Source: Lepidodermella squamata (taxonomy: Eukaryota; Animalia; Gastrotricha). Taken from it: a DNA stretch of 64,000 bases. The translations under genes were made by a program, and so were the position numbers. This document shows positions 1 through 64,000 of this stretch, piece after piece; position 1 is the stretch's first letter, and every line of letters starts with the position of its first letter. The stretch covers positions 2,852,001-2,916,000 of the forward strand of contig JBLDXI010000032.1 of assembly GCA_047495785.1 (NCBI GenBank), written 5' to 3'. The notes beneath the pieces were generated by a model. The model worked only from the letters and a program-made list of their open reading frames with translations, was not told the DNA's origin and did not search any database.

Positions 1-1802
1 GTCCGCGCTAGGGTGACGAGCGCCTGATGCTCCCAGCACGATGTTCTGCTTACCGCAGTCTTCACTACGGCACAAAACTTTGGTCTTGGCCCCATTCTTC
101 AGCAACGCATTCATTAATTCGGCGATAGTTTTTACAGGGCATTGCGACAGAGACAACGTGTTGGCCATTCGCATGACCAAGCATAGATCGCTGGTGTAAT
201 TGGCATCGTTGACAACAGCCCCTCGTTTGAGAAGAAGCTCGACCATTTTAACCGTGTTAGGACCGCATTTCATCTCGCCATCGCCGTTGATCGCGGCAGA
301 GATTGGTTGAATGTTGCATGTTTTATCAGTAGTTTCATGTTGTTTCGGGCAGGCTACGGAAGCATTGTTATAAATTAGGTATTCAACCTTTCCTAACAAG
401 CCAAGTGATGCTGCGGCCTCTAACGGTGATATGCCACTATTGTCTTCCGCGTCAAGTTTTGCCCCGCCTTTGATCAGTCTGGTTTTGTACATTTGAATTT
501 TTATCAACTTTTAAGTCTGATTTTATGAGAAGTAACTTTAGGTGATTTAATTGTTTGTTTTACCTGTTCATGGCTGGAATGGTTCCCAAGTTGGTTCGAA
601 CAGCTACGTGCATTGGAGTCTGGCCAAAGTTATTTCTAACGTTCGGATCCAGCTTCATGATTTGAAGCAGATCACCGACCATACCGTCGAAGTTGTTTCG
701 CGCCGCATAGTGCAGCGCTGTATTTCCGCCCTTGTCCGTCGCCATCACATTTGCACTGTACATATTAAGTAGCTGCGCGATTTTTCTTCGGTTATTTATT
801 GCCGCTAAAACGAATGAGGTGCGTCCGTAATGGTCTTTCTCCTCAATATCAGCACCTCCGTCCAACAAATGCTTCAATGCGGAAAGTTTTCCCAGCTCAA
901 CTGCGTAGTGAATGGGTGCAAATTCTTCGGGGGTCGAGTCATTCCAATCAATTATAATCTTCATAACATCTTCTCGAAGCAGCAATTTGACGACGTTGAC
1001 GCTTGAATTCCCATAGATGACCGCGATGTGTAAAATATTCCTGTGCCGGCTGTCCACTTGTCTGTACGTGGCATTCAATGCACCTCTTTCTATGAAAAAT
1101 TTGACGACGTTATACGATTGACTTCGAACAGCGATGCGAAAAGCTGTATCTCCATTTTGATCTCGCTTGTTCTCCATACTCGGATCTTGCTCAAGGGTAG
1201 CATTTACGGCTACAACGTCATCACGAGCCGCTGCTTCGTGTAAATTGGCGATTAGAGCGGCTGTTATGTTGTAGTCGACTTCGTATTCGTCGTAGTTGGG
1301 TAAGACGCTGGGATATAAAGAATTTTGCGATGCAGTTGTTGTTACTGTGGTTGCACTGGTAGTCGAGTCATCGTCATTAAAATCATTCATTGTGTGACCA
1401 CTTAAAAGTCCAATCCAATGCGCACGCTGATTGGTCAATCGATCGTTGCTATGACTCCCGGATGAAACGTTCTGTCGTGCGATCCATAAGATTTTTTGCA
1501 ACAAGTGTTTTTTGCCGCAGCAATTTACCACAATTAATATGGAGTTTACGCTCGTGGTCAATGGAAACCGGGCAGAGGGTGTGGCAAGGTCATTTTTTTC
1601 ATAAATATAAAATAATTTATTAGTGGATCGCACGACGGAAATGTTTCATTCCGGAGTCATTAGCTACGATAAATTGACCAATCAGCGTGCGCCCCAAGGT
1701 TCAACTTACCAGTGGTTCCACAATGTTATCGCCCCCGTCTTCATCCGCTCGTATCGGAGCCACCACCATGCAAATGAGTAAGACAAGTTTGCAGATTATC
1801 AT
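1..1802 (-). CDS. Secreted ankyrin-repeat protein type A, copy 1 (3' end outside window; exon 1 interrupted by a 343-bp element)
   Basis: ATG at 1802 gives signal-like MIICKLVLLICMVVAPIRA. ORF 560-1633 has ankyrin repeats (GDTAFRIAV, PIHYAVELG, GNTALHYAA, GQTPMHVAV). Intron near 480-562. Closely similar to 11522-13401. Confidence 0.8.
1383..1725. mobile_element. Non-autonomous foldback/MITE-like element in a coding exon
   Basis: About 105-bp imperfect inverted repeats (cattgtgtgaccact...gtgcgatcca / tggatcgcac...agtggttccacaatg). Absent from the paralog near 13330. Precise removal restores the frame (D-N-F-N-D-D-D-S). A similar terminus occurs near 37015-37041. Confidence 0.85.
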
Positions 1803-2205
1803 TTCAAATCGCGCTCAAACACGGGCAAAAGAAAACTCAAAATGTAAATGAAGCAATGAAAATGAAGTTTATGCTATATTCTCGTGGTTACTTTTTAGTT
1901 ACACGTAATATGCGATGATAACGTTAATTTTCATCGCCTCATTTCGTGATTGTCATGCATTTTTTCAATATCAAGCTGCAATCTAATCAGGCTATAAATA
2001 ATTTGAAATATTCCTCAAAACACCTCCTACGAGCACGCATGCGAAGCTCATTAAAATTCGTGACTAGTCAGCTTGTTGCATTAATTACATTCCCTGGACT
2101 CCAGTACAAGATGTCGCCTGATTGTTTTTGAAATAAACAAGGCGATCAGGCCATTAAAATCTGTGTTAACCTCAAGCGTTTTTAAAGTTTGTTTCTAGTT
2201 TCAAA
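1803..2205. promoter_or_regulatory. Putative bidirectional promoter between ankyrin genes A1 and B1
   Basis: About 400 bp between two divergent ATGs. Blocks are conserved in the duplicate at 13402-13785 (tttcaatatcaagctgcaatctaatca, ttaaaattcgtg, tccagtacaagat). Confidence 0.55.
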
Positions 2206-3916
2206 ATGGCAGTTAGATTGTTGTCAGATATCTTGTTGTCAGTGGTAGTTTTCATTTGTGCGGCCGCCGATGAGTACGAGACAGATTTCGGGCGATCTAT
2301 GTCGTTGGTCGTGCAGTTACACGAGGCAGCGGCGAAAAATGACGTAGCAGCAGTGCGGTTCGCATTGGCCCAGGACCCGCTCGTCATAAACACGCGCGAT
2401 AGTAACAGTGAAACCGCGCTTCAAATCGCCGTTCGGACGAACTCGATCGACGCAGCTTGGCTACTAATGAATAAGAATTCGCTGGATTCAGCAGATCATC
2501 GAACGGCGTCTGGGGCGACCCTGCTCCACGTGGCAGTTCGAAACGGTAACTTGTCTTTGGTAAACTTACTCACCCGTGAACGCCAGATGTGGATTAACAC
2601 CGCTGATCCAACGAATGGATCGCAGCCACTCCATGACGCTGCAAAGCTGGGCAAGCTTGCTATTTTGAAAAGTCTCTTGGAGAAAGGTGCTCAAGTGGAA
2701 GCAACGGATTCAAGCGGCCGTACTCCGTTATTGGTCGCTGTTTATGAGAACCAACAGAGCGTGGTCGCTACCTTACTGGCCTACTACAACGCCAACATTA
2801 AAGCAACTGACAACAGAGGTTTAACTGTAGTTCACATCGCTGCTGAAAGGAATTACGTCGACCTGTTGAAACTACTGCTGAAGGACAGCCGCGTCTCAGC
2901 GCGGATTAAATCGAGAAATAACTCTCGCGAACCTCTCCACACAGCTGTTGAGTCGGATTACGGCAACCTAGAGGCTATGCAAGTCCTTGTTGACAATGGC
3001 GCTAATGTCAGAGCGATTGATTCTTCACAAGATACGCCGCTATCTATCGCAGCTGGGAAAGGAAAACTATCAAAAATTGAATTCCTTACTCGAAACGAAA
3101 CGGCTGTTATCTGCCCACCAAATCTGCAATGTGGCAACGACCCGCTCAGCGCTGCTATCCTGCAACAGAGTAATACAACAGGTTGCAGCGAGCTGATGAT
3201 CGATACGGTTGAGTTGCTTCTCAGCCGGGGGGTCGGCGTGAAACAGGCGAATTTCAACAGCCACATCTGTGAGGTCATGCGAATTGCGTCTAATAATGAC
3301 AACGGGCGGTGTCCGATTATTTGGGTCGCGCAGTTGATATACGCGTTCACAAGCCGTGGGGTGAAAACAGCAGTCATGTGCAGCTATCGAGACTGTGGAG
3401 ACAAGCCCATCTCATCGAGTCGAACTGGAGCTAGGCATCCGAAAGTTGATCCATACGATTTCCGAGTTTGCTTGGATCGTCGACCCGACATAAGAGCAGC
3501 TCTGAAATACTTGGTTAATATTACGAATGACATGGACGCTACTCAAGAAAACGGAACTGCGACATGGAAAAATAGCAAAACGCTCGGTAAGTTAGGTAAT
3601 AATTGCCTTCAAAATATTTAAAAGCTTTTTCCTCAGCTCTTCAAAATATGAAGTGTGCACCGATCTGCTCTTATACCTGCGCGCCAGGTGAGTGCGGTGA
3701 CCTAGTTTCAGACACATCACTTTATTTCTGTTTTTCGCAGAAAATTCTCCTTTCTGGAGTAATCCTACGCTAGACGGCGTCGACGATGATCTGATAGAAG
3801 TTCAAGTGCCACTACCAGTTCGTAGTCCATCTACATCATCTACAACGACTACCCGCCGGCCAAGTTTTTCTGGCTCCGGTTCTCGACGCCTATCTAGCAC
3901 CGGGGTTCGCAAGTGA
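2206..3916 (+). CDS. Secreted ankyrin-repeat protein type B, copy 1 (3 exons: ~2206-3587, 3638-3687, 3741-3916)
   Basis: Signal-like MAVRLLSDILLSVVVFICAAA, about 8-9 ankyrin repeats and a Cys-rich domain with GARHPKVDPYDFRVCLDRRPDIR. GT-AG splicing adds CAPICSYTCAP and a Ser/Thr/Arg tail ending in TGA at 3914-3916. Confidence 0.88.
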
Positions 3917-4435
3917 TGATGCGTCACCCTGCAATGAATTCGACAGAAAAATTGACATACCTTGTGTAGAAAAAATGTATTTAAATTTTCAGGATGTAAT
4001 TTCCGAAAAATACAGATAGATAAAAACATTATCATTTATTTCAAAGAAAAAATGATAATCTGCAGGCAGTGCAACGACCTGTTGCCCGAACCCACCGAAC
4101 CCAAAATTAATCTACAATTATTTTTAGAACAAAGGTTATAAAAGTTATAAGAAAAATCGCAACAATAGGTATATCTAGCTGTACAGGTGCCGGTGGACAA
4201 TAACTTTACACAAGCTAAAAGCTAAATATTAACGATGGTGTTACGACCCGAGTCCGAAAGCGACCACATCGCGGTCTGGTCGACCAGACCCCGACGTGGC
4301 TATAGGCGATTTCCACGCCGCGCTCTGGTCGACCAGGATGCGACGGGCCTGCTATCTCTCTCATCAAACACCCATGTCGGGCTTCGGCTCGTAGGTGTCG
4401 ACCGAGTTACGGTGGGCTCCAAATCGAGAACAATG

Positions 4436-4789
4436 GACGCGCGCGCGCGCGTGAGCCAGAGCCCGACCGCACTTATTGGCTGAGTTGAGTGGCCGAACAT
4501 TTTTTAATTAACATAAATTTACCAACAAAATGGTGAAGTCACAAGCTGTATGTTCAGTGCGCCTTAACTGACTCGCGATTTTTGTTTCCGCTTGTTTAAT
4601 ACATAATACCTAATAATCGAGCCTTTTTCAAATATTCCGTTATTTTTGTGACTCAAGCTGTGGCTGCTCAGGTGCTAATAGACACTTAAATACATTATTC
4701 CTACTTCGCTTCCACTTAAATTAAAAATAGAATGACTAGTAAAAAGTTGAAATCAAACGTAGTCGGGCTCTGGCTCATGCACGCACGTC
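4436..4789. mobile_element. Probable MITE with short inverted repeats
   Basis: gcgtgagccagagcccgac (~4449-4467) is inverted as gtcgggctctggctcatgc (~4762-4780). AT-rich noncoding interior. No TSD resolved. Confidence 0.5.
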
Positions 4790-5687
4790 GGAATCACCGG
4801 CGGGTCGGAAAATGTGCATTAATTCCGAGTAACATTTAAAAAACGTCATCAGCTTCTGCCTGTGTCTCGCATTCTTCGAGGTACCAGATTTCTTGCTTTG
4901 GTTTTGTGGCCTCAACAAGATCTTCTACGGCCGAACCGTCGCCACCTAAATCCATGAGACGTACTATAGGACGCCGCGGCTTCGAAGCTCTCATTACATG
5001 ACCGCTCGGTTGCTACCCGGCCGTGAATAATTATTCTGTGAATACGAGTTAATTTTATGTCCACGTATTTCGAAATTCAAAATTTTTTAAATGTCAATAA
5101 TTAAAAACTGCTGAGAATTAATTTACAGCAAAAGATCGGCGAGACGCTGTGTAAAGATGTGTTTATCTTGTTGATCTTAAGCAAAAAATAGGCTTAAGAT
5201 GATTGCAAAAAATGTAATGAGATGATTCATTGGTCGAGTTGGACTTTGGATCTGATTAAAAATATCACGCTTTTTCTGATTTTCTGAGTGCCGCGGCGTT
5301 GTTGCCAAGAGTACGTCTCATGCCTGAATCCTTCTTGCCAGTATCTTCTTCGACCGGAGAATCTATCAATTGATCACTAGAATCGATCGATTGATCAAAT
5401 TCCTCATTTTCAACAGAATGGAAACTTTCGTCCATTATCGAAAGCAAAATTATTTGACAGTATATATTTTTTTATTAAAAAAGTTTGCTACATTCACCCT
5501 CATTTCTGCGACCGTCTGCGACCTGCTGCGTCATAGCACGCGTTTGCGCAGCGGAATAGCCGAAAGTGCGACGGATTACGTTTAAGTGCTACTTAACACG
5601 CGTTCCTGCTACACTGTTTCGATTATTGCTCCACACGTTCACTCCACAGCGCAACTCCCTTTTCTGCTACGCTCGCACACCCACCTA

Positions 5688-7367
5688 CAGTGCTCCCTCG
5701 TTAGTGGCACCCTCCTTAAAAGAACTCCCTCGTTTGTAGACCGTAATTTTGGACCCTGCTAAATAAATTAGTTGTAAATTTTTAATTAAACAAATTATAA
5801 TTTTTTGATAGATTGAAAAAATTAAGCGTGAAAAATTAAAATAATAAAGCGTTCCTAGAAACCTAGCGGCGCGTTGTCGTGGTTTTGAGAGATCCATTTA
5901 TTTCAAGTTTAGTTCAAACGAGTTGAAAGATCATCAGTGCATTAAGCTGTTCTTGTGCCTTTGAAATGGCTGTGATTATGCAACAGAGTGTGTGGATTAG
6001 CTGCCACTCAAGTCGCGCTGCGAGTCGTCTTGCTTTTTTGTTAAACTTTTCCATCAGAAATTACGCCAGTTTATCAGACAAAATCAGCAATTCATTTCAC
6101 TAACTATAAAAATGCCCGTCAATCTTCTCCTTGATTTGCAGATTTTTCCTCAGGTCAATTGCTGATCAACTAAAAGACTCATCTGAATTGCCCTGATTTT
6201 TCAATTTTTACGTTTTTACCGGCCAGAAAATCTCTTGAAATTTACCAGCATTATTAGCATGATCAAATTAGGATATAAATCGTGATTTTTTTAAGGAAAC
6301 TGAAACTTCAGTTTTCCCAATTTTGTTCCCGGCTGTGTTGCGTAATCATGAAGAATCGCGTCCTGGTTTTACGATTTATTTTAATTTCGATGCATGGATT
6401 TATTCTCATAAAGTTAGGTCGCTTTCATTCGTTCTAGTTGTCCTGAGTTATTGGAATTATTAGCCGATTTTCGATAGTCGATAGGCCTGATCTAACATGA
6501 AACTGGCTGCCAAAACTCTACGATTTCATTGCTCTACGCCTTGGCAATTTTACGGGTTTTTTTCACAACTTTTAATCATTCGATTTTGACTTTGAAAATC
6601 GCAACATCCCGAGGAGGGGCGGCGGGAGCTTCTGCCCGAGTTTTTACCTTGCTCTGATCTTAATAGGCCAGTCGAATGAAAACGAGATCACGCCTGAGAA
6701 GAATTTAAAAAAGAAAAAGTCAGGTTAACCGCGAACAAATTATCGAAAATACATTTTTCATCCCAATTGTTTCAAATTATTCAAATTTTATCATATTATT
6801 TCTTAAAAAATTCTACGAATTTTAGGCGAAGCATGAGTTCTGAATTGAACACTGAATTGTCTTGAGAATGTTAGGCTGAATTTGCTGGTGATTTATTCAG
6901 AAGTATTCTGGTAAATCTTGACCACGGTGGTTGATCTTTTAAGCTGTGATTTCAAATGAAATTTGTTTGCGAAATCGGACGAGCTGGGCATTTTTGAAGT
7001 AAATTGAAATAATGAGATTCCAGGTTTTTTTTATTCTGAGTTCGTTAGCCCCAGGCAGGACTTAAAATCAGAGTAAAAAAACAAGGCCAACCAGTCAAAT
7101 CGAAACCGCCCTGGCAAATAAGAATAAAAACTTGGCGCGGAACTTATGATTCATAGTGTTATTGTTTCACAGCCTTCAGCAAACGAGATTTGTAATGACA
7201 CGTAATCCGTGTCCGTCTCTTTCTGCGCGTTGGCATGGCAACTGTCTTAAGGCGTAGAAACGGTCTATTTTTAGCTTCTGCATTCAATTACAGCCCTCGC
7301 TATAGCTTTCCCTTGTTAAAAGACCGTGTCTGGCTCCCGACCCAGTGCTTTTATCGAGGGAGCACTG
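5688..7367. mobile_element. Non-autonomous Tc1/mariner-pogo superfamily DNA transposon
   Basis: TA|CAGTGCTCCCTCG ... CGAGGGAGCACTG|TA: 13-bp perfect TIR starting CAGT with TA target duplication. No transposase ORF. Confidence 0.8.
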
Positions 7368-7381
7368 TATTTGCAATATAA

Positions 7382-7408
7382 TGAGTATGAGTATGAGTAT
7401 GAGTATGA
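7382..7408. repeat. (ATGAGT)n microsatellite
   Basis: About 4.5 direct copies. Confidence 0.9.
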
Positions 7409-7603
7409 CTGCCATCTGATGATCTAGCCGGACCCCACCTGTGGAACCTATCACGGTCTATCTGGAAACATCTTTTGACACAAAGGAAGGGTCACAACTC
7501 ACAATGGCTAATTGAATCATTCTTTTGACGTAGTATATTTCGCGCCGTAGTCGCGCCGTAGTTGCAGTGTCGTACTCGTGTCGCAGTAGTGCGTCGAAAC
7601 CGA

Positions 7604-7648
7604 TACATTACATTACATTACATTACATTACATTACATTACATTACAT
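7604..7648. repeat. (TACAT)n microsatellite
   Basis: About 9 direct copies. Confidence 0.95.
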
Positions 7649-7655
7649 CATCTTA

Positions 7656-8588
7656 AGGTGGATTCACTAATGTGCGACAGGTACGACACGTGTCGTACCG
7701 TCGCATGCGACTGTCGCAGCTCTGTCGCATCAAATCCGCGGACGACAGCCGAGGGATAGTCACAGTCGTGTGCGCACAAAACAATGACACGCGCGGGCGC
7801 TGAGAAAGTGTCGCGCGCGGCTAATTTTTATATGAAAAAACTTGCAAAAAACTTGTCCAACCAAGTTTTTAACCAGAAAAATCGTTATTTTCGACAGCAG
7901 TTACCCTATTTCCGCGTATTTTCGTCGAAATTTGATAATTCAATTATTTTCACCTAGCACGGCACCACCTCGCGGATTATTGAGGGCGCCAACAACTTTT
8001 TTATTTAAATTCATTAAGGAAGAAATTCGTAGTCTTGATAGAGAATTGTTTAAGTTTTAATTGGTATTAAAGCCGCCATTGTTTTCGAAATTAGCCTTTT
8101 GACAATAGTACGGCGGCCACCGTTTTGTTAAAAATTGTGATGTGGTGTTTCGCGCCTTATAGAGTAATAGTGCGTTGTCTATTCCTCCAGGTTTCGCGCA
8201 CAAGTCCACTGTTATACTTCGATTGCGCGCTTGAAGTGGACCGAACTAGGATGTTGTTTTACCTGCTGTCGGACGATTCTAAGTAGCGTGTCGCACACGC
8301 GAAATTCCACCAAAATCGCGCATGCGATGCGACAGGCCAGATCCATGCGACAAAATCCATTGTTTGAGTGCGCGCGCCCTAGTCGAATCTTGTCGCACGC
8401 ACACATTGTTCTCTGACTAGCGTTTATGAACACTCGGCGCGACTGTCGTACGAAACGCTGATGCGACGGTACCACACGCGACAACGTCGGATAGTATATG
8501 AACAACGATGCGATTTTCGCACCCGACAGTGCGACGGTCGTATGCGAAATATTCGTATCCGAAAATTCGCACATTAGTGAATCCACCT
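7656..8588. mobile_element. PIF/Harbinger-type MITE
   Basis: TTA|AGGTGGATTCACTAATGTGCGA ... TCGCACATTAGTGAATCCACCT|TTA: 22-bp TIR, 3-bp TTA duplication, many subterminal tgtcgca/tgcgaca motifs. Confidence 0.8.
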
Positions 8589-8611
8589 TTATATGCATTT
8601 AACGTCGGCAT

Positions 8612-8949
8612 ATAACCTCACCTCATGATACCTAGGCCGAGGCTCGTTGTTAGCCTCACGCGTAAGTGTTGAGGGAGGACCGCGCTCACATGGCGCTATC
8701 CTGGGTCACACGACGCACCTACAGATCCCTACACCCCTTCTAGAGCGTACGGCGTACTCATGGGTAATGTACACTATCGTACCTCTAGCCTCAAGGGGCC
8801 TCGAGCAATGGTTTCACATTGTCTACTCGAGTATTCAATTTTTTGTCTCACCAGTGGATTGCTAAACCACCGTCGGGCGTCAGCGGGCGTAGAACCCACG
8901 ACCTTATGCACATAGGCTAGCTTCCTTATCCACTAGGCTAGTGCTCCCC
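8612..8949 (-). mobile_element. tRNA-derived SINE
   Basis: Minus strand begins GGGGAGCACTAGCCTAGTGGATAAGG (A box) ... GGTCGTGGGTTCTACGCCC (B-box-like), then a ~250-bp body and a short gaggt-repeat tail. No proper acceptor stem. Confidence 0.65.
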
Positions 8950-9849
8950 AATTGGCTAGTGAAACCGATACAGGAATCGGAATATGTTCAATTCAATTAT
9001 TTCTGGGAAAATAAGCTAACTACTTTTCACATTTCGCATGAAGGTTCTACTTGGGCTCACCCAAGTCCCAAGTCATCCTAAGGTTGTCTCTGATGAATGA
9101 ATGCTAATGTCCTATACTTTTAAAGAATAATTGCGAGATCTCGTGTGCGCTTGAAGTTAAATTACGACAGAGTTTAACTCATTCCCTGCTCACTGCCAAG
9201 GCCCGATATTTTCGGATTCCGTCTAATATGAATGTGATCTTCGAGAATCAAAATTGGAATCATCTGAGTCGTGGGTTCGACAGGATATTTTGGAGTCGAT
9301 TCGAGCTTCGAACACCCATTCACCAGGACTAGAGAGTAGATAGAGCCGCGGGAGCAAAGCAGATTAATGTGAAGACGATAAAGTCTTACTCGTACGAGCC
9401 AGTTGAGTTGCCGCTTCGAAATAGGTCGCGCAGTTAGGCAGTCGATCTTCAACGCGATGCAGCTTGACGATTCGGAGTCGGACCCAAACAAGATCGCCCT
9501 TCTCGAACTGGCGAGTGCTGACGTCTGACGTAGCGGTCGAAGTTTTTGACGTAGTCTCGAGCTTTGTCGAGGATAGCGTGGGCTTGCTCCGCTAGCGTGA
9601 CAGAATGCGCTCAAGTTGAGCCAGGAGCCGGGTGAGTTTCTAGCGGACAACAAGCAGGCGTGAATACGGCGAGAATCATGTGACCGGGCAGCTTGGCCGA
9701 GATGACACCGGTCGACGGGTTGACAGCAGATCGGTAGGCGAAGAGAACGGCGGCAGCACTTTGTCCTAGTGATGACGGATGACGGCGATCGGTTGTAGTC
9801 GCGCGGAGCATATCGATGAGACAGCAGTTGCAGCGTTCGGTATGAGACC

Positions 9850-10450
9850 GTTATGCAAGTCATTCGCATCGAAGTCTCTCCGCTTAAAAGCGTACAAAAC
9901 ATACACTCTTTCACGGCTGGATTTCTGCCCTTCGGTCTACTCACCGTATCACTTAACTGACATTGATAAGCTGGAGGCTGTTCAAGCCCGGTTCACAAAA
10001 CGCCTGTTGTATAGAAGTGACCACTATTCATCGATTGAAGGTGCCTCGTATTATGAAAGATGTAAAAAACTAGGACTGTGTCCTCTTGAAATTAGACGCT
10101 TCCAACATGACCTTGCGCTATGCCATAAAATGTACCTAGGCTGTGTGGATGCTAGCTTTTCAAATATCTTCAAATCCCCGTTTACCAGCTCTTGCTGTTG
10201 TGATGAAACGATTTGAACATCCGAGCTCTCAGTTCAGCTTTACAAGGCGTGTGCGCGCAGCTTGGAACCGGCTGCCCACAAGTATTGTCAATAATTCTCA
10301 TACCGCGTTTTTGCGACATCTTAAATCTAAACCGGATGAACTAGTAGATTTGACGACCTCTGAGGTGAGGCGCCGAGAACTAACCTATTGCTAACTGTTG
10401 TGAAACAAAATGCATAATAAAATCAGAATCAGAATCAGAATCAGAATCAA
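9850..10450 (+). mobile_element. 5'-truncated CR1/L2-like LINE, 3' end of ORF2
   Basis: YKTYTLSRLDFCPSVYSP..DIDKLEAVQARFTKRL..YYERCKKLGLCPLEIRRFQHDL..HKM, then (frameshifted) FTRRVRAAWNRLP. AATAAA followed by an (ATCAGA)n tail at ~10422-10450. Confidence 0.85.
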
Positions 10451-11521
10451 AGATCATCTTTTAGGATCTTTTATAATTTTATTCGTGCCTCTATTCGAAG
10501 AATACCAGAACAAAGCTTCTCGTCATAAAGCGAAGTTGGAACGCGTAACTGGTAGGAATGATCCTTACCATCTCTATTGGCTGGACGCTACTCTTTTCGG
10601 GTTAACAACCAGAGACGGGGGAACGTACGGGGATGTGGGTTGGAGTCCCTCTAAACAATTGTGCTATTAATGCGCTAAATTTGCAAAAGGGAGCACTTTA
10701 AGCTAATATAAAATATTTCATGAATGGACTCGTATGGCAACCTAACGCTGCCTCATCACGGCCGGGACTACCGCGGCCTAATGAGCGACCAAGTTATAGC
10801 GACTAGAGCTATAAGTCTAGAGAAGTCCTGAGGATTTTCCACACGAACTACTTATTCCTGCGCCATATAAGTGATTGAGATGGCTAGACTACGGCCGCGC
10901 GACATCTACTCGACTCCGCTAGCTTCGCTCGCTCCGTCTCGTAGATCTCGCGCCGACGAGGTACGTTAAAGCGAAGTAGTTTCAAAACTCAACTGCAATA
11001 CCTATATCGTTAGCGTTAGTTAGTTCATCACCAATATCATTCGCCAATTTAAAATTAGTGAGGACCGAAAACGCATAATTGTGAATAAGTCATAGGTTTT
11101 TCAATTTTAATATTTGCGGATGACATTTCAGCCGATTTCCGACTTATTGGGCATTGTCAAATTCATGAGAAGTTCAATTAGAAGTACGAAATATGGAAAA
11201 TTTAACTATCGCTAGGTAATATAACTGCGCACAATAAAATTGCGCGAGTTCAGGATCGTGAGCAGCGTTACTCACCGTGCCCTAAACGGGTGCGGATACC
11301 GGGAAAATAAAAAAATAAAACACTAACGGTGGAACGTTTTACGGAGGAGACCGATATTTAGCCAGTCTCCTGCCACAACTTCCACACCTGGTAATTGCTT
11401 TATTTCGTTAAAACCAACTCACATGCAGGGCCACAAGTCCACGCGGATGGCATGGTACATGGCCAAGGAATAATTTTGAAATCATTTTAATTCAATTCAG
11501 TTAGCCTTTTATCCTCAACGT

Positions 11522-13401
11522 TCAACGCCTGTCATTGTTATCGAGTGCAGCTATAGTTTTGTTCGTCCAGATCGACGAAGATTCTTGGTTAAATAAAATC
11601 GAAATTTTAGCTAAGATTTAAATCAACTATTGACCATTTTTACTGACCTGGAGCGCAAGCCCACGTGCAAACAGGTGCGCATTTGTTAACAATAGGTGTC
11701 GTCGTCCTGGTTACGCTCGTAATCTTAACCGTCGGCCGAGTGGTCACTGCAACAGTTTGTGTTGATAGCGAAACTAAATTTCCTGCTTCGCCCGAAGGCT
11801 GAGTGCTTCCCCCAGCAACAGGCTGGGCTCGTGGGCCTGTGCTACCCGTCCGCCGAGTGGTAACTGCAACAGTCGTCGGTGCTGTTGTAAGTACTTCATC
11901 AGTTTTGTTTTGCAAGACGTTCAACACCGATCGGATATCCGGGCGACGGTCCATGCAAACGCGGAAGTCGTACGGATCTGCATTAGGGTGACGGGCGCCT
12001 GATGCTCCCAGCACGATGTTCTGCTTACCACAGTCCTCACTACGGCACAATACTTTGGTCTTGGCCCCATTCTTCAACAAAGCATTCATTAATTCGGCGA
12101 TAGTTTTTACAGGGCATTGCGACAGAGACAACGTGTTGGCCATTCGCATGACCAAGCATAGATCGCTGGTGTAATTGGCATCGTTGACAACAGCCCCTCG
12201 TTTGATGAGAAGTTCCACCATTTTCAGTGTGTTAGGACCGCATTTCATCTCGCCATCGCCGTTGATCGCGGCAGAGATGGGTTGAATGTTGCACGTTTTA
12301 GTCGTAGCTTCACGTTGTTTCGGGCAGGCTACGGAAACGTTGTTACGGATGAGGTATTCAACTTTTCCTAGCAAGCCAAGTGCTGCTGCGGCCTCTAACG
12401 GTGATGTGCCACTGTTGTCTTCCGCGTCGAGATTAGCCCCGGCTTTGATCAGTCTGTTATCACGTTTTTAACTTGAAATAACTTCATTTGATTTAATTGT
12501 TGTTTTACCTGTTCATGGCTGGAATGGTTCCCAAGTTCGTTCGTACCGCCACATGCATCGGAGTCTGGCCAACGGAATTTCTAACATTCGGATCCATCTT
12601 CATGATCTGCAGCAAATCCCCGACCATGCCGTCGAAGTTGTTCCGCGCCGCGTAGTGCAGCGCTGTATTGCCTCCCTTATCTGTCGCTTTCACATTTGCA
12701 CTGTACATATTCAGTAGCTGCGCGATTTTTCTTCGATTATTGATTGCGGCTAAGAGGAATGACGTGCGTCCGTAATGGTCCTTCTCCTCAATATCAGCGC
12801 CTCTGTCCAAGAGATGTTTCACAACGGAAAACTTTCCCAGCTCAACCGCGTAGTGAATGGGTGCAAATTCTTCGGGGGTCGAGTCGTTCCAATCAATTAT
12901 AATCTTCATAACTTCTTCTCGCAGCAGCAATTTGACGACATTGATGCTCGAATTGCCATAGATAACCGCGATGTGTAAAATATTTCTGAGCCGGCTGTCC
13001 ACCTGTCTGTACGTGGCGTTCAATACGCCTCTTTCTATGAAAAATTTGACGACGTTATACGATTGACTTCGAACAGCGATGCGAAAAGCAGTGTCTCCAT
13101 TTTGATCTCGCTTGTTCTCCATACTAGGATCTTGTTCAAGGGTAGCATTTACGGCTACAACGTCATCACGAGCCGCTGCTTCGTGCAGATTGCCGATTAG
13201 GGCGGCTGTTATGTTGTAGTCGACTTCGTATTCGTCATAGTTGGGTATGACGGTGGGATCTAAAGAAGTTTGCGATGTAGTTGTTGTTACTGTGGTTGCA
13301 ACGGTAGTCGAATCATCGTCATAATAATTGTAGTCGTCTCCATCTGCTCGCATCGGAGCCACCACCAGGCAAATTTGGAAGAGAAGTTGAACGATTCTCA
13401 T
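11522..13401 (-). CDS. Secreted ankyrin-repeat protein type A, copy 2 (3 exons, intact)
   Basis: MRIVQLLFQICLVVAPMRA signal, acidic/Thr-rich linker, ankyrin repeats, intron ~12453-12507, Cys-rich domain with GARHPNADPYDFRVCMDRRPDIR, Thr-rich stalk, CAPVCTWACAP, intron ~11585-11647, last exon ESSSIWTNKTIAALDNNDRR*. Confidence 0.88.
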
Positions 13402-13785
13402 TTCAAATCGCACTAAAACACGGGCAAAAGACTCAATGAAGCAATAAAAATGAAGTTCAAGCTACACTCTATCTCGTGGTTATTTTTTGGTTACGAGATG
13501 GCGATGATGAAGTTAAAATTTTGGTGCCTGTTTTCGTGATTGCCATGCATTCTTTTCAATATCAAGCTGCAATCTAATCAAGTTGTAAATACCTTGAAAG
13601 ATTGCACGAAACCCTACAAGCACGCATTAAAATTCGTGTCACCAGCAATTAACCATCTCGCTGCATTAATTACTCTGCATTCCTTGGCCTCCAGTACAAG
13701 ATTTCGCCTGTTTTTTCTTGAAATAAACACAACAAATAGGCCATCACAATTTCAAGCGTTTTTGAAATTTCATTCAAGTTTCAAA
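13402..13785. promoter_or_regulatory. Putative bidirectional promoter between ankyrin genes A2 and B2
   Basis: Homologous to 1803-2205; lies between divergent ATGs. Confidence 0.55.
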
Positions 13786-15495
13786 ATGTTATCTCGATTG
13801 TTCTTGTTGTCAGCAGTGGTTATCATTTATTCGGCCGCCGATGAGTACGAGACAGATTTCGGGCGATCCATGTCGTTGGTCGCGCAGTTACACGAGGCAG
13901 CGGCGAAAAATGACGTAGCAGCAGTGCGGTTCGCATTGGCCCAAGACCCGCTCGTCATAAACACGCGCGATAGTAACAGCGAAACCGCTCTTCAAATCGC
14001 CGTTCGGACGAACTCCATCGACGTAGTTTGGCTGCTTATGAATAAGAATTCGCTTGATGCAACAGATCATCGAACGGTGTCTGGGGCGACCCTGCTCCAC
14101 GTGGCAGTTCGAAACGGTAACTTGTCTTTGGTAAACTTAATCACGCGTGAACGGTCTGGCCAGGGGTGGATTAACACCGCCGATCCAACAAATGGATCCC
14201 AGCCACTCCATGACGCTGCAAAGCTGGGCAAGCTCGCCATTGTAAAAAGTCTCTTGGAGAAAGGCGCTCCACTCGAAGCAACGGATTCAAGCGGCCGTAC
14301 TCCGTTATTGGTCGCTGTTTATGAGAACCAACAGAGCGTGGTCGCTACCTTACTGGCCTACTACAACGCCAACATTAAAGCAACTGACAACAGAGGTTTA
14401 ACTGTAGTCCACATCGCTGCTGAAAGGAATTACGTCGACCTGTTGAAACTACTGCTGAAGGACAGCCGCGTCTCAGCGCGGATTAAATCGAGAAATAACT
14501 CTCGAGAACCGCTTCATACAGCTGTTGAGTCGGATTACGGCAACCTTGAAGCAATGCAAGTCCTTGTTGACAATGGCGCTAATGTCAGAGCGATTGATTC
14601 TTTCCAAGATACGCCGCTATCTATCGCAGCTGGGAAAGGGAAACTGTCAAAAATTGAATTCCTCACTCGGAACAAAGCGTCTGTTAACTGCCCACCTAAT
14701 CTGCAATGTGGAAACGACCCCCTTAGCGCTGCTATCCTGCAACAGAGTGATGCAACAGGTTGTAGCGAGCTGATGATCGATACGGTTGAGTTGCTTCTCA
14801 GCCGGGGGGTCGGCGTGAAACAGGCGAATTTCAACAGCCACATCTGTGAGGTCATGCGAATTGCGTCTAATAATGACAACGGCCGGTGTCCGATTATTTG
14901 GGTCGCGCAGTTAATTTACGCGTTCACTAGCCGCGGGGCGAAAACAGCGGTCATGTGCAGCTATCGAGACTGCGGAGACAAGCCTATTGCAACGAGTCGA
15001 ACTGGAGCTAGGCATCCGAAAGTTGATCCATACGATTTCCGAGTTTGTTTAGATCGCCGGCCTGATATTCGAGCAGCTCTTAAATACTTAGTTAATATTA
15101 CGAGTGACATGGAAGCTATTCAAGGAAACGGAACAGCGACATGGAAAAATAGCAAAACGATGGGTATGTTTGGAACTAATCGCCTTCAGAAGTTGAAAAC
15201 AATTTTCATTGTTCCTCAGCTCTTCAAAATATGAAGTGTGCACCGATATGTTCTTACACCTGCGCACCAGGTGAGTGCGGTGACCTAGTTTCAGACATTG
15301 CTTTATTTCTAATTTCTCGCAGAAAATTCTCCATTCTGGAGGAATGCTAAGCTTGACGGCGTCGACGATGATTTGATTGAAGTTCAAGTGCCACTACCAG
15401 TTCGTGCTCCATCTACATCATCTACAACAACCCGCCGGTCAAGTTTCTCCGGCTCTGGCTCTCGCCGCCTATCTAGCAGCGGCGCTCGCAAGTAA
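13786..15495 (+). CDS. Secreted ankyrin-repeat protein type B, copy 2 (3 exons, intact)
   Basis: ATG at 13786 (caaaATG) gives MLSRLFLLSAVVIIYSAA. Close paralog of 2206-3916 with the same introns. TAA at 15493-15495. Confidence 0.88.
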
Positions 15496-15878
15496 CGACG
15501 CGTCACCCATCAATGGATCAGACGGAAAAATTGATATACCTTGTGCAGAAACATTTTATTCTAATTTTCAGCATTTAATTTCCGAAAAAAACAGATAGAA
15601 ATGTTGGGAATTTAATCTTTCGCCGGTTTTTTTTAAGATTGAGGAGTTCTCACTTGTTATTATTGTGGCGCGACCTTCTGTCGAAAATGAGTTCAGATAA
15701 GCATAACTTATTTAAAAAAAAATTCAGTATCGGCTGTTTATTTCAGGGGCATTTTATCACACCTTCATCACGCCATGCACCGGCAGCTTGCAATAAAGCA
15801 ATGTTTTGCGACAAATCGCCAATCACCGCGTAAACACTCTGGTCATGAGACATTCCTAGCCTATTCAACCTGTAAATC

Positions 15879-16963
15879 ATGGGAAATCGAACTGCATTTT
15901 TCTACAAATATGGCGAAAATCAATGCCTAGCCTGCGATCTGCGACAATTTCTTGCCACATTTTACCATCCTTTAATTTCGGTTATCGGCTTCATTTTAAG
16001 CGTCACGTCATTTATAGCCTTAAGAAAATCTACCTGGAAATCGCAGACCAATGAAGTTCACCGAGTTTACGCCGAACCAGCTCATATTCTGCTAAGAGCT
16101 GTTTGCGTCAATGCAATAATATTTTTTGCCACCATTTTCCCGCATTCAATTTACATGTGCTCACCCGAGCAATTCAGCTCACTTTGCGGCCCGACGAGCG
16201 GCGCCTTCGGTTACGCCCTAGTTCACCTTGTCTACTCGGTGTCAGTCGTGCTGAATGACATTTCACATTGGTCGAATTTCATTCTTATCGCCTGTTACGG
16301 CGTCGAGCGATTTTTCATGCTGACAAATCGATATTTTTCGCATCAAAAAGCGATTTATTGCACGTTTTTCGCCCTGTTTTTCGGCATGTGTAAGCGGTTT
16401 GTCATTGATAACAAGTTGAAACTAGTTGAAAAGCCGGATCATGTTTGGATCGTGGAAAAATCGGGGAAATATTCAGCCTTCAACATAGCAGCTCAAGGCT
16501 TATACGATGTTAGTTCCTTATCTTATTTTCCAAATTTTTTAATAAATTTCGCCATCAGGTTTTGATTCTATTTTTTGCTGGTATCGCTTTTTCCTGCTAT
16601 TGCTTCATTCTTCGGTGGATTCTTTTCAAAGCTCCCGTGTTAAAAAGGCGAACTTCGACATCGAATAATGGGTTTGTTCGGTCAAGCGTGACGCATACGC
16701 AATATCGCCTTACTCGAATTTACGTGACAACGGCCGGTTTTTACCTATTTCATCTCGCCTATGCAACTAGCTATTACCTGGTGATGCTGAACTTCACTTC
16801 TTCGGATAGAAATTTCGAATGTAACTTGTCAGAAACTCTCAGTGAAATTGACGACTGCTTTCTAGAATTTTCTGAATTTCTCGCAATAGTCATGAGCTTT
16901 CTTCTTCACAACTGCTATAGAAAAAATTCGCATACAATTCGAAGGCAAATTGAATTTATCTAA
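15879..16963 (+). CDS. Divergent rhodopsin-like 7TM receptor (chemoreceptor/peptide receptor-like), 2 exons
   Basis: Two ORFs joined by a ~50-nt GT-AG intron (~16509-16558). About seven hydrophobic segments; YGVERF at the DRY position. AATAAA after the stop. Confidence 0.7.
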
Positions 16964-17007
16964 CATAGCTATAGTTAGAATTCTTCACAAAATAAATATG
17001 TTGAGAT

Positions 17008-17865
17008 TTATTTCCGTTTGATGGATATATCGGCATTGAGATTCGCAGCTTGCTTTGGCTTGAGGAAAACCATTGGCAGAAGCCGGAATGCTTCGCGGGT
17101 TGAAGGTTCAACTTTCGGAAATTCGATCTAAATATTGAACTTCGTAAAATTTTCGATTTTTAAACTAACTATCAAACTTTTGAGATGGAAAAACGGTGTT
17201 GAAAATTCGCAGCATTGACTATTGTAGCTTTCCAATTTTCGACACGTTCCGGGCCATGAAAATCGATGCCAGTTACCGTTTCATCCTGAGCGACGCCGAA
17301 CACAACAGCGCCGCCGTTGCTGCTTAGATACGTACATGCCTTGAGGAAAGAAATTTTAATGGTATCCTCAGTGAGATGGCGCCTATCATCGGCACTGGTC
17401 ATGGCTATGTGCCAACGTAAATAATTGAGATTGATGCCGATGTGGTGGGAGAAGAACGGCCAGCCGGTGACGAATCGGGCCGGCGGTTGGTAGACGTCTT
17501 CGAAGGAGAACCTTTTACTCTCAGACACATTCGACGTCGCAGTCCAATCCATTTTTTTCTAGAAATTGATGCTAAAAAATGTGACAGTGTAGAATGCAAT
17601 TCTTTTGAAAAAATTGCACCTATGCGAGTACACTCGGTTTTTTCTTTCTTGAACTGGTTTTAGATTGTTATTGATGAATGGCTGATCGCGGGGGCTATTC
17701 AGCTTGGTTTTGAAAGGCAACATTGTACCCATTTCACGATATTCTGAATACTGTGGGATCTTATAACGATAAAGCATAACAAGGTTGTAGTAATTAATTA
17801 CCATTCAGATGATATTGATGCGCGAAACTAGAAAATACTTTAATCGAGTAAGGATCCTGTTCCAT
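17008..17865 (-). CDS. Schlafen/AlbA_2-like domain protein (~215 aa, 4 exons)
   Basis: KACTYLSSNGGAVVFGVAQDETVTGI resembles the AlbA_2 core (AFxNxxGGxhhhGVxDxxxhxG). Phase-0 GT-AG introns join MEQDPYSIK / IPQY..KNR / KKMDW..ISK / IEFP..KRK*. Confidence 0.65.
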
Positions 17866-20097
17866 ACTCTTACTTGACCCTTTCATTCGGGTCAAAAACT
17901 GTGATATGCGCTCATTTGATCGCGAAGGACGAGATAAGCAAATTATAATAATATAAAAATATAATAAAAAATGAAAAAATCCCCCTTAAAAATATATTTT
18001 CCCTGAACCCTGAACTTTCCGAATCAGAATTCATTCGAATTTTGCTGAACTTCCGCATTTTTTTGCGAACAACGACAAGTCGTGTTTTTAAATCCGCTTG
18101 GCAACACTTATTATCAAAATTCTCATTTAATTAAAATTCTGTGTTCTTTTGCTCACCCGTTCGAATTCCAAATCATTACCTAACTAGAAAATTTCTCAAA
18201 TTTTCCCAACCTTCGAGCTTTCCGTTTTTGAATTCTGATATTGCGCCTGGTTCTCTCGTCTTCATGGAACTATAAAAGATGAAACAATGCTAGATTTCCG
18301 ATTTCCGATTTGGCTGTACCAAGGCCTAATTGTGCTTGTAACTTGTAATTAATCACCAAAAAGTCGAAATTGGGGCTAAGACGACACTTTATTCACATCA
18401 CACAGGTGGGTTAGGACAGGGTGAGCTATAATATTTGCACTCGAAATTTGCAGAGTGAAAAAGGACGACTTTTTTCTGCAATTACAACACAGCACACATC
18501 AAATCAGGAAATCAAACAAGGTAAAAGAAAAAACATGGTCTCAGGGACGGATGCCGACAAACAAGTGCTAAACATCGAATGAGCTGTCAGATTCTTGAGC
18601 GATCGATGACCGTTTTGTATTGATGCTCTCGGTTGACGGTTGAGCGTTTCCAAGTCATGTTACATCACAATTTGACTGCTGCTGCTGATACCAAACTTTG
18701 TTTACCAGGCGAGAAAGGACGAACATCACGATTGAGCAATGCGGAATGGTCGGGCGAGGGTCGGACTGGGATGGATGTCAGGTTGGCGCCGCGTGTGACT
18801 AGCATAGATTCAGCGGGTCTCAGGGTCGGGGTCGGGATTGAGCACACCAGGTTCCAGGGCGGGGACAGGACAAAACACACGGACAGGTGTTATTAGCAGT
18901 TGTTCGACGAAGCAGTTAATCGAAGGCGCGTTGTCTCGGGGGTAGTGCGGCTTAGCTATATACGATATTGCACATTGCTGGCTCGGTTTCGATTCACAAC
19001 ATCATGTGAAACAGCGGTAGTGCTGGGTTTATAGTATAGTAAGTAGTACTACAGGGTAACTAAAGGTGAGGAGCGCCTTAGGATTTCCGTGAAATATCGG
19101 CGCGTATTTATAGGCCGATCGCGCGCGTGCTGTTTTGACGACGCCATAGAGATGCTAAGAACTCGCGTGACTCAGCACACGCGGCCTATGAATGGCGATA
19201 AAAACGGTTTATTTACGCTAAGAAACGTGGCGGTGATTAACCTATTGAGAGGTATGAATAAGGCGCGACGAGATCAGACCTGATGTAGCTATTTCGACCG
19301 GTTATCGGTGTCTTGAACACACGTGCTGTCTAGACTCTAGACGGATGTTACCATTGAAATTTGAGGTTTTAAATATGTCCTTCATTTCTTCAAGAAATCA
19401 CCAAAAAATCGACGGTAAAAATTATCATCGCTGCTTGGCTAGAAAAAGTGGAAAGAGGATCGTAAACACAAATGTTGCGGTTTCTAGCAGGAACGCTATT
19501 TCTTGGCAAATCTTGATGAAGGCAAAAGCATGTGTTGGATGCAGTACCTTGTAATAAACCATCGGGAAACAGTATTGCCGAATAATAGCGACGATATTAT
19601 ACCTAAATTTTGCTTTGCGCCAGAGGTCAAGCGTATTTTCCTATTTTTTCGTGACCTATTTTTAATTCAATGAGGTCCCGTCAAGTGTGAGAGGACGTTA
19701 TTTCTGACGCGTTCAAGGTGATTTTCATTTTTTTACACCCTGAAGCAAGATGAATAAAAACATCACGTACAATGTCTTTGTACATATATAATGCAATCGC
19801 CAAGAAGGGAGAAGCGACGCGTGCCTGGCTCCGGTTGGCCGCGTTCATGTGATCGCGTGGTTTGTTGCCTCACACATAGGTCGCGCGGGACTGGAACGGA
19901 ATGAGGGTACAGAATTGAATTTTTTCAGGACTTGAAAATTTTAATTTAATTTTGTCGATTCATCTTATTTTTTTGCATTGGTGGCTGGGAAATCTTTTTT
20001 ATATTCAAGAAAAATTGATAATATCCTGTGGGATAGCTGGAAAAGTTTCCGAATTTCGTACCTATCATCTATTACTAGTCGATAGGCTAATTACATC

Positions 20098-23000
20098 ATG
20101 ATATTGAAAAACAATGCAATTTACGGGCTGATAATTTTTTGCGGATTCATTCTAACAACTTTGGGCTGTAATACTCCATCTTATTGGTTTTGGGGCCCGA
20201 ATACAAAATGGCCGGCCGAGGGCGTTAAATATCGATTTGAAGGTATTTCATATTTTATCGTATCTGCTTTTGGCATCCAAGTATTTTTTAGCTAATATAA
20301 ATGAAACGGAGAAGCAGCTGATTCGCGACGGAATTTCCATGTGGACATCAGTGACTTGCATCCTATTCACCCAGAGAGACGACCTTCCTAGCAATGAAAA
20401 TGGCGTCATTTTCAATAAAACAGATGCCGGGTTAGTTTTTCAGCTTTTTTGAGAAAGGCGGAAGTGTGAATTTTGTATATTCCTTAAAATTATCGAAATG
20501 ACAATGAAAGGAAGAAACAGTACTCAGATTTTCAGGTTTTTTTGTGATTTTGAACATTTTGAACCTTTAAAATTGAGTTCCCCAAATAGTAAAACTCTAT
20601 TAATTCTCCTTTCACCAGAGAATGCATCTCGGACTATGGCATGTATGGTGCTACTCCTCAGCAAGTTTTGCTTACCCCGGCTTGCTTGAAAGTAACTTCA
20701 CCCAGCCCTTGGTTTTCACTTTCCCTAATCAATTTTTGCTACAGAGTCCTGGTGAAATCGCTCATGAAATCGGCCATATTCTTGGATATGTAAGCAATTT
20801 GTGAATGTCATAGGAATTGATTGCCAAAGCTAATGATACCTTAAATAGACTGATGAACATCGAATGCAAACTCGCGATAATGGTGTCAAAATTAATTTAA
20901 CAAATGTTAAGCCGTAAGTTTTTTTAAAACGAATTTCAGTGGCTTAAGGGAAAACCTGGATTTTCAAGAAAAAATATTCCAGAAATTCGAAAAAATTCCA
21001 AGTTTTTGAACCAAAATTCCTTTATAATTAACTTTAATTTAATTTTAAATATGTTTAAGATCCGACTATTATTTATTTGAAAAATCGCCGCAACTTGTCA
21101 ACAATGATCAGAAGTCTACCCTGTACGACTACTGGTCTATAATGCAACAAAAACCAACGTATAAAAGCATTGATGGGAAGTCGCTCACGATTGTTCCTAA
21201 CGACTTGTCCTACTTGTCTGTTATGGGCCAGCGAAACAGAATTTCCTACGACGAAGGTCTACTTATGTCGATATTGAGCGATTGCTCCGGTTAAACACCA
21301 ATTTTACAAATTCTGCGATACAATTAATTTTCCTTTTCAAGCATCCGGCACTAACTGCAACGGCCATGGCTATGCTAAGGGGTTGGATTGTGTGTGCGAA
21401 CCCGGATACGACACAACGACCAATTGTTTAACCCTGGTTTCCAACGACAACCAGATTTGCGGACCGGGTTCAAATGAAATTACCATGGCCGGATGCGAAA
21501 CCGGCTCCATCGATTTGCCGTCGGGGAACCCGCCAAAAGGGTCTTCATGTGCTTGGAAAATAACTACGGTGATATAATAATGATGAATTATCTTCGAATT
21601 ATCTTTAAAATTGAAATTTTTCTCTTCTTGAAGACCGGTTCTGGTCTTGCTTTTGGTTTCGAGTCAAAGCCATTGAGAAGCAGCCGAAACTGCTCGATAT
21701 CCGGTAAGTTGTTCAATGTTCACTGGGTGGTTATTTTTTAATTTAATTCCTAATTTTAGGGCTAATTTGCGACGATTACGTTCAAATTTATGATTCTAGC
21801 CACTTGAAAACTCTACGGTATCAGCTGAAATGTGTTTGCAGTTACTGAAGTTAATTTCTTTTTATTCAGCTTCTGCACGTGCGGTATCAGTTCTGGGCGA
21901 GTTTATACAACGACTTCAACCACAATATTTGTCAACTTTTACAAGAGCACAGACGAGAGTTTCTCTCCGTCTCGGCTTAGTTTTTACTCCTCCTGTAATG
22001 GGGTTCCGGCCAGCAGGCTGACTCGTGAATGCCGAATTACTGAGACTGGTTACGACTATGAAGGACGGCTAATTGGTTATGCTGCTAACGGGCGGAAATG
22101 TGGCAAATGGCCCTTCCCCAAACCAGGTAACACTGAGTTCGACTTTCCAAAGGCGATTGTGCCTGCATTCAGCGTTTGCCGAAATCCAACATCGCAACCT
22201 AAGGCGTATTGCTACGAACAACGTTCGAAAGCCGCATCTCCTTGTCATATCAGAAAATGCGGTGAGCTTTCATGTTAAAATCCGGAAAAATTTTTAATTT
22301 TTAATTTTTACAGAACCCTACGTTCGGTGTGTCACAAGCGATAAGAGAAAATTCGCGGGTTGCCGTCCATTGTCCACTGGTTGCCAAGTTGGCGATACGC
22401 GGGTAATTAAGCTCATTCTGGACAACTATAATATAATATAGAACCTTCCACCCATCAGCTTGTTCCATTCGATGCCAGTAAGTCTCCGTCCGAACTCGTC
22501 TACATCGATCACATGGCATGTAGATACGGAGTAGGTCATTTTTATGAACTTATTCAATTTAATTTCCTTAAATGCTGAATTATTTTCAGAGAGCAAGATG
22601 CTGCTTCTCACTGCAGGGTGGAACTTACCAAGTTAGCTCCGGAGCCGCGAAATGTGGAAGCAATCAATTCCAAGTATTATAATTCAATTATTTCTAGGAT
22701 GGCGACTAAACAATCGTTTTAGCTTGCCATTTTCGATAAACTCTACCCGGTGAAATTCCGTGAGAATTACGACGAAGCTGCTGAAAAATGCAACAGCAAC
22801 GTAAGTAGGACTGAATTGGGAGATATTTTTAATTTATTTTGTGAGCAGACAAGCGTGAAACGGTGTTCAGATAACAATGGCGCTATCGTCACTTGTGTTG
22901 GCGTCCAACAACAGTGTCCCAACGGGCTAACGGCTGGTTCGACATCTTATTCGTCTTTCGCAAACTGTAAACTTGGGGTAAGATCAAAAACTCGTTAGAT

Positions 23001-23556
23001 GCACTTCAATACTTCACCCTTTGTTGACGTTTGCCAGGACACTTTCAGATATTGTTCTAAAAAGGATTCCTCGATAGCCCGTTGCATTGACGCCCGACAG
23101 CAATGCGACTCTCAAACCGAGGATGATGTAAGAAATTTGGCCTGAAATGAGCCATTTTTCAATTATTTTTGTTTCCAGTCTTTTCCTGTTTTCGATCAAT
23201 CGACCGATTTCTCCGTCAATTTGGCGCAGTGCCTCGAAGCCGGCTATGCTGTATGTTACGACAAATCGGATGGAATGTCGAAGGGCTGTTACAAGGCGTC
23301 GACTTGTGTCGGCAATTTGCAGCTAGACGTCGCTCGGCTCTACGGCAGCCAAGACGCCTGTGAGAACCAGCTTCCAAACCTGCAATCTGCCTCCTTTGAT
23401 GATCCCATCTCGCAGCAGGTCGATAAACTGCTTGAGGAGCATAAAGACAAGCTGTTGGGGCTGAATGGTGCTCAGAAGGAATTTGCCAGGTACGTTGCTA
23501 CGCGCTACGTCAAGGCGCGGCAGCCTCAAGTCATCGAAACGACCCCTTATCCGTAG
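20098..23556 (+). CDS. Astacin-like metalloprotease with EGF, CUB, kringle and Cys-rich domains, copy A1 (~17 exons)
   Basis: Signal peptide, KWP..VKYRF, HEIGHILGY|TDEHRMQTRD, YDYWSIMQQ, MGQRNRIS, EGF (CVCEPGY), CUB (CAWKI, CDDYVQIYD), kringle (GYDYEG..NGRKCGKW..VCRNP..KAYCY), Cys-rich region and a helical tail. Confidence 0.85.
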
Positions 23557-23816
23557 AGCACTTGAACAATAATTATTTATCTGACGAGATGAAGATGATT
23601 TCGACTTGGAATCGCTCTTAAATATTGAATAAAATGCGACTGGTTGAATTGAATTTATCACGCTTAAAAATGGTCTACTTCATGGGCACTACACGAAGCA
23701 GCTACCGTATTACAGGAATAGAATCGCCGCCTTATCGTGCTGCGGATTGGGCTAACCCTATAGGGGTAGCGTCCAGCCAACTACATGATGCTATATGCTA
23801 TACTTTGGGTCAGTAA

Positions 23817-23898
23817 GGTAGCGTGGCCGAGTGGTCTAAGGCGCTAGATTTAGGCTCTAGTCTCTTCGGAGGCGTGGGTTCGAACCCCACCGCTGCCA
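23817..23898 (+). tRNA. tRNA-Leu (anticodon UAG)
   Basis: GGTAGCGTGGCCGAGTGGTCTAAGGCGCTAGATTTAGGCTCTAG..GTGGGTTCGAACCCCACCGCTGCCA: full cloverleaf with long variable arm and a downstream T-run. Confidence 0.96.
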
Positions 23899-23961
23899 AC
23901 AGTTTTCACATTTAAATAATCCAAAATTTCAAATCGAAATTGACAATCGAATTTTCAGACA

Positions 23962-24033
23962 AGCAGAGTGGCGCAGTGGAAGCGCGCTGGGCCCATAACC
24001 CAGAGGTCTGTAGATCGAAACTACGCTCTGCTA
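23962..24033 (+). tRNA. Initiator tRNA-Met (CAU)
   Basis: AGCAGAGTGGCGCAGTGGAAGCGCGCTGGGCCCATAACCCAGAGG..GATCGAAAC..CTCTGCTA: A1:U72 pair, three G:C anticodon-stem pairs, ATCGAAA T-loop, T7 terminator downstream. Confidence 0.95.
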
Positions 24034-25740
24034 GAAATGTCAATTTTTTTCTCAGAATTTCTGAAGAAAAAAGGCATAACCAAATTACTTTAGTATCCAC
24101 CTATCGTTCAACTGCTGAGTGGCGTCGATCGTGTAGACCTTTGGCCACTAAACTTACCTGGCACTGGGATGAACCGAGTTCAGCAAGTCGGTCGCCCCAG
24201 GGCGAGGCGGGCCATTGCACTGCGGTCCGCTGACCCCTGCGCTCTGCCTCATCGGTGGAGTCGGGTGCAAAATATTTCACTTGGGTACCGGCGTTCGCGC
24301 CACACCCGTAAAATCACGAACAATTTCGATAAACCGATATTTCAGATGTTACTTGAGCATCTTGGCAAACGACGGGCCACGAACTCATGAATCTTAGCTT
24401 TTCCTTGGATGATTTCAGTCTTGATGAGTAGATTACAAAGCCGTCAAAAAGTCATTTTCGGCCAGGTATTGACACACAGCAGTTTTGAGTTAAGCCGCAC
24501 ACGAACCGCGCCAAACAATTTTGTCCGGCTAAATGAAAGTCCGGCTTAACGCAACGTTAAGTACGCGCAAAGTCAAAATTCAAAAAAGTAGGGTATCTGC
24601 GGGCAAGATGCCCCTCACTTTGGGCTGAGTTCTTGCGCAGCGTTTGCCAGGTGGGCTGTGCAATAAGAATGAGAAGTGAGGCTTGAAAAAATGCCAAAAT
24701 TTCGAAAATGGACGAGAGTTCAACGATTGGTCACAGCTGACGCCGAATTTCGGAACAATACTCACGCAGGAGTTTCCTATCTTTTCTCACTTATTTATCT
24801 ATGAAATGCGGGCGAGGGGGCTCATGTCGCTTCTCGAGTGCTCTGTTACCGTAGAATGGTAATTTTGACAAAAAGGTAAAATTTTGAAAAAATTCCACAA
24901 AGCTAATTCAGGTGAATTCTTTGCAAATTTGCACGCCGTTAGAATTCCCTTGTCCTGGGCATAACTGTTGTATTTTATCTACGGATTCAGGTAATTCACC
25001 TGAGAAAAAAGGCACGAAAGAAAGGTACAATTTTGACAAGCTATTACAACTTTGACAACTCTGCTATGGTAATGCCCCTTTATTAACTTGATCATCTAGC
25101 GCCAGCAGTGATTCATCGCGTGCTTGGTGAAAATTGAGATTTTTTAATTGATTTTTAAGTTTTCTTTTAAAACGTTGTTTTCAAGCTATGTAGATATTTT
25201 TCCAGAATTTTAGAAAGTCAGCCGCAGTTAGGTCATTAGGAAGAAAAAAGCTATCAAACTTGAACCTGTCAAAATTGTACCCGTCTCCGTAACCATAAAC
25301 GCCAGAGTTTCAGGCATCACGCCGTCAAGGAAAAGCTCACATGTAAAGCAACAAAGGCGGTTTTTAGGGTCAGCGTTTTGCGACAAATCTAACGATACCA
25401 AATTTGTGGTATTAGTGTACCCGGATGAGGTGGCCGAAATTAGGGCACTCTATTCCTAATTCCGGCCGGGTGTCTGGGTGACTAAAAAATTAGCCATAAA
25501 TCAAGGTAAAATCGTCCGGACTTGCGGAAAGCGGCATTCGATAGCCAAAGAACGGCTCATTTAATTCTGCTTTTGCCGAATATTTTCTAAACATTCACCT
25601 GGCTGGAAAAGTAGGAAAAGCCTGAAAAGCGGCCGAAATTAGGGCGGGGTGCTCTATTGTCCATGGTAATCCTGGTAATCATGCCGCTGCTGATGTCTAT
25701 GTTGGGGCATCAGGTTTTAACGCAGCGAGAAACGCGTGAC

Positions 25741-26083
25741 TTGGAGGAAGCTGAATACGCGTGGCAAAATCCGAGTGTTACAGAACGCCTCGAGCTTCAA
25801 GAAGTAGGCTACAAAAAATATCGATTACTTCTGATTCATTTTGATTCATTTCATTTGGAGGAAGCTGAATACGCGTGGCAAAATCCGAGTGTTACAGAAC
25901 GCCTCGAGCTTCAAGAAGTAGGCTACAAAAAATATCGATTACTTCTGATTCATTTTGATTCATTTCATTTGGAGGAAGCTGAATACGCGTGGCAAAATCC
26001 GAGTGTTACAGAACGCCTCGAGCTTCAAGAAGTAGGCTACAAAAAATATCGATTACTTCTGATTCATTTTGATTCATTTCATT
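25741..26083. repeat. 114-bp tandem repeat, 3 identical copies
   Basis: Unit ttggaggaagctgaatacg...gattcatttcat starts at 25741, 25855 and 25969. Confidence 0.95.
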
Positions 26084-26334
26084 ATTATTATTTGCATCAC
26101 CATCTTTTCCCTATTAACCGGATCGTATCGTAAAATATGCTATCTTTTTGATATTTTCTAGAAATATCAAAAATTCCCTGCTTGTAAGAAGGTTTCATGT
26201 GGGGTTTTTGGTGATATTGTCCGGAAAATGTCACCAAAAACCCCACTTGTCAAGCACACAAGAGACAACCCAAAAAAGTTCAAGAAACACTCTTAAAACG
26301 ATTTTATTAAGAATCAACTTTTTGGTGTACAAGC

Positions 26335-26726
26335 GATTGATGAAATTTAGCGCTAACAGTTTATTTCCGACGTTTCGATTTCTAACAGAAATCATCTTCA
26401 GGGAGATGAAGTTGAATAGTTTAGGCGTAAAGTCATAATTAAAATCTTAAGGCGGATATTTTAAATTGATTATGAAAACTGAAAAACGAGATATTTTCGG
26501 CTAATTTTTCTGCTTGATTGTCCGCTTGCATTTTTCATGTAAAATGGGCTCTGTAAATAGCTTGGCCTTGATGCTGGAATCCGTTTTTCAGTTTTCATAA
26601 TCAATTTAAAATATCCGCCTTAAGATTTTAATTATGATTTTACGCCTAAACTATTCAACTTCATCTCCCTGAAGATGATTTCTGTTATCGTCGGAAATAA
26701 ACTGTTAGCGCTAAATTTCATTAATC
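26335..26726. mobile_element. Penelope-like element remnant: inverted pseudo-LTR pair
   Basis: Arms ~26335-26488 and ~26582-26726 are near-perfect inverted copies. They contain CTGAAGA..GAAACGTC plus AATAAA. A third copy lies at 35132-35267. Confidence 0.75.
26366..26404 (-). ncRNA. Minimal type I hammerhead ribozyme
   Basis: Minus strand TCC-CTGAAGA-T-GATTTC-tgtta-GAAATC-GAAACGTC-GGA: core boxes, 6-bp stem II, palindromic minimal stem III with a GUC site, short stem I. Confidence 0.75.
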
Positions 26727-27361
26727 ACAAAAAATTGGGTGAAATTGGGCAGCATTTTGGGAGAAATAGCACACGACAGGTATCGAATCGGGCAGCATTC
26801 ACCCCAACAGCACCTAGCCACGAGCTCGGGAAAATCGAGCAGAATTCGTCCAGTATGTCGCGGAGATCAAGAAACAATCGGCCAGATTTCGATGAAATCC
26901 GAGAGAGCTCGAGCAGCATTGGATCCCAGAAATCGCAACACGGCATCGCTTTACGACATTGAAAGCTAGAAGATACAGCGAATCGAGCGAAGTAGACAAA
27001 TTCGAGCAAGTCTCGTTGGGGCATTTGCTGAAACTGTGATAATAAATTGCAGCTATTCGTTCAACATCGGAATTCGTCGACTTTGAAGCCGCTCTGCAAA
27101 CCGAGGTGTTCATGGCCTCGTGACAGCCACATTGATAGCCATGCGAAGCCAATCGAGCAGAAAGCAGAACCACCTTGCGCTGGCAACATTGAAAACTTTG
27201 ACATTGCCTCAGGCCGAAATATAACCCTTCAGGCGATTATAAACCCATATACCCTTCATGCCTTCCGTATTATATAATATTCCTACCAATCGTAGAAAAT
27301 TCACTTCTTTAATGCGGCTTATTTCTAGATTCAGCAACTTAGAAAGGTTTTCCTTGGCATT

Positions 27362-30300
27362 ATGCATGCGCAAATAAGGGCGATGTATGGCCTGATTTTT
27401 ATCGGGCATCTCGTTCAAATCGCATTGAGTTGCTATCCCAGCTATGTCGGCCCGAATCTAGACTGGGTGGGTTACACCCTTAAATATCGATTTGAAGGTT
27501 AATCAATTTTCTCATACTTACCGATTGTTATAATAATATTATTTTCAATTTGATCTCGCCTTTTTCAAGCAAACATCAACGAAACTGAGAAGCAGTTGAT
27601 TAGAGATGGCATTTCAATGTGGGAATCAGCGACTTGCTTCCCTTTTAAACAGAAGGATGACTTGGCGGTCGACGATAAAGGAATTGTTTTCAGCAAAACT
27701 GATACTGGGTAAGGTTTCTTTCTACAAATCTCAAATATTTTTGGGTTTTTCATCAGTGCTCAACAATTTTTGCTGGTTTCATTATTTGATGATTAGAACC
27801 TAATTCATAAAATATTTCACTGCTCTGAAGGGTCTTTGGGTCAATAATATTGAAGTTCCCATCGCTATATTATATACTGTACTCTGAACTGTCCGAATTA
27901 AAAACTACCACATTTTTGAGCTGGTCCTTCATTTTTTCAAGCCAACTAAAAGTTTAATTCTTGGGACCGTCCATAGAGCTAGTTTTAAGATAGAGGTCCT
28001 ACTCCTGACAAAGCCTGTTAACGCCATGGGCGCCAGATGTTGTGATGAATCAGCATCGAGTGGTTGGAAAAGTAAACAAATCAGGTGATTTTCGATCGCT
28101 CATTATTCTTGAACGATTCATCACAATCAATCACTTCCGGCGGTTCGAGATAGCCCTTGAAAGGACGAACACATTTATTATTTTTGCGAAATTTTAATGA
28201 TTTTTAAAATGGGGTAAGTCGCATAAAAACGAAATTGATCGATTAATAAAACATGACAACTGCCATTTTGGCAGCGAAATTGAAACGTATTTTAAATGGA
28301 CCTGGTAAATCTTATCAAGCTCTACATTTTGATGCTTGGAGCGAGCTTGGACAAATTTTTTCTGATTTTCTGGAATTTTTTATCTATTGAATGAATGGTT
28401 TTCCACTACATTCGAACTCTGTTCCAGCTCTGGACTGAATTCAGCCACACCTTGTGCATGTGGCGCACGTGCTGTCAACAAAGATTGAATCCATTCTGGA
28501 TTGAATCCAACGGGCAGTCTCGATCTTTATAATGTAAAAAAGCAACCAGAATAATTTATAAAATTCTAGAAAATCAGAAAAAAATGTGTCCAAGCTCGCT
28601 CCAAGCATCAAAATGTAGAGCTTGATAAGAATTACCTGGTTCATTAAAAATACGCTTCAATTTCGATTTAATTATTAGTTAAAGTAAATTTATTTGAAAT
28701 CAAGAAATTGTTTTTCTTGATTTCACTGCTTTAGTTTGGTCAGAAAATTTCGAAAAATAATAGTGGTGTTCACCATTTAAAGCGCTATCAGGTACCACCA
28801 AACTTTTCCTCGGGGAAATTGCCATGAATGCGATATCCGGAATCGAAAAATCACCTGATTTGTTTACTTTTCCAACCACTCGATGCTGATTCGTCGCAAC
28901 ATCTGGCGCCCATGGCGTTTACAGGCTTTGTCAGGAGTAGGACCTCTATCTTAAAACTAGCTCTATGGGACCGTCCTTTACGGTGGCGCGTGCCCTCACA
29001 AAGCAACGCGTGCCTTATCTCTTACCTGACCTTTATCCTTTATTTGAGGCCTGACCTAATTAGTTCGAATGACCTTTGAACCCTGTCTTTTTTTAAAGCC
29101 GAAACTAAACGGGGCGGAATTTTCGGGCAGTACGGTAGGCCATTATTTCTGATTTTCGAACAAAATTGATTGGCTCAATTAAATAAATAAATCGTTTTCT
29201 AAAAATGCACTTTATAAAATTCAAGTCAAATAAATAAAAATCCTGTCTAAAAATGATCATTCTAAGTAACATTCTTGAGTTCCGAGAGGAATTGAAGTGC
29301 GCAGTGCCTTGACAAAATAAGGCACCCTAGTGCGGTTCGAAATTCTATTTTACCTGTACCTATCTGTTTTCTTAGCGAATGCGTCTCAGACTATGGCAGA
29401 GTTGGTAATTCGCCGCAGCAGGTCGTGTTATCGCCGGCTTGCTTAAATGTAAGTGGTTCTTCTCAAGCCTAACATGTTATCGCAATCTAATTCTTCTATC
29501 AGAGCGCTGGTGAAATCGCACATGAATTGGGCCACGTTCTCGGATACGTAAACTCTTTGAATAATTGAAGTTTCATATTAGTCAAAATGTGAACTTGAAG
29601 GCTGACGAGCATCTGAAGCACAGCCGTGATAGTGGTGTCAAAATTAATCTGAGCAACGTCACACCGTTAGTTACCTTAAATCAATCACCTTATATCAATT
29701 ATTTAATGCTTTAATTTTGAAATGTTTAAAACAGATCAGACTACCATTATTTTGATAAATATACGGCTGATGTCAACAATGATCAGAAATCAGTAGCATA
29801 CGACTACGAGTCTATCATGCAGAAGCGGCCGACCTACAAAAGCGTCGACGGGAAGGCTCTTACTATTGCTCCCTACGACTTGGTTCACCTCTCAGTTATG
29901 GGCCAGCGAAACAGAATATCATACGCCGAAGGATTGCTGATGTCTACAATGAACGGATGCTACTGTTAGTGGCCAATTGAAATAAGCTCAGGGCTCAATA
30001 TAAACTTGCGTTGCCTTGCAGGGTATGGCGCTGACTGTCATGACAACGGCTATGCTATAGATGGGACAGACTGTATATGCGAACCCGGCTACGACCCGGT
30101 ATCTGATTGCTCCGCCCTGCTGTCGAATGACATTGCGATTTGCGGAACAGTTCAAAATGAAATTCAAGTAGCCGGCTGTGAGACCGGCCACATCGATTTG
30201 CCATCGGGCAATCCGCTACGTGGATCAACGTGCACCTGGAAAATAACAACGGTATAGTACAACGTGTCCAATCAGTTTCACAAACAATTCATGGTTTTAT

Positions 30301-33300
30301 CTATTTTTATCTAAATTTATCTAAATTTATCTATTTTTCTATAATCAAACATACCTGGAGCTCTTTCCATTATCCGTGATTTAGCTGGTTCAGGGTTTTC
30401 TTTTGCTATTTTTACCCAATCGAAACACTATTTTCCTGGATTTGTTGTTATTTTCCTTGTCACGTATCGTACCTATAATTGCCTCACCCTTGGAATTTTT
30501 GTTGTCGAATAGACAAATTTCACAAGGTTCGGAAGCATTTGGAATGAGAAGGTACATCGCCTCTCGTTTTAAACCTTAAACTGTCTTATCCTGTGTATTT
30601 TTTCGGTTACTTTTCTTATAGGACTCACTGTAGAACTTGGGGAATTCAAGTTTGATTTCTGCCCGAAGCAAAAATAACAAATTAGGACGGAAAAATAAAT
30701 TCCGCATTTTAGGTTTTAATTGTCGTAAATTTTCATTTTTAACGCAAACAAAGACATTTTACGGAAATGGAATCAGAATGTCCCGTGAGAAAAATTCCAA
30801 ATGCCTTGAGAATAAAATTAGGCTAGATTGTGAATGGGAATAAAAGAAGCTGGAGAAACTTGGTCCGACCAGATGAACCCAACCTTCGGGTGTTCCCCGA
30901 ATTTCCTGCGGTACATTTTTAAGCGAAATCTTCCGGCAAGAGCAACTTTTGTAAAACAGATAAATTTCCTGTAAAAAGCCAAACAATGACTGTGGAAATT
31001 ATGGGAAACATTTTGGGACAAAAATAACTATACTTTTAATGTTTTACAGACTGGTTCCGGTCTTGCGTTCGGTTTCGAATCCAAACCATTGAAAAGCAGC
31101 CGAGACTGCTCCCTATCAGGTAACTGGTCTCAAATATTGAGCAACCAACGGAAGTTCTGATTTTAGGACCAATTTGCGACGATTTCGTTCAAATTTACGA
31201 CCCCATTAACTTGAATACCCGACGGTAATTGTTAGAAATTGTAGGCTATTTTCACTAAAGATTATTTTTTTCACGCAGATTCTGCTCGTGTAGTATCACC
31301 TCGGGGCGAATATATTCGACGACTTCAAAAACAGTCATGGTCACTTTTAGTAAGCTCACAGACGAAAGCTTCTTGCCGTCGCGACTCAGTTTCTACGCCT
31401 CCTGCAACCGCGTCCCTGTTACACGGCTGACCCGAGAATGTCGTATCACTCAGACTGGCTATGACTACGAAGGACGGCTGATTGGTCATGCCGCGAATGG
31501 TCGGAAATGCGGAAATTGGCCCTTACCCCAGTCTGGTTACACCGAGCTCGACTTCCCCCATGCAATCGTTCCAAAGTTGGCAGTGTGCCGGAATCCAACA
31601 TCGAAGCCCGCCGCCTTTTGCTATGAAGAATTAACTAACAAGCCATCGCCTTGTAACATCAGGAAATGCGGTGAGAAATTGAGTAAAATGTCCCATCAGG
31701 ATTCCAAGCTTCGATTGAGTCGTTACAGAACCCTACGTTCGATGTGTTACCGGCGATAAGAAGAAATTTTCGGGTTGCCGGCCGTTGTCCAGTGGTTGCC
31801 AAAGTGGGGAAATACGGGTTAGTTTCTTCTTGACCAGTAGGACTGGATTGAAAAATTTGGATACCACCTTCAGCTCGTCCCATTCGATGCGACCAAGGTT
31901 CCATCTGAGCTGGTTTATATTGACCATATGGCATGCAGATACGGAGTAAAAGTCATCATTTTCATTAGTTCCCGTCTGAATGTTTTTCAACTCCCATAGA
32001 GAGCAAGATGCTGCTTTTCACTGCTGGATAAAACCTATCACGTTAGCTCTGGATCTGCGAAATGTGCCAGCAATCAATACAAAGTATGATTGGAGTCTCA
32101 ACAATTTTTGTTTCGGAATCCGTTAATTCTTCGTTATTCATTTTTCAGCTTGCCATTTTCGATCAACTCTACCCTGTCAAGTTCCGCGTGAACTACGACG
32201 AGGCTGCCGCGCAGTGCAATGGCAACGTAAGACTATTTTGTATTTATATCAGAGCTTAACATAATGTGAGATTTCGGACACCTAAGGCTTTGCGGTTATC
32301 GGGGTTGAAAGTTAGAAAAATATGGCAATTTTCGAATAATCTCATCAGAATTTTTTGCATGTAAATCAAGGTACTTAATTGGAAAAAAATTATATCTTGT
32401 AATTGTTGAACTGGTTCGGACCTCGAAATTGTTCATTTTTGAGTCGGAAAAGCTGTTCTCAATTTGTTCCGAAATTCGACGTTGAGTTTTAAGGATGGGT
32501 CATGAAATTCAATCATCAGGCAAAAATCAGGCAAAATGAAAAAGTCACCTCTGCTTCGATTTTCAGAACTTATTGAGTAAAGGCTCATTTTCAACCTTCG
32601 GATCTTGTCCAAATTGAGCTTTTATTTTATTCATCAGACAAATGTCAAACGCTGTTCCGATAGCAGTGGAATTACCGTCACTTGCGTGGATGCAGGGAAA
32701 CAGTGTCCCAAAGGCCTAGCGATTGGAACTACCACGTACTCTTCCTTCGCTAACTGCAAACTCGGGGTAATTTTCTAATTCAGAGGCAAATCACTCATGT
32801 GTGTCATTTGTTATCAGGACACTTTTAGGTATTGCTCTAAAAAGGATTCCTTGAGGAAAGCCCGTTGCGTTGACGCCCGACATCAATGCGACTCTCAAAC
32901 TGAGGATGATGTAAGATTTTTGGCCTAAAACGAGCCATTTTTCAATAATTATTTATTCAATGATTTTTGTTTCCAGTCTTTTCCTGTTTTCGATCAATCC
33001 ACCGATTTCTCCGTCAATCTGGCGCAGTGCCTCGAAGCCGGCTATGCTGTATGTTACGACAAATCGGATGGAATGTCGAAGGGCTGCTACAAGGCGTCGA
33101 CTTGTGTCGGCAATTTGCAGCTAGACGTCGCTCGGCTCTACGGCAGCCACGACGCCTGTGAGAACCAGCTTCCAAACCTGCAATCTGCCTCATTTGATGA
33201 TCCCATCTCGCAGCAGGTCGATAAACTGCTTGAGGAGCATAAAGACAAGCTGTTGGGACTGAATGATGCTCAGAAGGAATTTGCCAGGTACGTAGCCACG

Positions 33301-33354
33301 CGCTACGTCAAGGCACGACAGCCTCAAGTCATCGAAACCGCACCCTATCCGTAG
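27362..33354 (+). CDS. Astacin-like EGF-CUB-kringle protein, copy A2
   Basis: MHAQIRAMYGLIFIGHLVQIALSC signal; HELGHVLGY|ADEHLKHSRD (29521); YDYESIMQK. Same exon structure as A1, with introns enlarged by insertions. Confidence 0.82.
27972..28967. mobile_element. Foldback DNA element with 8-bp TSD (P-element/hAT-like termini) in intron 2 of A2
   Basis: GGACCGTC|CATAGAGCTAG ... CTAGCTCTATG|GGACCGTC. About 125-bp TIRs plus a second inner inverted pair (~28275-28380 / 28560-28665). Confidence 0.85.
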
Positions 33355-34649
33355 AGAACTTCCGCAATTATTATTTATCTGGCGAGATGCAGATGATTTC
33401 GACTGAAAATCGTTTTTAAATATTGAATAAAAGCGGAAATATGAACTGAAGAATTTATTATACCTGGTATTGTAGCTATCATGTCTCGGAAATACGGACA
33501 TTTCTTAATTGGTAAAACATGTTCGGAACGGAAATAATAATAATAGTAATATTAATTAAAATGGCTGTAATCTCCTCATCATAGGTATCACTTTTGCATC
33601 AGCTAACTTTTGCTGTCCAAATTCCAGCCAGCTAGGATTCCCCTCTTTATGTTCTCTTTCCGGCCATTAGGCTGTTGCAACTATTGAACTATTCTCACGG
33701 TTCACGGGGACTTGCCGTGATTTCCCAACAATTTACTAAAAATAGGTAAACGGATATGCTCTCAGCCTGGCGATGTTAGAGCCGATGGAAAACACAGTTT
33801 TATGGCTGGTGGGAGCGCCGAAAATAGACTAAGACTTACTGGATGCCAATCGTTCTTTCCCATGCATTAAACTATTTTTGAAGATATGAAAATGGGAATG
33901 TCAACGCTTGGACAAGCTTGGACTTTCGGGTTTTTTCGGCCGATTGGCTCGCTTAGCCGAGCCTCGACGATTGTTTGGTGACGAAGTTTATAGCCTTTGC
34001 CAACCTTTGGCCGAAAAAGCTCCGCTCTAAGTCCGCGGTTCTAGGCATGGCATGAATTCCTGCTAACACCTAATAAATGCTAGAGTAAAGAAGCATTTTC
34101 ATAACGCCTAATAAAATGCCTGGTTTAACGGTTGATAACCGTCGAAGGGGCTGAATTTCAGAGATTATTTGGGCATTTTTCAAGCATTTCCAGGAATGAC
34201 TGAAGCTTGGAAATTGCTGACACAAAACTTCAAGGCGTTTGCCAGCCGTTAGATTGAAACCTTATGTCCGCTGGCATTTGCAGGCGTTAGAATCGATCCA
34301 CCTTAACGCTTTAGTTTGCTTATTAGACGAGTGAAACTTGTGATACGACTAGATATTTTCAAGACAATTTATTTATTGTCTAACTATTCTAGTAAATTTA
34401 GTATTTAGACAATGATTATTGTCCAAATATTCTGGTAAATCGAACGTTTCACCAGTTTCTGGCGGCCTTGAGCTTCCGCCCTCCAAGCAATTTTTATTGC
34501 TTTTTCTGGCGGACTGGTTTATTTTCAGTTAGATTCAATGAAAAACCAATTATTTTTCTAATTATGGCAAGAATAACTGTAGAGAAATTTTGCCTACCAC
34601 AATTTTTCAAAAACATCTTTCACTACCCAGCCTATAAAAAGCCAGTAAA

Positions 34650-36041
34650 GAGGAAAAATTCGCGGGCCGTCGACCACCGTCTAATGGCTGCCAAGTTGGA
34701 GAAACTTGAGTTTGTTGCTACAAAATTTATATGCGCTCTAAAAATAAGGATAAAACATGTACCCTTTCAAGCTTGCTCCATTCGATGCCAATAAGTCTCC
34801 CTCCGAACTAATCTACATCGATCACATGCCATGCAGATACGGAGTAAGTCGTTTATTTATTTTCATTTCTGTTGCTAAACTGTTCAACAATTTTCAGAGA
34901 GCTAGATGCTGCTTTTCACTGCAGAGTGGGACTTACAAACCAAGTTGGCTCCGGGGCAGCGATATGTCGAAGCAACCAATACCAAGTAACAACAATTGAA
35001 ACACAATATTTAGGTCTCGAGACTGAACTAATATATTTATAGCTTGTCATTTTCGACAAACTCTACCCGATCAAGTTCGCGAGAACTACAACGAAGCTGC
35101 TGAAAAATGCAAAAGCAACGTAAGTCTAATTATTGATGAAATTTAGCGTTAACAGTTTATTTCCGACGTTTCGATTTCTAACAGCAATCATCTTCAGGGA
35201 GATGAAGTTGAATAGTTTAGGCGTAAAAATTTCATCAATCGTTTGTACTCCAAAAACTGGTTATCAAGTAAGTCTAATTTCATATATTTTTTTGAGCAGA
35301 CCGCCGTGAAACACTGTTCCGATAACAATGGCGTTATCGTCACCTGTGTTGGCGCCGAGCAGCAGTGTCCCAACGGGTTATTACGGCTGGTTCGACCTCT
35401 TATTCTTCATTCACAAAGTGTAAACTCGGGGTATGATTGAAAGCTCTTCAGAGAAAATTCAGTTTATTAACCTTTTGCTGATGTTTTTTTCCAAGACACT
35501 TTCAGGTATTGCTCTAAAAAGGATTTCAAGAAAGCCCGTTGCATTGACGCCCGACAACAATGCGACTCTCAAACCGAGGATGATGTAAGAATTTCGGCCT
35601 GAAATGAGCCATTTTTCAATGATTTTTTATTCCAGTCTTTTGCTGTTTTCGCTCAATCGGCCTATTTCTCCGTCAATTTGGCGTAGTGCCTCGACGCCGG
35701 CTTGGCCATGTGCTACGACAAAACAGATGAAATGTCGAAGGGCTGCTACAAGGCGTCGACTTGTGTCGGCAATTTGCAACTAGATGTTGCTCGGCTGTTT
35801 TCAACTAAAAATGTGGTAATCTTGTGATAATCACGCCATGAACAACTTGCAATCTGCTTTATCGCCCGGTCTCATCTCGCACAAGGTCGATGAGCTGTTG
35901 AACATGCACGAGGACAAAATGGTAAGAAAATGGTTGGGATGACTGAAGCCCAATTGGCAATTGGAGATGGCTAGGTACATCGCCACGCGTTACGTAGCGT
36001 CTCAACTGCCGGAAGAACACCAAGAAGCCCCTTATCCTTAG
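34650..36041 (+). pseudogene. 3'-half pseudogene of the astacin-kringle family
   Basis: Homologous exons after the kringle. Frameshifts near 35080 and 35380, CAG>TAG at 35684, Penelope-like insert in an intron. Ends EEHQEAPYP* like A3. Confidence 0.85.
35132..35267 (-). mobile_element. Short Penelope-like insertion with partial inversion and 12-bp TSD
   Basis: Matches 26336-26430, including the hammerhead (35162-35200, one stem II mismatch). Flanked by gtaagtctaatt at 35120-35131 and 35268-35279. Confidence 0.75.
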
Positions 36042-36779
36042 ATAAACCTCAGAATTATTAATTTCTCGACATGTTTATCATTTATCAGGTGGACGATTTG
36101 GACTGAAGATCGAAATGATATAATAAAAAGCGTCGTCCATCAGTATCAGTACCAGTATCAAATAGCATGACTTACGATTGCTTGAGTAGACGCGGCTGAA
36201 ATTCGAGAGAAACAATGTTCGAGCGAAGCGAGCTCAAAATATTACGTTTTTGCTGGGAATAGCTTAAAATTGCTCCACAATTTTTTACCGAAAACATTGG
36301 GCTGAGCTTTGTCACGTCTCTGCCATTATTTGCGTTCGGCATACGACCATTCTAAGGAAATCGGGGTCGCGTTTGCTCGCTGGTACTCCGTCAAATTTCC
36401 ATTCAAGCGCGAAACTATCGCTGCAGCTTTTCGCGGGTTACAACTGTTTTCAACAAAATTCATTATTTCTGCTTTACCTAAAACGATATTTCTCCGATAT
36501 TTTGGAGAATAGTCCAAACATCGATCTGTGCTGCCATGGAACCCCTAATTCCTGTATCATTCCCGGTCAGCCCGAGACCAGGATATACCGAATATATCTT
36601 GCGTTTGAAAGAGAGTCACCCAGTTTTATTATTAGGTAATTAAAATATTGAATATTTAACCAATAAAGGCTGCTATATGATAAGATTTTATCTTGAGAAG
36701 CCATTTCAGCGTCGCTGGGGATAATTATGACGTTGGTAAAGATGAGTTAAGAAGAATGTCAATATGCGCCTTTTCTTGC

Positions 36780-39700
36780 TTAGATGAGTTCATTGCCAGG
36801 CATTTTGAAGCACACCATCAAGTTTGCCGAATTGCAGTCTGTATAGGCCGTATAGGGGGCATTAGGCAGACTCAGGATACCTACAAAACATGGTAACAAA
36901 CATAAGTATCTAAATATAAAGAGCATTCCAGTTTTAGGGAATAGTCATCCTCAATGAGCAAAATGCATATTGCATCGATTTTTGGCAGTTATTGATGACA
37001 ATAATTATTCATTAACTTTTTAGTGGTTCCACAATGAATGAATTTGCTATTTCTCTATTCCCTATACTGAAATACTTGAATTTCTCCTATGATTGAGGCT
37101 AAAAAACGATACAGAAATAGTGTTTCTGTATTCCTGTACAATACAGAAACACTTTTATTACGATGGACTTTTTATTATCGCATTTTCCTATATAAATGGC
37201 GTACAAGATCACTTTTTCCCGCACTTTCTAGCTACGTTTCTCCGAGTTTTTAGCAGATACAGAGGAGAAAAGCAATCTTGGATGGGCCTTGGATGGGTCA
37301 TCTTCGGTTCCTGCGGAACCTCGATTCATACAGTCATTCGTACAAGAAAAGTGTTTCTGTATTCTGACCCATCCAAGATTGCTTAATTCCTCCCTATTCT
37401 CCCTCCTCTACCCCCCCCTCTTCCTCCGTGCTTCGCACACTGATCAGCGGTTTCAACAAGCGGTAACTCAAACTTGCGGTTTTGAAAATGTACTCACACT
37501 GATTCGGGTCTGTTGTGTGCTTCGGCCCAGCTTCGCCCGTTACCCAGTTGTTAATTAAATTAGGGTCGGCTCGGACTTTAGCGTTAAGAAAAATGTTGCC
37601 GGCAGTTGGGAACTGTGTGGCGAGGGTCAACATGGATGCGGAATCGGCAGCGATCGGCAGCATCTTGGAGGCACCTTTGCAAAGCGTGTCCGCCTGTGTC
37701 CACGACTGGGCCGAGCCACTGCTCTGCAACGTCACCACGCCCTTAAAAAATTAACGATGATTTATTTTTTTCGTAATATTCATGTAGCAGCATAGCTTAC
37801 CGAACTCGGATCGGCGCAGTAGATGTTTGTTAGAGTGAATGACGTACAATGAACGTCATCGTAGCCGTAAGATGATGCCGATTCAATGCGCAAAGTCACA
37901 CCTGACGTCCAGACAAAAAACGAATAAGCATTATATAAATTAATTGCGGTGAATTTCTGTGTTTAAACCGATTAGAAAAGTCTTTTTAAAACGGAAGCGT
38001 ATCCGTAGCCAACAACAACAAGAACTAATAGCTGAGAATTTTTAAGTAATGAGGCCTGCTGTTCTAACGCAACTAAATTAAGTATCGCCAAAATTACCAC
38101 ACTCAACCACTAAACGGCTGAAAGTTTGAAAGCTAGCTAAAAACATGAATACCTTTGACAGTTGATCTGAAAATTACAGTGAATCTTCAGCTTAGAGAAT
38201 CCAAACTTGGCAAACATTTACTATTGTGTTTACTGAAAACGTAAAAAGTGACATCAACTTACACTCGCCGGCCGCGTTTGGTTCGCCGGAGAACCAGCTC
38301 ACCGGCTGCAGTCCCCAGTCGAGAACCTGGCCGTCATCGAATGTGAACGACCGGACCCACGTGAACCAGTAAGGCTGACCGGCAGCTAGCGCATTCGCTC
38401 TCACTTCCGCCAGGTCTGTATATCCGTTTTGAAGTGTTACAGGCAGCGCTCCTTCGGCTCGGCACGCCCGAACACCCTCAACATACTTCTTTGGCCCGCC
38501 GGAAGCGATGAACACCCGCGCTAAATGGTTGGCAATTGCAATGCTCTCGTAATGATCAAAGGCTCAAGTAGTCACAAGTACCGGTTTCACACGCCGCTCC
38601 CATGAAGATGAGATTGCACGTGCAGACGTTGGTGTCAAAACACAATCCATCATTTTGGCATGGTGGGTTGCAAGTAGCTGAAATGATTCAAGGATGCATC
38701 TTAATACTATGTGGTCACGATTCTTATATTGAATGTGATTTCTATCACAGGTTTTTTTGCATGAAAATGCCCGCCTTTTAAAATAAAATGAAAAAATACC
38801 ATGATTCAGAACTTATCAATCTGAGTCAAACTCCGTCAAACTCCGTGGCGAAAAATGGTCATCATAGATCGAAAAATGAGTACGCACTCACCTGAAGGAC
38901 GTTCACACAGAGCTTTCAACGAAGTCGTACAGGTTACAGCGTAGAGCGAGCCATCTGCGGCTATTGCACCGCCTGTAACGTAGATTGCACTCGTAGCACA
39001 GTGCAAGCATGAAAAATGTTTTCCACTCACATGATTTCGAGTCGCTGAAAGTTTTCGCCCCGCTGGGGCCATCTGGCAGAGCCTCGTTACTGCCGTACGG
39101 CTGTTTGTTGAGCCACGCGTAGTATGGCGGGGTTCGGTCGCGTTTGAACCCAGCCCAAACCGCGATGTTAGCCACGTATTTGAATTGCAGCAGATAAATG
39201 ACTCTCGTATACTCCGGGCCTTTCTTAATACTCAGCATTGTCATGCCCTTCGCCTCGCAAAACGCCTTCGCCTGATCAAAGTTGTTGTCCTGCACAAACA
39301 GCTTCATTTTGCGCTGTAAAACAGGTCGAGGCATCATCATAGTTGTTCGTTGCCTCTAGGCTAAAAAATATGTCAATTTCGGCCAAATTGAATAATAAAT
39401 TCCGCCCCTCTCCTTCCCACCCAAATTGCATCACTTGAGTTTTATAGTCTTAAACAATGTACATTAAAGTCCGTTCGCCTAACTATAAATATGGTTTCAA
39501 CTAACCGTGGCCGCGTCCTGGCAGACGATGTGGCTGATAACGTCAGTGCACGGGCGAAATCGCCACACGGTCACGGTGCCCAGGCTGGACGAGCCGGCTA
39601 AATAAGGACCTAATAGGACGAACAACTCATTTCACATCCACTTGGCATGCAGCAAGGCCTACTTACAATCGCCTGAACCTTCTGCTACGTTCGCCCCCGT

Positions 39701-41122
39701 CACAGGAAGCGCCGGCAGTCCGCTCATTATCGAGTTATCGGAGACAAGGCGAAACTTGGCCGTCAACCCGATGTAGAGGGGTGTGCCAGCAGCGGCCGTC
39801 TTCGCAGCCGCTAACTCGTCGGCCGTAGTCGGCTGCGCCAGCCGCCCGCCAACCGCTATACAGTTTGAAGCCGATGTCGGGTAATCAGCCGCAGCTGCCG
39901 ACGATACGAAAAACTTAGCTGCAATACATCCCAATACATGGTTTCGAATCGCTACTTAATCAGGCATGCGCAAACCTGTTTGGCACAAATCACCGGAGTA
40001 ACCGCCCGGACAAGTGCATTTCGTCGACGATGATGAGCTGCAAGTGCCACCATTTACGCACGCCAGGGTGCAAGTCTCTGCAAAACAACGAAAAATTCGT
40101 CTAACTGGAAAAAATCGTCAAATTTAGCCATAATTTTGCGTCTAAATCAGTCTATAATAAGCTTTCTTTTTTAAGAAAGCCAAAATTCACCATGGGGGTA
40201 CGTCTCAAATTCTATTGTGTAAAAATGGAAATCCAGCTAATTGGCTAGATGAGCTAAAAAGCCCTCTATCGTCAGTCTAAATATCCTAGTTTAGTCTATA
40301 TGCGCACCACTACATGTTTTTAATAGACTTAGATTACGCAAAGATGAAATCATGGAAACTAACTGCAATCTACACCGCTCCAAGCGCCAGCGCAGGTACA
40401 CGCTGAATTCGGACCTATGCACCAGCCGCCGTTGCTACACATATTCGGCGAGCAGGCAGCTGAAATGGCAGAGCTTCTATCTTTGAATAGAAGTACTGGA
40501 ATTATTACTAACACTGGTTGCAGTTCGCCCCAGTCCAGCCTGCCAGGCAGCTGCAATTGTTAGGGCCGACGCAAACGCCTCCGTTCCAGCACCACGACCC
40601 ATGACAGTGAACTACTCAGAAAAATCGATCCTACCATAAGCACTTGATTTTCTCGTGCCAACTTACATTCTTCGCAGTTCAATCCCCGCCAGCCACTCGG
40701 ACACTTGCAAAGGTTCGGGCCTTCGCAAGAGGCTCCGTTCTTACAGTTCGGACATGAATCTAGGCGAAAAATGAAGATATTGAGTTTTGACGCTCGATTC
40801 TCGATTCACCAGACGTCAGTACTAACATGCATCGCACAGCGTGCCTGTATAGCCCGATGCGCATCGACAAACAGCGGCCGTAGAGTCGTAAGTCCCCCCG
40901 TTGCTGCATGCCTGTTGCGATGAAGGCTCATCATTAAGGGGGAGGCTATGGAGGATGAAGAAACTTACGAGGGCGACTCTCTGCTGCGATGGGTTGCAGC
41001 AGAGACTACAGCTGATACAAGACAAGCCTTTGATGGCGCGATAGATTTATAATCACACATTACAATCAAGCAAATAGGCCAAGATTTCAGAACTTGCCTA
41101 ATAGAAGAGTCAGCAGGATCAT
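36780..41122 (-). CDS. Secreted multi-EGF / multi-C-type-lectin protein (signal, 5 EGF, 2 CTLD, EGF, 2 CTLD)
   Basis: EGF exons (CxNGGxC..CxC..GxxC). CTLD exons (CIAVGGRLAQP..LYIGL; FDQAKAFC..VWAGF; WFSGEPN; WTQADTLC). Last exon CILSLPNAPYTAYTDCNSANLMVCFKMPGNELI*. First exon inferred through a GC-AG intron. Confidence 0.8.
37271..37383. mobile_element. Very small MITE-like element in an intron
   Basis: 16-bp inverted termini AGCAATCTTGGATGGG ... CCCATCCAAGATTGCT. Confidence 0.55.
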
Positions 41123-41811
41123 TTTTAATAGTTGAAATTTTAATATTCGTAAAGCCCTAAATAGCGTGAGATATTACAGATTTTAAACAGGAGGTAATCG
41201 GGTGAATGATCTGTAACGGCCATTCCATCGGTCATTGGTCAGCTTTGCCGCCATTCAGAAGTCTGATGGTACACTAACATAAATGTAAAATCTTTTATTG
41301 TGTCCTTTCTATCAGCAACTCCAGTTTAAATAAAACAAGAGGATTAGATGAGCGCCGAGCTGAAGGTTGGACCTCTATGCCCTATTTTTCCCGTCGAAAT
41401 TGAAGGACAGGTCATTTGAGATAAATTAGGTTGAAATAGAAGCCCAAAATCACTTGTCAGATGCGCTGATTTGGCCGTACTTCTTATAGAGCTCTTGACA
41501 AGTGAAAAACTGGTCACGCGACCAAGAAAGCAAAAACTCTTGATGAATCATTTCGGCACACATAAAAGTACTACAGATCTATCTTTTTTATTTATCTATG
41601 CCCCATTTCTACACTTTGCACACTTTTTCTGGCTGTATTTTTTGTAGGAAAAATAGGGCTGTATTTTCTGTATTTGTTATTCGAAATGGAAAATAGAAAA
41701 TAGAAATATATCCGAAGAAAATACAGGAGAAATACAGTATTTCTGTAGCGAATTTTCGAATGCAATAAACTGTAGCTATAGCTGTATTTTTTGTTGCGAA
41801 TAAAAAAAACC

Positions 41812-42760
41812 CCTCAGAGGAGAGAGAAGGAGTAGAAAGACAGGGTGGTTATCAACAGCAGGGAAGGCAGGAAGAAGTAGCGGTTGGTAAATGGGAGGAG
41901 GAGGCGACAGAGAGAGAGAGAGAGACAGAGGAAAATGGAAGAAGCAAAGAGAAGAAGAGAAAGTGAGGGAGGGCTAACCGAGAAAGGTCGGAAGAGGACC
42001 AAAAGGAAACCGGCGGCGATTCAGCATTACGAAGGGTGAACGGGGTGGGGGTGGGGCTGAGGCGACAAGCGGACGCTCTCGAGGACAAGGCGCAGAGGCA
42101 CTGAGCAGCATTTGCAGCATCTGTTGGCACTGCGCAAAGAAGGCCGCCACACCTGGAACACGGCAGCGGCTTTCCAGGTCGGAGACGCTAACGCGATCGT
42201 CGCGGCGGACACTGAGGATTGCTCAAGGGCAAATCATTCTGCAAGACAGAGAGCCGCCGCAGCTGCTGCTTCGCCGCGGTGGAGAGGCAAATGTTGCCGA
42301 ACGACCAATATCAAGTGAGGTACAACGTCCGCCGTCAACTACGAGAAAGACCAGAGGCGTGTAGGGCACGCCGGAAAAAACCCATGTTACCGTGGCAGCG
42401 AGAGACGACTTGATCGATATGAACCTTCCAGATGGGGTCGAAATATACGCCGAGGGCGCATATCGAGGAAACTTGCGGAACCATTGAGACGGAGATCCAG
42501 CGGCCCCTGGCCGAAATGCATGGCCTCGCTCTTTGCGGGGTTGAAGTGCTGGAGCCACTTAGACGCCCAGGACGAGATACGGTTTAGTTCAAGCTGCGTA
42601 CAGCGTTGCGCCGCTCTGAATGACCGCCCTTCGCCCACGACGGTAAGATCGTCGGCGTAAGCTTGGAGCAGGGCACCATTGACAATAGGCGACAATAGGA
42701 GAAGGTCGGCAGAAAGCGAGGTCAGCAGCGAACCCTACGGGACACCGCGATTCACCCTGC
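41812..42760 (-). mobile_element. Degenerate non-LTR retrotransposon fragment (RT domain plus pyrimidine-rich 3' region)
   Basis: VNRGVP*GS (GVPQGS with a stop) and QAYADDL..LELNRISSWASKWLQHFNPAKSEAMHF. GC-rich relative to flanks. Confidence 0.8.
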
Positions 42761-43617
42761 ATGGGAAAACGAAACCTCGATTCTAACTTTAATTCCTCTC
42801 CGACCTGTGACCTGTTATAAGATTTTTGAAACCAAACTTGACTTTTCTCGCACTGCTGTCAAAGACTCAGTCTGTTAGGCCTAGAAAAACAAGTAGAATT
42901 ATCAGTTTGAAAAGCTAAAATAACTTTAGGCAAATTTACTTATGTGGGCTGCTTGCATTATTTAAAAAGGCGAAATTAGGTTCGTCATGGAAGAAGCTAT
43001 TATCTTATGAACCCTAACAATCTGGTCGTCCTAATGCCGCCACGTGACAGCAGCTGAAAGACGCGCAAGTTTTTTTTCGCGAATCCGAAAATAAAAATTA
43101 TGACCGTATTTCAGAGAGACGCGCGTGTGTGTACACGATAACTCAGCTGCCAGCTTTTCTATCGTGACCGATATTTCGCGGACCCACGAATTTTGTAGTC
43201 TAACATTTCAACCCTTTAGCTACCAGACGTGGTAGAGGTGTTTAACTAGCTGCTTTAACCAACTGTTTATCCTGGGTGTATTTCATCTGCTCTCAGAAAA
43301 AGGATTATTAATTATTTTCGAGTGACAAGCGATTTTAAAAATGTTTGTATTTACCCAGAAATATAAACAGATGCTATCTTTTTTATTTACCGCGGGGCCG
43401 TAACCCCGGTTTTAGGAGGCGCGTCTGATGGTGGGCACTTCCTCCTAGACAGTTGCTTCCCGTTGCTGGTTTTTCACCACAGCTCTCCCGTGTGCTACCG
43501 TTAGCCATTATTAATTCAAAGGGGCCCTCGGGGAGGGATCGTATTCGGGGTGTGCAACCTTTCCGGGTACTGGTCGTTAAAAAAACGAAATATACGGTTA
43601 TTTATTTTGCGAGCAGA

Positions 43618-44254
43618 CCGTCGTGAAACGCTGTTCCCATAACAACGGCGTGTGTTGGCGTCCAACAACAGTGTCCAAAAGGCCTTATACAGCTGGTTCT
43701 GCCTCTTAATCTACCTTCGGAAACTGTAAACTCGGGGTAAGATTATAGGCTCATTTGAGACAATTCAATTGTTCACCTCTTGCTGTTATTTCCAGGACAC
43801 TTTTAGATATTGCTGTCAAAAGGATTCCTAGAAAACCCGTTTTGTTGACGCCCGACAGCGATGCGACTCTCAAATTGAGAATGATGCACTTATTCTCCGT
43901 CAATTTGGCGCAGTGCCTCGACCTTGGGGCCTCGACGCCGGCTATGCTGTATGTTACGACAAATCGGATGGAATGTCAAAGGGCTGCTACAAGGCGTCGA
44001 CTTGTGTCGGCAATTTGCAGCTAGATGTCACTCGGCTCTACGGCAGCCAAGACGCGTGCGAGAACCGGCTGTTGAACTTGCAATCTGCCTCGTCTGAGGA
44101 TCCTATCACGCAGCAGGTCGATAAACTGCTCGAGGAGCATAATGACAAGCTGACCGGGCTGAATGGTGCTCAGATGGAATTTGTCAGGTACGTTGCCACG
44201 CGCTACGTCAAGGCACGGCAGCCTCAAGTCATCGAAACCGCACCCTATCCGTAG
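43618..44254 (+). pseudogene. 3'-terminal fragment of the astacin-kringle family
   Basis: Last three exons with deletions, stops and a small duplication (gcctcgac). Ends ARQPQVIETAPYP* like A1/A2. Confidence 0.85.
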
Positions 44255-44614
44255 AATATACTTGAACAATTATTCATCTGGAATTATTCATTATTCATAA
44301 ATCGCACTTTAATGTCGAAAAAAGCGCTAATGTGAATCACAGAATTAAATTTATTTCACCTCTCTTGTCTCAGAATTATGGCGATTAATTTATTGATAAC
44401 AGTAAAGTTCGGAATAATAATAATTCAATCGGCATGATACTATTATCTCAACTTGGGCTATGGGGTAATTGATCGAAGCCTCTTACGTTAACGTCCATTA
44501 TTTATTATAAAATTCTTTCAATACTAAAGGAACTCTAGAGTGCGAATTGTAAATAGAACGTTTGATTTTCTGGGATTTATCAAAGGCTCTTTATTAAGTC
44601 TTTATTAATTTTAC

Positions 44615-45144
44615 AGAGTGGCTATTCGTACATATATATGTACGCCATTTTGGCTATTCGTACATATATATGTACGCCATTTTGGCTATTCGTACATATA
44701 TATGTACGTAATTTTGGCTATTCGTACATATATTTTTAGAAATAAATTGAACTGATGCCATGTGTACAATTTGTGAGATAACGCGTTGAATTTTTTACTA
44801 CAGATCGGAAATTGGGTGAATTTAGAACCCTGAAAATTTCAGCTCCGTGGGCACATCTCTAAGGAAACTAGAGGGGAGAGGGGTAGATGATAAATCGGTT
44901 TTAGGCCCATCCCGAAAGGTAGGTTGGTCCCAGCATGTCAAATTTGTTGGCACAACTTCAGCACAATTAGGCACATCTTCCCCTAAATTCTCAAGTCTCT
45001 ATGAGCTACCGTTAAAATTCAGCATCAAATTCAATATCATCAAAAAATCAGCTGAAAATATGTACGAATAGCCATTTTCGCGTACATGTATATGTACGAA
45101 TAGCCAAAATGGCGTACATATGTATGTACGAATAGCCGCACTCT
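44615..45144. mobile_element. Foldback element built from 32-bp palindromic tandem units
   Basis: ggctattcgtacatatatatgtacgccatttt x~3.5 at the left end and inverted x~2.5 at the right end. Termini agagtg / cactct. Confidence 0.75.
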
Positions 45145-46588
45145 TAATTTTAACTGAAATTTATAATAAAAAAAGTTTACTTTTTATCTTTATCGCTTTG
45201 GTGGGGCACGAGCCCAAATTCATCACGGATGCGTTCGGGCCGGCTTGCAAGCGGCTGGATAACGGTGATTGAGCGGGCGCATTTGAGGCGCATTTTTACA
45301 ACCTTTTTAAGCGGGAAAATTATATATATTTTCTCTCACTGAATTTTGGCCAATGCAACACGTATCTCAATTATCACTTCAGAGCACAGTAACCATCAAA
45401 AAATTGAATGCGACAACGAATCGTCCGCTTGAAAACACATTCAATTTATGATGAAAGGCAAGCGGCCGGTTTGAGGTTCAAGCGACAATGTGGCCGGAAG
45501 ATCGATTCCAGTTACATTTAGGTTTATTTAAGATGGTATGATTTCCAGAACCTTGGTGGGGTAAAGGATGTTTTGAATCATCGAGGCTTAGATTTTAAGG
45601 GCAACAATCGGTAATCGAATCGAATTGAAACAAATAAAATCAGCAGCCTTAGCGAAGGAACGGCATGAGAATATTAATTTCTATCTGGTTTGACTCCTAT
45701 ATACTATCATAGAGAAAAAATGACAAGCAATGCTGTATACCTTGGTGTAACGAAATACGAGTCAAAATACGCCAAATTGTTCATGATTTTTTTCAAATTC
45801 CAATTGTTTTTAGCGATGCTATCTGATCTTTTTTAAGGCGGTAAATCAGATATTCCTCCTCGCCTCGCAGAGGGCTTTCGAATGACACCAAATTCGAGGT
45901 GAATGGGATTTACCTTGAAGTGTCAAAAATTAGGGCACTTCACGCCACGATGAATTAACAATTAACAGGAAATCAAGGTAAATAGATATAAAAATGTGGA
46001 AAATTGCTACGGCGGTAGCCCCTTAGCCGGGCCACGGGTTTGCCACTTGGCACTTTCCACCATTTCATTCCCACAGAAGCCGAGAATTGGACTGTTTCGT
46101 GTCCGAAATTAGAGCAGTTCACTCTTTTATTTTTGTCTGAAAATAAAAATGGATTCGATACGTAATTTTAGCGCGAGCTATCACACGTTCACACAGTCGC
46201 ACACGCTGCGTTCCGCAAAAAAAGCGATAACATGTTTTTTACGTTTTATGTCCGCATACAATGTTTTCGAGTAAATCGCCATTCGAGATTTTTTATTTAT
46301 TTTATTTCTCATTTTAATTTAGCATTGAAGAACCAATTGTTACCGTAAAGAGGTAAATGTTGCCCACACTTCTTTCACCTGTTTTTGCTTTGGGGAAATT
46401 CTGAAAAATGTCAGAAAAATCGCCGGTCACCCAAGGTACTAGGCTATCAATTTTTTCCCCGACTTCGATTCAATTGTCGAAAGGTGATTTTTGGTTTCAG
46501 AAGCTCCAGAAACCCAAAATCATCCATAGGAGATGCCTTTACCGTGAAATCAATTTTTCTTTTTATAGGCCTAGACACCTGCATTAAA

Positions 46589-49500
46589 ATGAGTTCACTA
46601 TTCGGGATGGTTGTTCTGGTTATCACACCCCATATCATATCGGGCTGCTACCCCTCTCATGCCGGCCCGAATCGCCTATGGTTTGTTCCAAATCCCAACA
46701 ATCCAGATGGATTTGCAATTTTTGACAAAATTAAATTCGGGTTCGCCGAAAGTAATATTGTTCGATCTAATGTAACTTAATCAATAATAATTTACATATT
46801 CTTTGAAGATATTGCCGCTGCGGAGAAGCAGTTGATCAAAGACGGCATGTCCATCTGGTCTTCAGCGTTCTGCGTCGAGTTTGACGAGAAGGAAGTTGTA
46901 CCCAGTGACTCCAACGGGGTTATTTTCAACAAAACGAATAGCGGGTTAGTTCCAGTTTTTTGATCATTCCATGGATGATTCATTGGCTAATTAAGCGAAT
47001 GTATCACGGATTACGGCATGGTTGGTACAACGCCGCAGCAAGTCTTGCTATCTCCTGCTTGCTTGAGTGTAAATTGAATAAAATATTATAAATATCTTAA
47101 TTAATTATGTCCTTCTATTTAGAGCGCTGGTGACGTCGCCCATGAATTGGGACACCTTCTTGGTTACGTAGGTTTTTATATCAAAAATTATTCAAGATCG
47201 GCTAATGTTTTCTGTTTGAAGGCCGATGAACATCGAAAGCTTAATCGCGATGACGGTGTAAAAATCGATTTGAGCAAAGCCCAATCGTATGACGATCCTT
47301 AATTTGTTGTCATAATTAGTGAACATTCTGTTTTACAGGTCATCCTATAACTTATTTGAAAAGTCTGCGGTTATGTTGAACAACGATCAAAAAGCGATTT
47401 CATACGACTACGCGTCGATAATGCAGCAAATGGCGACTTACAAAAGTGTTGATGGCAAGTCCCTGACGATCATACCACTCGATTTGATTCACCTGACTGA
47501 AATGGGTCAGCGAAGAAGCGTTACTTTCGATGAAGGATTGCTGTTTACTGGGATGTACTGGTGTGGTGGTAATTTTTTACTAGTTTCAATCCTTACGTTT
47601 CGATACGTCGCTTTTCAGCAAAGCAAATAAACCAGTCTTTGGGTTGTCACGACAAGGGCTATGTATCCATAACGAAGTGCGTCTGCGAACCTGGTTATGA
47701 CGCGCAGGCGAATTGCGCCAGCCTTATTCCGAATGCTCCCGACATTTGCGGGCCGAGTCAACAGGAAATCCGTGTCGCCGGCTGCTCAACCGGCTACATC
47801 GATTTGCCGTCAGGGAACCCGCCGAAAGGTTCAACGTGTGCTTGGAAAATAACAACCGTAAGATTCGAATAAAAAGAGCTACAACTTGCATTATTATTTT
47901 TTTTACTTTGAAGACTGGCTCGGGGCTTGCGTTTGGGTTCGAAGCTAAACCACTGAAAAGTAGCAGAAATTGTTCAAATACCGGTGAGTCGGTTCTTCGA
48001 CAAGTTAATATTGCCAGATGAGTAGTATTTTTTATTTATAGGCGCATTGTGCGATGATTATGTCGAAATTTACGATTCGAAAAAAGTTCAATATCGCCGG
48101 TAAATTTATCTTTCAGTAACGGCGGGCAATTTTGGACAAGATATTCTTCATATATGGTCAAAATTAGTCAAAATTATTTGAGCCATTGTCGTTTTTTATA
48201 TACTCGAAGTTGTCCAAAGTTGTGCGCCGTTCTGCGGAATTACATGAATTTTTCGCCCTAAAATTATTTGCATTTTTTCTCTCAGTTTTTGCACGTGTGG
48301 TATCAGTGCTGGCAGAATTTACACGACGACCTCGGACACCGTGATTGTAACTTTCCACAAGAACACGGACGAAAGTTTCTCGCCGTCTCGACTGAGTTTC
48401 TACGCCTCCTGCAATGGCGTTCCGGCCACTCGGTTAACTCGCGAATGCCGCGTCACCGAGAGTGGTTACGACTACGAAGGGCGGCTAATTGGGCATGCTG
48501 CGAATGGGCGCAAATGCAGGCGCTGGAATTCAGCGCAGATGACATCGTCCTGGTACGATTTCCCGCGTGGTGTGGTGCCGAATTACGGCGTTTGCCGGAA
48601 TCCGACGTCGGAGCCCAAGGCGTACTGCTACGGCGATGGTGGAAACACGCCACAATTTTGTAAAATCAAGAAGTGCGGTAAGGAAAAAATGCTGAAATCC
48701 ATTCAATAATCTATAACCAACTTACCAAAATCAATTAAAAATAATAACCGACTTAATATTATACAGTCTGTACCATAAATGTTGGTTAAAGTTTTCTCCT
48801 TGCCATTTCACCAATCGTGGAATTTTTCCTCGAACCGTCGATCGCTGGAAAAAGGACTCTCGCTTGATTTTTTTTAGTCATAGATCATCTTTGTGCCATG
48901 AGCGGAAGGGAAGTATACCATATCAGCAAATATCTCATTTTTTAAGATCGCGAATGGCAAACTTTCAGAACTCATATTTGACCGTTAACAAAAGTCGCGC
49001 AATAAAATTTGATAGCCTTGCACAGTCGAGATATTTTTGGGGTAATCTGAGGTGAGGAATCTTGCTAGATATTCAAAAATTTTGATGGAATCAAGCTAGT
49101 GCTTCCCCGTCAACTTGAATCGATAGGCCTTGCGGCGACACTTTGGTGGTCTCCCGTCTTTTGAGGTGGATGGTAGCCTCCTTGGGTTCTGCATTTTGAA
49201 AATTCAAAATCCTCAAGATAAACTGAGTAGGGACATCTAGGAATCCATGAATCATCCCTCTTAAAACTTTCATTTGCTGGAAAATACAGAAAATACGTCA
49301 AACCCGACTTTTCACTTGTCAGTGGCGGTTCTATCTCTCCAATCGCGAACCGTTCCGAATGTTAATTTATTTTAGAAATCTTTCATAAAAAGGCTATTAA
49401 TTTTCGGTTGCCAAATTTTCAAACCTTGTTCATTTAGAACCCTACGTGCGGTGCGTCACAAGTGATGGGAAGAAATTTGCCGGCTGTCGACCATTGTCAA

Positions 49501-50697
49501 GCGGCTGCGGGGCTATGGAATCACGAGTTTGTTTTTTGGGGGAATTATGAGCAAATAGCGATGAAACTGATTTGAAATGCCCGCCTTTTAGCTTGTTCCT
49601 TTCGATTCGACTAAGTCTCCGTCCGAACTCATCTACATTGATCACATGGCATGCAGATATGGAGTAGGTCATATTTTCAATTAATTTCCGTTTCGATTAT
49701 GCCGTAATCATTTTCAGAGAGCTAGATGCTGCTTTTCGCTGGCGGATAAAACGTATCATGTTAGCTCTGGAGCTGCGAAATGTGGAAGCAATCAATACAA
49801 AGTAACACTAATTTATAGGTCAGGTATTTATGACCTGACTCGGCTGTTTTTTAGCTTGCTATTTTCGATAAACTCTACCCGGTGAAATTCCGTGAGAATT
49901 ACGACGAAGCTGTTGAAAAATGCAGCGAAAACGTATGCCTAGCAGCTTTAAGAAAGGTCATCCATTTTTAAATAATTTTGTGAGCAGACAAGCGTGAAAC
50001 GCTGTTCCGATAACAATGGCGCTATCGTCACGTGTGTTGGCGTCCAACAACAGTGTCCCAATGGGCTCACGCCTTTCGGCACTTATTCGTCCTTCGCAAA
50101 CTGTAAACTCGGGGTATGATAAAAAGCTCCTTCGAAGCTATTCAATTGCTCACCCTTTGCTGTTGTTTTCACAGGACACTTTCAGGTATTGCTCTAAAAA
50201 GAATTCCTCGAAAGCCCGTTGCGTTGACGCCCGACAGCAATGCGACTCTCAAACTGAGGATGATGTAAGATTTTTTGCCTGAAATCAGCCATTTTTTCAA
50301 TGACTTTTTATTCCAGTCGTATTCTGTTTTCGATCAATCGACCGATTTCTCCGTCAATCTGGCGCAGTGCCTCGACGCCGGTTTCGCAATGTGCTACGAC
50401 AAATCGGATGGAATGTCGAAGGGCTGTTACAAGGCGTCGACTTGTGTTGGCAATTTGCAGCTCGATGTCACTCGGCTGTTTTCAACCAAAGACGCCTGTG
50501 AATACCACGTCACTAACAACTTGCAATCTGCCTTTTCGCCCGATCTCATCTCGCAAAAGGTCGACGAGCTGTTGAAGCTGCACGAGGACAAGCTGGCTGG
50601 GAGGAGCGAGGCCGATTTGCAGTTGGCTAGGTACATAGCCACGCGTTACGTAACGGCTCAACAGCCTGAAGAACACCAAGAAGTTCCTTATCCATGA
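46589..50697 (+). CDS. Astacin-like EGF-CUB-kringle protein, copy A3
   Basis: MSSLFGMVVLVITPHIISGC signal; HELGHLLGY|ADEHRKLNRD (47141); YDYASIMQQ. Same exon structure as A1. Confidence 0.83.
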
Positions 50698-50889
50698 TAA
50701 TGACTTATAAATTATATTTCGTGAGAAGTTGGTGATTGTGACTATAAATAGTTCAAGTAATAAAAAAACTACTTAATTTCTTCTTAGCGATAAAATTCAG
50801 GAAAACACTGATAAGAGTTCGAATTGCATGAAATAATCTCGACTTGACCTATTTGCATTTGATTTTTTGCGAGAACTCTATTACAAAAA

Positions 50890-52015
50890 ACGGCTAGCAA
50901 TAACTCATTTGAATGTCCCTCAGGGACGAGTTATCATCCTATCAGTGACGTTTGCTGTGTTGGATTCTACGTTGCAACCCTCATTAACAGTTATGTAACA
51001 CCCTGCATCATTTTCGGCGGAATCTTCATGAGCCTATTATCTTACCGAACTTTGAGTGGAATTACCGTCACCCGCGATGCATCGGTTTTATACAAACTAA
51101 AATACCACCTACCTGTTCATTACTTGATGAAAGCTATCACACTGAATGCCGGCATGTTTTTCATCACCTCAATACCACATGTCATGTACTACTGCTCGAC
51201 AATCGATGCGATTTGCGGGCAGGGCGCGTCGAAAGCTTGGAATTACGCTGTACTCATTGCCGCGTGGACGACGGGAATGTTCGGCAATGACGTCGCTCAT
51301 TGGGTGTCATATTGCCTTGTCGTCCTATACGGCATCGAACGGTGTTACAGGCTGACTCGATCGCGAACTCTTGATTCGCAAAAAATGCCAATGTACGCGC
51401 ATTTTTTAGCTATCCAGGTATGAAAAAATTCAGGAAAAATTCAGATTTTTAGTGAATTTTTTATACTAGGTTGGGCTTATTATCGGTATGACGCAAACTA
51501 ACAAGTTCGCTGTGGTAAAAATGCCTGATATTGGCTGGGCTCTAGTCTCGAAAGATGAGACGGCGGGTCGAGATCCTTTCCAGCTGTATGTGTTCAAACA
51601 ATTCATGGCAATTGCTACATATTGTCTCGCAATCGGCTCATATTTTCTCATTGGAAAATCGCTGTTTATCGCGTGGTTCCTAACTAAAAGCGTCGATACA
51701 ATGAATTATTCTCAGCGGCGTCGAAGTCGAAATAGCCTGTTGGTTAACGAACGGGAGCGAAATTTGACGTGGATCTACATGGCGATAGCAACGCTATTCA
51801 CGTTGCACCTGCTCAGTAAAATTGTTGATTTTATCGTCAATTCGCACCTGACTAGTCTCGGTGACGCGGCTGATCCTTATTCTGTGTGCAATTTTAACGG
51901 GTTTATGCCTGAAGTCAGCAACATCCTTCTGGATCTCAGCGAGTTGTCTGCAGCTTCAATGGGTTGCTTGATTAGCAAACGCATCAGCCTTATTAATAGA
52001 TATAACTTGCCGTAG
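50890..52015 (+). CDS. Divergent rhodopsin-like 7TM receptor, paralog of 15879-16963 (start uncertain)
   Basis: NDVAHW..YGIERCY parallels NDISHW..YGVERF. Intron ~51418-51469. Frame is open upstream of the ATG at 51028 back to a stop near 50860. Confidence 0.65.
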
Positions 52016-52193
52016 AATTATTTCAAATAAAAAGTCTTAAGGTGATCGCAATAAAATGAAAAATTCCTGTTCCAGTTAAGAGGTTGTCTGGTCGCGTGCT
52101 TTTTTTGAATTGAAATAATCTGATCGCGTGCAAAGTTGAAGTTTATTCCCTTCAGCTTCATCGTGAAACTTTTTTCGATTTTTTGGCGTTGCT

Positions 52194-55100
52194 ATGTTGG
52201 CTACCTTTTATTTTCCACTGCTCGTCCTAGCGACGATTTTTTCCCAATCGTTGGGGTATCCAGCTGCTTACAAGATTTTCGCCCCATACGTTGGGCCCAA
52301 TGATGCGTGGCCGACGGGCATCAGCATCAAATACCATCTTTCAGACAGTGAGTCCAGATTATTTTCAAAAATCTTTCTTCAATTTTTACCATAATTAATT
52401 AAGGCCTGACAAATGGCGAAAAGACAGTGATTAGGCAAGCTATATCCTGGTGGACCTCTCGGACATGTTTGGTATTTTTGGAAAAAGCGAGTCTGAACCT
52501 AAACCAGCCTGGAATTATTTTCACGAAAAAATCCTCAGGGTAGTAGCAAATTTTCTGATTAGAAGCCGCCTTAATTAACTTTATTTTCTGTTCCAGGGAA
52601 TGTGTTACAGATATCGGGCGAGTTGGAAATACTCCTCAGACAGTCGAATTATCGCCGGCCTGTATCAGGGTCTGTTAATTGCCTCCATTCAATTTATTTA
52701 TTTATTTTTATATCAATTTTTAGAGTGTTGGAACGATTGCGCATGAGATCGGTCACATTTTAGGATATGTGAGCCAATTTTTCGCAAACATTTCGTTCAA
52801 TAAATAATACCATTTCTTATAGATCGACGAGCATCAACGATACCGTCGTGATCAAGCGATTTCAATCGATTTAAAATCTGTCAGAGCGTAAGAAATTTAA
52901 AGCCGGCTATATACCGCCTAATCACCCAACCGTGAAATCAATAGGTCACTATGGGATAATTTTGACAAATTGACACCGTCGAACAACGCCTTCAAGTATT
53001 GGTACGATTTCGCGTCGATAATGCAGCAGCCTACTACTTACCTTACGTCCTTCACCGGAGCTAGAACTATCATTCCGAAAGATCCTTTGAATGTTAACAT
53101 TATGGGGCAAAGGAACGACCTTTCCTACCTTGACGGGTTGAGAATGGCTGCGATTTATGGCTGCTTTGGTACGTAGCGTAATTTCGCAATTTCAGGTATA
53201 TCAGTTTTATCTTTTAGCTAAGGTTACGAATAGCTGCCACAAACGGGGTTACCAAACTCCGAATGGTTGCATTTGCAAAGCGGGCTATGATAGCCAGACG
53301 TCTTGCAACACCCTGATACCCCTCAATCCGGCGGTATGTGGCAATGGCCCACAGGAAATTGTCGTGCCAGGGTGCGCAACTGGTTTCATTGATCTACCCT
53401 CTGGAAATCCGCCTATTGGGTCTACATGCGTTTGGAAAATCAAATCGGTTACTACATCAAATTCTATTGTTAAAAAATTAAAATTAATTTTTTTCAGAGT
53501 GATGATGGAGCAAGCTTTGCTTTTGGCTTTGACTCTCGGCCCTTGAAGAGTGATCGAGACTGCGCAAAAATGGGTAAAAAAAATTTGGAAAATTTTGAAA
53601 AACCTCCGAAAAATTCGTTTTTTTGTCAGGTCCCATTTGCGAAGATTACGTTGAAATTTATGACCCAGTGACCGAGAAATCAAGCCGGTAAAAAATTTGT
53701 AATTTATTTGTACATTTTTAAGGTTGATTTTTTCAGATTTTGCACCTGCGGTATAAGCGCCGGCAGGGTGTTCAAATCTGCGTCCTCTGAAGTCATAGTC
53801 ATTTTCCGAAAATTCACCAACGAAAATTTTGAAACTTCACGCCTCGGTTTCTACGCGACGTGCAGTTGGCAACCGGCTACGGCATTGACCAGGGAGTGCC
53901 AGATTACCGAAACCGGGTATGATTACGAAGGCTCAGTGGCGAGATCGGCCTCGGGACATAAGTGCCTGCCGTGGCCTGTTCTTAGCTATGTCAGCGACTA
54001 CGACTTCCCGAAAGGCATTGTCTTGGCTAACAGCGGTGTTTGCCGCAATCCAACTTCAGCCGAACAGGCGTTTTGTTTCATTCATGCGAGGAACCCAGTT
54101 CAATCACCCTGTAGCTTGAAAAAATGCGGTTAGAAATTCAGCCTCAAATTTCTGCTTAATATTTTTCGATTTTGTTTATCCCGCAGAGCCATATGTTAGG
54201 TGTATAAAGGGCCTGAGACACAGGGAATTCTCTGCCTGCCGCCCGCTAGAACTCGGCTGTTTACGCTATGAGAATCAAGTTAGCTTCAATTTATTTTTCA
54301 AAAAAATATCAATAGTTATCTCAATTTTTTCCAAAGCTTGAACCGTTCGATGACGAGGGCAGTCCATCGGAACTCGTGTATATCGATCACATGGCATGCA
54401 GATTCGGGGTTTGAGAAATTTTATAAAATTTAGGTTGAAATACGATTTTTTCAATAGAGAGCCAAGTGCTGCTTCTCCTGGGCATCGAAATTATACCACC
54501 ACGGCTCTGCAGAAGCTCCGTGTGCCAGCAATCAATTTCAAGTAAAATATTTAAAAATTGCCTGATATTTGTCAATTTTTTTCTCAGCTTGAAATCTACA
54601 ACAAACCATATCCAGCTATTTTTGGCGACAATTTTCACAGCGCTGTCTCAACATGCACGGATAAAGTTATTTGCAAATTTTTTCGAACTATCAATATTCG
54701 AGAATTTGTTTTAAGGTGGCTGTTAAACGATGCGCTGACAGGCACGATAAAACGGTTGTCTGCGTTTCGGTTAAGAAACACTGCCCGGATCATTTGAAAG
54801 AAGGAAAGGTCTATCTATCGTACGCTAACTGCTATCTGGGGGTCAGTTTTCAAGAAATGTATTCGCGTTAAAAACTAATTTTTTTTACAGGATGCCTTCA
54901 GATTCTGTGTTGCTAAGGACAAATCAGCCCGCTGTATTGACGCCCGGCAGCATTGTGATAAGAAAAATGAAGTCGAGGTTTTAATTTCAAATTCCAAATT
55001 ATTTCGTTTTATTCCTCGGTTTTTATACGCAGACCGGCCATTTCGGGGAATCAGCCGAGTTTGCGAAGAATTTAGGCAGATGTCTCAACAACGGATTCGC

Positions 55101-55446
55101 AATTTGCATAGATAGAAACAACGGCAATGCAAGAAGCTGTTGCAAAGTGTCATCGCCCGGATCGTTGCAGCTCGTTTTGAACAAACTTTTCGCCACAAAA
55201 GCGGCGTGTGAAGCGAGAAAAATGCTGCTCCAATCGTCGGCATCACGCCGCTCCGACCTGCTGGATACTATCGAGATGAAGGCTGCGGATGTTGTGGCTG
55301 AAAATCGCGAAGAGTTCGATAAATTGAACGATGTTCAAAAAGCCTACGCTGAACAATTCGCTAAATTGTTTGTTCTTTCTCGCCTTGACGATGAGAAAAC
55401 CGAAAATCCTATCCCTAAACTTGACAAGGAGGATGAGAATTTATGA
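52194..55446 (+). CDS. Astacin-like EGF-CUB-kringle protein, copy A4 (most divergent)
   Basis: MLATFYFPLLVLATIFSQSLG signal; HEIGHILGY|IDEHQRYRRD (52742); YDFASIMQQ; kringle GYDYEGSVARSASGHKCLPW..VCRNP. Conserved intron positions. Confidence 0.83.
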
Positions 55447-55946
55447 ACTTTTTGAGATTCAGTGAACTAGAACTTTCTTGATCAGTAAATATTTTAGAAA
55501 ATAAAATACAGCCGCCTTAATTAAGTACTTATACTGCGGCAGTCGCTTTGTTTGTTTGTCTCGCGTTTTATTTCTCGCTATTAGCCGTCGGTGACATAAA
55601 CAACCAGCCTGACTCTCAAATGCGGCACACGTTTTTTTGCACTGCTTATAACGTGTCGCTTTGCGCAAGGTGAGTGCTTATATATGCGCAAAGCGTAAAA
55701 ATTTGCGCATCGACCAGAGCATAAAATATACCAGCGTATACACTTATTCTCGTCGTATTCTCGCCATTATTTACCGCTGCAATGCTCGTAGCAAAATGCA
55801 GCCTTTCTATTCAATCCATGTAAAAGCCGACTTTTAACATACAACTACTTGATAAAATTCATTGATATTATCAAAGTTTCAACAAAATGATACAGTTACT
55901 CATCTACATTTCATTTAAAGTCTCTTGCGCCAAAATGAAGTAAAAA

Positions 55947-58900
55947 ATGACCGAGCCGGAAGAGGTAATTCAAAATTTGCATACTAATTATTATTAATAT
56001 TTCGAAATTTATAGACGTACCTGAGACGATTACATACCTATGCTAAGGAAAATTTCCATTTCCGAACGTGCTGTCGATATGTGAAAGTCGACTTTTCAAT
56101 AGACAAAGGTGCTAAAAATGGATTTTTCGCCAAGTTTGTCCAGTCCATTTTTAGGGACAACATATTTTTAAATCGATTTATTTCCATAGAGATGATTGCG
56201 CTTGTGGTCGGCCTTTATCCTGGCACTCAGACATCAAGGCTCAAGGACCATCGACGTCATCGACTGCCGCTGAAAATAGCCCAGCGAAAACTACCGAAAC
56301 TGGCGATTCTGATTCTTGGGATCAATCGAATCTCTCAAATGCACCTTATTGGTCACCCGAATCTGACACAATCACTCAACCGTGCAATGCGTGTGGGAAA
56401 CTTATTTTCACGCCCGGTGATGGTTTTGATGATTCAACCATCGTGCCAGGAGCTTCGGCGTATTTTGTCCGCCTATCGCCAGACCCGTCTCATGTTTACA
56501 TGGAGAACTTATATCGGTTACTGACCTCGAAACAATACATGTCCCTACCTGCCCCGCAGTTGGTCATCGAAATCGCTGGAATGGCTCGAAAATTGCAGCA
56601 TGTCGATCAGGAAATTATTGAAAAATTTACGAGCGGTTTGATTAAGGCGGCGCGGACAGCTCGAGCTTGGGTTGTAACAGCTGGCACAAATGCGGGCGTT
56701 CACGGCCTGGTTGGCGATGCGGTGTCTAAGGCACGCATGAGTTATCTCGAGAAGAAAATAACTTGCCTCGGAATAGCGAGTTGGGGCATTGTCGAAGGCC
56801 GTGAGAATTTAATTCACCACGCAACGGCCTCTCCGTCCGAAAATCAGGGTTTCGTTAAGGAGGATGACGTCGCTATTGAAATGGACACGCTTCACTGCTT
56901 TCAGCCCCATCTTTACACTTTAAAACGACCTGAACACTGTAATATGGCAGCTCCTATAAATCCGGGCCATGACAGTTTTATTTTTATTGATAACGGCCGC
57001 GAAAAACGATTCGGGGAAGAGTTGGTATTTCGCGCAAGATTCTTGCATTACTTATCGCAAAAAACGATGCGAAGTCACGGCGGTTCGCCCATTTCGACGC
57101 CGTTAGTTTTACTTGTCGTCGGCGGTGGCGTGAACACCCTGAAAACCGTGGAAATGTCTATCGTCAGCAATTTGGTGAGTATAACAGACTTCGACGATGG
57201 CGATTTGGATCGCGATTTCGATACGAAATCACTCGGGCGTGAAAGCCCGGAAGATACGCCTAAATTGAGGCGAGGTCGGTCGATGAAGATCACTGCTGAT
57301 CAGTTACCGAACCGTAACTGGGCCAGACCGGCTGTTATTTTGCCAAATTTCGGCGGAGTTGGTGACTTACTAGCCTATGCTTATGAAATTACATCCCTCC
57401 CGTCGGAAAAAGAAACGCAAAGCAGTAATCGAAACTCTGTTCAGCTGAGGTATGAATAATCAGTATACTTTTATAGATGATCTCAAGATTCTTTAAATAG
57501 AATGCTCAAGACTAGAAGCGCTTTCCCCGATGATTTCGATCATCGAATCAAGAGGCATCCAGCTTTCGATCAAATCCTTCAATTCGTGCATGAATCAGTC
57601 AGGCGTGACGAGGGTGTAATGGTCATCAAAAGACTCAGAAATTGCCTGAAAAATCGGCACATGGTAAATCTATTCAATTTCTTCTATTTTTTCTATATTT
57701 TTGTCATCTGATTTTAGATGACTGTTGTCGATTTGACTGAGGAACATGACTTCGTTCCGCTTGACCATGCAATTTTGAATGCTATTTTAAAATCGCAAAA
57801 TACCTCACCTGGGGCAACATTTGAGTTGGCTCAAATTTGGAACAGAATCGACGTGGCAAAGCGGCTGTTGTCTCAACACGAGAAAGAAATCAGCCAACAA
57901 ATCGACATGAAATCAGCGCTTCATCGAGCTGTTATATTTGGGCAATGCGAATTCTTCAAACTCATCCTCGAATACGGCTTTGTAGAGTTGAATTCCTATC
58001 TGACGCTGTACCAAATTCGCAACTTTTACACAGACGTAAGCCCAGGATTATTTATTAAGGCGGATTTTTTTTTAATTTTCCGCTGTCGTTCAGATTTTTC
58101 TTAAGCGACGGGGCAAAACTGGGAAAGCGACTTGCGTTTGGTTATTTCGAAGTTTATTGCTCAATCAAACGTCAGAAAAAACGCTATCAGACCCAGCGAA
58201 TCCAAGACTATTATACCATATCGGTGCAATTATCTCGAATCTTCTCGGCTGTTACATGGGCAACGCGTTTTTAGCTGAAAAATCTTTCGAAAAGCACAAC
58301 CATCGATCGGCTGATATTCCAGCTCAAACAGCATTTTTATTGCTGTCTTACGAAACGAGCAAACGTGACCTATTTTTATTGCAACTGCTTACTCATCGCC
58401 GCGATTTTGCGACCTACATTTGGAAAAAAGGTCACGACCACATCGGGTCTGCCCTCATGGCTGCGATATTTCTCAAATCGTTATCGAACTCAGCTAATCG
58501 CCTTGACATGACTGATTTAGGCTCTGTCTACCAAGAATCAGCCTTGGATTGGGAGAATAAGGCTATTTCACTACTAAGTGCTTGTTACGAACAGGATCCT
58601 TTAGCAACAGGGCGTCTTTTGACCCGCAGTCTATTGACATGGCAGGGTCTTACTGTACTCGAAATGGCTCATTATGGCAAGGTTATGACATTTATGGAAC
58701 AGCCGGCTGTTCAAACCACCTTAATGTCAGCCTGGCTCGGACGAATGGCGACTTTTACCTCGAAACGGCTGATTTATGCCGCTCTACTGCCTCCCCTTAC
58801 TCCTTTTTTGATCTTCAAAATTCGATTCGAGAAAAGTGTTGCGAATCAAGGAATGAACTCGCTGGCTGTCCCGCATTACTTGCCGCCCTCGGGCACTCCG

Positions 58901-60943
58901 CCCAATGAACCTCAAGGGGGCGCCTATGCACGGCAAATTAGTAGAACGGTTGATAACAAGTCGATCGATAATTATGAGGCTTTCCTTACGCCAACTAATA
59001 GGCAAGATGTCAAGCTGACTAGGGCATCGCTTCGTAACTACAACGAAGACGGCCGCATCAGTGTTTTTGCTGCTCTTTATCTTTTGTATTCATCACCGAC
59101 TGCAAAATATATTTATCATTCGGTAATAAAAATTTTATTTTCCCGTCAATTTCGAATGATTCTTTTATTTCAGTTTGCAACGGCTGCTTTCCTTTTCGTA
59201 TTTTCTGCTTTCATTTCGTATGGAACGCAAGGTCGAGACATTGTTGCCATCGAAATTTTCATCTGGATTTGCTGCTGTGTTTATTTTCTAGACGTTTTAC
59301 GAGAGGTAATTTATTATTATAAAACGTCCAGGTATTATTTTACTGAAATTTTGTTGTCAGGGTTTCGGAAGATCAGGTGCATCTCTGCCCGAGTTGCTCA
59401 GCCATTTCTTCGCTTCAATTCGTTATCTGACCGAGACAATAAGTTTTTTCATGATTGTAACTGCTGGTGCTATTCGAATTTTCGCTCGAAATAACGTTGA
59501 CCCGGTTTACTCGCATACAATTTACGCCATCGCTTGCGTCATTTATTGGATAAAGGCTCTCCGAATATTTTTTGTCGCCGAGTCAATCGGAGCCAAAGTC
59601 ATCACTCTCTACAACATGGTAATTTAAAAAAAATTAAAATAGTTTTCAAGTCTGGGCGCACTTTAAATCCAGGGTTAGATCACTAAATATTCTCAACATG
59701 TAGTTTTTCAGGCCTTTCCTAAAAATTCGAATTCTGTCATGCGTAACCCATAAATTTATTTGAAAAATAAGGAGTAATTTTTCCAAAATGTCCGATATTA
59801 GGAAGCCATTATTAAAACAAATTCTACTTTTTTTAACAGCTTCAAGATCTACTGTTCTTCGTGATAATATACCTCATTCTGCTGCTGACTTTTTCGGTAC
59901 CAATTTACGCGCTAATGTACCCGGAGCAACAAATAACAACGGACGCGTCATCATTTTTCCTGCTGCTGAAAGACATCATCTACGGCCGGCTTTGGAATTT
60001 GTTCGCAACAACGTTAGATGACTCTCGAAACACGGTTGAAGGAACTTGCAGCTCGAAAACGTCAAGTAACGGAAGTTATGTACCGAAAATACCTATAATA
60101 CTGGTCGAAACTCGGCGACAAGTTTTGCTTGACAATCGATCTATTAGCGACACGCCGATTTCCGGTTCAGACTTTGATTCGCTCATTTTTCGTCAGGACT
60201 CTAACTCATCATTATTCGAACCTCAATTTCAACCGACTACGGCGGCGATAAAATGCTCGACGCGGAACGTGTTTGCTATCATTTTATACATCATATACCT
60301 CCTGCTGACTAATATCGTAAGAATTCATAGTAAAAATGAATATTTTTTGAAATTTTTCAAAATTTCAGATGCTACTCAACATGCTGATAGCCATGTTTGC
60401 TCATACGGTATAAATTTCTAATAAATTTCGAAATATATTTCTAATTTTCTATTTTTAAGGTGGATAAAACAAGAGTTTCTTCAAGTCAAATATGGCGATT
60501 TGATACGTATCGATTTTTATGCGATTACTACTCAAGACCCATAATGCCTGGGCCATTAATGATATTCGAACTAAGCCACCGATTCGTGGTATTCCTTCTT
60601 CGAAAATGTCGAGCGATCGAACTGAACGAGAACACTGATCTCAGTAAGAGAATTTTATCATTTTTCTTTTCAATGGCAACACTTTTTTATAGAACATTAT
60701 TACCCGGCTTTGCGCGATTTCGAGTATCGAAAAATGGAAATATTCGAACGAAATGCAACAGGGACAGTTGTGTCTTCAAAATTTAGCGATTCACTTGCAA
60801 GTAAATTACAACTGGCTAATGAAAAGTAAGAATATTTATTGCCGTGAAGCTTTGATGTGATTTTCATTTACCTTAGCTTAAGTCGAAGACTTGATCTGAT
60901 CGAATCTAAGCTGGCCACGTCCGATGATGCATCCGATGTTTGA
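55947..60943 (+). CDS. TRPM-family cation channel, no C-terminal enzyme domain
   Basis: CACGR N-terminus; MHR motifs (PQLVIEIAG, GLIKAARTARAWVVTAGTNAGV, GIASWG, NPGHDSFIFIDNG, LAQIWNRIDVAK); TM region; MLLNMLIAMF; TRP box WRFDTYRFLCDYYSRPIMPGPL; short coiled coil; TGA at 60941-60943. Confidence 0.9.
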
Positions 60944-62598
60944 TGAACTGAATGGGAAAATAAATTGGCTTCAATCTAAAATCTCAGCAAGATCAAATCT
61001 ACAACCGCAAAGTTCGAACTTTGAAGAGATTATTCTAGATTTCAATCTAATTTTTACTGCCTGCAGAGCTCAAGGTTATTTAAAAAAAATAAAAAAAAAC
61101 ACCAATGTGACATATTCAGTGGAATTTTGGAACAAATAGTTATTTTTTCCTTTTATAGAAAATATCTATAATAAAAATTCAAGCCTTTATTCATTTTTTT
61201 GCTTCAATTTCACAGACTTAGTCACTGTAAATCCGCGGGATTTCAATCTGTTAATAACTATACCCCATTTCTCGAAGAGCAGCGCAGCAAAAAAAATGCA
61301 AAAAAAACGATGAGTCACTACTTGATTAAAGCACCATTTACTCGATTAAAGCACCATTTACCACTATGAATGGGCACACGAAAAACGTACGTTTAATCGG
61401 TCGGCAAAAACATAGGATTTCGGGACTTAATCGCATTAATGCAACTATGTCGATATGTGTAGTTGAAATAGTCAGATCGGGAATATCATTATCTTCGGAA
61501 GCCATCAGTCACAGAAATCGGGTCTTTCATGTAGCAATTATGGCTAGGGTTTTCATATGTTGCTTCGAGAGCTTGCTTTCGCAAACGAATTAGTTTAACG
61601 TATAATGAACGCATAAGATGAATTTATATTTTTATTGGGTATGGCTTTATTTCAAACGAAATTCAATTTTAATATCGATAGTTAAAAATCATAATTAAAT
61701 ATAAGCCAAAGTGACCCGCCACTTTGGTTCGATGACCCAGGAATTGTACAATTTCGGGTAATACGCCGGCACCCGCCGTTTCGGACTATTGTCCCTGAAA
61801 GCAACCGTCGACAGGACAACGTAGGCGGCTGTTTGCCCATCCTTCTTTCGCTTGAGGTAAATACTCGCAGGATAGGGCTTCTCGGGGAATGACTCGTAAG
61901 GCTTCAGCACACTGAGCCTTTCGGAGAAAAGCTGGCGGCAGGTTCGGAACGTCAATTTTCCGGTTGAATTTTTCGTTTTATCGCCATGATGAAAGCCGCA
62001 ATAAGTGAGTCGTCGACGTAGATGTTCGTAATTCCAAAGAATATTATATTTAGAATTAAAATTCCGAGGAAAAATTTCCAAGCACTCGATGCCGAGCGAG
62101 TACTACTTGTATCGACACAATCTTCCATTAGCTTCAAAGTAATATTTCATAAAAAAAAATAACAACTCTCAGAATTTTCGCCCACACGAAATATAGTAGC
62201 GTAAGCAAAAAAATACAATCGCAAAAACATACAATTTCAGGTTTCAGGACTTCATTTCGCGTGAAATGCGCGATTATTCCTTATTCCTGCCCCCGCACGT
62301 AGTTTTACTTAATCTGGATGAAACTCGTTGTCGGAACCGACCAAGCAAGCCACAGAACCTAGGTTTGACCAACTGGCAGCCAATACGAATTGAAATACGC
62401 ATTTTACTTTGAGGTATAGCCATTATGAGATTTTGCTGCGGAGTTGTCAAAATATCTTCTGTGTAATTAAGCTTTATTTCAGAGTGAACTCAGAGTTAGT
62501 GTCAAGTGTTGCCTACTTAAAGCATCTGAAAATATTTAGATTTCAGAGATACCAAAAATTTCTGGCAATAAATGTTTTAACAGATTTTCACTTTTCAC

Positions 62599-64000
62599 TT
62601 ATTTTCGGCCACATGTCATGCCGGATAATAAGCATTGCTGCATCATAGGGCAGTATGTGGCTGTTCCCTTGCAAGCTGTGCAATTCTGCTCCTCCTCTCC
62701 ATAGCGACAGTCTTGGATGCCATCGCACACCTTCTCATCAGGGATGCATCGCCCGCTAGGGCATCGATATTCAGAACCAGTGCAAGGCCGGCAAATTTCA
62801 TCGGATTTGTCATTTTCACCGCAATCCTAAAGTGTTTGAAAAAATATAAAAAATGAGCGAATTGCTCTCCTGTTTTCAACTTACGATATCTCCATCGCAT
62901 ACGTATCTATTGGAATATTTTGGATTTACTTAGAATATCGTAGTAAGTCTGGAAAACTCACGATTGTGGAATGCATGTAGGACTGTTCAGACACTTGAAA
63001 GGTCGATCAGCAGGGCATTTCGAGCATTGTTGGTCGTCGCCAAATGGGCAGTCGTTAGTTCTATCGCAAACTGCCGAAGGAGGCACGCAAAGGGTGGAGT
63101 TCATGCACTTGTAATAGCCTTCAATGGGGCACTGAAAAATAAATGGTTTGGGGGAAAGTCTCACATGAAAGTTGGTATTACAGTTGTGCAGTTTGACTCA
63201 TCCCAGCCGTTATCGCAATCATTTTCACCGTCGCAAAACGAAGAGGAGCTGAGGCACAACCCGGTGTCAGGGCATTTAACTTGATCGAAAGCACAGGTGC
63301 AGTTTTGCAGCTCATCGTTCGGACAATTTCTCGTGCCGTCGCAAACTCTGTAACTCGACAAGCAAATGCCATCACTGCAGCGGAATTTATCCGCTGGGCA
63401 GGGTGTGTCCTGGCAGTTCTTTTCATCAGAGCCATCCGCACAGTCTTTGTAGCCGTCGCATCGATTAGTAAGAGGATCAATGCATTTCGTTGAATTCGGG
63501 CAATTGAAAGTTTTAACGTCAAGGCCCCGGCACGAAGTACTGCAGTCGACTTCGTCATCTCCAGATGGGCAATCAGCTGTTCCGTCGCACTGGTACCTAA
63601 GAAACATAAGACTTCAGCTGATAGATTTCATGGTCGGAAATCGAGAGCAAACCCTGCAGGGACGCATTTTGTCGTCCCTTTGCATAGGTAAGAGCGATCT
63701 GCAGGACATTCCGTCGAGCATTTGCTCTCCTCTGATCCGTCGTCGCAGTCTTTGTCGCCGTCGCAAATTTCGCTCGAAGAACTCAGGCATACTCCATCGC
63801 TGGCACATTTGAACGTGAGGCATGGGCAGTTCTCTTCGTCATTCGAGCATTGCTTGATCCCATCGCATCGCCGGCTTATCGAGAGACACTTGCCATCAGA
63901 GCACTTGAACTTTGAATCACCTTCACAGGGTACATTCGCGCAGTTTCCCTCGTCGGATCCATCGCCGCAATCATCGTCTCCATCGCAAACGAAGTCCTTT
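62599..64000 (-). CDS. 3' part of an LDL-receptor class A repeat protein (at least 10 repeats; 5' end outside window)
   Basis: Repeated C..C....CDG..DC.DGSDE..C units over several exons, ending [11 protein letters not shown] with TAA at 62599-62601. Confidence 0.88.

Follow-up and report, generated by a model that had tools for sequence, protein, structure and literature searches.

A tandem array of divergent gene pairs encoding putative secreted ankyrin-repeat proteins with an orphan cysteine-rich cap

Overview

The window (the whole 64,000-nucleotide stretch of DNA analyzed here) contained two copies of a cassette in which two ankyrin-repeat genes, A and B, were transcribed divergently, and two further cassettes were located just upstream of it (G000:C32:2840324-2850555), giving four A<->B cassettes in tandem with eight genes. 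On balance, we favor a joint interpretation: (i) the array is a lineage-restricted locus in which one divergent gene pair is present in four tandem copies and (ii) its eight proteins, judged by their sequence features, enter the secretory pathway and are most likely released outside the cell. The best reading of these products is that they would act as secreted, presumably glycosylated, disulfide-capped ankyrin proteins that probably bind ligands.

Cassette array and paralogy

Self-BLAST aligned window positions 9-4020 with 11984-15599 at 87-93% identity, and thus the whole A<->B cassette was duplicated within the window. The sequence-only reading had counted this cassette twice: the wholesale duplication stood, but the true count is four in tandem. 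The A and B proteins were collinear over their full length and shared 35-43% identity, in keeping with the earlier description of the two as diverged paralogs placed head to head about 400 bp apart (see Table 1 for the distances between start codons). In a tree of the array genes, the A clade and the B clade were each monophyletic with support of 100/100, which indicates that the pair was duplicated as a unit; no lone A or lone B was found in the 121-Mb genome, in which copying had occurred only as the A/B pair. The dS between copies ranged from 0.23 to 0.79. The C-terminal domain and the CAPxCxxxCAP cysteine motif were absent from the 121-Mb genome outside the eight array genes, and the next-best ankyrin matches in the same genome displayed 30-40% identity with coverage of the repeats alone.

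Gene structures

The coordinates of the window genes and of their parts are listed in Table 1. Complete reading frames were found in all eight genes, across which the GT-AG splice sites were kept although the intron sequence itself had diverged. The predicted A and B proteins were 524-609 residues in length, with about 20-60 residues ahead of the first repeat. The intergenic region between A and B measured 0.4-0.6 kb across the cassettes, and its sequence was conserved between the two youngest cassettes only.

Table 1. Positions of the A and B gene parts, the intergenic regions, and the inserted MITE (window coordinates unless a contig position is given)
Feature	Position	Strand	Description
A1 (A_c3) first coding piece	1710..1802	-	Start codon and signal-like peptide; ends at GTAAGT within the inserted MITE
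A1 main exon	564..1426	-	Acidic/Thr-rich N-terminal stretch and ankyrin repeats; upper bound is an in-frame candidate acceptor; unaffected coding sequence from 1387
A1 exon 2	478..<1	-	Last ankyrin repeat and Cys-rich C-terminal domain; leaves the window and ends at G000:C32:2851667
A1 exon 3	G000:C32:2851540-2851601, outside the window		Exon 2-3 intron removed in X1 contig
MITE	1388..1725	.	338 bp with ~100-bp terminal inverted repeats; inside the A1 coding exon just past the signal-like peptide
A1/B1 intergenic	1803..2205	.	403 bp between start codons; presumed bidirectional promoter
B1 (B_c3) exon 1	2206..3586	+	Predicted signal peptide, then ankyrin repeats and the Cys-rich C-terminal domain (3073-3519)
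B1 exon 2	3637..3687	+	CAPxCxxxCAP mini-exon; preceding 50-nt intron removed in X1 contig
B1 exon 3	3741..3916	+	Hydrophilic tail, first acidic and then Ser/Thr-rich; stop codon 3914-3916
A2 (A_c4) exon 1	12509..13401	-	Predicted signal peptide, acidic/Thr-rich stretch, ankyrin repeats
A2 exon 2	11648..12453	-	Last ankyrin repeat, Cys-rich C-terminal domain (11907-12365), Thr/Pro-rich stalk, CAPxCxxxCAP motif
A2 exon 3	11522..11583	-	Short hydrophilic tail, stop codon
A2/B2 intergenic	13402..13785	.	384 bp between start codons, common to both genes
B2 (B_c4) exon 1	13786..15163	+	Predicted signal peptide, then ankyrin repeats and the Cys-rich C-terminal domain (14650-15096)
B2 exon 2	15220..15270	+	CAPxCxxxCAP mini-exon
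B2 exon 3	15323..15495	+	Hydrophilic Ser/Thr-rich tail, stop codon

The MITE found in A1 belonged to a very young, high-copy family: of 284 candidates, at least 40 were full-length copies with 96-99% identity. This insertion split the A1 signal-peptide piece from the rest of its exon in the present assembly. A MITE-free form was present in the public DNA-like run X2, in which a contig joined both flanks exactly (L004 2385->2726); no spliced contig across the A1 MITE was seen among the public-run contigs. Because the MITE cuts the exon, A1 would begin with a signal peptide only if the element is spliced out or absent. A candidate splice would join the GTAAGT at 1709 to an in-frame acceptor at 1427/1426; a second AG, at 1402/1401, lies out of frame.

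Transcripts, selection, and genomic context

Contigs from public run X1 had the A exon 2-3 intron and B intron 1 spliced out, and a loose end at the end of B1 exon 2 ran on into a B-type exon 3, so that three predicted introns were confirmed; the same introns were retained in the DNA-like run X2. The RNA status of X1 is a guess, and this run is a single sample consisting of contigs that carry no strand or expression level. Most X1 contigs resembled cassette 3 at 90-95%, and they would thus derive from paralogs or a related strain and have little bearing on A1/B1 themselves. Spliced A-type and B-type contigs were both present in this one RNA-like sample, which weakly supports the co-expression of A and B proposed by the sequence-only reading. 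Pairwise dN/dS values of 0.15-0.27 denoted overall purifying rather than diversifying selection. The A and B genes are real, intron-bearing, and constrained, a pseudogene origin being ruled out by the intact frames, the dN/dS values, and the spliced transcripts. The genomic neighbors of the array were animal genes (kringle, TRPM, LDL-receptor class A, and 7TM), and bacterial contamination or recent horizontal transfer was rejected on account of the spliceosomal introns, these neighbors, and a base composition like that of the surrounding DNA.

Ankyrin repeats and orphan cap

All four window genes matched the Pfam models Ank_2, Ank, and Ank_4 at E = 1e-34 to 1e-41, with Ank_2 scoring 129-141 bits against a cut-off of 27.3, and no Pfam domain besides ankyrin was detected in them. 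The eight proteins shared a common layout: about seven Pfam-class ankyrin repeats, two degenerate cysteine-bearing repeats, an orphan cap, a Thr/Ser-rich tail, and C-x3-C-x3-C, with the Thr/Ser/Pro-rich stretch being longer in A than in B. The AlphaFold model of B1 exon 1 had a mean pLDDT of 78.5 (mostly 85-97 for residues 30-300) and formed a single curved solenoid continuing into the C-terminal domain, where confidence was moderate (pLDDT 63-86 in the full model and a mean of 66.7 when modeled alone). In a Foldseek search of the PDB, the top matches of this model were ankyrin-1/ankyrin-R, ankyrin-B, and DARPins (E = 1e-13 to 1e-15). A and B belong to the ankyrin-repeat superfamily by both Pfam match and solenoid fold. 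The binding-face positions varied more among paralogs than the framework did (52% vs. 31-32%, p = 0.01-0.02), and such surplus variability is expected in any ankyrin family.

The full-length B1 protein yielded 771 database matches, all of them generic ankyrin proteins at 20-78% query coverage and none of them a full-length relative. Neither sequence nor profile searches disclosed full-length orthology to a characterized family, a result that would have told against the proposal of the sequence-only reading. For the C-terminal domain, (i) no protein scored in a word-based search of 5.8 billion sequences, (ii) a profile run exhaustively against 1.84 billion representatives returned 23 weak multi-stretch matches, the three inspected being ordinary ankyrin proteins, and (iii) a PDB profile search returned marginal DARPin/ankyrin matches over the first 70 positions only; neither this representative set nor the PDB yielded a homolog of the orphan cap. 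When the domain was searched alone by fold, Foldseek found no PDB match at E <= 0.001, ankyrin came up in the ESM Atlas at TM 0.54, and a wide VIA fold search matched generic helical repeats at Z 6-9, a range that is uninformative for helical repeats; its language-model neighbors were bacterial ankyrin clusters. By these comparisons, the cap appears to be without relatives in the databases searched. No secreted or extracellular animal ankyrin family of such a kind was described in the literature searched, part of which was covered by titles and abstracts.

Secretory features

The signal peptides are predictions based on rule-of-thumb criteria and on the way these segments have evolved. All eight N-termini had a hydrophobic core 12-15 residues long, with small residues ahead of a likely cleavage site and an acidic start to the mature protein, and this hydrophobic character was retained with 76-81% of the columns diverged among paralogs. 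The earlier statement that all four window genes open with a signal-like peptide agreed with this layout in every one of them, but for A1 it is conditional on removal or absence of the MITE. In the full spliced models, the 19-residue Kyte-Doolittle mean after residue 30 peaked at 1.02-1.39; since no 19-residue window past the N-terminus reached 1.4, small 3' exons included, no later transmembrane segment is predicted, in line with the sequence-only reading. A hidden C-terminal membrane anchor was considered and rejected, the extra 3' exons coding for hydrophilic tails. No KDEL/HDEL-type C-terminus was present: A ended in basic residues and B in ...RK.

The mature proteins each contained exactly 11 cysteines, all in the C-terminal third and all occupying columns invariant across the eight proteins (11/11): eight were placed in the two degenerate repeats plus the cap, and three in the tail motif. 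The canonical ankyrin repeats had no cysteine in any of the eight proteins. Six N-x-S/T sites were conserved in all four A proteins. The secretory-pathway reading is drawn from the signal-like N-termini, the lack of transmembrane segments, the 11 invariant C-terminal cysteines, the N-x-S/T sites, and the Thr-rich stalks taken together.

Proposed mode of action

From N- to C-terminus, each protein would be composed of a cleavable signal peptide, an N-cap, about seven canonical cysteine-free repeats, the degenerate repeats with the cap, a Thr/Ser/Pro-rich stretch that is probably O-glycosylated, and C-x3-C-x3-C. The eight cysteines of the degenerate repeats and cap probably form four internal disulfides locking the end of the solenoid, whose concave face may bind an extracellular ligand. 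Owing to the three tail cysteines, the total of 11 is odd, and thus at least one cysteine would be unpaired within a chain; the tail cysteines may join chains covalently as A-A, B-B, or A-B. The intergenic region common to A and B spans 0.4-0.6 kb, and the two genes are probably activated together. A further extension, in which A and B would be covalently linked extracellular ankyrin hetero-oligomers and part of a wider set of ankyrin-fold proteins serving extracellular recognition or the matrix, is speculative and appears improbable at present.

Alternative explanations

A and B might instead make up an obligate two-component system with a shared promoter and a specific heterodimer, possibly disulfide-linked via C-x3-C-x3-C, the active unit being a binary effector, a recognition complex, or an adhesive or egg-coat component. 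Both partners were intact in 4/4 cassettes with no unpaired A or B in the genome, the pair was always duplicated as a unit, A and B were alike in their odd cysteine count (11) and in their tail motif, and A-type and B-type spliced contigs occurred in one run; all this would fit such a partnership. However, adjacent genes co-duplicate without any functional link, and the copies are young, so there has perhaps been too little time for the loss of one partner; the intergenic conservation was limited to the two youngest cassettes, and homo-oligomers account equally well for the odd cysteine number. We therefore regard obligate heterodimerization as rather unlikely.

Two other explanations concern where the proteins end up. 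They could be offensive or defensive effectors (venom, toxin, or proteins delivered into prey or host cells) whose ankyrin repeats act on intracellular targets, as those of latrotoxins and bacterial or viral effectors do, and being secreted ankyrin proteins from a tandemly amplified lineage-specific array would suit this role, as would the presence of alpha-latrotoxin at rank 46 of the fold list, a match that ran via the repeats only. No pore-forming, translocation, or enzymatic domain was found, however, the rest of the protein being helical repeat and low-complexity tail; the purifying selection gave no hint of an arms race, and the stalks and conserved glycosylation sites fit a protein remaining extracellular. 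The toxin suggestion of the sequence-only reading also found no footing in likeness to a toxin, pore-former, or enzyme, fold searches beyond the repeats giving generic helical solenoids only, and an effector role is very unlikely. Alternatively, A and B may not be released at all, being held by an uncleaved signal anchor as type II membrane proteins or residing in the ER/Golgi lumen. The first 19-residue window had a mean Kyte-Doolittle value of 1.6 in several copies, which would favor an anchor, but the cores spanned only about 12-15 residues, with small residues at -3/-1 and an acidic stretch after them, the usual layout of a cleaved signal, and the C-termini lacked KDEL/HDEL; retention is accordingly thought unlikely.

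Comparison with known ankyrin systems

Ankyrin-R/B and DARPins resembled A and B in Pfam match, in superposed fold, and in variability at the same binding-face positions. The known solenoid proteins of the ankyrin-R/B type are cytoplasmic or nuclear and have no signal peptide, while A and B differed from them and from DARPins by having a predicted signal peptide, cysteine-free repeats, an eight-Cys cap, conserved N-glycosylation sites, Thr-rich stalks, and C-x3-C-x3-C. Latrotoxins are neurotoxins of widow spiders with about 20 ankyrin repeats in about 1,200-1,400 residues, and their large N-terminal connector and helical-bundle domains form the pore. Alpha-latrotoxin was like A and B in being an animal ankyrin protein that acts outside the producing cell, and it was matched through its repeats (9go9_A); its matched chain had 1,175 residues, against 524-609 in A and B, which had almost nothing before the repeats and a different, orphan C-terminus. 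A and B thus fell outside the latrotoxins by their size, their short pre-repeat region, the lack of any non-ankyrin Pfam domain, and a fold match confined to the repeats. The ankyrin effectors of bacteria, poxviruses, and polydnaviruses are likewise exported by their producer, but they work within host cells and are microbial or viral gene products, while the A and B genes had short GT-AG introns removed in RNA-like contigs and lay among animal genes; the protein-database searches yielded no specific sequence relative.

Ankyrin repeats are among the commonest intracellular binding scaffolds, and natural extracellular versions in animals are, to our knowledge, rare. The present locus suggests how an ankyrin scaffold could suit an oxidizing exterior, through (i) cysteine-free repeats, (ii) a cap that is probably disulfide-locked, (iii) stalks that probably bear sugars, and (iv) a possible cross-linking cysteine motif. 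If the tentative repertoire reading given above were true, an animal lineage would have moved an intracellular scaffold outside the cell, by analogy with the leucine-rich repeats in the variable lymphocyte receptors of lampreys, and the animal may possess a set of extracellular binders unlike any described so far. The strict A/B pairing over three rounds of duplication also constitutes a natural experiment on whether two diverged solenoids work jointly, and the putative disulfide-stabilized cap could interest designers of ankyrin-based binders.

Array structure and gene models

Self-comparison of the window aligned positions 9–4020 with 11984–15599 at 87–93% identity, and each copy displayed two long reading frames, one per strand, with start codons 403 bp (A1/B1) or 384 bp (A2/B2) apart; the duplicated head-to-head cassette described in the sequence-only reading, with its divergent transcription from about 400 bp, was thus recovered. 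That reading had the cassette occurring twice, which was correct for the window and too few for the locus: the search for further cassettes that it had proposed, done in six frames on the window's own genome assembly (121 Mb, 151 contigs), found two more immediately upstream, giving four in tandem (c1 to c4; c3 was A1/B1 and c4 was A2/B2). The C-terminal domain had exactly eight genomic occurrences in this assembly, all within the four-cassette locus, and the CAPxCxxxCAP motif gave eight matches, all at the locus, versus none for its reversed control. A and B were each monophyletic in the maximum-likelihood tree (support 100/100 each), so the A/B split is older than the amplification and the pair was copied as a unit every time. 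The 7.6-kb spacer between c3 and c4 contained overlapping reading frames; one of them, with no Pfam match, resembles the C-terminal portion of a reverse transcriptase from a non-LTR retrotransposon, and it probably accounts for this spacer exceeding the 1–2 kb of the others.

Introns of the A and B genes were all short (48–100 nt), except for a putative intron of A1 spanning a MITE (see below); splice sites were kept in all four copies of A and of B, while intron sequences had diverged. The spliced proteins comprised 524–609 residues. Ankyrin repeats (Ank_2, E = 1e-38 to 1e-41) were the sole Pfam content of the A and B frames in the window, Pfam recognizing nothing in the last 150 residues. 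A and B were collinear end to end at 35–43% identity, these last 150 residues included, in agreement with the paralogy claimed for them.

Coordinates of the ankyrin array and its neighboring features (window positions unless another stretch is named; C32, contig containing the window at 2852001-2916000; L001, stretch with its own numbering)
Feature	Position	Strand	Remark
Two upstream cassettes	C32:2840324-2844381; C32:2846603-2850555		
A1			Three exons, layout as A2; exon 2 crosses the window's left edge
		-	A1 strand
MITE in A1	1388-1725		338 bp
B1 exons	2206-3586, 3637-3687, 3741-3916	+	
Spacer reading frames	9174-10216		
A2 exons	13401-12509, 12453-11648, 11583-11522	-	
B2 exons	13786-15163, 15220-15270, 15323-15495	+	
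7TM family, two-exon genes	L001 242-4141 (-); 15879-16963 (+); 51028-52015 (+)		Both array flanks, again later in the window
Kringle paralogs, single-exon	21832-22278, 31337-31759, 53708-54133	+	One domain each, Pfam E = 3e-06 to 2e-10
Repeat-built frame	25657-26133	+	Three near-identical ~38-residue units
TRPM-type channel gene	56443-60421	+	LSDAT_euk E = 3e-41; TRPM2-like domain E = 8e-20
Four LDL-receptor class A modules, one frame	63161-63607	-	E = 1e-23

Probable secretory character

The N-termini shared one organization: a short stretch that was usually basic, then a hydrophobic core some 12–15 residues long, small residues, and an acidic stretch. In these segments 76–81% of columns differed between paralogs with the hydrophobic character kept, and signal peptides are known to evolve in this way. 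A signal-like peptide had been claimed for all four genes of the window; this was found in A2, B1, and B2, and in A1 only with the inserted element absent or spliced out. The companion claim, that no transmembrane segment follows, was upheld in the spliced models with the added 3′ exons included, all 19-residue Kyte-Doolittle means past residue 30 being below 1.4. The mature proteins each had 11 cysteines in 11 columns invariant across all eight, the C-terminal domain contributing eight of them and the tail motif the other three; the approximately 280 residues of canonical repeats contained none in any of the eight. Six N-x-S/T sites were common to the four A proteins and two to the four B proteins; A carried Thr-rich stretches past the signal peptide and ahead of the tail motif, and B ended in a Ser/Thr-rich tail. 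By rule-based judgement, these combined features would mark the proteins as extracellular glycoproteins.

The coding exon of A1 as assembled here was split right past the signal peptide by a MITE whose terminal inverted repeats measured about 100 bp. Of 284 candidates in the genome, at least 40 were full-length copies at 96–99% identity; this family is very young. A GTAAGT brought in by the element lay 16 nt from its upstream end; there were two candidate acceptors, 1427/1426 (frame-keeping) and 1402/1401 (frame-breaking), and no spliced contig across the element was seen among the public-run contigs. One contig of X2, a public sequencing run, joined both flanks exactly at the MITE ends with 340 letters skipped, so public DNA includes a MITE-free form of the site, and the insertion is likely to be polymorphic. 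Nonsynonymous change in A1 was no greater than in A2 (dN to the A copy of c2: 0.148 versus 0.146).

Fold and C-terminal domain

An AlphaFold model of B1 exon 1, with the paralogs as alignment (mean pLDDT 78.5, pTM 0.73), contained an N-cap plus seven canonical repeats (pLDDT mostly 85–97), continuing into two extra helix pairs and a helical cap (pLDDT 63–86); the closest solved structures were ankyrin-1, ankyrin-B, and DARPins. Conservation within the proteins peaked in the C-terminal domain, where 37% of columns were the same in all eight. Taken alone, it (i) fell among ankyrin clusters in the language-model search, (ii) matched an ankyrin cluster in the ESM Atlas shape search (TM 0.54 over 115 residues), and (iii) returned only generic helical repeats from Foldseek and VIA against PDB. 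A word-based search of 5.8 billion proteins found nothing for it; a profile search run exhaustively over 1.84 billion representatives returned nothing beyond weak multi-stretch matches, of which three examined in full were ordinary ankyrin proteins; PDB sequences matched only its first 70 positions, and those marginally; and the most conserved block, around an invariant run ending in RRPDIR, matched nothing in the sequence searches made. In sequence, the domain is thus an orphan. It is read as a lineage-specific, disulfide-locked terminus that closes the ankyrin solenoid, in preference to a distinct module with a known type of function.

No toxin, pore-forming, translocation, or catalytic domain was detected by Pfam, the AlphaFold model, Foldseek, or VIA, and likeness to latrotoxin was limited to the repeats. 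The ankyrin scaffold itself is well known; in the parts of the literature covered by the search, no description was found of its predicted adaptation to secretion, of a putatively disulfide-bonded orphan cap or tail motif of this kind, or of the strictly paired fourfold array.

Binding face, transcription, and selection

Across the seven repeats, canonical target-binding positions varied among paralogs at 52% versus 31–32% for the framework (Fisher p = 0.012 for B and 0.020 for A), and 7% of binding-face positions versus 27% of framework positions were identical in all eight proteins. This pattern fits ligand-binding solenoids whose specificity drifts from copy to copy. Higher binding-face variability is common to any ankyrin family, and it does not amount to evidence for diversifying selection. 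Pairwise dN/dS was 0.15–0.27 in every A–A and B–B comparison, dS ranging from 0.23 (c3/c4) to 0.79; purifying selection has acted on all eight genes.

X2 covered coding and intergenic DNA of the locus at a uniform depth near 90 and so behaves as genomic DNA. The other public run, X1, labeled only "RNA?", yielded contigs lacking the 65-nt A intron that separates exons 2 and 3 (GT..AG, read on the gene's strand) or the 50-nt first intron of B, and one contig in which B exon 2 was followed directly by sequence matching exon 3 of the c1 copy of B except at one base. None of these joints was seen in X2 contigs, so X1 contains processed A-type and B-type transcripts; this evidence consists of contigs, without expression level, strand, or 5′ end. 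Most X1 contigs were just 90–95% like c3 and derive from paralogs or a related strain. Contigs of both runs skipped about 65 nt 3′ of the A1 stop codon (window −528 to −462; 472–538 of L004, a stretch with its own numbering); this skip had no canonical splice ends and is probably an insertion/deletion difference among paralogs or haplotypes, not an intron.

A functional link between A and B would suit several features, namely the two genes being intact in all four cassettes with no unpaired copy in the assembly, the short divergent intergenic region common to them, their equal odd cysteine count and identical tail motif, and their transcription in a single RNA-like run (X1); joint duplication of neighboring genes is routine, however, the cassette copies are young, and intergenic DNA was confidently alignable between c3 and c4 alone, and an obligate A–B complex is considered improbable.

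Genomic neighborhood

The ankyrin array was flanked by divergent 7TM receptor genes, with kringle, TRPM, and LDL-receptor class A genes nearby. Microbial contamination was rejected: spliceosomal introns and animal-type neighbor genes were present, and base composition was that of the neighborhood. The two-exon 7TM genes had no Pfam match, and their language-model neighbors were rhodopsin-class or Srw-like GPCR clusters. The TRPM-type gene had a single match, 39% identical, in a length-limited protein search, so the lineage is poorly sampled. The three kringle frames look like a dispersed small gene family, and the LDL-receptor class A frame probably represents a single exon of a longer gene leaving the window.

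What the first reader, a model, noticed from the sequence alone, without database searches (positions are those of the whole stretch)
20755..21160. Astacin subfamily with a rewired zinc site: HExxHxxGYxDEH and no Met-turn tyrosine
Seen after splicing in all four intact copies: HEIGHILGYTDEH, HELGHVLGYADEH, HELGHLLGYADEH and HEIGHILGYIDEH, with Met-turns SIMQQ, SIMQK, SIMQQ and SIMQQ. Known: astacins use HExxHxxGxxHE and SxMHY, with Tyr as a switch ligand; Asp as third ligand is known in a few other metzincins such as snapalysin but is atypical for astacins. The catalytic Glu and family-specific Glu are kept, and the change is fixed across diverged paralogs, which argues against decay. Inference: altered metal coordination or specificity, or a non-proteolytic binding role. 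The motif is split by an intron and so is invisible in the ORF track.
Basis: partly seen in the sequence, partly recalled or inferred. Interest (0 to 1): 0.82.

Follow-up and report, generated by a model that had tools for sequence, protein, structure and literature searches.

The report
Astacin-like genes with Asp zinc ligand
Four neighbouring, intact animal genes encode secreted astacin-type zinc proteases in which the third zinc-binding histidine is always aspartate and the usual zinc-binding tyrosine is missing; I found no description of this variant in astacins, and nobody has tested whether the proteins still cut.

Summary
The window holds four intact + strand paralogs. Each has 17 exons, all 64 introns are GT-AG, and the products are 786-801 aa. 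All four read HExxHxxGYxDEH across a conserved phase-0 intron of 53-59 nt, and their Met-turns read SIMQQ, SIMQK, SIMQQ and SIMQQ.

Pfam calls the protease exons Astacin. In an alignment with 55 related astacin domains, the Asp falls in the column of the third zinc His (53 H, 2 P). The Gln/Lys falls in the column of the switch Tyr (51 Y).

The copies are old: synonymous sites are saturated and dN/dS is 0.07-0.18. The zinc segment is the best-conserved part of the protease domain. No alternative acceptor restores GxxH.

No protein in a 1.84-billion-protein library belongs to this clade, and none of the 125 nearest hits has Asp at this position. The papers I could search describe no such astacin.

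The proteins also lack a prosegment. They carry an EGF-like region, a CUB-like region, a kringle and an unassigned Cys-rich tail.

My best reading (about 0.5) is a working but altered or dampened His-His-Asp metalloprotease, analogous to ADAMDEC1. The main rival (about 0.3) is a non-cutting binding module.

No RNA data exist, and no 3D model could be made. Other first-reader notes of this scan report the same variant on other DNA of this genome; I could not check them.

The parts
20098..23556 (+). Copy c1: complete 17-exon gene, 787 aa. It encodes a signal peptide, an astacin-like domain, an EGF-like region, a CUB-like region, a kringle and a Cys-rich tail.
   Evidence: Gene model (all introns GT-AG, one stop at the end). 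Pfam Astacin on exon 6 and Kringle on exon 10.
20763..20860 (+). c1 zinc motif HEIGHILGY|TDEH, split by intron 20790-20848. The Asp codon GAT is at 20852-20854.
   Evidence: Alignment to the third-His column.
21136..21150 (+). c1 Met-turn SIMQQ. The Met is kept; the zinc-binding Tyr is replaced by Gln.
27362..33354 (+). Copy c2: complete 17-exon gene, 786 aa. Intron 2 (1667 nt) holds a foldback element at 27971-28968.
29521..29612 (+). c2 zinc motif HELGHVLGY|ADEH, split by intron 29548-29600. The Asp codon GAC is at 29604-29606.
29811..29825 (+). c2 Met-turn SIMQK.
46589..50697 (+). Copy c3: complete 17-exon gene, 796 aa.
   Evidence: The kringle scores 34.4 bits, above the cut-off.
47141..47233 (+). 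c3 zinc motif HELGHLLGY|ADEH, split by intron 47168-47221. The Asp codon GAT is at 47225-47227.
47415..47429 (+). c3 Met-turn SIMQQ.
52194..55446 (+). Copy c4: complete 17-exon gene, 801 aa, the most diverged copy (43-46% identical to the others in the catalytic domain).
   Evidence: The kringle scores 41.9 bits.
52742..52834 (+). c4 zinc motif HEIGHILGY|IDEH, split by intron 52769-52822. The Asp codon GAC is at 52826-52828.
53015..53029 (+). c4 Met-turn SIMQQ.
34644..36038 (+). Decayed fragment of the same gene family. It holds only the C-terminal Cys-rich module and carries stops and frameshifts.
   Evidence: tblastn; frame translations.
43617..44251 (+). Second decayed fragment of the C-terminal module.

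Best explanation
These are four functional paralogs of a lineage-specific clade of secreted, multidomain astacin homologs. Their catalytic zinc is held by His, His and Asp (HExxHxxGxxD) instead of His, His, His plus Tyr. I think they most likely still bind zinc and still hydrolyse peptide bonds through the retained general-base Glu. Their activity is probably dampened or narrowed, and their sensitivity to inhibitors probably altered. That is what a review reports for the His-to-Asp swap in the ADAM-family protease ADAMDEC1. They have no prosegment, so they would be made without the usual zymogen latency, which fits an enzyme of low intrinsic or highly restricted activity. The C-terminal modules (EGF-like, CUB-like, kringle, Cys-rich tail) would supply target binding. 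Shown here: the gene models, the homology, the residue equivalences and the purifying selection. Inferred: zinc binding by the Asp, retained catalysis, dampened activity and secretion.
For: There are four intact 17-exon ORFs with canonical splice sites. Pfam Astacin passes its cut-off on exon 6 of every copy. A profile of the four catalytic domains matches canonical astacins at about 100 bits over positions 14-209. In the alignment, Asp sits in the third-His column (others: 53 H, 2 P). The catalytic Glu, both His, the Gly, the family Glu, the Met and the four disulfide Cys are all kept. dN/dS is 0.07-0.18 while dS is saturated. The zinc segment is the most conserved stretch of the protease domain, at 0.82 mean pairwise identity against about 0.5 elsewhere. 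Astacin homologs among the hits that are clearly dead have lost HExxH: P0064/P0126, P0114 and P0016. The pseudopeptidase review says such proteins usually lose both the ligands and the general base (PMC11266112). A review paper states that ADAMDEC1 carries HEXXHXXGXXD, is active in vitro and escapes TIMP1-3 (PMC5174729; PMC4885070). HEXXHXXGXXD is an accepted zinc-binding motif (PMC3890501).
Against: There is no transcript, protein, metal or activity data. Two catalytically relevant changes occur together, the third ligand and the switch Tyr, and the RxDRD motif is reduced to RD. The lack of a prosegment is unusual: the 2023 astacin review required a prosegment with a zinc-blocking Asp for every astacin it accepted (PMC9848320). 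That absence is also what a non-enzyme would show. No 3D model could be made to check that the Asp carboxylate reaches the metal.
Confidence: 0.5

Rival explanations
1. The proteins are pseudoproteases. The astacin fold is kept as a metal-stabilised binding or decoy module that no longer cuts, and function lies in binding by the cleft together with the CUB-like, kringle and Cys-rich modules.
For: The third ligand and the switch Tyr are lost together, RxDRD has eroded, and there is no prosegment or latency device. Astacin-like proteins with dead sites joined to kringles exist elsewhere, such as Branchiostoma P0064/P0126. Other unchecked scan notes report many dead astacins in this genome.
Against: The general-base Glu, both His, the Gly and the Met are invariant across copies with saturated dS, and this segment is the best conserved of the domain. 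Known dead metzincins normally lose these residues. A His-to-Asp swap alone does not kill ADAMDEC1, according to a review.
Confidence: 0.3
2. The site has been retuned for another metal or another chemistry, for example a harder metal ion favoured by a carboxylate ligand or a shifted pH optimum, rather than simply dampened.
For: A carboxylate replaces an imidazole and the fifth ligand is lost, which changes the charge and geometry of the site (sequence). The change is fixed in all copies.
Against: Nothing in the sequence singles out another metal. The known HExxHxxGxxD enzymes are described as zinc enzymes (PMC3890501).
Confidence: 0.12
3. The variant is a gene-model artefact, and real transcripts use another exon or acceptor that restores GxxH.
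For: No cDNA evidence is available. Another unchecked scan note reports an 8-nt micro-exon carrying the third His in a different astacin of this genome.
Against: The introns after GY are only 53-59 nt, GT-AG and phase 0 in all four copies. The canonical spacing HExxHxxGxxDE...RD is reproduced without a gap. No usable AG followed by x-His exists.
Confidence: 0.03
4. The copies are decaying pseudogenes.
For: The genes sit in a tandem, lineage-specific family with broken fragments nearby.
Against: There are four complete ORFs of about 790 aa with 64 intact splice sites and dN/dS of 0.07-0.18. The real fragments nearby are full of stops.
Confidence: 0.02

Closest known systems
Canonical astacins (MEROPS M12A, Pfam PF01400; crayfish astacin, meprins, BMP1/tolloid, nematode NAS and hatching enzymes)
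   Same: The catalytic domain is homologous over its whole length, at 30-34% identity to the nearest members. It shares HExxHxxG, the general-base Glu, the family-specific Glu after the third ligand, the Met-turn Met, the four disulfide Cys, a signal peptide and EGF/CUB-type tails.
   Different: The third ligand is Asp instead of His. The switch Tyr is Gln or Lys. RxDRD is reduced to RD. There is no prosegment with an Asp switch. A kringle and an unassigned Cys-rich tail are present. The four copies form their own clade (support 0.999) on a long stem of 1.02 substitutions per site.
ADAMDEC1 (decysin-1), ADAM family, M12B
   Same: It is a metzincin from a three-His family in which the third His is replaced by Asp, giving HEXXHXXGXXD. 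It is secreted. A review paper reports that it is active in vitro and escapes TIMP1-3.
   Different: It belongs to a different subfamily (adamalysin fold, not astacin), and ADAMs never use a Tyr ligand. It is a single mammalian gene, not an expanded array. The resemblance is in how the site may work, not in family membership.
Snapalysin (M7) and other HEXXHXXGXXD zincins
   Same: They use the same extended zinc motif with Asp as the third ligand. Snapalysin also keeps a conserved Met after the third ligand (PMC3890501).
   Different: They are small bacterial enzymes with no detectable sequence relation to these genes beyond the motif. Pfam assigns the window's proteins to Astacin.
Astacin-like proteins with a degenerate site plus kringles (Branchiostoma floridae C3ZEF2 / XP_035693549, here P0064/P0126) and the Helobdella fragment P0114
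   Same: They have an astacin-like domain followed by an EGF-like region and kringle(s). Their Met-turns also lack Tyr (SIMQW, SITQQ).
   Different: Their HExxH is destroyed and the third-ligand position is Pro, so they are clearly dead. They do not group with the window's clade in the tree.

Membership tests
Astacin family (M12A / PF01400) | Sequence homology of the catalytic domain to the family profile | tested here: met
   PF01400 scores 26-36 bits (cut-off 22.5) on exon 6 of all four copies, and 19.8 bits on exon 2 of c1. A profile of the four domains hits canonical astacins at about 100 bits. The Atlas look-alikes of exon 6 are Astacin clusters.
Astacin family (M12A / PF01400) | Zinc motif HExxHxxGxxH with three His ligands | tested here: not met
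   The first two His, the Glu and the Gly are present. The third ligand is Asp in all four copies, against 53 H and 2 P in 55 aligned relatives.
Astacin family (M12A / PF01400) | Family-specific Glu directly after the third ligand | tested here: met
   Glu is present in all four copies.
Astacin family (M12A / PF01400) | Met-turn SxMHY with a zinc-binding switch Tyr | tested here: not met
   Ser, Ile and Met are kept. The Tyr column reads Q, K, Q, Q, against 51 Y in 55 relatives.
Astacin family (M12A / PF01400) | ExxRxDRD motif after the zinc motif | tested here: not met
   Only the final Arg-Asp is conserved: DEHRMQTRD, DEHLKHSRD, DEHRKLNRD and DEHQRYRRD.
Astacin family (M12A / PF01400) | Two conserved disulfides (four Cys) of the catalytic domain | tested here: met
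   All four Cys columns are present in all copies and in 50-53 of 55 relatives. The pairing itself is inferred.
Astacin family (M12A / PF01400) | N-terminal prosegment with a zinc-blocking Asp (aspartate switch) | tested here: not met
   A hydrophobic signal-like N-terminus is followed, within about 12-18 residues of the predicted cut, by the conserved Trp of the mature domain. There is no room for a prosegment and no FxGD-like motif. The signal-peptide cut was judged by eye, not by a predictor.
Astacin family (M12A / PF01400) | Zinc-dependent endopeptidase activity | not testable with these tools
   This needs recombinant protein.
HEXXHXXGXXD metzincins (ADAMDEC1-type or snapalysin-type site) | Extended motif with Asp as the third ligand plus a Met-turn Met | tested here: met
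   The motif and the Met are present in all four copies. That the Asp actually binds zinc is inferred.
HEXXHXXGXXD metzincins (ADAMDEC1-type or snapalysin-type site) | Homology to ADAM (M12B) or snapalysin (M7) catalytic domains | tested here: not met
   Astacin is the only protease family Pfam reports for the pieces. The likeness is convergent and limited to the site.
Kringle-containing proteins (PF00051) | A kringle domain after the CUB-like region | tested here: met
   Scores are 41.9 bits (c4) and 34.4 bits (c3), above the 34.3 cut-off, and 31.6 bits (c1) and 28.2 bits (c2), just below it.
CUB domain (PF00431) | Profile match for the region between the EGF-like part and the kringle | tested here: inconclusive
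   Pfam reports no CUB hit on the exon pieces, and phmmer finds nothing among the fetched proteins. The domain is split over four exons and could not be submitted whole. The call rests on Cys spacing and the CxWxI / DYVxIYD-like motifs only.

The most novel reading that the evidence does not exclude
An expanded, prosegment-less clade of astacins has independently evolved the His-His-Asp zinc site seen in ADAMDEC1 and snapalysin and dropped the tyrosine switch. The result would be constitutively exposed, low-turnover or highly selective proteases that endogenous or prey/host astacin inhibitors cannot block. That would be a second, independent case of a metzincin escaping control by a ligand swap.
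Probability: 0.3. Interest if true: 0.65.

Novelty: new variant of a known kind. Interest (0 to 1): 0.5.

Why it matters
Astacins are defined in every review by three His ligands plus a switch Tyr. The 2023 family survey accepted only sequences with intact motifs and a prosegment (PMC9848320), so variants like this one were filtered out by design. Here the variant is old, intact, multi-copy and under purifying selection. That gives a natural experiment on two points: how much of the astacin zinc sphere is dispensable, and whether the ADAMDEC1-type His-to-Asp swap (dampened activity, escape from inhibitors) is a recurrent evolutionary route. It is also a warning for automated annotation. Motif-based filters would label these genes either ordinary astacins or dead ones, and neither label is justified yet.

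Tried and rejected
- **RNA evidence:** two searches for sequencing runs found only one DNA run of the organism and one unrelated run. Laying the reads showed genomic unitigs of two haplotypes and no splice joints.
- **Relatives in public proteins:** a profile of exon 6 against 1.84 billion representatives gave 125 hits. The best real hits score only about 55 bits, none belongs to this clade and none carries HExxHxxGxxD. The two top rows are repeat proteins and I take them as spurious. This covers only astacins near enough for a 76-residue profile, so it does not exclude independent Asp variants in distant astacin clades.
- **Metagenome loci scan with the same profile:** nothing found.
- **PDB sequence search with exon 6 alone:** no significant hit.
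- **Organism identification:** a conserved TRPM exon gave a single 36% hit without a name. Rfam gave only tRNAs and U1. The organism stays unknown, beyond being an animal with about 50-nt introns.
- **CUB domain:** not confirmed by Pfam on the pieces or by phmmer.
- **C-terminal 125 aa:** no Pfam or Atlas match.
- **Structure prediction of the catalytic domain:** left out.
- **Micro-exon or alternative acceptor restoring His:** rejected.
- **His after Asp-Glu as a new ligand:** rejected as a special feature, because H at that position is as common as Q in ordinary astacins (25 H and 27 Q of 55).
- **Papers:** full-text searches on astacin with third ligand, third histidine, kringle, pseudoprotease and HEXXHXXGXXD found no astacin with Asp as the third ligand. 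The two primary ADAMDEC1 papers are not held in the library.

Full report
**What is there**

The window is animal nuclear DNA with short GT-AG introns. A six-frame scan finds HExxHxxG at exactly four sites, all on the + strand. I built full gene models around each site:
- c1: 20098-23556
- c2: 27362-33354
- c3: 46589-50697
- c4: 52194-55446

Each model has 17 exons at homologous positions. All 64 introns are GT-AG and mostly 46-72 nt long. Each gives one uninterrupted reading frame of 786-801 aa.

In every copy the zinc motif is split after Gly-Tyr by a phase-0 intron of 53-59 nt. The joined motifs are HEIGHILGY|TDEH, HELGHVLGY|ADEH, HELGHLLGY|ADEH and HEIGHILGY|IDEH. The Met-turns in exon 6 read SIMQQ, SIMQK, SIMQQ and SIMQQ.

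**Are the junctions right?**

No RNA run of this organism was found. The one run that holds the locus is genomic. It shows two haplotypes, covers the introns, and lists no difference at the motif positions. The junctions therefore rest on four lines of indirect evidence:
- The splice signals are canonical.
- The same intron position and phase occur in four copies whose intron sequences are unrelated.
- The joined product reproduces the canonical astacin spacing without a gap, in an alignment with 55 relatives.
- There is no alternative. The introns are too short for a micro-exon. The only AG followed by an x-His codon pair lies 23 nt into the c2 intron and would give a non-motif.

I checked the micro-exon possibility because another note of this scan reports one carrying the third His in a different astacin of this genome.

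**What it is**

Pfam assigns exon 6 of all four copies to Astacin PF01400 above the curated cut-off, and exon 2 of c1 falls just below it. A profile built from the four spliced catalytic domains matches canonical astacins at about 100 bits over nearly its whole length. The nearest domains are 30-34% identical.

The alignment columns read as follows:

| Column | The four copies | 55 relatives |
|---|---|---|
| First His | H in all | 55 H |
| General-base Glu | E in all | 51 E |
| Second His | H in all | 54 H |
| Gly | G in all | 55 G |
| Third ligand | D in all | 53 H, 2 P |
| Family-specific Glu | E in all | 44 E |
| Met-turn Met | M in all | 52 M |
| Switch Tyr | Q, K, Q, Q | 51 Y |
| Four disulfide Cys | C in all | 50-53 C |

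The His after Asp-Glu is not special, because ordinary astacins have H or Q there about equally. The RxDRD motif is reduced to Arg-Asp.

Downstream come a four-Cys EGF-like stretch (weak Pfam hit only) and a CUB-like region. The CUB call rests on Cys spacing and motifs, because Pfam on the exon pieces does not confirm it. After these comes a kringle, above the cut-off in c3 and c4 and just below it in c1 and c2. Last is a Cys-rich tail of about 300 aa with no match in Pfam or, for its last exon, in the Atlas.

**No prosegment**

Each protein starts with a hydrophobic signal-like segment. The conserved Trp of the mature astacin N-terminal segment follows only about 12-18 residues after the predicted cut, so there is no room for a prosegment and no aspartate-switch motif. 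The 2023 review required such a prosegment for every astacin it accepted (PMC9848320). Copies c1-c3 carry one extra cysteine as the first residue after the predicted cut, giving 43 Cys against 42 in c4. I could not determine its role.

**Selection**

The copies are old. Synonymous sites are saturated (pS 0.65-0.89), while dN is 0.20-0.58. Where dN/dS can be computed it is 0.07-0.18, in both the protease part and the rest of the protein.

Within the catalytic domain, the zinc segment AHExGHxLGYxDEH is the most conserved stretch, at 0.82 mean pairwise identity against about 0.5 elsewhere. The Asp is encoded by GAT, GAC, GAT and GAC.

Two truncated copies of the C-terminal module, at 34644-36038 and 43617-44251, are riddled with stops. 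Unused copies in this region do decay, so the four intact genes are maintained by selection. The four form one clade (support 0.999) on a long stem of 1.02 substitutions per site.

**Relatives elsewhere**

A profile of exon 6 was read against all 1.84 billion representatives and returned 125 proteins. The best real hits score only about 55 bits. None belongs to this clade and none has HExxHxxGxxD.

A few hits are clearly dead astacin homologs. They include an amphioxus protein with an astacin-like domain, an EGF-like part and two kringles (P0064/P0126), a leech fragment (P0114) and a nematode protein (P0016). All of them have lost HExxH itself, and where the third-ligand position can be read (P0064/P0126 and P0114) it is Pro.

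A scan of metagenome contigs found nothing. This search does not exclude independent Asp variants in distant astacin clades.

Full-text searches found no description of an astacin with Asp as the third ligand.

Other first-reader notes of this scan report the same variant on other DNA of the same genome (s1-393978 and s1-430966) and dead astacins with a similar tail (s1-404918). I could not read that DNA, so these notes are leads only.

**How it most likely works**

HEXXHXXGXXD is an accepted zinc-binding motif (PMC3890501). Within the metzincins there is a direct precedent. ADAMDEC1 is described as the only mammalian ADAM protease with Asp in place of the third His, and a review paper reports that it is active in vitro and escapes TIMP1-3 (PMC5174729; PMC4885070).

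The switch Tyr is described as a fifth ligand that stabilises the reaction intermediate (PMC9848320). From my own memory of Yiallouros et al. 2000, which I did not check here, removing its hydroxyl lowers astacin activity but does not abolish it. It is general knowledge that MMPs and ADAMs work without such a Tyr.

Pseudopeptidases of the metzincin clan typically lose both the ligands and the general base while keeping the Met-turn (PMC11266112). The dead astacin homologs found here behave that way. These four genes do the opposite: they keep the general base, two His, the Gly, the Asp and the Met as the most constrained part of the domain.

I therefore favour (about 0.5) a zinc peptidase with a His-His-Asp site. 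It would be catalytically competent but dampened or narrowed, made without latency, and targeted by its CUB-like, kringle and Cys-rich modules.

The main rival (about 0.3) is a non-cutting binding module. Three things support it: two site residues are lost together, RxDRD has eroded, and there is no prosegment. A retuned metal preference is possible (about 0.12). A gene-model artefact or decay is unlikely (0.05 or less together).

**Verdict**

The proteins are homologs of astacins, but they fail four motif-level criteria of the family:
- the third His
- the switch Tyr
- RxDRD
- the prosegment

I class them as a new variant of a known kind. The functional claim is untested, and neither a transcript nor a 3D model could be obtained with the tools available.

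Noticed in passing
window 23817-24309: tRNA-Leu(TAG) at 23817-23898, tRNA-Met(CAT) at 23962-24033 and a U1 snRNA gene at 24150-24309 (103 bits) lie in a row on the + strand just 3' of copy c1. This mixes Pol III and snRNA genes, like a cluster another scan note reports elsewhere in this genome.
   Followed up: partly
window 27971-28968: Intron 2 of c2 holds a foldback element of about 1 kb. Its outer arms are 122 nt and 98% complementary, and its inner arms are 87 nt and 93% complementary. This makes the intron 1667 nt long, against 51-188 nt in the other copies.
   Followed up: partly
window 34644-36038 and 43617-44251: Two decayed fragments hold only the C-terminal Cys-rich module of the same gene family and contain stops and frameshifts.
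   Followed up: partly
window 23035-23638 versus 32815-33435: The last two exons, the intron between them and the 3' flank of c1 and c2 are 90.7% identical, against 71-73% for the exons upstream. This points to recent gene conversion between the 3' ends.
   Followed up: partly
window 20167-20169 (c1 Cys24); c2 Cys24 and c3 Cys20 are homologous: c1-c3 have an extra, odd-numbered cysteine as the first residue after the predicted signal-peptide cut (43 Cys against 42 in c4). It could be a free thiol, a dimer link or a zinc-blocking residue. This is untested.
   Followed up: no
window 22314-23556 (c1 exons 11-17) and homologous exons of c2-c4: The Cys-rich region of about 300 aa after the kringle has no Pfam match, and its last exon has no Atlas match. 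Another scan note calls a similar tail in a neighbouring family a C-type lectin; I did not confirm that here.
   Followed up: partly
window 56443-60418 (+) and 63164-63607 (-): There are exons of a TRPM-type channel (SLOG domain 142 bits, TRPM2-like domain 72 bits) and a run of LDL-receptor class A repeats on the opposite strand. The best public relative of the SLOG exon is only 36% identical, so this animal lineage is poorly sampled.
   Followed up: partly
window 20113-20303: The DNA run X1 carries two unitigs of similar depth (about 45-49) over this stretch. They differ at 11 of 191 positions, which points to very high heterozygosity or two collapsed near-identical copies.
   Followed up: no
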